This document shows, piece by piece, positions 1 through 32,000 of a stretch of 32,000 nt of DNA. Each line of letters begins with the position of its first letter. Position 1 is the first letter of the stretch. The DNA comes from Candidatus Scalindua sp. (lineage in GTDB: Bacteria > Planctomycetota > Brocadiia > Brocadiales > Scalinduaceae), in NCBI GenBank assembly GCA_031316235.1, contig JALDRA010000001.1, forward strand, positions 3,720,001 to 3,752,000, read 5' to 3'. A program made the translations under genes and the position numbers. Under the pieces are notes generated by a model. That model had not been told where the DNA came from and did no database searches. It saw only the letters and a list, made by a program, of their open reading frames with translations.

Positions 1-441
1 TCGTTTTTCCCAGTTTTCAATAAGTTCGGGAATTATTTCTTTAAGTTCCTCACGATACCACTCTTTCATTATTTCATGCCGTTTGATTATCGGTGTTCCG
101 GGCCTTACATAAAGGTCTATATAGGTTTTGTTTTTCAATACTACTTTAGGCGGGGCATCTGCTTCAATGATGTTCAGCAAACATCTTCTGCCCTGGAAGT
201 AATGACTTTCTCTGTCCTTGTATTCTCTTGGTGATACTCTCTCTTGGCCTTCAAATTTACGTTGGTGCCGTTTTATCCACCCTAATTTTGCTATGGTAAA
301 TAAGCGGATTGCATCTTCATTTACTCCTAACGGTGCAGCAATGCGGACCCTTCCTGTAGGGGGGTAAACAGCAAGGTGTATATTCTTAATGTCTTTACGA
401 ACAACATCGATTTTAATGTTGCTGATGGTGATTTGCTCCAT
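1..441 (-). CDS. YgjP/DUF45-type (M48-like) metallopeptidase, N-terminal 147 codons; gene runs past the window start
   Basis: Own minus-strand translation from ATG 441-439 gives MEQITISNIKIDVVRKDIKNIHLAVYPPTGRVRIAAPLGVNEDAIRLFTIAKLGWIKRHQRKFEGQER..., open to position 1. The ATG overlaps the hsdR stop (TAATG). This family often trails type I R-M operons. The HExxH motif would lie outside the window. Confidence 0.6.
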   Translation of the reverse strand, partial: MEQITISNIKIDVVRKDIKNIHLAVYPPTGRVRIAAPLGVNEDAIRLFTIAKLGWIKRHQRKFEGQERVSPREYKDRESHYFQGRRCLLNIIEADAPPKVVLKNKTYIDLYVRPGTPIIKRHEIMKEWYREELKEIIPELIENWEKR

Positions 442-3400
442 TAATAATCTCTTTGATTTTTTACCAGGTCAAAAATTTTGTGGACTTCACTTTCTTCTGT
501 AATACCGTATTTTTCTAACACTTCCGCAATTGCAAAGCGAACCTCTTTGCTTTTAATTTTATGGTCTCTCCAGCCATCTTTTTTGGTTATAAGGATTGTA
601 TGGTCTAGTTCGATTGGCAAATCCTCATTTTTGCCAAGGTTGTCATACAAAGCCCTCTTTGCATTTGTATTGAGAGAAGCAGGATATTCGGCTGTTGTGT
701 CTGGTTTTTTAATCTTTGCTGCAAGCTCAATGATATTCTGCAAGTATTTTTTGTATTCCGAAGCCGCTTCTTTTCTCAGTTTGATTAACTCGTCCAAAAG
801 CACGCTCATTTTTTCGTAATACATCGGGTTGGTAGGGCTTTCCTCAATGATTACTTTCCTTAGATTATTTTCGATGGTTTCTGCCATTGCATCTTTGTTG
901 CCTTTGATTCTTTGAGGCAAATCATTGATAATATCCTCTCCTCTTTCAATCAACAATTCTACTAAACTTAAATCATCAAAGTTGGCCAACATTTGACTCT
1001 CTTCTGCTCCGATGTAGCTGTCAATCAAATGACGCATGGCAGGTTCGTACTGTTTTAAATCAACATAGTCACCACTGGCGAGCTGTATTTCCTTACGCAG
1101 ATTTTCAAAGTGTTTGATGTCATTCTTGATTTGCCCGGTTTCCTTTTCGGTGTAACCTGCTTCTTTCATTTCATCGGCTATGCTGGCATAAGCCCGAATG
1201 AGTGCAATAGTGAGCTTATACAAGGCAACCCGTTTTGGTTCGGTGTCTTTTAGTTCGTCAGGATTTTCGGTGTTCCCGCCACAGAAGTAACGAATATAAG
1301 TCAGGGTATCTTTGGGCGGCTCTACCGGTTCGCACAACGCCTTAACGGCTTCCAATGCTTCGTCCAATCGTTCTTTGCCTTTCTTCAAACGGTCTTTGAG
1401 CAAACCTTCCACATCCGCTTTTTCATAAGCATCAAATGCACCAGAAGTGTAATCCACGAATGCGCTTTCAAGACTCTTAAACAAGTCCATGTAGTCGATG
1501 ATATAACCGTAGTCTTTATCATCACCATCTAAACGGTTTACCCTGCAAACCGCCTGAAACAATCCGTGGTCTTGCATATTCTTGTCAATGTATAGATATG
1601 TGGCGGAAGGAGCATCGAAACCGGTGAGCAGTTTGTTTACCACTATCAGTAATTTCATCTGAGCCGGCTCTTCTACGAATTTTGTCTTTACCTCTTTTTC
1701 AAATTGCTCTACCTTGTTAATGGCGGTATCGGGGTCTTCATTAAAATAATCTGCCAGCATTTCCCGGTAAATCTCAAAACGCTGCAATTTCTCGGTATAT
1801 CCTTCGCCTGATTCTTCGCCTTTAATGTCGGCATGGGTGGGGACAAATGATGTGATGATGGCGCAATTCTTCAGACCTGCATTTTGAAATAGTTCATAGT
1901 AACGGCAGGCATTGTAAATACTATCAGAAATCAACATGGCATTGCCTCTGCCATTTTGCAGGCGTTCTTTTTTCTCCATGTCGAGTGTGATGTCCATTAC
2001 GATTTTCTCTAACCGTGTCCTTGAGCTGAACACTTTTTTGAGCGTACCCCATTTCTGTTTCAGTTCAGTCCTGGCAAAGTCGGTCAGTCCACGGGTTTTC
2101 AGCTCAAACCATTCATCAATTTTCTCAAACGAAGTGATTTTCTGCTCAATGTCTCTGGCTTCGTAGCGTAAATCCAACACGACTTTGTCATTTACTGCTT
2201 CATCAAATCTGTAGGTGTGAATGTATCTGCCGAATATTTCCATACTTGTCTGCTTATCGACCTTCAAGAGCGGTGTTCCCGTAAATCCGATGAATAAGGC
2301 ATTGGGCAGAAATCCGTTCATGGCTTCATGCAGCTTGCCCGATTGTGTACGGTGGCACTCATCCACAAACACATACATATCGCCTTTGGCTTTAAAGTCG
2401 GTTGGAATACTTCTTTTTAAATCCTCTAAATACTCATCTACATCTCCTTCTTCTTTTCCTCTGAACTTATGCACCAGCGAACAGATGAGCCAGGGTGAGT
2501 TGCCGTTGAGTTTGTTCAGTAAATCTTTTCCGCTTTTGGTGCGGTAGATTTGTTCAGAAACACCGTTATAAACTTTTTCAATCTGCTCGTCTAATTCTTC
2601 ACGGTCGGTAATGATAAGCACTCTACCGTCTGGATTAAATTCTCTTATCCATTTGGTGAGCCATACCATTATTAAACTCTTGCCGCTTCCCTGAGTATGC
2701 CAGATTATACCGCCTTCTTTGCGTTTTACATGGTCTTGTGCCGCCTTGACGCCGAAATACTGGTTATGCCGGCACTGTTTTTTGATGCCACGGTCATACA
2801 CAATAAAGTCGTGCAACAGTTCGATAACGCGCTCCTTATTAAGCAGTTCCACAATGCTTTTATCCAACGGATAATCGTATCGGGCAGCTCTTTCTCTTAT
2901 GGGTTTTGTGAGCTGCAAGAGATAAGCATCGTTCTTATTGACCTCCTCGCTTACCTCCTTCCATTTCAAGTAATATTTCTCTCTGGTTTCAATGGCTCCG
3001 TAGGCAATACCTTCGATATCGTTTCCTGCCATCACATACTGGATAGTAGAGAAGAACGGCTTGATGAAAATGTGTTTCTGACTGTCTAAATTCTGACGGA
3101 TACCTTCAGAAATGGAAACGGTGCTTCGTTTAAGCTCCAGCACTCCCAAGGCGATACCGTTAACATACAGTACAATGTCGGGGCGTTTGTTGTGGATACC
3201 CTTTATGGTAACCTCTTCGGCAATGGCAAAGTCGTTTTCCAACGGGTTATTCCAGTCAATGAGCCATACGGTTTCTCTATTGTGCCCGATTTCTGGTTGC
3301 ACAGTTACGCCGTAGCGAAGCATGGAATAGACTGCTTTATTTACATCGTAGAGTGATCTGCTCTGGTCACCCGCAACTTTGCCGAACTCATACAGGGCTT

Positions 3401-3581
3401 TTCCTATCAGGTTCTTGCTATATCCTTTTTTTGTAAGCCATGCGGTTAAGATCTCTTCCTCAATGTTGCTGTTAACTTCCCGCTCTTCCCAGTTGCCCAG
3501 GTAGCGATAGCCTAATTCGTTCTGGAAAAGGGCAATTACACGCTTTTGCGTTTCCCGTTCTTTTTTGCCGATGTTACTCAT
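441..3581 (-). CDS. hsdR: Type I restriction enzyme R subunit (HsdR), 1046 aa
   Basis: N-terminal PD-(D/E)xK motif (DIVLYVNGIALGVLELKRS). SF2 helicase motifs are TQGSGKS (Walker A) and DECHR (motif II). The start overlaps the hsdS stop (ATGA) and the stop overlaps the next gene's start. Confidence 0.95.
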   Translation of the reverse strand: MSNIGKKERETQKRVIALFQNELGYRYLGNWEEREVNSNIEEEILTAWLTKKGYSKNLIGKALYEFGKVAGDQSRSLYDVNKAVYSMLRYGVTVQPEIGHNRETVWLIDWNNPLENDFAIAEEVTIKGIHNKRPDIVLYVNGIALGVLELKRSTVSISEGIRQNLDSQKHIFIKPFFSTIQYVMAGNDIEGIAYGAIETREKYYLKWKEVSEEVNKNDAYLLQLTKPIRERAARYDYPLDKSIVELLNKERVIELLHDFIVYDRGIKKQCRHNQYFGVKAAQDHVKRKEGGIIWHTQGSGKSLIMVWLTKWIREFNPDGRVLIITDREELDEQIEKVYNGVSEQIYRTKSGKDLLNKLNGNSPWLICSLVHKFRGKEEGDVDEYLEDLKRSIPTDFKAKGDMYVFVDECHRTQSGKLHEAMNGFLPNALFIGFTGTPLLKVDKQTSMEIFGRYIHTYRFDEAVNDKVVLDLRYEARDIEQKITSFEKIDEWFELKTRGLTDFARTELKQKWGTLKKVFSSRTRLEKIVMDITLDMEKKERLQNGRGNAMLISDSIYNACRYYELFQNAGLKNCAIITSFVPTHADIKGEESGEGYTEKLQRFEIYREMLADYFNEDPDTAINKVEQFEKEVKTKFVEEPAQMKLLIVVNKLLTGFDAPSATYLYIDKNMQDHGLFQAVCRVNRLDGDDKDYGYIIDYMDLFKSLESAFVDYTSGAFDAYEKADVEGLLKDRLKKGKERLDEALEAVKALCEPVEPPKDTLTYIRYFCGGNTENPDELKDTEPKRVALYKLTIALIRAYASIADEMKEAGYTEKETGQIKNDIKHFENLRKEIQLASGDYVDLKQYEPAMRHLIDSYIGAEESQMLANFDDLSLVELLIERGEDIINDLPQRIKGNKDAMAETIENNLRKVIIEESPTNPMYYEKMSVLLDELIKLRKEAASEYKKYLQNIIELAAKIKKPDTTAEYPASLNTNAKRALYDNLGKNEDLPIELDHTILITKKDGWRDHKIKSKEVRFAIAEVLEKYGITEESEVHKIFDLVKNQRDY

Positions 3582-4521
3582 ACCAATCTTATTTTTCCCG
3601 TTAATAAATTCTGCATCATCCCCTCCTTTATCATTTTGTACTTCTCCAGTTTCTTTTTCAGGGCTTCTATTTCGGTATCCATGTCGGAAAGGATTTGGGT
3701 GATATTGGTTTGTTCTTTTATTGTAGACGGAATCGAAATCTCAATTTCTTTCAAGTTTGTTTTAGAAATACCAAATACTGAAACACCTGTTGATACTCTA
3801 ATCAGGGCATCTTTTACGCCTTTATAATTGCGCAAGTATCCCTTGAAACCATCTGCTAGAATATTTTTATCGCATCTTAGTAAAAGAGTATGAAGTCCGG
3901 CTATTATTTTTCTTTTACCTATATTTTTAATTTCAATGCAAGCTCCAAGACCTTCATAATCCTCTGAAGCATCAGCAATAACTAAATCACCATTTTCAAG
4001 TAAAGGAACACCAGAAATTTTTCCTTTATCAATAAAAGGCAGTTCATTCTTTGAGCAATTGAGAAAACAATTCCATCTTGTATGAATATCTCCATAGTGG
4101 ATATATTCTACTTCACCGCTTTCGAGTAAATCAGCTCTTGCATTATTTGCTGTATTTAGAAATTTGAATATTTCCCCCAACTTCTTTGTTACCCACCCCT
4201 CTTTCGGTTTCAGCAACTCCTGCATTGCTCCTTGCTTGATGTTTCCCTTTTTGGCAATGAGTTTTTCTAATTGGGTAATGAGCGCATCGGCATCGTTTAA
4301 GGCGGTGGCAATGGCGATTTGCTCGGCTTTGGTGGGAACAGGAATTTTAATTTTTATCAAATCCCTTGTATAAATTGCAGCCACACTTGTTGTGCCTGTT
4401 GCAATCCCTCTTAATTGATAAAGCGAGTTTTTTGTGTTGAGTATGAAATTCATAAAGAAGTTAGAGGAAACATCCTCTGTCTTGAATACAAACCGCATAA
4501 TATTTGAGTTAAAGAAAGCTA
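3578..4521 (-). pseudogene. hsdS: hsdS C-terminal fragment (end of TRD1, central conserved region, TRD2, C-terminal conserved helix)
   Basis: Contains HsdS conserved-region strings (IPVPTKAEQIAIATALNDADALITQLEKLIAKK and IPSTIKEQTNITQILSDMDTEIEALKKKLEKYKMIKEGMMQNLLTGKIRL). The apparent GTG start at 4528 lies inside the IS terminal repeat, so it is not a native start. Confidence 0.9.
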
Positions 4522-5742
4522 GTGTCACGTCAAGCTAGAATTGTCGTATATAATAGATTATAATATCTTCATAATTAAATTTTTTTCGGGAGATTTAGAT
4601 TATGAAGAAATACATAGTAACTCTTGATTGCGATGAACGTAACAGGCTTGTTGCTTTAACGTCTAAAGGGATGCATAGATCCCAAAAGATACTCAATGCA
4701 TTACTATTATTAGCTTGCGACCAGGGTGAGTATCAGGGCAAACGTTCGACCAACGTTGAAATTGCCCGTGTTCTTAAAATAAGCATGAAGAAAATTGACC
4801 GGGTAAAGAAAAGATTTGTTGAAGAAGGTTTTGAAGTTGCGCTTAATGGACGCAAAGGCAATCGAGTATATGAAAAGAAGACAGATGGTGACTTTGAAGC
4901 CCACCTGGTAGCGTTAAGTTGTAGCGAGCCGCCAGAAGGTTTTGCAAGATGGTCTCTGCGATTATTAGCAGACAAGGTAGTAGAACTTGAATATACTGAC
5001 AAAATTTCCCACGAAACAATACGCCGTATATTAAAAAAAACGAAATTAAGCCCTGGCAACGAAAAGGTTGGGTAATACCGCCAAAAGAAAACGGCAGTTT
5101 TGTCGCTAACATGGAAATGGTGCTGGATGTATACAAACGTCCATATGACGCTAAGTATCCAGTAATATGTATGGACGAGTCACCAAAGCAACTTATATCA
5201 GAGACAAAGATGCCAATTTCTGCTTCACCAGGGCAACCGGCTAAGTATGACTATGAATATAAGCGTTGTGGAGTGTGTAATATTTTTCTGGCCTTTGAAC
5301 CATTGGCCGGGAAACGTATAGTAAAAATAACAGAAAGAAGAACTAAACAAGATTGGTCCTATTTTCTGGAAGACGTTGTTAATACATATGGTCATGCGAA
5401 CAAAATAACATTAGTAATGGACAACTTGAATACTCATGATGCTGGATCGTTGTATGAAACGTTTGTGCCGGATAAAGCAAAGGAAATTTTAGATAAATTT
5501 GAGTTTGTCTACACCCCAAAGCATGGTAGCTGGTTAAATATGGCAGAAATCGAGTTGAATGTACTTGCTGGACAGTGTTTAAACAGGCGGATTGATAATA
5601 TTACAAAGATAAAAAAAGAAGTACAGTCATGGCAGAAATTTAGAAACAATAAGAAATCAAAGGCTAACTGGCAGTTTACTACGATTGATGCCAGGATAAG
5701 ATTATCTAAACTTTACCCGACACTTGATGATTGACGTGACAC
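4522..5742 (+). mobile_element. IS630-family insertion sequence (1221 bp) inserted in hsdS
   Basis: Terminal inverted repeats are GTGTCACGTCAA (4522-4533) and TTGACGTGACAC (5731-5742), extendable imperfectly to about 25 bp. They are flanked by a TA/TA duplication (4520-4521 and 5743-5744), the IS630/Tc1 hallmark. The transposase stop codon sits in the right IR. Confidence 0.9.
4602..5734 (+). CDS. IS630-family transposase encoded in two frames (4602-5075 HTH part; -1 frame to 5734 DDE part)
   Basis: The N-terminal ORF has an HTH. Shifting -1 at the A8 run (5033-5040) reads LKKNEIKPWQRKGWVIPP, the conserved IS630 linker. It continues into the ORF 5111-5734, which has VICMDES, LVMDNLNTH and SWLNMAEIE (DDE-like) motifs. 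The RBS GGGAGA lies 9 nt upstream of the ATG. Confidence 0.85.
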
Positions 5743-6075
5743 TAGTGGCAATTCATTTTTCCAAATGGCAACTTTACCTACTAAATCAAGGGTATTTCTT
5801 GTATTAAAAAGAACATCTCCGTAATAAACTTTATCTGTTTCCGCTGGTTTAATACCTTGTTGGATATAAAATCTTTTCTTTAGCTCAATGTGTCCACGAC
5901 CTAAATTCCCCATTTTTATAAGAATGTATTCAGCTTCTTTATCAGAGTTAGCATAATTCCCACCCAGCTGAGTTGATTGTAATATTTCACCAAGTTCCTT
6001 GATATTCCAATCCACTGGATAAATACCAATATCAGTCTTTTCAAAAGCTACTTTTACTTTCATTGCTTCGACCAT
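5743..6075 (-). pseudogene. hsdS: hsdS N-terminal fragment (first ~111 codons, TRD1)
   Basis: The reading frame ...VAIWKNELPL runs into the IS end. ATG 6063-6061 overlaps the hsdM TGA (ATGA coupling) and is the likelier start. ATG 6075 is the alternative. Confidence 0.85.
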
Positions 6076-8519
6076 ACCAGTCCCATTTGTTTTAGATGGT
6101 TTTCAACTTTGGCCGTTAATTCATCTACTTCGTTGCTCAATTTAGGCATGGGTGCCTCATAGCGTTCTGCCAGTTCCTTGATGCGTTGGGTCAGGCGGTG
6201 GCTGATGTTGTCCATTTCTGTGCGTATGCGCTGCTCAATGCTGTACATCCATTTCCTATCCACCACTATGGTTTTTATTTGATCAATGGTCAGTGTTGGA
6301 TATTTCTTGATAATCAATGCCTCTAGTTCTTTGAGTGCGGCTTTTATTCTGGTTTTTACTTCGGCTTCTTCTTCCATCAGGTTTTTGTAGGCTTGGAGCA
6401 GATCGTATTCTTCTCCATTATCATTATTTCGTTTGCCAAGCTCTTTCATGGCTTTCTGCAAATTGCCTTTGCTTATTTTGCCTTTGTCGTCTACGGCATT
6501 GGCAAGCAAACCATCTTCGCCACCATGTTCTTCCCTCATTTCATCCATCCTGGCGTTCAGCGATTCGGCTTGTGTTTCCGAATCGTCAATGGCTTTTTGC
6601 TCTTTGGCAAAATATTCCTGTATGATCAAGGCAGGGGGTATCAGTCTGCCTTCAAGCCCTTCAATACCCGCCACCTGTTTCACTACCTCTTTATCGCCTT
6701 TCCTGGTTTTCTTTTCCATGCGTTTTACTTCGTTACCCACCTTCCAGCCATCGGCAGAGAGCTCATACATATCATCCTGCATGGCCTCCGCCCAGTAATC
6801 CATCAGGTGCTGATACATGGCGTATTTATCGGTCAACTGTTTCCCTGTATAAAGATACAGAAGGTTTTCAGCAATATTGTGTATTTCCTGCTTAGGGTGC
6901 AAACCTTTATCCAATGCCTTGACGTAGGAGATGGTTTCTCTTTTCCATGTATCAAACACACCATCCATCTGTTTACTGAACGTGGTAAACTCAGGATGGT
7001 GAAAGATGGTGTTTTTTATTTCTTCCTTGGCAATGCACAAAGCGGAATAGTCAGCCCGTTTGCCTGGCTTGAACAAAGTGTTATTTAATGTGGGATATAC
7101 TTCCCAATACCTGCCCAGGTCGTCAATATCTCGGTTGGGGATATCACCCAGCAAATGGGCTTCAATGTCCTCCAGGTCCTCCTCTTCCTGGCTGTCAATG
7201 TAGCGGGGAATGTTCAGGTTGTAATCGTTCTTGGGATCTTCTATTTCTGATATAGGTATGGTGCGTGAATACTTTGGTATTTCAATGCAGTTTTTGAAGG
7301 TGTCCACAATCTTGTGGATATCCTGCTCACGCAGGCGGTTTTTATTACCGTCTTTAATGAAGCCCTTGCCCGCATCTACCATAAAAATGTCTTTGCGGTT
7401 TCCGGCATCTTCCTTATCAATTACGATTAGACAGGCGGCAATGCCTGTTCCGTAAAACAGGTTGGGAGGCAAACCGATAATGCCTTTGATGTATCCCCTT
7501 TGAATAATCTTTTTGCGGATGGTAGCTTCGGTATTTCCACGGAATAATACACCCAGAGGCATTACGATACAGCCTTTCCCTCTGGATTTCAGGGATTTAA
7601 TCAGGTGTAAGAGAAAAGCAAAGTCGCCGTTCTTTCTAGGTGGCAGACTGTCATAACCCTCAAAGCGTTTGTAGATATCATTGGCGGGATCCCAGCCGTT
7701 TGTCCACGCCTTATAACTGAACGGTGGATTGGAAACGGCATAATCAAGCTGTTTGATTTCGCCTGTCTTGTCATCCGTAAACTGTGGCGATGACAACGTA
7801 TTCCCCTGCACAATCTCAGAAGCAGGATTACCGTGCAGCCACATGTTCATGACTGCTAATGCCCGTGTGGCATTGTCGTGTTCCTGGCCATAAATGGAGA
7901 TGGACTTGCCAGCTTCATCCGCTACTTTAAGCAGCAAGGAACCCGAACCGCAGGTTGGATCGTAAACCGTGGTTTGTCCGGTAGTGTTATGAGGATTAAT
8001 ACCAATCACCTTAGCCATGATGCGGGAGACTTCGGCAGGTGTATAGAACTGTCCTTTGCTCTTTCCACTTTCAGTAGCGAAATGCCTCATCAGGTATTCG
8101 TAGGCATCACCCAGAATATCATCACCCTCTGCCCGGTTACTGCTGAAATCAAGTTCTGGCTTTTCAAAAATCCCAATCAGGTTGCTCAGTCTATCAACTT
8201 TATCCTTGCCTTTACCAAGCCTTGAATCATCATTAAAGTCAGCAACCGTTATAACACCTGTCAGGTCATTGGCTTTGGCAAGTTCTCCGATAATCTTATT
8301 GATTTTATCGCCAATGTCCGGCTTCCCCTTCAATTTCACCATATCCTTGAAGCTGCCGCCTTCAGGGATTTCTACCAATGCCCCGCCTTTGTCGGATACA
8401 TACTTCATAAACAGCAATACCAATACATAGTCCTTGTACTGGCTGGCATCCATGCTGCCTCTCAATTCGTCACAGCTTGCCCACAGTGAGCTGTATAATT
8501 CTGATTTCTTTATTGCCAT
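6060..8519 (-). CDS. hsdM: Type I R-M N6-adenine DNA methyltransferase subunit (HsdM), long 819-aa form
   Basis: HsdM N-terminal region (LWASCDELRGSMDASQYKDYVLVLLFMKYVSD). AdoMet motif DPTCGSGSLL. Catalytic NPPF (VSNPPFSYKAW). A roughly 330-aa coiled-coil-rich C-terminal extension follows. Confidence 0.95.
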   Translation of the reverse strand: MAIKKSELYSSLWASCDELRGSMDASQYKDYVLVLLFMKYVSDKGGALVEIPEGGSFKDMVKLKGKPDIGDKINKIIGELAKANDLTGVITVADFNDDSRLGKGKDKVDRLSNLIGIFEKPELDFSSNRAEGDDILGDAYEYLMRHFATESGKSKGQFYTPAEVSRIMAKVIGINPHNTTGQTTVYDPTCGSGSLLLKVADEAGKSISIYGQEHDNATRALAVMNMWLHGNPASEIVQGNTLSSPQFTDDKTGEIKQLDYAVSNPPFSYKAWTNGWDPANDIYKRFEGYDSLPPRKNGDFAFLLHLIKSLKSRGKGCIVMPLGVLFRGNTEATIRKKIIQRGYIKGIIGLPPNLFYGTGIAACLIVIDKEDAGNRKDIFMVDAGKGFIKDGNKNRLREQDIHKIVDTFKNCIEIPKYSRTIPISEIEDPKNDYNLNIPRYIDSQEEEDLEDIEAHLLGDIPNRDIDDLGRYWEVYPTLNNTLFKPGKRADYSALCIAKEEIKNTIFHHPEFTTFSKQMDGVFDTWKRETISYVKALDKGLHPKQEIHNIAENLLYLYTGKQLTDKYAMYQHLMDYWAEAMQDDMYELSADGWKVGNEVKRMEKKTRKGDKEVVKQVAGIEGLEGRLIPPALIIQEYFAKEQKAIDDSETQAESLNARMDEMREEHGGEDGLLANAVDDKGKISKGNLQKAMKELGKRNNDNGEEYDLLQAYKNLMEEEAEVKTRIKAALKELEALIIKKYPTLTIDQIKTIVVDRKWMYSIEQRIRTEMDNISHRLTQRIKELAERYEAPMPKLSNEVDELTAKVENHLKQMGLVWSKQ

Positions 8520-8832
8520 ACACTAGCTTCGTTCTGCTTTTAAACAGTGCTTCTTCGAGAAGTAGTCATCAATCAAAATTTTAACCTCAAAATTAGCGGA
8601 TCATATTAATATACTTTACCAAATATAACAACAGCTTAATTTTAAGTAATATGTGTTCGATCAACTCGCAGCCAAACTACATACTATCGGACAAGAGTAA
8701 ACACACAAAAAAACGCCACAGAATCGCCTACACAGCACTTGAAATACCCACGCTATATTGAACCATGAGCAGCCCCGAAAATCAGGATTTTGAAGGTGTG
8801 TAAATATCTTCAAGGGCTTCCTGTTAGATCCT

Positions 8833-11800
8833 TCACTCTTTAAAAAACTCCAGGCCTCTCAACACTTTATTTAAAATAGTCTCTGTCTTCTTTGTAAGTC
8901 TTTTAAAACCATATTTTTCCATAACCTCTCTTATAAGCTCTCCCTTATCCAAACCAGGTCGACTATCTTTAATTTTCTTCGCTACAGTACAGAGCTCATT
9001 CCAGGGTATTCTTTCAATTGACCGGCCAAGATGTTCACGGATAACATAGTCATCTTGAGTATGTGTCTTAACAACCATCCTGCTCTGACTCTTCGATTCT
9101 GAATGGTCAGCAACCAGAAGATCAAAATTACTGGTTAAATCAGACATACACTGTTCGAATATACGTCTAATTTGCCCGCCTAGCCTTTTGATTCGAGCTT
9201 TCTCCAAATAGATGTGGTATGCATGTTCTGCTATCATTGGTCCGTGTTCAGCCACGATAAGCTTTAAGTATTTCGATATCTGTTCAGGATTGGAGTTCCG
9301 GGGATCAGGATATATCTCTGCAATCTCTGGATTGGATGTTTGTTGCCTTAATGAAGACTGCTGAAAAATTTCTTGTTGTACTGGACTTTCCGTCGATGCT
9401 TCCCTCTTGCAAGTTGCAGCTAAAGGTTGCTTACTGGTCAGCTCAACGTGTGACTTTTCTAATGGAGATTTCTCTTTCGAAACATCCGGCTTTATTTTGA
9501 ATGTTTGCTCAGTCAGATACTCTTGTGTTGGTTCCGAATTGTCTGTTTTAACAACCTTACCTTTTTCTATTTGAACGACACATACTTTCTGATGTTTTCC
9601 GCAGACATCTACATCGACCTCATCATCAATAGTTTTGTCGATTAAAGCAACAGCTGTTGGGTGAATCCTGGAGAAAATTAGGTTTTCAGGTTCAGAGTGC
9701 TCCTCTGTTATTACAACAGTAACGTAGCCACCAGTACTATCTTCAAGGCTAAGAATAACCCTATCTCCAACAGCAATTACCTCATCACTTTCCAAAGCTT
9801 CGATTGCATCTTCTTCAGGCTCGTTGAGAGTGGTGTTTACGGACCTAAATTCGGTGTATGCAAAACTTTTCGCTTGATTTCCTTGTGGAAAAATCTCCAT
9901 GGTTTCAAGTTTTTGTATTAGGCTCTTCAGACACCCCTCTGGATTGTATTTGTAACTTGATGCCCAACACCGCCAGAACTTCCAACCAACTCTTTCAAGA
10001 ACCTTCTGCCTAGTCCAGTCTTCAAGCCATTTTTCGGGCCCATGAAACTGATCCCCATCAAGTTCTATTGCGAGTCTGCGATCATTATTTCCCTCTACGA
10101 CAATATCGATTCGATAATTACCCACCGGCACCTGTGGAATAGCACGATAGCCTCTATTTGTCAGTTCAGCGAAGACTTTACGTTCAAACGATGAATCACA
10201 GAGCTCCACAAGTTCTTTATCTACATTGCACCGCACAGGCATAGGTTCTTGAAAATGACGAATTAACTTCGCTTTGAGGTCTCCTGGTGTTAACTCATCC
10301 AAGCCAACGCTTCTGACAAGATAGAGCCGATCTCGTGCTCGGGATGCTGCAACGTTAAAACGCTGCTCGTTTATCCTCATAGTAAGAGCCCGCGATTGGC
10401 CGGGGCTGGCAACCATGCTCAAAAATATAATCTCTCTCTCTCGACCTTGAAAAGTCGCTGAATCTCCACATATGATTCGATGTTTAAGATATTTTTCCTG
10501 GCCTATTCGATCTAAAAGTTTTTTTTGGATGAATGCGGCTTGCTTTCTGCCAATAAGAGAAATAACACCAATGCTTCGTGCTTCATAACGATTTTCGGAA
10601 ATGAGTTTCTCAATTTCATCAATTATTACTTCAGCTTCTTCATAATTCAAATCACCTTTTTTAAGACCATTTTCGACCATGATATCGACCAAGGGAGGAT
10701 CAATCCTCTCTGAGACCTTTGGAATGCGTAAAGGATGAATGGTTACTCCTTTATAAAACTGAAAACTAAATCTGATGATTGGTTCCACGCACCTGAAATG
10801 CTCATTTAGGATAGTTTTATTTCCAGGAAAAACCGCGCTGGCAAGATCATATAATGAATACCCCGGTAACATAATGTCTTCAAAAGGATGTCCCCCAAGA
10901 TAATTGTGTTTAAGTTGAAGGAACTTTTTAAATTCAACAAATGGTGCAGTTGGGCTTACTTGACGGTCATCGCCAACAATTAGTAGCTTTTCTCCTCTGG
11001 CTATAGCAGGTAGTTCACGGATATCACATTGCGAGGCTTCGTCAACAATGACAAGATTGAAGAAATTAAACTCCGCAGGTAGTACTTCTGAAACGCGCCA
11101 ACTAGGCATAATCCAGCAAGGAATTGCCTCCGCACATTGCAGCATAGCCTTTTGTGCAGCACGCAAAAAAATTGGAGCCTTAATGCCAGTTCCTCTCCCT
11201 ACATTCGAGATTGCCGACATAAATTTCGCGAGACCGGACTTTGCCTGGTCAGACATAGATTGGCATAGCATCAAGAACGTGCGTTTCTTAACAACATCCT
11301 CAAAAACTTGTTTCATACGGCTTTCCTTTTCTTGACGGTTTGCTTCAAGAGAAATTAATTGGTCCTGAACATCACGCAAGCGAAGTACTGTATTCAGACG
11401 AGCCCATCTCCACACCTCCTTCCAATTCAGGAGATGTTCCCTATCAAGTTCACTAAATATTTCTTGACGTAGAGCACTGGACCAATTTATAGCCCCACTT
11501 TTCCTGAGTTTTTCAGTGACCTCGTGGATTGTTTCAAAGTTACTCGCTAAAGCCTTAAGATCCCTTAATCTAGCCATCTTTGAGCGCCATATTTCTTGAA
11601 TGTCCTGATTGCCTAAATCTTCCGATCCGATACTTTTTGTAAGTAGATTGATTAATTCTTTGGCTTCGTTGCAATCATATCGTTCCAAACGTCTGATAGC
11701 CTCGCTCCTCACACTTTCCGATTTCGACAATCGTACCATGGACAAATTTTGATTGATTACATGAACAGCCGCGTTTAAGTCCTCATGTTTCGGTTCTATA

Positions 11801-14427
11801 CGATAAAACCCTGAAGTTTTAGGAAGCACCTTGTCAATCCCCATCCAAATGTTCTGTGTGTGCTTGATGGCAAAACATTCCGCTTCCTTAAGTTGATCAC
11901 TAATTACTTCAAAAGTTTTCGCGGCACTGTTCAGTTCACATTTCGGAATTGGAGCTTCATTGGCTATTGCATTCCATCTAACGACTAGCTCGTTACACCT
12001 ATCCTCAAAGAAAAGAAATCCCTCTATGTGATCCCAATCCTCCTTGGAAACAGCCTCCTTACCTAGAATCGTTATTGACTTCACGATTGACTTAGTACGC
12101 TTGTTGAAACTCTTGAGTACAGAAAGAGGCCTTTTTCCTGATTTTCCACGTCCGACAGCTGCTCTCAAAACAGCTTGTTCGGCTGCTCCATTTGCATCAT
12201 GATCAACTGGTTTTCTGAGGTACTTCTTTCGTTCTTTTACGATAGAATTTAGTTCAGGTCGCAATTCATCTAAAAGCTCCAACCAACTTGGCATTTGACG
12301 GTAAGGATAAATGAGACATTCAAAAATAATTTTCAACCATGTCGTATCAGTTTTCCTAATCCAGTGTTGGATTTCTTTAATCTCTCGAACTAACAAATCT
12401 GCTGTCTTGATTGTTTCGATAGATTCATCCTTAAAGCGAGGGATATCTTCTCTTAGTGCCATGGACTCAAGTTTCATGGCGGTAACAAGATCTTGGTGAA
12501 TACGTCCAATTGTTTCTGTGTCTGGCAGGTCGTTCACTGCGGGAATATCAGTATTAAGGTATTCAATCTCTTCTCCGACCACCTGTTTAGCATGAATTAA
12601 CTTTTTGATGTCTTCGTCATCGAAAAGCGGTGTGTATTTCTCATCAGGGCCTAGTTCATCGGGAAACCATATAAAATTATCCCTGTTTTCCACAACCCAT
12701 GTGGCTAAATCACTCATATTCTCAAAATCAATATTGGCCCATTCAAGTTTCATTGGCTCTAGTTGCTTCCGAGCAAAATCCTCAACTTGCAGATCAATCT
12801 TTTGTATATCCTGTTGCAGTCTGGAGACCTCTTCTTCTCCTATTTCGATCTCTCTGTAGATTTGTTTTTCCCGTCCTTGAAGACCAACCACCTTCACTTG
12901 CAAGGTTTCGATGGCTGTTTTCTGTTGCTGCAAACCTTCACGGTCATTGGAGACCATTGAAATAATCAAAGGTTGAACTTCATTAGGAATCTGTGATTTA
13001 AGCACTTCAAGCGCTGTCTCAGATTTAGCGGTTACGAGAACTCGACGTCCGGTAGCAAGGTAATGACATACAATATTGGCTATAGTATGTGTTTTACCCG
13101 TTCCCGGAGGTCCCTGAACAACCACGCCGTCAGCCTTTTCCAGCCTTTCTATAATATCTCGCTGTGCATCATTAAATGGTTTAGGAAAGTAGATAGTATT
13201 GCTCTTTTCTCGATCCTGAGAAATCTCACCTACGAGCGATCCAGAGCCTGATTGGCTATTTAGTAGACCTAAACCCCATCCGTCGATATTTGGTCTTTCC
13301 GCTGAGGGTTGCTTAACGAACTTTATCGCAACCGAACCTTCTATCTTTTCATCTGATTTGGCTTTTTCCTGAAAATGCTCTAGGTCCTGCACTAAATAAT
13401 TACTTCTCCGAGCACGCGCATAAATTGCCCAGGTATCTGTTATCGCTAGTGATTCTTCGGGGCGAGGGAGGGATCTGATTGTTACGTCTTTAACGACATC
13501 AGGAACAAAATAAGCATCCTTTGACAGCAAAGATACTGCATTTTTCAAAATATCTACAAAACTTGTCGGGTCCGTGGGCTGAATCGTTTTGCCTTCGGCC
13601 TCAAGCTGATGAAGATACTTTTCAAAATATTCCTTGAGAGGCTTTACTCCTGAAATTTGTAATGCTTCATAAGGTGCCGTAAAAAGTTGTGGACGTTCGC
13701 GTGTCACGCTTCGTGGTCGAATTTTTAAGGTCTGCGTATCGCTGGCAAGCTCAATCTCTACAAGTGTTTCCAATAATGGATGGCTGATACACTTGTCTGA
13801 TTTCGGAATTTTCCAGACTACGTAGCCGATTCCCCAAACTACCTCGATAGGTTGCTCAACTTCTCCAGCCATCATCGTCTGATTAAGGGAAAAAAACTTT
13901 TCATATATGGCTATTGTTTCTCTTCTTGGTTTTTCTTCGGCTGCCCATGGTAGCCACTTCTTTTTCAAGTAATTGTCGAAGGCTATCTCAAGCTTGGTGT
14001 TGTCTTTAGCAAACAGTCTGATATCGAATTTACCTTGCTCACGGGGTGATTCCAGAACGTTTTCCCTCGAAGCCACTCCCTTTTTGAACATCTCATTTGT
14101 TTCTTCACTGGATGCGGTGACGATAATACACTTTTTGAGTGTTGGATTACTTCCTGGTTGATGGCTTTGATTCAACCAAGGCTCAAGCATTTCGACCGGT
14201 GGAGGAGCTTTTCCCTTATGTAATCGCTCTATCTCAAGCCAAATCTGACCACCGTCTTCAGAATCAGGTGCATGATTGACTCCTGGTAGTGCGTAAAGGT
14301 CACTCTCTAAGACTTTGACATTCCGATATTCTGACACCGAGAAAACGGGCTCTTGGCCCATTAAAACAAGTTGCTTGATATACTCGAAAGTATCGATTAA
14401 ATTTTTTCTTAGATCAGACATATCCAA
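8833..14427 (-). CDS. Giant (1864 aa) DUF4011-like N-domain + Upf1/DNA2-like SF1 helicase + Vsr/DUF559-type endonuclease + GreA/B-C-like domain + DUF3320-like tail
   Basis: Walker A VVVQGPPGTGKTH (about 13086-13127). Motif II VIVDEASQ (about 11027-11052), some 680 aa later and separated by coiled-coil insert. Motif VI FNVAASRARDRLYL (about 10321-10360). Nuclease core YRIDIVVEGNNDRRLAIELDGDQFHG (about 10053-10117). GreA-C-like stretch VIAVGDRVILSLED...IHPTAVALIDKTIDDEVDVDV (about 9560-9790). The track start 14427 is TTG, and ATG at 14421 is an alternative. Confidence 0.85.
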   Translation of the reverse strand: MDMSDLRKNLIDTFEYIKQLVLMGQEPVFSVSEYRNVKVLESDLYALPGVNHAPDSEDGGQIWLEIERLHKGKAPPPVEMLEPWLNQSHQPGSNPTLKKCIIVTASSEETNEMFKKGVASRENVLESPREQGKFDIRLFAKDNTKLEIAFDNYLKKKWLPWAAEEKPRRETIAIYEKFFSLNQTMMAGEVEQPIEVVWGIGYVVWKIPKSDKCISHPLLETLVEIELASDTQTLKIRPRSVTRERPQLFTAPYEALQISGVKPLKEYFEKYLHQLEAEGKTIQPTDPTSFVDILKNAVSLLSKDAYFVPDVVKDVTIRSLPRPEESLAITDTWAIYARARRSNYLVQDLEHFQEKAKSDEKIEGSVAIKFVKQPSAERPNIDGWGLGLLNSQSGSGSLVGEISQDREKSNTIYFPKPFNDAQRDIIERLEKADGVVVQGPPGTGKTHTIANIVCHYLATGRRVLVTAKSETALEVLKSQIPNEVQPLIISMVSNDREGLQQQKTAIETLQVKVVGLQGREKQIYREIEIGEEEVSRLQQDIQKIDLQVEDFARKQLEPMKLEWANIDFENMSDLATWVVENRDNFIWFPDELGPDEKYTPLFDDEDIKKLIHAKQVVGEEIEYLNTDIPAVNDLPDTETIGRIHQDLVTAMKLESMALREDIPRFKDESIETIKTADLLVREIKEIQHWIRKTDTTWLKIIFECLIYPYRQMPSWLELLDELRPELNSIVKERKKYLRKPVDHDANGAAEQAVLRAAVGRGKSGKRPLSVLKSFNKRTKSIVKSITILGKEAVSKEDWDHIEGFLFFEDRCNELVVRWNAIANEAPIPKCELNSAAKTFEVISDQLKEAECFAIKHTQNIWMGIDKVLPKTSGFYRIEPKHEDLNAAVHVINQNLSMVRLSKSESVRSEAIRRLERYDCNEAKELINLLTKSIGSEDLGNQDIQEIWRSKMARLRDLKALASNFETIHEVTEKLRKSGAINWSSALRQEIFSELDREHLLNWKEVWRWARLNTVLRLRDVQDQLISLEANRQEKESRMKQVFEDVVKKRTFLMLCQSMSDQAKSGLAKFMSAISNVGRGTGIKAPIFLRAAQKAMLQCAEAIPCWIMPSWRVSEVLPAEFNFFNLVIVDEASQCDIRELPAIARGEKLLIVGDDRQVSPTAPFVEFKKFLQLKHNYLGGHPFEDIMLPGYSLYDLASAVFPGNKTILNEHFRCVEPIIRFSFQFYKGVTIHPLRIPKVSERIDPPLVDIMVENGLKKGDLNYEEAEVIIDEIEKLISENRYEARSIGVISLIGRKQAAFIQKKLLDRIGQEKYLKHRIICGDSATFQGREREIIFLSMVASPGQSRALTMRINEQRFNVAASRARDRLYLVRSVGLDELTPGDLKAKLIRHFQEPMPVRCNVDKELVELCDSSFERKVFAELTNRGYRAIPQVPVGNYRIDIVVEGNNDRRLAIELDGDQFHGPEKWLEDWTRQKVLERVGWKFWRCWASSYKYNPEGCLKSLIQKLETMEIFPQGNQAKSFAYTEFRSVNTTLNEPEEDAIEALESDEVIAVGDRVILSLEDSTGGYVTVVITEEHSEPENLIFSRIHPTAVALIDKTIDDEVDVDVCGKHQKVCVVQIEKGKVVKTDNSEPTQEYLTEQTFKIKPDVSKEKSPLEKSHVELTSKQPLAATCKREASTESPVQQEIFQQSSLRQQTSNPEIAEIYPDPRNSNPEQISKYLKLIVAEHGPMIAEHAYHIYLEKARIKRLGGQIRRIFEQCMSDLTSNFDLLVADHSESKSQSRMVVKTHTQDDYVIREHLGRSIERIPWNELCTVAKKIKDSRPGLDKGELIREVMEKYGFKRLTKKTETILNKVLRGLEFFKE

Positions 14428-14501
14428 GTCTTACACACTTAGTTCATTCGTGGTTTTCTTGTTTCTTGAAATTCAAAAATTTATAAGTATTATATCATAT
14501 A

Positions 14502-14524
14502 AGTCAATAGGACAGACTATGCCA
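14502..14524 (-). promoter_or_regulatory. Shared upstream motif copy P1 (TGGCATAGTCTGTCCTATTGACT), upstream of the giant helicase gene
   Basis: Contains TTGACT. A 17-nt spacer leads to ATAAAT. It lies 75 nt upstream of the annotated start. Confidence 0.5.
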
Positions 14525-14699
14525 ATGAGACAGCTCTGTCCTACCCAAACATCCTCCCCTAAACCCTCCTTAAACTACGCAAAACCTTATAATTTAGCTT
14601 AATTAATACAGGTCATAACCAGAATATCCTTGATACATCATAACCATCTATGTTATGGTGTCTTACGAGAATTTCAACCTATTTTATAGGAGAGAGATT

Positions 14700-15089
14700 A
14701 TGGCAAGACCACGGAAAAACACTGCTATTGACTCAGCTGAGGTAAAGCAAGTCATGCAGAACCTCAACAGCCTCTCAGACAACCCGAGCCCAAGCAACAC
14801 AATCAATCTTATCTGTAGTATCATGGCAGCTGACCTCAAGAACCAGATCCCTTCAGACATTGTCAACCGAGCCTACAAATTCATCTCTTTAATCTACAAG
14901 AAGTTTGACGCAGAAACATCTACTGGTATAGGACTTACAGGGCTTTTTCGAGGAGATATACCGAGAAGTTTAGATATGTCATCTAACGAGCTAGAGGGTG
15001 AAGTATTAGAATATAGCAGCGTAAACCAAGCCGAGGATAATAACCGTAATAACAACTTACCTATTAAGCTAAAGCCTTCTTTATACTAG
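14700..15089 (+). CDS. Hypothetical small protein (129 aa), basic AT-hook-like N-terminus (MARPRKN...)
   Basis: ATG at 14700 is preceded by AGGAGAG. The upstream ATG 14655 of the track ORF lacks an RBS. It is divergent from the giant helicase gene. I recognise no family. Confidence 0.5.
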   Translation: MARPRKNTAIDSAEVKQVMQNLNSLSDNPSPSNTINLICSIMAADLKNQIPSDIVNRAYKFISLIYKKFDAETSTGIGLTGLFRGDIPRSLDMSSNELEGEVLEYSSVNQAEDNNRNNNLPIKLKPSLY

Positions 15090-15651
15090 ATGTTTCTGGT
15101 TACAGTATACGAGGAAAATTGTGCTGAAACGGGTAAAATGGTGTTAAAAGTAGAGGATGAGGCAGGGTGGGTGAAAATATGGTGAAAATAGTATTCGACA
15201 GTTAATTATTTTTTTTCCATTGAATTATTTCTACCTTTTAAGGAAAGCAGCCACGATAATAGTGAAATTCATCTTTAACTTGATTGGCTCCTCATTACAC
15301 AATAACTCAAATTCAGCTAAATTTTCTGATTTATCAGGATCATTTAAAAGAGGGGATATATTTCTTAAAAATCCCTCTTAATATAAAGACATATGTTTTT
15401 GATGATTCTTGTGGTGTAAAAGCCATTAGGTATGATTGACCGCTTAATAAACGTCGTGGAATAGCGCCCACACAGACCTGGGATCACCCTTGCCATGTTC
15501 TAACCATTCTCCGCCAGGAAACACGCATTTTGAATGTTTATAATGATAGTCCTTTTTGTTGTCTGTTACAACCTGGATAAATCGTTTAGTTTTTTTTGTT
15601 CAGTAATAAATCATAGTACTGTCGAGAAAGGTTTAAAATATTACTGCTGTA

Positions 15652-18102
15652 TTATCGTTCATAACCGGTGATCCTGATCGTATTACTACCAGCTAAACTT
15701 ATAGTAGAGCCAGGTGGTACTACAATTGGTGAATTTAAGGACGTAGAACTGGGGGTAGATGCTATACTACCTTGCTGGAAATAATTAACTCCATCGATTA
15801 CCAGATCGCTGGCCGCACTTTGTACATATATCGTGAGTATATATAGTGTCTTTCCTGTTGGAACCGTATAGCTGCTACCGGTTTTTACTTCAAGATTCTT
15901 AATCGTTACCCCAGCCTCTACTTCAAAACCGGTAATTCTATATCCCCAAAAAGCACCTCCGCTTATAGTTGCCCCAGATGGCACAACCATCGGAGAATTT
16001 AAGGAAGCAAGACTTGAGTAGAAATAAGGAACTCCATTGATTTTGAGTTCTTCAATAGTTCTAGTGGGGCCCATGAGAGAGAGTATATATAGGGTTTTAC
16101 CAGTTGGAACTGTATAGTTGCTGTTATTGGAAAGGTCAATGTTTTTTGTTGTACCATTAAGACCATCTGGAAAAGAAAAATTAATATTATTGGATCCATT
16201 CACAGTAAGCGTTTGTTTGGGTTCTGACGTCCCAATACCTACATTGCCATTGCTATAGTAAGTATTATCTCCGTCTGGTAACCAGTGCGAATCCCCAGGA
16301 TCACCCTTATCACCTTTCTCCCCCTGCAATCCAGTATCACCTTGATCACCTTTCATCCCTTGGATGCCCTGTACTCCTTGAAATCCCGTATCGCCTTTGT
16401 CACCCTTCTGGCCCTGCGCACCATCTGCACCCGCTATTCCCTGAGGACCAACCGGACCCTGTGCACCATCAGCACCCGCCGGACCAATCAATGTTGCTGT
16501 GGTCTGTAGTGTCCCATCAGGAAACATAATCCCATCGGTTCCAGGTGTCCCTCCCACATGGAGCTTTGCTATCGGATTGGGTTCTCCAATGCCGACGTTT
16601 CCCCCAGCCGTAACTCTCATCATCTCGGCACCATATTCCAGGGTAAAGTCATTGGTGTCTGTCTCTTCCAGCTCCCAGAAAACACCATTTCCCCCTGTGT
16701 CCCCCAGGCGAACTGTATCAAGCAGGCTTATTCCTTTCACATGAAGCCTGGCGTCAGGGATCGTTGTTCCAATACCGACGCTGCCATTCTTAAGTACCGT
16801 CATGGCGTTCCGGCGATTCGTATCATCACTACCGTTCCCGATTACAAACAACGGATCAGTTTTTACCCACGATAACGGGTCTCCGGAAATAACATTAAAT
16901 TGACCGACAACCAATGAGGACAAGGACTGTGCGGTGGTCTGTAATCCCATGGCAGTTGAATATTTTCCGCTTGCAGTTGTGGCGTTTCCCATGGCGGTTG
17001 ATGTATTCCCGCTGGCAGTTGCCCATCTTCCCATTGCGGTTGAAGACCATCCGCTTGCAGTTGTACCTCCTCCTATGGCGGTTGAAAAGCGTCCGCTTGC
17101 TGTTGTTCTCCATCCCGTTGCAGTTGAATAATTTCCAATCTGTGCAGAATCCCATTGATTACCATCTACATGGCCGGCCCTGAAGGCAGCTTTCCTCGGG
17201 TACCATATCAGTCTTGCACCTTCTCCTGTTGTGTTGAGATCAGTACCGGAACCAAAAGTTCCCCTTGCAAGTATACCGCCATCATTATCGAGTGAAAGCC
17301 TGAATTGAGGTCTGGACGTGCCTATTCCCACATTACCTTGAAGGTAATACGTGTTTAACCCGTCAAGCAACCAGTGCGAATCACCTTCAGGCCCCCGTGG
17401 ACCTGTAGCACCGGCATTACCTGCCGGCCCTTGTGCCCCTGGAATTCCTTTCGGTCCCCGAAGCCCTATTGCACCAACCGGTCCTGTCGGTCCTGCCGGT
17501 CCTTGAGGCCCAGAAATACCTTGCGGACCTGCCGGTCCTGCAACAGTCGCCGATGTCTGCAGCGTGCCGTCAGGGAACATGATGCCATCAGTTCCCGGAT
17601 TACCACCAATGTGCAGTCTGTGAAGCGGATCAGGAACATCAATCCCCACATTACCATTTTCCTTTATTGTCAGATTCTCACCGCTGTCATCATCAATAAA
17701 TCTTAACGCACTGCCATCTCTCAGGATCGTAGTGTTTTCACGGTAAGACTTATCAATCTTACTGTTGCCTTCGAGTCGAATTGCACTTGAGACCTCATCT
17801 TGTGTGTAGACATGGAGATCTACCTCGGGATTAGCTGTCCCGATCCCGGTGCCAGGAGTTGTTTCAGGTTCTTCTTTATATCCGGATGCTGCTGTTGTAT
17901 CCAGACTGTCATTGAGAGATTTTTCTTCATACTTCGTTATAATCTCTTCCATGTCTTCCATTTTTGCTTTGAGTTCTTCAATCTGTTTCTGTTGTGCTTT
18001 GATTGCCTCAATGAGTGATGCTTCATCAGCAAAAACTATCTTGGAATTAGGATAAATAGCAGATACTAACAGGAATGTAATTACAATAAATAATTTACGC
18101 AT
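15652..18102 (-). CDS. Secreted collagen-like / YadA-head-like / tail-fibre-like repeat protein (816 aa)
   Basis: Signal peptide [25 protein letters not shown] with RBS GGGGGAGGG. Coiled coil is present. There are two GXY collagen-like tracts (about 17383-17545 and 16285-16480). TASG/STAMG repeats (Hep_Hag-like) lie at about 16900-17160. Modules are duplicated ([45 protein letters not shown]). Confidence 0.85.
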
Positions 18103-18165
18103 GGTACCCTCCCCCTAAAATAGATATGCAATGTATTGAAATGAAGCATCGTAGTTTACCATTCT

Positions 18166-18188
18166 TGTCAATATGACAAACTATGACA
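18166..18188 (-). promoter_or_regulatory. Shared upstream motif copy P2 (TGTCATAGTTTGTCATATTGACA), upstream of the collagen-like gene
   Basis: Contains TTGACA and the perfect palindrome TGTCA-TAT-TGACA. It lies 64 nt upstream of the ATG. The -10 is unclear. Confidence 0.45.
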
Positions 18189-18755
18189 ATCGAAGACGGC
18201 CGAAGTGAAATTAATCAAGTTATATTAAGGAAACGAATAATGAAGAAAACCTGAGACTTTATATAGTCAGAAATAAAAACTGGGTAACGTTCCAGAACGT
18301 GCCGGGAATGGCTTGGATAGGTGTCGGTAAGCTAGTATACATAAGAGGCGATAAAAGCCGCCCTGTGATGCTAGGAACAAGTGATATTGACATCAAGATC
18401 AAGTCAGGCAAGTTTAGGTACGGGGGATCTTGCGCTGGGCACAAATAGGGCGATTTCAAATGTTACTGTCTTGATTGACTTTGAGTGGGACATTCAGTTG
18501 CAGGCAACAAGAGAGTCGGAGGTTGTGACGGAAACGAAACTGAGTTATATTAAGGTGATTTGACAGGTTAATTTGAAACAGAATGGACAATAGTTTTCCA
18601 TATACAAATTAGGTAGCCATACCTGTCAATTTTCAAGCATAAAATGTCTTTTTTTGTCCAACGCAGGAAAAAAATTGGGTGGTGTAAGGTAAAGGGTAAG
18701 CGGCTGCTTCGTCGCAGCCTCTCCCCTCTCCTAACACACTTTTAAAGTCCTTGAT

Positions 18756-19640
18756 TTACTTTATATAAATGGGAATTGCCCTGGAGTTTCCTTTGTCAAT
18801 GAGCTTACCACTCTTCTTTAATCGTACATTGACTTGTATTTTTCCCTTGCCAGGAGCAGCATCAGCTGGGATGGTGGCATCGTTGAACACAAAATAATGG
18901 TGCCCAGGGCCGTTTCTCGTTCGCTGCCTGCCCAGGGGAAATATTTTCTTATTATGATCGACTAAACTGTAGAATTGCCACACACTATACTCAAGGTTAT
19001 TTTCATCTATTATAGTGCACATATCATGAATGGTTAAACCGTCACCTGGACTAAATTCACCAAAAAATTGACCACCAAAAGTAGCGCTCCATACCTGATC
19101 AATCACTACCATACCAATAGGCGCTTCATATTCGATAAAATAACCATTCCGCATTACCGGTTGATTAATCGACGTATCATTCCACTGCCCAAATGATTCG
19201 TGAGAAAATCCCATATAATCCTCCTCACCATCCTCAACGCCCATTCCTGGCCAGTCATTTGGTTCAGGAACGACATTCCCCAGCCACCAATTACTATAAC
19301 TCCAAGTTTCATCTGTTACCCACTGCCAACCATCGCCTGTGTTCTTCTGACCAGGAAGTTGATAACCACCTAGCCAAAATCCTTTTCCTGCTTGCCCTTG
19401 CAGGAAGTTAGTCACCAAGAAAGCGTTTTCCTCATCAGAAGTAATAGTTGCTAAGTGCCCTTGTAAACTATTAAAAGTTTTAGAAGTGGCTGCATCTCTT
19501 GCTTCATTCCAGTTTTTACTCTCAAATATCAAATCATACCAATGTCCGTTATTACTCCATTGTATCGGTGCGGCAAATGAATAAATATTAAAACCAAATA
19601 CTATTGCGGGTACAATGAATAAAATAAGTACTTTTTTCAT
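18756..19640 (-). CDS. Secreted C-type lectin domain protein (294 aa)
   Basis: Signal peptide MKKVLILFIVPAIVFGFNIYSFA with RBS AGGAGG. The CTLD pattern reads W..A......GHLATITSDEENAFL...FWLGG...GWQWVTDETWSYSNW...EPND...GQWND...YFIEYE. The C-terminal ~115 aa are unassigned. Confidence 0.85.
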   Translation of the reverse strand: MKKVLILFIVPAIVFGFNIYSFAAPIQWSNNGHWYDLIFESKNWNEARDAATSKTFNSLQGHLATITSDEENAFLVTNFLQGQAGKGFWLGGYQLPGQKNTGDGWQWVTDETWSYSNWWLGNVVPEPNDWPGMGVEDGEEDYMGFSHESFGQWNDTSINQPVMRNGYFIEYEAPIGMVVIDQVWSATFGGQFFGEFSPGDGLTIHDMCTIIDENNLEYSVWQFYSLVDHNKKIFPLGRQRTRNGPGHHYFVFNDATIPADAAPGKGKIQVNVRLKKSGKLIDKGNSRAIPIYIK

Positions 19641-19726
19641 TAGTTACTCCTCCTTTTTAATCTTGAAATAGTTAAAAAGATATTTGGCTGCCGCTTTTTG
19701 GTGGCCACCAGGTAGATTCCCAGTTA

Positions 19727-19763
19727 CTGAATAACACAACTATTGAAATGATATCCAAATAAA
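19727..19763 (+). repeat. Intergenic repeat R4, copy 1 (37 bp)
   Basis: CTGAATAACACAACTATTGAAATGATATCCAAATAAA. Confidence 0.65.
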
Positions 19764-19799
19764 TTGAGTTTCTAAAGAAACTACCACAAATCTAACAAA

Positions 19800-19822
19800 A
19801 GTCAATATAACAAACTACGACA
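19800..19822 (-). promoter_or_regulatory. Shared upstream motif copy P3 (TGTCGTAGTTTGTTATATTGACT), upstream of the lectin gene
   Basis: Contains TTGACT. A 16-nt spacer leads to TAGTTT. It lies 160 nt upstream of the ATG. Confidence 0.45.
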
Positions 19823-20031
19823 GCTTAAAATACATCAATTATAACTACTTGATAACGTGGGACTGTCTATATTGTGTGAGTATTTCCACTGGATGCTTGT
19901 TGCGATGCAATCCCAATTAGAGGAGGTTTCGGTTAGCTTCAGGCGGGGAGATGTGCCTGGCTCCCTGTGTGTGTATTTGTATACATGCTAGTCACAGTTC
20001 GAGCAAAATAAAAGGGTTTCTGAATTATATT

Positions 20032-20091
20032 AAAACAACAGATAATGGTTCCTGATTATAATCTGAATATCAATCAACCATAAATCATTAG
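20032..20091 (+). repeat. Intergenic repeat R3, copy 1 (60 bp)
   Basis: AAAACAACAGATAATGGTTCCTGATTATAATCTGAATATCAATCAACCATAAATCATTAG. Confidence 0.7.
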
Positions 20092-20094
20092 TCA

Positions 20095-20237
20095 AGTAGG
20101 GTAGGCATTGCCTACCGTCATGTATAGTAAGATGAGAAATTTATAGGGTGTGAATTATTGAAATGGGTATAACTATTTTAATAATTCACAATTTATTGTG
20201 TTGGTGGTTTTTATTGGCAGGCATTGCCTGCCCTACT
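20095..20237. repeat. REP doublet (REPIN-like): two inverted GTAG-headed palindromic units flanking 99 bp
   Basis: AGTAGGGTAGGCATTGCCTACC (20095-20116) and its inverted partner GGCAGGCATTGCCTGCCCTACT (20216-20237). Each unit is itself a near-palindrome. Confidence 0.6.
20137..20199 (+). repeat. Intergenic repeat R2, copy 1 (63 bp)
   Basis: AAATTTATAGGGTGTGAATTATTGAAATGGGTATAACTATTTTAATAATTCACAATTTATTGT. It contains a GTGAATTATT/AATAATTCAC hairpin. Confidence 0.7.
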
Positions 20238-20345
20238 CGACTGGCCGGAGAAAATCATACAATTGCCAACAAGAGAAATGCTGCTATAACTATAATTTTT
20301 CCTGATCTTGACACCATTTTACTACCCTCCCACCTGTTTCTTCAT

Positions 20346-21896
20346 TCACTGAGTCTGATACGTATAATCCACATATTTCCATGTACCGCTCTTAAACCAG
20401 AGGCGGACATACAGATTCTTTCCATTCAGGGGTATCCCTGATACTGTTGCTGATGTATTGAGATACTGATTTTGACTATAAACGTCTCCATATGGTGTCC
20501 TATCGAGTGATTCGAATGATGTTCCAACTGCCAGCCAGTACTGAGTAACATTGGTACCGGGATCCCACTCAAAGGTAACTGTTCCCGTTGTTAAGGTTAA
20601 GTCTGGTGCCGGATTCATAATCACTGGCGGGTTTAAAACAACTTCAGGCCATGTTCCTGAAAGTTCATATGTGTCAGTTGTGTCATGAACACCGTTGACA
20701 CCAAACGTTTTTATCAGATACGTTCCTGAAGCAGTGGCATCATATGTGATAGTCTCTGTCTGGCAACCATCAAGGGTTGAAGAATCAAGTTTCACACCAT
20801 TTGCATCATAAAGCTCAAGATTATAATTCAGACATGAGGTTTGAGGTGGCTTCATATTGAGCGTGATAGTTCCGGCACTTCCTACCTCTATCTTAAACCA
20901 GTCTATATCAATACTGTTACATATCCTTGCATTATACTTGTTGCCTGATGTGAGAAATCCATAGGCTTGAGTGGAAGTTTCATTTGGTTCATACGGGTCG
21001 GTACAACCCTCAGTCTGGTAGGTATAGTCTACATGTTCCCACTTGTCACCATCTTTATACCATAGTCGTACATAGAGTGTATTTCCGTTTAATGGTATAG
21101 TGGGCACGGTGGCAGATGTTGATATACCCTGGTTACGGCTGTAAACATCTCCGTATGGGGTATTATCCAGTGCAGCAATGCTTGTCCCGATAGATAACCA
21201 GTATTGACTAACGCCGCTGTCTGCGCTCCACTCAAAGGTAGAGGTAGATGTTGTTATTTGAGATCCTTTTGTTGGACTTGTCATATTGGGTATACCATTA
21301 CCGCTTAATGGTACATTTAGGATGCTAGTATCAGGATCATTGGATGGTATTGACAGATCAGCACTCTTTGCACCCAATGATGATGGTGAGAATAGCGCCT
21401 CTACAGTACAACTACCTGAAGGTGAAATTGTTTGCCCGGAACAGTTGACATTCTTAATAGCGAAATCATTTTTATCTACACCAGTTATACTAATTGTATC
21501 AATTAGAAGGTCTACATCTCCTGTATTTGAAATAATAAATACTTGTGGTATAGATGAGGAGCCTACATCTACAGAACCAAAATTGTAAGAGGTTGGAGAA
21601 ATAAGAATATCAGGTTCGGGGATGGGCAATTCTGTGGCAAGATATATCTCAACAAATTTGCTCCCATCAGGATAATTAGTAAATCTAGTATAAGCAATAG
21701 AATCGCTATAGAGCGAAGGTTCCCCGTCTTCTACAGAGTTATCAGTGACCTGAGTTATTTTAGATCCATCCCAGTAGAATATCTCTTCGTCATTCCCATC
21801 CCAACCACTCCAAGCTATTGTTCCTTTATAGAGTGAGGGAGGCAGGTCTTTTACTGAGTTTTTAGTTATTTGAGTAATAATATTTCCATCCCAGTA
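20346..21896 (-). pseudogene. Same-frame continuation of the repeat protein: two more repeats, choice-of-anchor-D-like domain, two copies of a ~75-aa domain, PPC (pre-peptidase C-terminal) domain
   Basis: Own translation directly after the TAA gives YWDGNIITQITKNSVKDLPPSLYKGTIAW..., with no stop until 20346. The track's M at 21629 is a TTG (Leu in ATELPIPEPD), so there is no independent start. PPC motif DPYEPNETSTQAY...DIDWFKIEV. Confidence 0.8.
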
Positions 21897-22550
21897 TTAT
21901 ATTTCCCAAGAGTCCGGTCCACTAGAAAATGGAACAATGCTCATCCATGCAACCTTTCCATCGTAAAGGGATGGCCATACGTTCCACAAAGAGCTACTTG
22001 ATATTTGTGTAGTTGTAGAGCCGCCCCAGTATAGAAGCTGTTTATCTTGTCCATATTCTACTGCCCACGCAATCGTTCCGTTGTAGAGTGACGGGTCTGA
22101 ATTAGGAAATGAATTTCTGGATATATTTTTTGTCGTAGAACCATTCCAGTATAATATCTCGTTGTTACTACGCCACGCAATCGTTCCGTTGTAGAGAGAA
22201 GGTTCCCGATCAATCAAGGAGTTGTTAGTAATCTGTATTGTTCTAGAGCCATCCCAATAGTATATCTCACTGTTGAATCCAAAACCGCTACTCCATGCAA
22301 TCGTTCCGTTATAGAGTGAAGGTTTAGACTCATCCACAGAATTGTTAGTTATCTGCGTAGTGGTAAAACCATCCCAGAAGAATAACTCTAAATCGTCCCC
22401 ATCCGAAGCTAGCCAAGCAATCTGACCATTATGGTGTGAAGGACCGACCTTTAACACATTGTTATTAGTTATCGGTGTATTGGTGACTGCATACGCCGTA
22501 GAGCAAATAAGTAAAAATGTTATAAGTATGAACCACAAAAGTCCCAGCAT
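21897..22550 (-). CDS. N-terminal part of a secreted repeat (propeller-like) protein, ending at a premature in-frame TAA
   Basis: Signal peptide MLGLLWFILITFLLICSTAYA. It has five copies of a ~45-aa repeat (..YWDG..TTQITNNS....PSLYNGTIAW). The stop at 21899-21897 falls inside the repeat consensus (EI*YWDG versus EIYYWDG). Confidence 0.8.
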   Translation of the reverse strand: MLGLLWFILITFLLICSTAYAVTNTPITNNNVLKVGPSHHNGQIAWLASDGDDLELFFWDGFTTTQITNNSVDESKPSLYNGTIAWSSGFGFNSEIYYWDGSRTIQITNNSLIDREPSLYNGTIAWRSNNEILYWNGSTTKNISRNSFPNSDPSLYNGTIAWAVEYGQDKQLLYWGGSTTTQISSSSLWNVWPSLYDGKVAWMSIVPFSSGPDSWEI

Positions 22551-22737
22551 AATACATGCACTTTTATTGTTTTTTGCAATGCATCTCCGATGTCCGACTA
22601 TAATTGTAGTCCTCCTATCCTTGAAAAGGCCTGTTTAAAAACATATATGTGGACTCCAGACCACTCAGGGCGCCATTTTCGGATACCATTAACTTAATCT
22701 AAAATAATTCCAGAAGAATAGAAAAAGATATTGTGTT

Positions 22738-22760
22738 TGTCAATAGGACAGAGTATGACA
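22738..22760 (-). promoter_or_regulatory. Shared upstream motif copy P4 (TGTCATACTCTGTCCTATTGACA), upstream of the propeller/PPC gene
   Basis: Contains TTGACA. A 17-nt spacer leads to TATTCT. It lies 188 nt upstream of ATG 22550. Confidence 0.5.
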
Positions 22761-22844
22761 CGACATGAAATATTAACAGGTTTTGCGGAGAGAAACGTCA
22801 GGTTGAAACACTTGTTTGGACACAATTAAGAGAATATCATCTTG

Positions 22845-23348
22845 TTATTTCAGCATTTTCTCAATTAATTCCCATCTGTTTTCAAAATGAGAAATGTGGC
22901 TCGGGGCAATGGCAGTGTGCAATGAGTCCCATCTCTTGGGTCTCACTCCATTATGTTTAGCAAGGTACTCTGAATGGTTTCGAAAAATTATATCTGCCAA
23001 CTCCGGCCAGGTGCAAATAAAAAACTTGTCAGATCCATAATTATCAAGCTGAACAAAAACAAATACAAGATTCTCAACTGGTGAAGGAAGACATTTCCCA
23101 ACTATTTGAACATGATCTTTGAATTTGATTTCCACAAATTGATCAGCTCTAGCAAACTGCCAGGTTAAACCACTGATTGTTTTAACTTGAACAGATATGT
23201 GGTTACCTTTGTCTGTGGAAGCAATTATATCATAGTGCGGGACATTTCCCGTAAAAGTGGTTGCTATTAATCCACGTCTGGAAAGTTCAGAAGCGACGAG
23301 ATACTCACCTGTCTGTCCGACCAGCTTGTTTTGCCTTCCTGTTGCCAT
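22845..23348 (-). CDS. Hypothetical protein, PD-(D/E)xK nuclease-like N-terminal core (167 aa)
   Basis: Pattern GEYLVASELSRRGL...YDIIA...ISVQVKT resembles the E / D / (E/Q)xK arrangement of restriction-endonuclease-fold proteins. This is motif-level only. Confidence 0.45.
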   Translation of the reverse strand: MATGRQNKLVGQTGEYLVASELSRRGLIATTFTGNVPHYDIIASTDKGNHISVQVKTISGLTWQFARADQFVEIKFKDHVQIVGKCLPSPVENLVFVFVQLDNYGSDKFFICTWPELADIIFRNHSEYLAKHNGVRPKRWDSLHTAIAPSHISHFENRWELIEKMLK

Positions 23349-23446
23349 TCTACTATAGGCTAAACCTTACCCAACATTTAAATATATATAAACTATGATA
23401 TCCGTAATATACAGATTCCGTATATTTTGAATAGCATGACAAATTT

Positions 23447-23483
23447 CTGAATAACACAACTGTTACAATGATATCAAAATAAA
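23447..23483 (+). repeat. Intergenic repeat R4, copy 2 (37 bp)
   Basis: CTGAATAACACAACTGTTACAATGATATCAAAATAAA. Confidence 0.65.
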
Positions 23484-23500
23484 CCTGTATTCCAATTAGA

Positions 23501-23560
23501 AAAACAACAGATATGGTTTCCTGATTTTAATCTGAATATCAATCAACCATAAATCATTAG
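23501..23560 (+). repeat. Intergenic repeat R3, copy 2 (60 bp); a third partial copy lies at 30763-30782
   Basis: AAAACAACAGATATGGTTTCCTGATTTTAATCTGAATATCAATCAACCATAAATCATTAG. Confidence 0.7.
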
Positions 23561-23602
23561 CGTTTCATTATGAGAAAGGGAGTTTAATTTCACGACAAAG
23601 AC

Positions 23603-23989
23603 CTATAAGGTGGTCCCATGTAAAGACTGATTTTCTTCAAGTAATTCTTGAATGTACCTACCCATCTCCTGAAGCAAATCAGCGTTAATCTTATTAGTCT
23701 GTTCCTTGAACTGTAATTTCTCAGGTGTGAGAGAGTTAAAATCTTCCTTCGCCTCAAGAGAAATTTTCCTTGCCACCTCTATATCAATTTTTGTGGTTTC
23801 TACAACATCAGGCAGTGATTGCAATAACTCTTGTGTCTTTTGCTCTATTAACTGCTGGTTCTCTTTCTTTATTTGTCTGATCCTTTGCCCTGAGACATTG
23901 AAATCTGCTGCTATTGTATTTGATGGTTCACCGATGGAAAGACGACCAATGATTTCTTCCTTAATGCAAGGGTTTGCTAGTTTTGTCAT
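23603..23989 (-). CDS. Hypothetical HTH-domain protein (128 aa) with coiled-coil tail
   Basis: The N-terminus IIGRLSIGEPSNTIAADFNVSGQRIRQIKK looks like a helix-turn-helix. RBS AAGGAG lies 8 nt upstream of the ATG. Confidence 0.5.
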   Translation of the reverse strand: MTKLANPCIKEEIIGRLSIGEPSNTIAADFNVSGQRIRQIKKENQQLIEQKTQELLQSLPDVVETTKIDIEVARKISLEAKEDFNSLTPEKLQFKEQTNKINADLLQEMGRYIQELLEENQSLHGTTL

Positions 23990-24180
23990 ATTTTAACTCC
24001 TTGGATTATGCAGTTTTCCACTGTAGTCAAATTGTAGTCAACTCCAGCGGAATCATTAGGACTCAACCGGAATCAACAGGAAAAGCAATAAGTTTTAACT
24101 CGTTTTACAACAAAGTGATAGCGACATAACAAACACGATATCAGGCATTTACGGGATATGTTAAAAATGCCCTGCCCTCA

Positions 24181-24226
24181 CTCGACAAGCAAGGGGTCAC
24201 TGGTTCGAGTCCAGTATCGCCCATAT
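24181..24226 (+). repeat. tRNA 3'-half-like direct repeat, copy 1 (att-like)
   Basis: CTCGACAAGCAAGGGGTCACTGGTTCGAGTCCAGTATCGCCCATAT. T-arm is ACTGG-TTCGAGT-CCAGT, followed by 7-nt acceptor strand ATCGCCC and discriminator A. No matching 5' half (GGGCGAT...) lies upstream. Confidence 0.8.
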
Positions 24227-24264
24227 TGTTACGATAAGCGAAAGTGTAAGGCTGTAGAATAATT

Positions 24265-24606
24265 TTAATACTCAAATAGCTTGGGTAACTTCTCATTAAC
24301 TTCAACTTCCATTTGGGATGATAAATTTCCTAATTCACGCTGAATTAATGAGGTTGTAACAGTCATAAGCCGATGCAATCTAATTGCTGATGATACATGT
24401 AAACCGGTTACGCTAAAATCATCCCTTTTAGAATAAATAAATATATCTGTTTTTAATATCTCATTTGGAATTGTGCTGGTGATAAATGCCAGAACAACAT
24501 GTTTGTGTGAACCAATTGGATTGGTCAAGCAGACAGCAGGGCGTAATTTAGCTGATGATAAGTCATCAAATGGGAAAGGTACCAAGACAATTTTACCCTT
24601 TATCAT
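24265..24606 (-). CDS. mazF: PemK/MazF-family type II toxin (113 aa)
   Basis: MIKGKIVLVPFPFDDLSSAKLRPAVCLT... is the MazF/PemK signature. ATG 24606 overlaps the antitoxin 3' end by 14 nt. The longer track ORF start at 24708 is unlikely. Confidence 0.85.
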   Translation of the reverse strand: MIKGKIVLVPFPFDDLSSAKLRPAVCLTNPIGSHKHVVLAFITSTIPNEILKTDIFIYSKRDDFSVTGLHVSSAIRLHRLMTVTTSLIQRELGNLSSQMEVEVNEKLPKLFEY

Positions 24607-24847
24607 GGAATGGTTTGCCATCCTCCCTGGTATAAATATCTTCTTCTGGTTCTTTGAGAAAATCAAATGCTGGATTTGAGGCTGCGGTTTTAAGCCATTC
24701 TGTTTCACCTATATCGGACTCTTCTGGCAACAAAATTATAACTCGTACTTTAGTTTTTTCTGCAATAGGAAGCATTTCATCAAGAACAAGCCGATGCTGC
24801 TCGTCAATGATTCCAGTTGTTTCTATTGCTTTCACTGTGTTATCCAT
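24593..24847 (-). CDS. Cognate antitoxin (84 aa)
   Basis: Small acidic protein directly upstream of and overlapping the MazF-like toxin. The C-terminal ...NPAFDFLKEPEEDIYTREDGKPFHDKG resembles antitoxins paired with PemK toxins. Confidence 0.7.
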   Translation of the reverse strand: MDNTVKAIETTGIIDEQHRLVLDEMLPIAEKTKVRVIILLPEESDIGETEWLKTAASNPAFDFLKEPEEDIYTREDGKPFHDKG

Positions 24848-25137
24848 GATTTTACCTTTCTATCCGTTACAATATTGAGAGCGTGTGTTAAATGGTAAAG
24901 ATTGGTATTGATCGGTTCATTTACTTATTCAACCAAACGACTGAACTAATCTGCACCAATACGAAAACAGAAATTCTCTTATTTTTCATATTAGAACAAA
25001 TCTAATACGACTGTCAAGTAAGCAATTCAAAACAGGCCAAAACAGGGAGTAAATAATCATCCCCACTTTGGTCATAAACCTAAGTAACACAAAGCAGATA
25101 GAACCAGACTGAAAAACTCTACTGCTTCTTTCTCCTG

Positions 25138-25183
25138 CTCGACAAGCAAGGGGTCACTGGTTCGAGTCCAGTATCGCCCATAT
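25138..25183 (+). repeat. tRNA 3'-half-like direct repeat, copy 2 (att-like)
   Basis: 46/46 identical to 24181-24226 and 957 bp downstream. Flanks on both sides are unrelated. Confidence 0.8.
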
Positions 25184-25334
25184 AACTTACCTGAGATATA
25201 TTGATGAGCAGTCTGTTTGATTATTTTTGTCGGGAGATAAATGTGTAAGTTTGCCCAGAGGGTGTTGCTGGAGACGCTGCTGCCAGCCAGCTGCGATGAA
25301 GTGGTTCAAGTATGTGGAAGAAGGCTATCTTAAG

Positions 25335-25584
25335 CTATTCACCTTTCAAATTTCGGAATTGATCAACAGTCGATCCTGCAGCATTTAAAATAGCCTTTAA
25401 GGTTTTGCGTTTTGTTATCTTTCCTGCATGTATAGGCACATTAGTTCTTCGTTTATCACTAGCTCTTTTGTAAATGGCATGACTGCTTCCGGACTGGCGG
25501 ATAAAATAAAATGAAATACTATAGACTCTAAGACCTTGACGACCTCTTTTGAACTAAAACGGCAGGGTATCTCCTGGATGTCAT
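25335..25584 (-). pseudogene. hicA: hicA-like toxin pseudogene (two frameshifts)
   Basis: Three-frame reading recovers M..RRYPAV / FSSKEVVKVLESIVFHFI / RQSGSSHAIYKRASDKRRTNVPIHAGKITKRKTLKAILNAAGSTVDQFRNLKGE. The frame breaks at an A4/T4 run (25556-25559) and at a tandem 5-bp duplication (25503-25512). The ATG overlaps the hicB TGA. Confidence 0.7.
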
Positions 25585-25814
25585 ACTGCTACCTTTAATG
25601 AGGTTATAGTAAACTCGTCATCGGGTATCTTTTCCCCATCCTTTAAATAATCTTTTATAAAGGCATTTATAGTTTTTCTCATTTCAGACATAGTTTCTTC
25701 ATATGTATCTCCCTCTACATGGCAACCTTGAAAGACGGGGCACTGAGCAAAATACACACCCTCTTCACAAGGTTCCACAATAACAGCAAAACTGTATGTT
25801 TTATCTTTGCTTAT
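25581..25814 (-). CDS. hicB: HicB-like antitoxin, probably start-codon-defective
   Basis: ...KTYSFAVIVEPCEEGVYFAQCPVFQGCHVEGDTYEETMSEMRKTINAFIKDYL matches the HicB N-domain pattern. There is no in-frame ATG. SD AAGGAG (25829-25824) is followed 9 nt later by ATA (25814). The only canonical start is an internal GTG at 25778, which would remove the first beta-strand. Confidence 0.6.
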   Translation of the reverse strand: MSKDKTYSFAVIVEPCEEGVYFAQCPVFQGCHVEGDTYEETMSEMRKTINAFIKDYLKDGEKIPDDEFTITSLKVAV

Positions 25815-25870
25815 TGTGATTATCTCCTTAATCGTTAAAAGTTTTTTGAAATGGGTATAACTGCAATCAA

Positions 25871-25916
25871 GATTTGATTTCCGGTAAAACCGAAAACCAA
25901 ATCGGTTTTAGTATAT
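25871..25916 (+). repeat. Hairpin repeat family, copy a
   Basis: GATTTGATTTCCGGTAAAACCGAAAACCAAATCGGTTTTAGTATAT. It forms a 15-bp stem with an AAA loop and two mismatched pairs. Confidence 0.75.
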
Positions 25917-25972
25917 GAGCAAAAGCGGTATTTACACATAATGCCAATCGCTTTCCTTATTCATGGCCTGAC

Positions 25973-26343
25973 TCATTTATTTTCCCGCTCTGCAATAACA
26001 CCTGGCGGGCCGACAATAGTCAATCCTTCCGGTTCAAATATTTTCCAGTCATTGATATCATAAGTATAAATCGATGTAACTCCATTGATAAGAGCCGTTG
26101 CGGCATGTCTTGCGTCATGAACTCTACGCGCAGTCAGTTTGTGTTTTTCAGATATTTCCAGCCTTCAGGAACATATCCTTCTAAAATTGGCAGTGGTTTA
26201 AGTGATGGTCTTGGTTGGATAATTATTTCATCACCATTGGGCATCTGAACTGTTAATACTTGATTTTAAGTTAAGACAGCCTGAAGGATCTCTTTTAGCT
26301 TCCTTTTTTCAATTTCTTCCAATTTTAATGTTTGTGCAGTCAT
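25973..26343 (-). pseudogene. vapBC-type TA remnant: antitoxin with in-frame TAA plus C-terminal ~55 aa of a PIN toxin
   Basis: MTAQTLKLEEIEKRKLKEILQAVLT*NQVLTVQMPNGDEIIIQPRPSLKPLPILEGYVPEGWK..., with the stop at 26268-26266. In another frame it then reads ...LTARRVHDARHAATALINGVTSIYTYDINDWKIFEPEGLTIVGPP (PIN C-terminus). The toxin N-terminus is absent. Confidence 0.6.
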
Positions 26344-26701
26344 ATTTTACATCCTCTAATTTTTTATAAAAAGCTTCTTCCATTATAAACAAAACAGAGA
26401 AGAGAAAGTAAAACATATAATGGTTTTTATGAAATGATGTTGAATCTTATGAGTCAATATTGCTTTGTTTGTATATAAATGAATAGTGGAGAGTTCTGGT
26501 AACTTTCACAATGTGGGCATTTCGTTGCTCCGTAAGATGAACAAGAGGAGCGGAAGTGGTCACGGAGGCAAAATTGAGCTATATAAAGGTGCTGTAATAA
26601 AGATTTATTAATGTTTTAAAAGTTTTGTCGAAAATACTGCATATAGTTTGTTATTACAATTAATTATAATACGTTAGAAGGGAGATTAATTAACTGTAAA
26701 T

Positions 26702-27199
26702 ATGTTAATGGACACTGAGCTTTTAAAACTTGTAGATGAATCAAGGAAACTTGAATTATATGTTTCTGATATATACATGATATTTTATAAAGCATTTCCA
26801 GAAGATTCTGTGTTCTGGTGGAAACTAGTTTTAGAAGAAAAACATCATGCAGCTTTAATCAAGAGTATTGAGAATGCAGACTTATCAAGTTATTTTTTCT
26901 CCGAGGACATTTTGGAGTCGTTAGTTCAAGTTTTGTTCAGAACAAATAATAAGTTGATTTCATTGATTAATGAGTATAACCAAAACCCACCATCAAGAGA
27001 ATCGGCATTTAATATGGCAATAGAGCTAGAAAAATCAGCTGGTGAATATCACTTTCAACTTGTGATGGAAAAATCATCTGAGACTACAGCCATGAAGATC
27101 TTCCATGAATTGAATGCCGATAACAAAAATCATTTAAAAAAAATCCAAGCTTATATGGTCAACAATGGAATTGAAGTAGATATAAGCAAAAAGAATTGA
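26702..27199 (+). CDS. Ferritin-like / rubrerythrin-like four-helix-bundle protein (165 aa), hypothetical
   Basis: FWWKLVLEEKHHAALI (ExxH) and a second helical pair with ELEKSAGEYH. The family call is weak. Confidence 0.45.
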   Translation: MLMDTELLKLVDESRKLELYVSDIYMIFYKAFPEDSVFWWKLVLEEKHHAALIKSIENADLSSYFFSEDILESLVQVLFRTNNKLISLINEYNQNPPSRESAFNMAIELEKSAGEYHFQLVMEKSSETTAMKIFHELNADNKNHLKKIQAYMVNNGIEVDISKKN

Positions 27200-27308
27200 A
27201 CATCAAATCTTGTAACGTAAACTCAGATACAAATTGTTCATAATTTTTGACAGTTATTTTGCGTCCTTTACTTTGACATCTCTATTCTAATGAAAAGGTG
27301 AGATACCA

Positions 27309-28226
27309 ATGGGTAATAAAGTCTTATTTGTAGATGACGATATCAATTTGTTGAGTTCGTACAGACGGCAATTCCAAAAGTTATTTTGTCTTGAGGTGGC
27401 AAATGGAGCGGAAGAGGGGTTGGTAGCTTTGGCAAATCGAGGACCGTTTAGTATTGTTATATCAGACTTTAAAATGCCGGGTATGGATGGGATTGAATTC
27501 TTGTCTCGTGTTAAGGGGTTATTTCCTGATTCTGTACGCATAATGCTAACAGGACATGCAGATCTACAGAGGTCAATTGATGCAGTGAATAAAGGGAATA
27601 TATTTCGGTTTCTTACTAAACCTTGTGACCTTGATGTGCTGCTCTCAGCCATAGCTGATGGAATCGAACACTATACTCAGGTATTGCTCGAAAGGAATAT
27701 CAATAAAAAGGTTTTACGTTTATCTGTAACAGATAACCTTACTGGATGTTACAACCGGGTCTATTTGGAAGAACACTTATTCAAAGATATTAATAGAGCT
27801 AAGAGGTTAGGTCAATCACTCTCAATTGCTTTGTGTGATATTGATAATTTTAAAGTAGTAAATGATACTTATGGGCATGGAACTGGCGATCTGGTTTTGA
27901 AAGCTTTCGCTCAATGTATAAGTGAATCCATTAGAAAAGATGTAGATTGGTTTGTACGATATGGTGGTGAAGAGTTTTTGATTGTGTTTCCTGGAGCAGA
28001 TATCAAGACAGCGCATTTTTTAGCAGAAAGGTTGCGTACTAACATTAGCAAAATGAATATTAAAATAGTTCAACAAGAGATTTGCATTACCGCAAGCTTT
28101 GGAATGGCCGGTTTTAATATTGAGACTCCACATAAGAAAACCTCTCCTGATTACATTATTTCTACAGCTGACGAATTACTATATAAGGCTAAGGAGCAGG
28201 GGAAAAATCAAGTCATAGTGAATTAA
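27309..28226 (+). CDS. Response regulator with receiver domain and GGDEF diguanylate cyclase domain (305 aa)
   Basis: REC motifs VLFVDDD, VISDFKMPGMDG and TKP. The GGDEF domain has an active-site RYGGEEF. RBS AAGGTGA. Confidence 0.9.
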   Translation: MGNKVLFVDDDINLLSSYRRQFQKLFCLEVANGAEEGLVALANRGPFSIVISDFKMPGMDGIEFLSRVKGLFPDSVRIMLTGHADLQRSIDAVNKGNIFRFLTKPCDLDVLLSAIADGIEHYTQVLLERNINKKVLRLSVTDNLTGCYNRVYLEEHLFKDINRAKRLGQSLSIALCDIDNFKVVNDTYGHGTGDLVLKAFAQCISESIRKDVDWFVRYGGEEFLIVFPGADIKTAHFLAERLRTNISKMNIKIVQQEICITASFGMAGFNIETPHKKTSPDYIISTADELLYKAKEQGKNQVIVN

Positions 28227-28300
28227 TTACCTCTTACCCATATATGAGAACTTTGATAAACTTACCAGAAATAAGTATAAATGTCTGTGTGCGTTATTAT

Positions 28301-28440
28301 TATACTCATCTTACAATGGTTTTTGGAATAAATCCGAGATAAAATTGAGCGAGTAAAGTCCTCGGCGTTTTTTGTCCGGAGATACCTTCACCAGGATTTG
28401 GTTTCCGGTAAAACCGAAAACCAAATCGGTTTTAGTATAC
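28301..28440 (+). repeat. Hairpin repeat family, copy b, in its ~140-bp long form (TATACT...AGTATA ends)
   Basis: The left arm TATACTCATCTTACAATGGTTTTTGGAATAAATCCGAGATAAAATTGAGCGA and right arm ACCTTCACCAGGATTTGGTTTCCGGTAAAACCGAAAACCAAATCGGTTTTAGTATA are both shared with copy c. Confidence 0.75.
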
Positions 28441-28573
28441 ATCTCTCTTACAACCTGAGCACGATAAAAGGTGGATACACCTTTTGCGGTGAGTAAGGGG
28501 AAAATATAAATTCTCTCTTTCTCACCCAAAGGTAGTCTAAGTGTGAATCAATAGTGAAATATTTAACAAAAAA

Positions 28574-28619
28574 AGCTGTGATAGGGTTCTACTCAAAGCC
28601 TGGAAGAACAGCTTTTTTT
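28574..28619 (+). terminator. Possible intrinsic terminator (A-run, AGCTGT...ACAGCT stem with partly paired long loop, T7 tail)
   Basis: AAAAAAAGCTGT(28 nt)ACAGCTTTTTTT. Inner GTTCT/AGAAC pairing extends the stem. It lies between the GGDEF gene and the transporter gene. Confidence 0.35.
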
Positions 28620-28926
28620 GTTTCATATACTTAATAGCAGTGGGGGGCCTCAGATTTTGTTCCTTCTTATACAGGAATTATGAGATTGCAAAAATATATA
28701 AAATCAGTTATTCTTCCATCAGCAAAAAGATAAGCACTGTTAAGTTGATTTTAAGGAATAAAGCACAAATAAAAACATTATTCGAAAAGGCTAATTCACT
28801 GTCTTAACAGCTGACACCATGCCGTTCGTTTTATGTTCTCACATTCATACTAGATGTAATATTTTAAACACAAAAGTCTCTCTCAGCTATTGTGCTTCGC
28901 TTAAGCAGGTAAAAAAGGAATAAACG

Positions 28927-30702
28927 ATGGGTTTCGACGCAATTGTAACATTGGTGGTAGTTACCATAATCTTTGTAGCACTGATCAAAAACCTGGCTTC
29001 ACCAGACATGCTGTTCCTGGGAGCGACCGCTTTTCTGGCGTTACTGGGAATCATTACACCATCCGAGGCGTTTGCCGGGTTTTCCAACTCCGGCATGCTG
29101 ACGGTGGCAATGCTGTTTGTAGTTGCCGCTGGTCTCAGGGAAACCGGAGTGCTGGAGTATGTGGGGCATTACATCCTTGGACGCGCAAAGACGGAGAAGT
29201 CTGTCTTTGCGCGCCTGGTTGGTATCATACTCCCCATGTCAGCTTTCCTGAATAATACGCCCATTGTGGCCATGTTCATGCCGATCGTCATAGAATGGAG
29301 TCGCCGGCATCGTATATCTCCCTCAAAGTTATTGATACCGGTCTCTTTTCTTGCGATTTTAGGTGGAACATGCACGCTCATTGGTACATCGACAAACCTT
29401 GTCGTGAATGGACTGATGATTGAGGGCGGCATACCGGAAATGGGCTTATTCGAAATTGGCAAGATAGGCCTTCCTTACGCCGTAATCGGCATTGCTTACC
29501 TGTTTTTCATTGGCAGGCACATCCTGCCAAACCGTACAGAATTGCTGGAACAGTTTGGTGTATCACGGCGGGAATACCTGGTTGAAATGCTGGTTCAAGC
29601 GGGGTGCCGGTTAGTTGGTCAAACCATTGAAGCAGCCGGGCTGCGAAACCTGCCGGGATTGTTCCTTATTGATATAGACCGGAACGGCAAGATATTAAGC
29701 CCGGTTGGGCCGGATGATCTGATTGAAGTGAATGACCGGTTGGTGTTTACGGGAGTTGTCAGCAGTATCGTTGAGCTTGAAAAAATACCCTGCCTTGTTC
29801 CGGCTGTCGATCCCGCCTATGAAGTATCTTCCAGGCAGCAACAAAGACGACGTTTGTGTGAAGCTGTTGTTTCCTCAAACTCCCCGGTTATCGGCAAGAC
29901 CATCCGGGAGGCTGATTTCCGTGAGTTTTACGGGGCGGCTGTTGTTGCCGTTCATCGTGGCGGTAGCCGTGTTGAAAAGAAGATAGGCGACATTATTTTA
30001 CGCCCGGGCGACACCCTGCTCTTACAGACAGGGTCACACTTCATGCGGGCCTATCGGAATGATCCGGCGTTTTACCTTGTGAGTAATGTGGAAGAATGGC
30101 GTCCTCTTCGCCGGGATCGGGCATGGATCGCGGGGCTGCTCTTTGTTGTCCTCATTGTACTGATGACAACCGAACTTGTTCCGACCTTGATTGCGGCTGC
30201 ACTTATCGCCGTCTTCATGGTGGCGATGGGTTGCATCTCTGCCGGAGAAGCCAGGAAGAGTGTCGAGTGGCAGGTTCTTGTTACGATTGCTGCGTCCTTT
30301 GGTGTCGGAACGGCCCTGCAAAACTCTGGAGCGGCAACTGCAATAGCAGGCACTATCGTGGATATCACCAAAGCATGGGGTCCGGTTGCTGCCCTGGCTG
30401 CAATCTATCTTCTGGGGTCAATCGCAACTGAACTGATAACGAACAATGCGGCAGCGGTTCTGCTGTTTCCCTTCTGCCTTGAAACAGCCCGTCTCTATGA
30501 TGTCAGTTCCCGCCCATTCATCATTGCTCTTATCCTGGCAGCGTCGGCCAGTTTCATGACACCTATCGGGTATCAAACGAACATGATGGTTTACGGGCCG
30601 GGTGGGTATCGTTTCTCCGATTTCCTCCGGATCGGCGGCCCTTTGAATGCAATTCTATGGATTGCCGCTGTTATACTGATACCGTTGTTTTGGCCTTTCT
30701 GA
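28927..30702 (+). CDS. SLC13/DASS-type permease with two central TrkA-C (RCK_C) domains (591 aa)
   Basis: Polytopic membrane protein. It has cytoplasmic inserts RLVGQTIEAAGLRNLPGLFLIDIDRNGKILSPVGPDDLIEVNDRLVFTG and a second similar unit (VIGKTIREADFREFYGAAVVAVHRGG...GDTLLL). Confidence 0.85.
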   Translation: MGFDAIVTLVVVTIIFVALIKNLASPDMLFLGATAFLALLGIITPSEAFAGFSNSGMLTVAMLFVVAAGLRETGVLEYVGHYILGRAKTEKSVFARLVGIILPMSAFLNNTPIVAMFMPIVIEWSRRHRISPSKLLIPVSFLAILGGTCTLIGTSTNLVVNGLMIEGGIPEMGLFEIGKIGLPYAVIGIAYLFFIGRHILPNRTELLEQFGVSRREYLVEMLVQAGCRLVGQTIEAAGLRNLPGLFLIDIDRNGKILSPVGPDDLIEVNDRLVFTGVVSSIVELEKIPCLVPAVDPAYEVSSRQQQRRRLCEAVVSSNSPVIGKTIREADFREFYGAAVVAVHRGGSRVEKKIGDIILRPGDTLLLQTGSHFMRAYRNDPAFYLVSNVEEWRPLRRDRAWIAGLLFVVLIVLMTTELVPTLIAAALIAVFMVAMGCISAGEARKSVEWQVLVTIAASFGVGTALQNSGAATAIAGTIVDITKAWGPVAALAAIYLLGSIATELITNNAAAVLLFPFCLETARLYDVSSRPFIIALILAASASFMTPIGYQTNMMVYGPGGYRFSDFLRIGGPLNAILWIAAVILIPLFWPF

Positions 30703-30793
30703 TGAAGCCTTAACTGAGACACCATATTTCTTTACACCATCCCCTTGCTTTGTTCCATGTATAATCAACCATAAATCATGAGTGTTTCACTAT

Positions 30794-30856
30794 AAATTTA
30801 TAGGGTGTGATTTATTGAAATGGGTATAACTATTTTAATAATGAACAAATTATTGT
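30794..30856 (+). repeat. Intergenic repeat R2, copy 2 (63 bp)
   Basis: Near-identical to 20137-20199, with about 5 differences. It directly precedes the truncated group II maturase remnant. Confidence 0.7.
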
Positions 30857-30883
30857 ATACTTAGGAATACTTCTGCAAAGAAA

Positions 30884-31288
30884 ATGCGTAACAAATCAGC
30901 GGGTCTAAAGAAAACCATGAGAGCGAGAATGCATTGGTCAATTGCAGATTTAGGCAAATGGCTCAAATCTGTGATCGCAGGTCATTGCAGATACTATGGG
31001 GTTCCTTGGAACGGCAAAAGCCTTACACGATTTAAATCAGAGATAATCCGTATGTGGTGTAAGTCATTACGGCGCGGAAGTCAGAAACATCGTATAACAT
31101 GGGGACTGATGAACAGGATAGCCAAGAGATGGCTACCTTGCTCTTTTTTATCTGCCATCCTTATCCATTGGAACGCATGCGCGTCAATACTTGAAGCAGG
31201 GGCCCAGTGCATTAGCAGTGCGAGCTGGGGTCTATACGGGGGGGGGTGCCGAGTAATCGGCATTCCTACCCTGATGAGTGCTGATTAA
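30884..31288 (+). pseudogene. Group II intron-encoded protein remnant (maturase/X-domain C-terminus only)
   Basis: LGKWLKSVIAGHCRYYGVPWNGKSLTRFKSEIIRMWCKSLRRGSQKHRITWGLMNRIAKRWLP is the typical maturase thumb segment. The usual ...HPYPLERMRVNT tail is present only in another frame. The reverse-transcriptase domains are missing. Confidence 0.65.
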
Positions 31289-31399
31289 AACCGGCAAGAC
31301 TATTGAGGAATAGAATTTTCCGGAGCAATGTATCATGATGCGTATCGAGGTGATGAGAGGTGTGGCATTTCAGAGAGCTTTACCATTTTAGGTTTGGAT

Positions 31400-31687
31400 A
31401 TACTCATCTCATATTGGTTTTCGGATAAAATCCGAGATAAAATTGAGCGAATATACCTTCACCCAGTAGTGTCAGGTTAGGTTTTTGCGTAGGCGGCTTT
31501 TGTCATACCCGAACGTCTTAATCGGGTATTCAGAGACTCGTTTCATCATAGATTCCCGCTAAAAACATGCGGGAATGACAGTTTTTGGGCAATAAATTAA
31601 ATACGCAAAAAACCTAACTGGACACTGTTGACCTTCACCAAGATTTTGTTTCCGGTAAAACCGAAAACAAAATCGGTTTTAGTATAT
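31400..31687 (+). repeat. Hairpin repeat family, copy c (long form) carrying a nested MITE
   Basis: It has the same left and right arms as copy b, interrupted at ACCTTCACC. Confidence 0.75.
31464..31630. mobile_element. 167-bp MITE-like insertion with ~28-bp imperfect TIRs and 9-bp target duplication
   Basis: The TSD ACCTTCACC occurs at 31455-31463 and 31631-31639. TIRs are CAGTAGTGTCAGGTTAGGTTTTTGCGTA and the reverse complement of TACGCAAAAAACCTAACTGGACACTGTTG. The uninterrupted site is visible in copy b (28384-28392). Confidence 0.75.
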
Positions 31688-31765
31688 ATATCCCGACGGC
31701 CACAGCCCGCCTGAGCGAAAAGTCAGACAGGTCATTCAGCAGGTTCAGAGTTTTTCTGAATTAAT

Positions 31766-32000
31766 CTATATCCTGACTCCCACCTTCTTAAACTCTTTTT
31801 CACTGTATAGGATTACGTAGTCATTCAGACCTGTTTCCTGTTTTATTCGTGCGATAACGTCCTCACACTCTTCATCTGTGTATCCATGGATCATGGTGAA
31901 AACATTGTACTCCCAATCAGGAAATGTAGGTCTTTCGTAACAGTGTGTTACCTCCTCAAAAGCAGCCATAATCTTTCCGCATTCATCCACCCTGTTGCAT
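31766..32000 (-). CDS. AsnC/Lrp-fold protein of the siroheme decarboxylase (NirD/NirG/AhbA/B-like) type, C-terminal part; 5' end beyond the window
   Basis: ...AAFEEVTHCYERPTFPDWEYNVFTMIHGYTDEECEDVIARIKQETGLNDYVILYSEKEFKKVGVRI matches the C-terminal domain pattern of that family. The frame is open to the window end. Confidence 0.55.
   Translation of the reverse strand, partial: CNRVDECGKIMAAFEEVTHCYERPTFPDWEYNVFTMIHGYTDEECEDVIARIKQETGLNDYVILYSEKEFKKVGVRI

Follow-up and report, generated by a model that had tools for sequence, protein, structure and literature searches.

What is the function of a single polypeptide that joins a helicase to an endonuclease and is encoded directly beside a type I restriction-modification (R-M) operon? 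The question is raised by a gene in a 32,000-nucleotide stretch of the genome of the planctomycete Candidatus Scalindua sp. (contig JALDRA010000001.1, positions 3,720,001 to 3,752,000; hereafter the window), for which a preliminary description had proposed a single-gene defence function. That description gave the gene as an open reading frame of 8833-14427 and 1864 aa. Such a frame does exist when delimited mechanically, starting at a TTG (14427), but an ATG lies two codons further in, at 14421, and the 1862-aa product counted from there, whose gene runs on the minus strand to the stop codon at 8833-8835, is identical over its full length (100%) to P0001, the protein deposited for a Candidatus Scalindua sp. 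MAG (Table 1). A chance open reading frame is ruled out, since more than 3000 database proteins match the target and every helicase and nuclease catalytic motif is invariant across its relatives. Nearly all of the domains originally recognised were borne out by Pfam, Foldseek and the profiles of relatives; in the suggested Pfam search, AAA_11, AAA_12 and MTES_1575 scored above their cut-offs.

Table 1. The helicase-nuclease gene, its parts and the adjoining R-M operon, in window coordinates.
Feature	Position	Strand	Basis
Complete CDS	8833..14421	-	ORF list, identity to P0001
N-terminal family-specific domain (aa 1-379) and disordered linker (aa 380-406)	13285..14421	-	AlphaFold model, alignment
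First part of helicase domain 1A (aa 410-545)	12787..13194	-	Pfam AAA_11, AAA_30, AAA_19
Insert of ~555 aa in helicase domain 1A (aa 546-1100)	11122..12786	-	Alignment of relatives
Remainder of helicase domain 1A and domain 2A (aa 1101-1395)	10237..11121	-	Pfam AAA_12, invariant motifs
MTES_1575 / DUF559 (Vsr-fold) endonuclease (aa 1405-1510)	9892..10209	-	Pfam, Foldseek
GreA/GreB C-terminal-like domain (aa 1545-1621)	9559..9789	-	Structure model, Foldseek, family profile
Low-complexity disordered linker (aa 1627-1697)	9331..9543	-	pLDDT 34-45, low alignment occupancy
Helical winged-helix-like tail, DUF3320-related (aa 1699-1861)	8839..9327	-	pLDDT >90, BLASTP to P0064
Type I R-M operon, directly downstream	441..8519	-	Pfam; context only
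hsdM	6060-8519	-	Pfam N6_Mtase/HsdM_N
hsdS, split	5713-6075 and 3578-4528	-	Pfam Methylase_S
IS630-like element inside hsdS	4602-5734	+	Pfam HTH_32 + DDE_3
hsdR	441-3581	-	Pfam HSDR_N/SWI2_SNF2/T1R_D3

Judged by its motifs, the motor is an intact Upf1-like SF1B helicase, in keeping with the initial assignment to the Upf1/DNA2-like SF1 class. Walker A (QGPPGTGKTHT, aa 436-446, nt 13084-13116; invariant in relatives), a DEASQ-type motif II (aa 1127-1131, nt 11029-11043) and the AAA_11/AAA_12-type motifs III to VI are all present, and the further helicase motifs of the aa 1101-1395 region (VGDDRQVSP, LNEHFRCVEPIIRFS, TFQGRE and RFNVAASRARDR) are invariant or nearly so in relatives. The Pfam matches cover residues 416-545 and a second stretch (AAA_11) and residues 1199-1369 (AAA_12). 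Sequence matches in the PDB are Upf1/NAM7, Sen1 and IGHMBP2, and a profile search of the same database returned Sen1, Upf1, DNA2 and Aquarius. The target has the motor domains and motif set of Upf1/NAM7, Sen1, IGHMBP2 and DNA2, but the 1B/1C inserts of these eukaryotic RNA/DNA-processing enzymes are much smaller, and their nuclease, where there is one, differs from that of the target in both fold and position. DNA2 is itself another helicase-nuclease fusion.

The helicase had been described as split by roughly 680 aa of coiled coil. The distance is essentially correct (684 aa from K443 of Walker A to D1127 of DEASQ), whereas the composition of the insert fits a helical domain and not necessarily a coiled coil, because it is rich in Trp and contains little Pro or Gly, with stretches of as many as 86 aa free of both. 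The insert is thus probably helical, and it may be an expanded version of the 1B/1C-type accessory region of Upf1-like helicases. Its occupancy is about 1.0 among 120 relatives, seven of its tryptophans are invariant (W585, W695, W796, W816, W945, W980 and W1004), and the profiles of the anti-phage protein ProA and of the candidate PDC-S37, considered below, align across it.

The endonuclease, recognised from the outset as having the Vsr/DUF559 fold, is by its sequence an intact Vsr-fold enzyme of the MTES_1575 type with all of its catalytic residues, and it is predicted to be active. Pfam MTES_1575 matches residues 1412-1505 at E=1e-30 (106 bits against a cut-off of 38.2; the DUF559 match is weaker), and Foldseek places the domain with 3hrl and with 3r3p, the catalytic domain of I-Bth0305I (target-normalised TM-scores of 0.77 and 0.82). 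Residues D1439, E1453, D1455, D1457 and H1460 and the motif R1471-Q1472...E1476...W1480 are invariant in relatives. The pairing of such a nuclease with a helicase is not the departure from known systems that it had been taken for: it is already known in Hhe (10.1101/2022.06.16.496414) and was described in 2013 (PMC3710099).

The next module resembles the C-terminal domain of GreA/GreB, again as first proposed. The corresponding Pfam match in the target (1545-1619) is under the cut-off (18.7 bits against 26.9), relatives P0064 and P0088 exceed it (29.6 and 33.4 bits), and the family profile of the domain matches E. coli GreA (1grj) at E=1e-3. Structure prediction for this region, one of the checks that had been suggested, gave a model with pLDDT 95-98 for which Foldseek returned GreA, Gfh1, GreB and Rnk at probability 1.0 (rmsd 2.7 Å over 76 columns with 2pn0_D; 28% identity with 2etn_B). 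To our knowledge, binding of RNA polymerase is the sole known job of the Gre C-terminal domain, and by analogy we infer that the Gre-like domain of the target is a docking module for this enzyme. The family motif (H/S)-P-x-(A/G)-x-A-L-(L/I)-G...D-E-V resembles GreA 124-SPIARGLIGKEEDDVV; where GreA has the Ser of its 'SP' motif, the target has His, which counts against docking. The domain occurs in about 40% of the family members examined, and because about half of the family is without it, docking would be a targeting accessory rather than the core activity. We also considered whether the target could be a Gre transcript cleavage factor, and rejected this because there is no coiled coil before the Gre-like domain: the N-terminal antiparallel finger with its acidic tip is absent from the model, where aa 1521-1545 are disordered (pLDDT 44-48). 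Only the docking domain would have been borrowed.

The preliminary description knew of no defined role for a Gre-like module in proteins of this sort, but such a role has been proposed, and partly tested, in the TPR-GreA/B-C-PIN ('TGP') proteins and in Agp (PMC8195603, 10.1101/2024.11.07.622273). A rationale for RNA polymerase docking by the GreA/B-C domain has been given for the former (PMC8195603), and mutations in this domain abolish defence by the latter (10.1101/2024.11.07.622273). Both TGP and Bab/Agp proteins carry a GreA/B C-terminal domain that has no coiled-coil finger and is fused to a nuclease, as in the target. The nuclease of TGP is a PIN domain, predicted to target RNA, and it is accompanied by TPR repeats and partner effectors but by no helicase; the target has no such partners, Pfam finds neither TPR nor PIN in it, and the Gre-like domain is the sole module in common.

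Considering these three modules alone, the protein could be a bacterial counterpart of Sen1/Upf1-type helicases joined to a Vsr-type repair nuclease. The best solved relatives of its motor are Sen1, Upf1, IGHMBP2, DNA2 and Aquarius, Vsr is a repair nuclease fold, and the Gre-like domain points to RNA polymerase. A helicase-nuclease associated with the polymerase might then serve genome maintenance by clearing R-loops or stalled and backtracked complexes, or by transcription-coupled nick repair. The absence of the Gre-like domain from about half of the family argues against this, as does the fact that the nearest named families are anti-phage proteins, and we regard such a role as unlikely; the genomic surroundings discussed below bear on it in both directions.

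The two ends of the protein are less familiar. With respect to the N-terminal domain, DUF4011, one of the families named for the profile search, is absent both from the full protein (E<=0.1) and from the isolated N-terminal 415 aa, in which no Pfam family at all is found at E<=10. The AlphaFold model of the domain (pLDDT 84.6, pTM 0.74) has no match at E<=0.001 in the PDB, with TM-scores of about 0.1, nor in BFVD, where the best is 1.4e-3 with a TM-score of 0.23. The domain is nevertheless a conserved property of the family: almost every one of the 120 closest relatives has it, with invariant Trp, Arg and Glu residues, and a search of 1.84 billion representatives gave 720 matches, exclusively at the N-terminus of 1500-1900-aa proteins of the target's kind (about 720 clusters at 50% identity). 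We propose that it is a sensor or regulatory module. The C-terminal tail, which no more than about 30% of the closest relatives possess, has no Pfam DUF3320 match in the target. The earlier label 'DUF3320-like' is correct all the same, because of transitive homology through P0064: the tail aligns with residues 1776-1933 of this relative (BLASTP E=4e-18), a stretch that holds a DUF3320 match above the cut-off. Its model (pLDDT >90) consists of helix-helix-helix-strand-strand and three-helix elements, and it is also covered by the alignments with ProA and PDC-S37. In MTES_1575 proteins, DUF3320 corresponds to a pair of winged helix-turn-helix (wHTH) domains (PMC3710099).

The gene had been placed in a defence island, between the type I R-M operon and toxin-antitoxin or mobilome debris. 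The operon is indeed adjacent, but the debris on the other flank is not there: the IS630-like element interrupts hsdS, 10 kb separate the gene from MazF (24265-24708), the sole toxin-antitoxin gene, and the immediate upstream neighbours are an unassigned 144-aa ORF and surface-protein genes. The helicase-nuclease gene lies upstream of hsdM on the same strand, and the 314-nt gap between them (8520-8832) contains no terminator-like or promoter-like site. This arrangement could indicate an accessory of the adjacent methylation-based system rather than an autonomous unit, for example a back-up or second-line nuclease working together with type I R-M or BREX, or else a modification-aware, type IV-like partner, and several relatives are similarly placed. 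P0013 and P0019 (42% identical) are embedded between hsdS and hsdR in operons of the order hsdM-hsdS-RT-DUF3644-[X]-hsdR, and P0008 (58% identical) immediately follows an MmeI-type R-M enzyme. Among the 381 plasmid records with relatives there are copies right after the BREX gene brxL (starting 64 nt after it in Acinetobacter) and, in Sphingobium, behind a methyltransferase and a BPTD_3080 restriction enzyme. However, the partner varies (type I, type IIL-like, BREX, or methyltransferase with restriction enzyme), many loci have no methyltransferase whatever, and of the 80 genome loci no more than 3 have a type I R-M gene nearby. Moreover, in the window hsdS is split by the insertion element while the helicase gene is intact, and RT-DUF3644 and AbiE are also embedded in hsd operons, which makes such embedding ordinary defence-island behaviour. 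An accessory function of this kind therefore seems to us distinctly improbable.

A count of defence neighbours, also suggested at the outset, gave a divided answer. The target and its nearer relatives abut defence genes: besides the R-M and BREX associations, relatives adjoin AbiU2 with IS66, Fic with a toxin-antitoxin pair, SIR2 with Dam, or Mrr fragments, and plasmid copies lie beside Wadjet-like, AbiE or GIY-YIG genes. At 16 chromosomal loci of the long form, the neighbours include AAA_15, AAA_23, Pkinase and Metallophos and, by PADLOC, PD-T4-6, mad3, mad6 and PDC-S46. In contrast, the recurrent neighbours at 22 proteobacterial chromosomal loci, mostly of the short form, are housekeeping genes (UvrD, 4 members; YchF, 3; integrase, 3), with RecA, AlaRS and GroEL among the high-scoring single matches; in the best 25 families, the top-ranked PADLOC matches are all GajB models hitting ordinary UvrD helicases. 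Further observations count against a defence role, favour genome maintenance, or do both. The close relatives P0003 and P0006 have housekeeping surroundings, many chromosomal relatives sit amid UvrD and YchF-type genes, and hardly any copies turn up in phage records or on viral contigs. In Psychrobacter species the flanking gene layout is apparently the same, to judge from ORF coordinates, and such a stable layout is unusual in defence islands. A defence hotspot of P. aeruginosa is flanked by a DUF4011 helicase gene that belongs to the conserved core and not to the variable cargo (PMC10250203); its product may or may not be related to Hhe. Set against maintenance are the plasmid copies attached to BREX, R-M and Wadjet-like genes and a highly patchy distribution among phyla. 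At least 578 confirmed relatives emerged from scanning 185,579 species genomes, the 80 loci kept come from many phyla, and the closest relatives of this planctomycete protein (66-67% identity) belong to Eubacteriales and Desulfomonilaceae MAGs; we count this patchiness, with the closest relatives in other phyla and the plasmid-borne copies, as a sign of horizontal transfer that favours the defence reading. Perhaps the family is not uniform: the short chromosomal forms are stably placed whereas the long forms are mobile and linked to defence, and some of its members may be housekeeping enzymes.

In view of all this, we lean towards the prediction that the target is a stand-alone, ATP-driven helicase-nuclease directed against phages or other mobile DNA. 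In the mechanism that we envisage, the motor would load on single-stranded nucleic acid (nascent RNA, R-loops, or intermediates of phage replication or recombination) and travel 5'->3', with the N-terminal domain and the large helicase insert gating or sensing; the Vsr-type nuclease would nick or cut the DNA tracked by the motor, and the winged-helix tail would grip it. The Gre-like domain might attach the enzyme to RNA polymerase, at the beta-prime rim of the secondary channel, and so focus surveillance on transcribed DNA, as proposed for the TGP proteins. The adjacent R-M operon would be defence-island company, possibly co-transcribed, and no partner would be required. It is conceivable, though doubtful, that the docking is real and that the enzyme rides with, or is recruited by, a transcribing or hijacked polymerase and cuts the template, or the DNA of R-loops, in front of that polymerase or in its wake. 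If docking were true, this would amount to a transcription-coupled, DNA-targeting immunity that relies on transcription to find foreign DNA, and it would answer how helicase-nucleases of the Hhe/ProA type pick their targets without a methylation mark. Current annotation misses the family as defence: NCBI names the target only an 'AAA domain-containing protein', and its scores are far under the ProA and Hhe cut-offs. If the family does defend, current counts of defence genes are too low for planctomycetes, acidobacteria and many proteobacteria, and for some Acinetobacter plasmids.

How, then, does the target compare with the known systems? The preliminary description had drawn a parallel with Mokosh, in which a COG1112 RNA helicase would sense phage RNA and drive a nuclease effector. 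The motor is in the same Upf1-like class, and the PADLOC models MkoA and MkoC do match (E=1e-29 and 1e-25). These matches are confined to helicase motifs (residues 410-527 and 1203-1367), no PLD domain is found in the target or its neighbours, and ProA and PDC-S37 align over a two- to threefold longer part of the protein at much lower E-values; the parallel does not stand up, and we consider a Mokosh-type system highly improbable. The MTES_1575-type proteins share with the target the conflict-system plan of an SF1 helicase, a Vsr-family REase and two wHTH domains overlapping DUF3320; the prototype has HEPN and transglutaminase domains that are absent from the target, and has no Gre domain (Anantharaman et al. 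2013, PMC3710099).

PDC-S37, a single-gene system that is a computational candidate only (PADLOC v2), matches residues 859-1856 at E=8e-67 (224 bits; profile positions 683-1532 of 1550). The match takes in the insert, helicase domain 2A, nuclease and tail; the N-terminal region is unaligned and a Gre domain is, by the alignment coordinates, absent. The relatives that were tested all fall in the same low range (214-254 bits), so that the target family as a whole would lie outside PDC-S37. NCBIfam and PADLOC assign the target family to none of their defence families, and in the literature we found no paper on the target family, none mentioning PDC-S37 and none defining ProA.

ProA itself (NCBIfam NF058533, an equivalog of 1903 positions with a curated cut-off of 1500 bits) aligns in one stretch with residues 418-1841 (profile 652-1903; E=4e-66), the longest of the matches to named families. 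It is, like the target, a single large polypeptide with Walker A, insert, domain 2A, Vsr nuclease and winged-helix tail, and helicase, insert, nuclease and tail are collinear in the two. The score of the target is only 223.4 bits, and five relatives reach 211-267. The first ~650 positions of ProA and the 415-aa N-terminal domain of the target do not align; neither in the target nor in its relatives does any alignment begin before residue 411. With P0036, which has the Gre-like domain and no tail, the ProA alignment extends to profile position 1719, where the nuclease ends, and the last ~184 positions are those that match the tail of the target; by these coordinates, ProA appears to be without a Gre-like domain.

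Hhe is reportedly a system from Gao et al. 2020. Its NCBIfam model (NF042953) matches residues 1098-1542, the second helicase half and the nuclease, at E=1e-44, with 152.5 bits for the target and 148-186 for relatives against a cut-off of 2000; the PADLOC model matches at 3e-29. In both, one gene encodes an SF1 helicase together with a Vsr-type nuclease whose acidic catalytic residues are conserved; the N-terminal halves do not align, the alignments end at the nuclease and leave the Gre domain uncovered, and the target is without the N-terminal DUF4011 of Hhe. Hhe is a validated single-gene system, and its nuclease mutant E1731A loses defence (10.1101/2022.06.16.496414). The matches to ProA, Hhe and PDC-S37 make the single-gene defence candidate of the preliminary description plausible. 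Function cannot simply be transferred from ProA or Hhe, since the scores reach roughly one tenth of what the curated cut-offs require; by the same measure (about 150-225 bits against 1500-2000), the target family is a sister family of ProA and Hhe and not a member of either. By its domain order, the target is thus built on the Hhe/ProA plan, within a separate, uncharacterised family that combines an Hhe-like core of motor, nuclease and winged helix with a private N-terminal domain and, in part of its members, a Gre domain.

The minus-strand reading frame at 8833-14427 begins mechanically with a TTG; counted from the ATG at 14421 it specifies 1862 residues, a product identical (100%, full length) to an "AAA domain-containing protein" recorded by NCBI for a Candidatus Scalindua sp. 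MAG, which assigns the window to an anammox planctomycete. Since the product has over 3,300 matches among database proteins at E<=1e-10 and all of its enzyme motifs are invariant among the best 120 of them, this is not an artefact of ORF calling, and the gene proposed in the preliminary description is real. Two partial sequences excepted, these 120 relatives are 35-67% identical to the target over 81-100% of its length. The protein combines an intact motor of the 5'->3' SF1B type with an intact Vsr-fold nuclease. The PDB relatives of the motor are Upf1/NAM7, Sen1, IGHMBP2, DNA2 and Aquarius. The helicase is indeed split, as first described: 684 residues separate the Walker A lysine K443 from D1127 of motif II, and domain 1A carries a conserved insert of ~555 residues, a putative coiled coil in the preliminary description, that is rich in Trp and poor in Pro and Gly. 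Among Vsr-fold structures the nuclease model matches 3hrl and 3r3p (target-normalised TM-scores 0.77 and 0.82), with D1439, E1453, D1455 and D1457 invariant in the relatives and H1460 nearly so.

Features of the helicase-nuclease and of its surroundings (aa, residues of the target from its ATG; other positions, nucleotides of the window)
Feature	Position	Strand	Basis or remark
Helicase-nuclease gene (target)	8833-14421	minus	1862 aa
N-terminal domain	aa 1-379	minus	found in almost every one of the 120 closest relatives
Upf1-like SF1B helicase	aa 410-1395	minus	Pfam AAA_11 and AAA_12
MTES_1575/DUF559 nuclease	aa 1405-1510	minus	Pfam, E=1e-30
Gre-like domain	aa 1545-1621	minus	structure model and family profile
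Disordered linker	aa 1627-1697	minus	structure model
C-terminal tail	aa 1699-1861	minus	confidently folded, helical, winged-helix-like in model
Split hsdS	3578-6075	minus	pieces of 316 aa (3578-4528) and 120 aa (5713-6075)
IS630-family insertion in hsdS	4602-5075, 5111-5734	plus	HTH_32 ORF and DDE_3 ORF, respectively
Collagen triple-helix and YadA-head protein	within 15652-21629	minus	816 aa
C-type lectin protein	within 15652-21629	minus	294 aa
Ig-like/PPC protein	within 15652-21629	minus	427 aa
MazF/PemK toxin gene	24265-24708		overlapped upstream by an 84-aa ORF (24593-24847), probable antitoxin

The N-terminal domain is modelled with confidence (pLDDT 84.6, pTM 0.74). Pfam assigned the isolated domain to no family, even at E<=10, and Foldseek found nothing at E<=0.001 either in the PDB (best E 0.046; top matches to injectisome and LAGLIDADG proteins, at TM-scores of ~0.1) or in BFVD, where the best match (1.4e-3, TM-score 0.23) is another "AAA domain protein". 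Among 1.84 billion representative proteins phmmer recovered the domain 720 times at E<=1e-3; the full-length proteins carrying it have 1500-1900 residues and have it at their N-terminus, while the shorter matches resemble fragments. The domain is therefore the signature of the target's family, and it is not recognisable as DUF4011.

Beyond the nuclease lies a domain that the structure model (pLDDT 95-98) relates to GreA, Gfh1, GreB and Rnk, each with a Foldseek probability of 1.0; one fit has an rmsd of 2.7 A across 76 columns, and the identity to Thermus aquaticus Gfh1 is 28%. Pfam GreA_GreB scores below its cut-off in the target (18.7 vs 26.9 bits) and above it in the relatives P0064 and P0088, the family profile finds E. 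coli GreA directly (E=1e-3), and the family motif (H/S)-P-x-(A/G)-x-A-L-(L/I)-G...D-E-V parallels GreA 124-SPIARGLIGKEEDDVV. Because the residues ahead of this domain are modelled as disordered, the coiled-coil finger of the Gre factors is absent, and the target borrows only their docking domain. Pfam recognises no family in the C-terminal tail, which aligns (E=4e-18) to a stretch of P0064 bearing an above-cut-off match to DUF3320, which corresponds, in proteins of the MTES_1575 type, to two winged helix-turn-helix domains (Anantharaman et al., PMC3710099).

Both additions come and go within the family. Of 90 relatives recovered in genomic loci, 44 consist only of the core (N-terminal domain, helicase with insert, and nuclease; about 1500-1580 residues), 23 add the Gre domain, 10 add both Gre domain and tail as in the target, 5 have the tail only and 8 are partial or unclassified. 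Since the core stays constant while these combinations vary, both Gre domain and tail are accessory modules.

A Gre C-terminal domain in a defence protein is already known. The TPR-GreA/B-C-PIN proteins have been described as conflict systems by Kaur et al. (PMC8195603), who propose that the domain engages the beta-prime coiled coil at the secondary channel of a virus-hijacked RNA polymerase, and in Bab/Agp mutations of this domain abolish defence against T5 (10.1101/2024.11.07.622273). By spacing, L1593 and H1587 of the target correspond to L634 and S628 of Agp. The terms "Vsr" and "SF1" do not occur in PMC8195603, and our literature search found no paper describing such a domain within a helicase and Vsr-nuclease protein; the automatic JGI names of relatives cite both GreA/GreB and Vsr endonuclease.

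The motor would track single-stranded nucleic acid and the nuclease would cut the DNA being tracked, the N-terminal domain and the insert perhaps providing sensing or autoinhibition and the tail presumably binding DNA. The Gre-like domain might seat the enzyme on RNA polymerase and so allow it to survey transcribed invading DNA. We consider it somewhat more probable than not that the target is an autonomous helicase-nuclease directed against mobile genetic elements; its polymerase-tethered version is a tentative and rather doubtful refinement.

The gene is distributed in the manner of accessory DNA that moves horizontally. Its nearest relatives, 66-67% identical, were found in MAGs of Eubacteriales and Desulfomonilaceae, which belong to phyla other than the host's. 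In a scan of 185,579 species genomes the top match reached only ~40% identity. That scan gave at least 578 confirmed relatives; the 80 loci kept span Acidobacteriota, Gemmatimonadota, Planctomycetota, Nitrospirota, Verrucomicrobiota, Bacillota and Spirochaetota, as well as all major proteobacterial classes. Relatives also occur on 381 plasmid records. Carriage by phages is not typical of the gene: 50,697 phage records gave one weak match, and 2.9 million viral contigs contained nine relatives.

In the window a 314-nt gap with no terminator-like or promoter-like site separates the target from hsdM, which lies downstream of it on the same strand. The type I operon continues with hsdS, interrupted by an IS630-like element, and hsdR; because of this interruption the R-M system may be inactive or of altered specificity. 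HsdM (6060-8519) has 819 residues, ~300 above the usual length, and its residues ~450-819, without a Pfam match, abound in Glu, Lys and Leu and are a possible coiled coil. Upstream of the target are a divergent 144-aa ORF without known family and surface-protein genes, which make up a probable cell-surface cluster (15652-21629, minus strand). The R-M operon thus adjoins the gene as originally reported; the toxin-antitoxin debris said to flank it does not, the MazF/PemK pair being the only such module in the window and 10 kb away. Just beyond this pair, 24850-26700 (1.85 kb, GC 33-39%) has no ORF of 80 or more residues, and searches there for Rfam families, tRNAs and significant repeats were all negative.

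The surroundings of nearer relatives and of plasmid copies were examined as well (P, database proteins; L, genomic or plasmid loci). P0013 and P0019, 42% identical to the target, lie inside hsdM-hsdS-RT-DUF3644-[X]-(AbiEii)-hsdR operons; P0008 (58%) comes after an MmeI/Eco57I-type enzyme of 1419 residues; P0005 has IS66 and HEPN_AbiU2 nearby; P0014 has Fic and a toxin-antitoxin pair on its flanks; and the genes after P0036 encode HARE-HTH, a methyltransferase, SIR2, Ham1 and Dam. P0047, P0064, P0087 and P0119 are found among Mrr fragments, transposases, plasmid-type replication genes, RmuC, terminase and resolvase. On plasmids, the Acinetobacter copies start 64 nt after the BREX gene brxL, a Sphingobium copy comes after genes for a methyltransferase and for a BPTD_3080 restriction enzyme, and Wadjet-like genes, RmuC, GIY-YIG and AbiE adjoin the Variovorax copies. 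The surroundings of P0003 and P0006 are housekeeping or uninformative.

Several of these loci have peculiarities of their own. In L004 (7145-9974) and L006 (7141-9982), from unrelated genomes, one of them Pelagicoccus albus, an overlapping pair encoding RVT_1 (462 aa) and DUF3644 (482-486 aa) directly precedes the helicase-nuclease, all three genes being nested between hsdS and hsdR; the layout gives the impression that a reverse-transcriptase module of DRT/Abi type moves together with the helicase gene. In L096 (7272-12002, plasmid p3ABAYE of A. baumannii AYE) and L102 a 1576-aa relative follows brxL of a complete type I BREX; this BREX-linked form, annotated only as "AAA domain-containing protein", is present in many clinical Acinetobacter plasmids of ~77-95 kb. 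An RmuC-domain gene (L014, 8548-10050) overlaps the start of P0119 by 50 nt, and RmuC genes occur near relatives in L087 and the Variovorax plasmid L100 as well. In the Variovorax plasmids L100 (7783-7983) and L101 (7795-7992) a hypothetical ORF of 65-66 residues overlaps the start of the helicase-nuclease by 4 nt, suggesting translational coupling. A small conserved gene beside a large DUF4011 gene has been noted in P. aeruginosa (PMC10250203); the coding strand of the window has no such ORF, and we rejected a small upstream partner for the target.

The target could also be an accessory of the neighbouring methylation-based system, a reading that we consider quite improbable. A phmmer linkage test on the ORFs of 95 loci placed an Hsd gene near the relative in at least 3 of 80 genome loci, a lower bound given the low sensitivity of its single-sequence seeds (from the window and L004); because so few loci have one, we rejected type I R-M as an obligate partner.

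A broader neighbour census covered 136 ORFs around 22 species-level genome loci, mostly of short-form proteobacterial relatives, by Pfam and PADLOC scans of pseudo-alignments. It is read only qualitatively, because it has no matched control and displays only the 25 most frequent families, which hides single defence genes. Among these the recurrent ones are UvrD (4 members), YchF (3) and integrase (3), the high-scoring single matches include RecA, AlaRS and GroEL, and the 25 most frequent PADLOC families are all GajB models matching UvrD. Around 16 long-form loci the families listed include AAA_15, AAA_23, protein kinase and Metallophos and, for PADLOC, PD-T4-6, mad3, mad6 and PDC-S46. In the Psychrobacter loci L035, L036, L037 and L072, from four species, ORFs of matching size and orientation (about 2.2-2.3 kb, then 1089 nt) come after the short-form relative, which suggests a stable chromosomal position rather than a defence island; the UvrD-type helicases of the census may in part be these ORFs. 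On this qualitative view, the defence neighbourhood of the preliminary description holds for the target's clade and the mobile copies, and not for the family as a whole. The housekeeping contexts of some relatives, together with the Sen1, Upf1 and Vsr affinities of the target, would also suit a transcription-associated genome-maintenance enzyme, a role that we regard as unlikely.

The autonomous anti-element reading draws on the nearest named anti-phage profiles. The profile searches proposed in the preliminary description had an outcome not foreseen there: significant matches were obtained to ProA of NCBIfam (E=4e-66, target residues 418-1841 to profile positions 652-1903 of 1903), to the PADLOC candidate PDC-S37 (E=8e-67, residues 859-1856 to positions 683-1532 of 1550) and, ranking after these two, to Hhe (E=1e-44 in NCBIfam, 3e-29 in PADLOC). 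The target scores only 223 bits against the curated ProA cut-off of 1500, and 152 against 2000 for Hhe. As these scores are about a tenth of the cut-offs, and five relatives with 35-47% identity to the target reach similar values, its family as a whole is a sister group to ProA/Hhe rather than a divergent member. The N-terminal domain is aligned by none of the three profiles. In ProA and PDC-S37 the nuclease seems, from alignment coordinates and a comparison of the target with the Gre-bearing, tail-less P0036, to run straight into the winged-helix tail, so the Gre insertion appears specific to the target's family.

Our literature search found no mention of PDC-S37 and no paper defining the NCBIfam "ProA"; what it returned concerned the proline gene proA or contained the word "proactively". 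Hhe, which has helicase and Vsr-nuclease domains, has been validated as a single-gene defence (10.1101/2022.06.16.496414; see also 10.1101/2024.10.10.617714); it is active against lambda, T3, T7 and PhiV-1 and inactive as the E1731A mutant (10.1101/2022.06.16.496414). The parallel once drawn with Mokosh fails: the MkoA and MkoC matches are weaker and confined to helicase motif blocks, and the target has no PLD domain. We therefore rejected membership, and a Mokosh-type system is extremely improbable. A defence role for the target is plausible and rests on real homology to anti-phage families; the initial interpretation is thus supported in part, without its Mokosh comparison. Hhe, ProA and the MTES_1575 proteins provide precedents for the helicase-nuclease design. 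The novelty lies in combining, within an uncharacterised sister family, a family-specific N-terminal domain with a Gre C-terminal domain inserted between nuclease and winged-helix tail.
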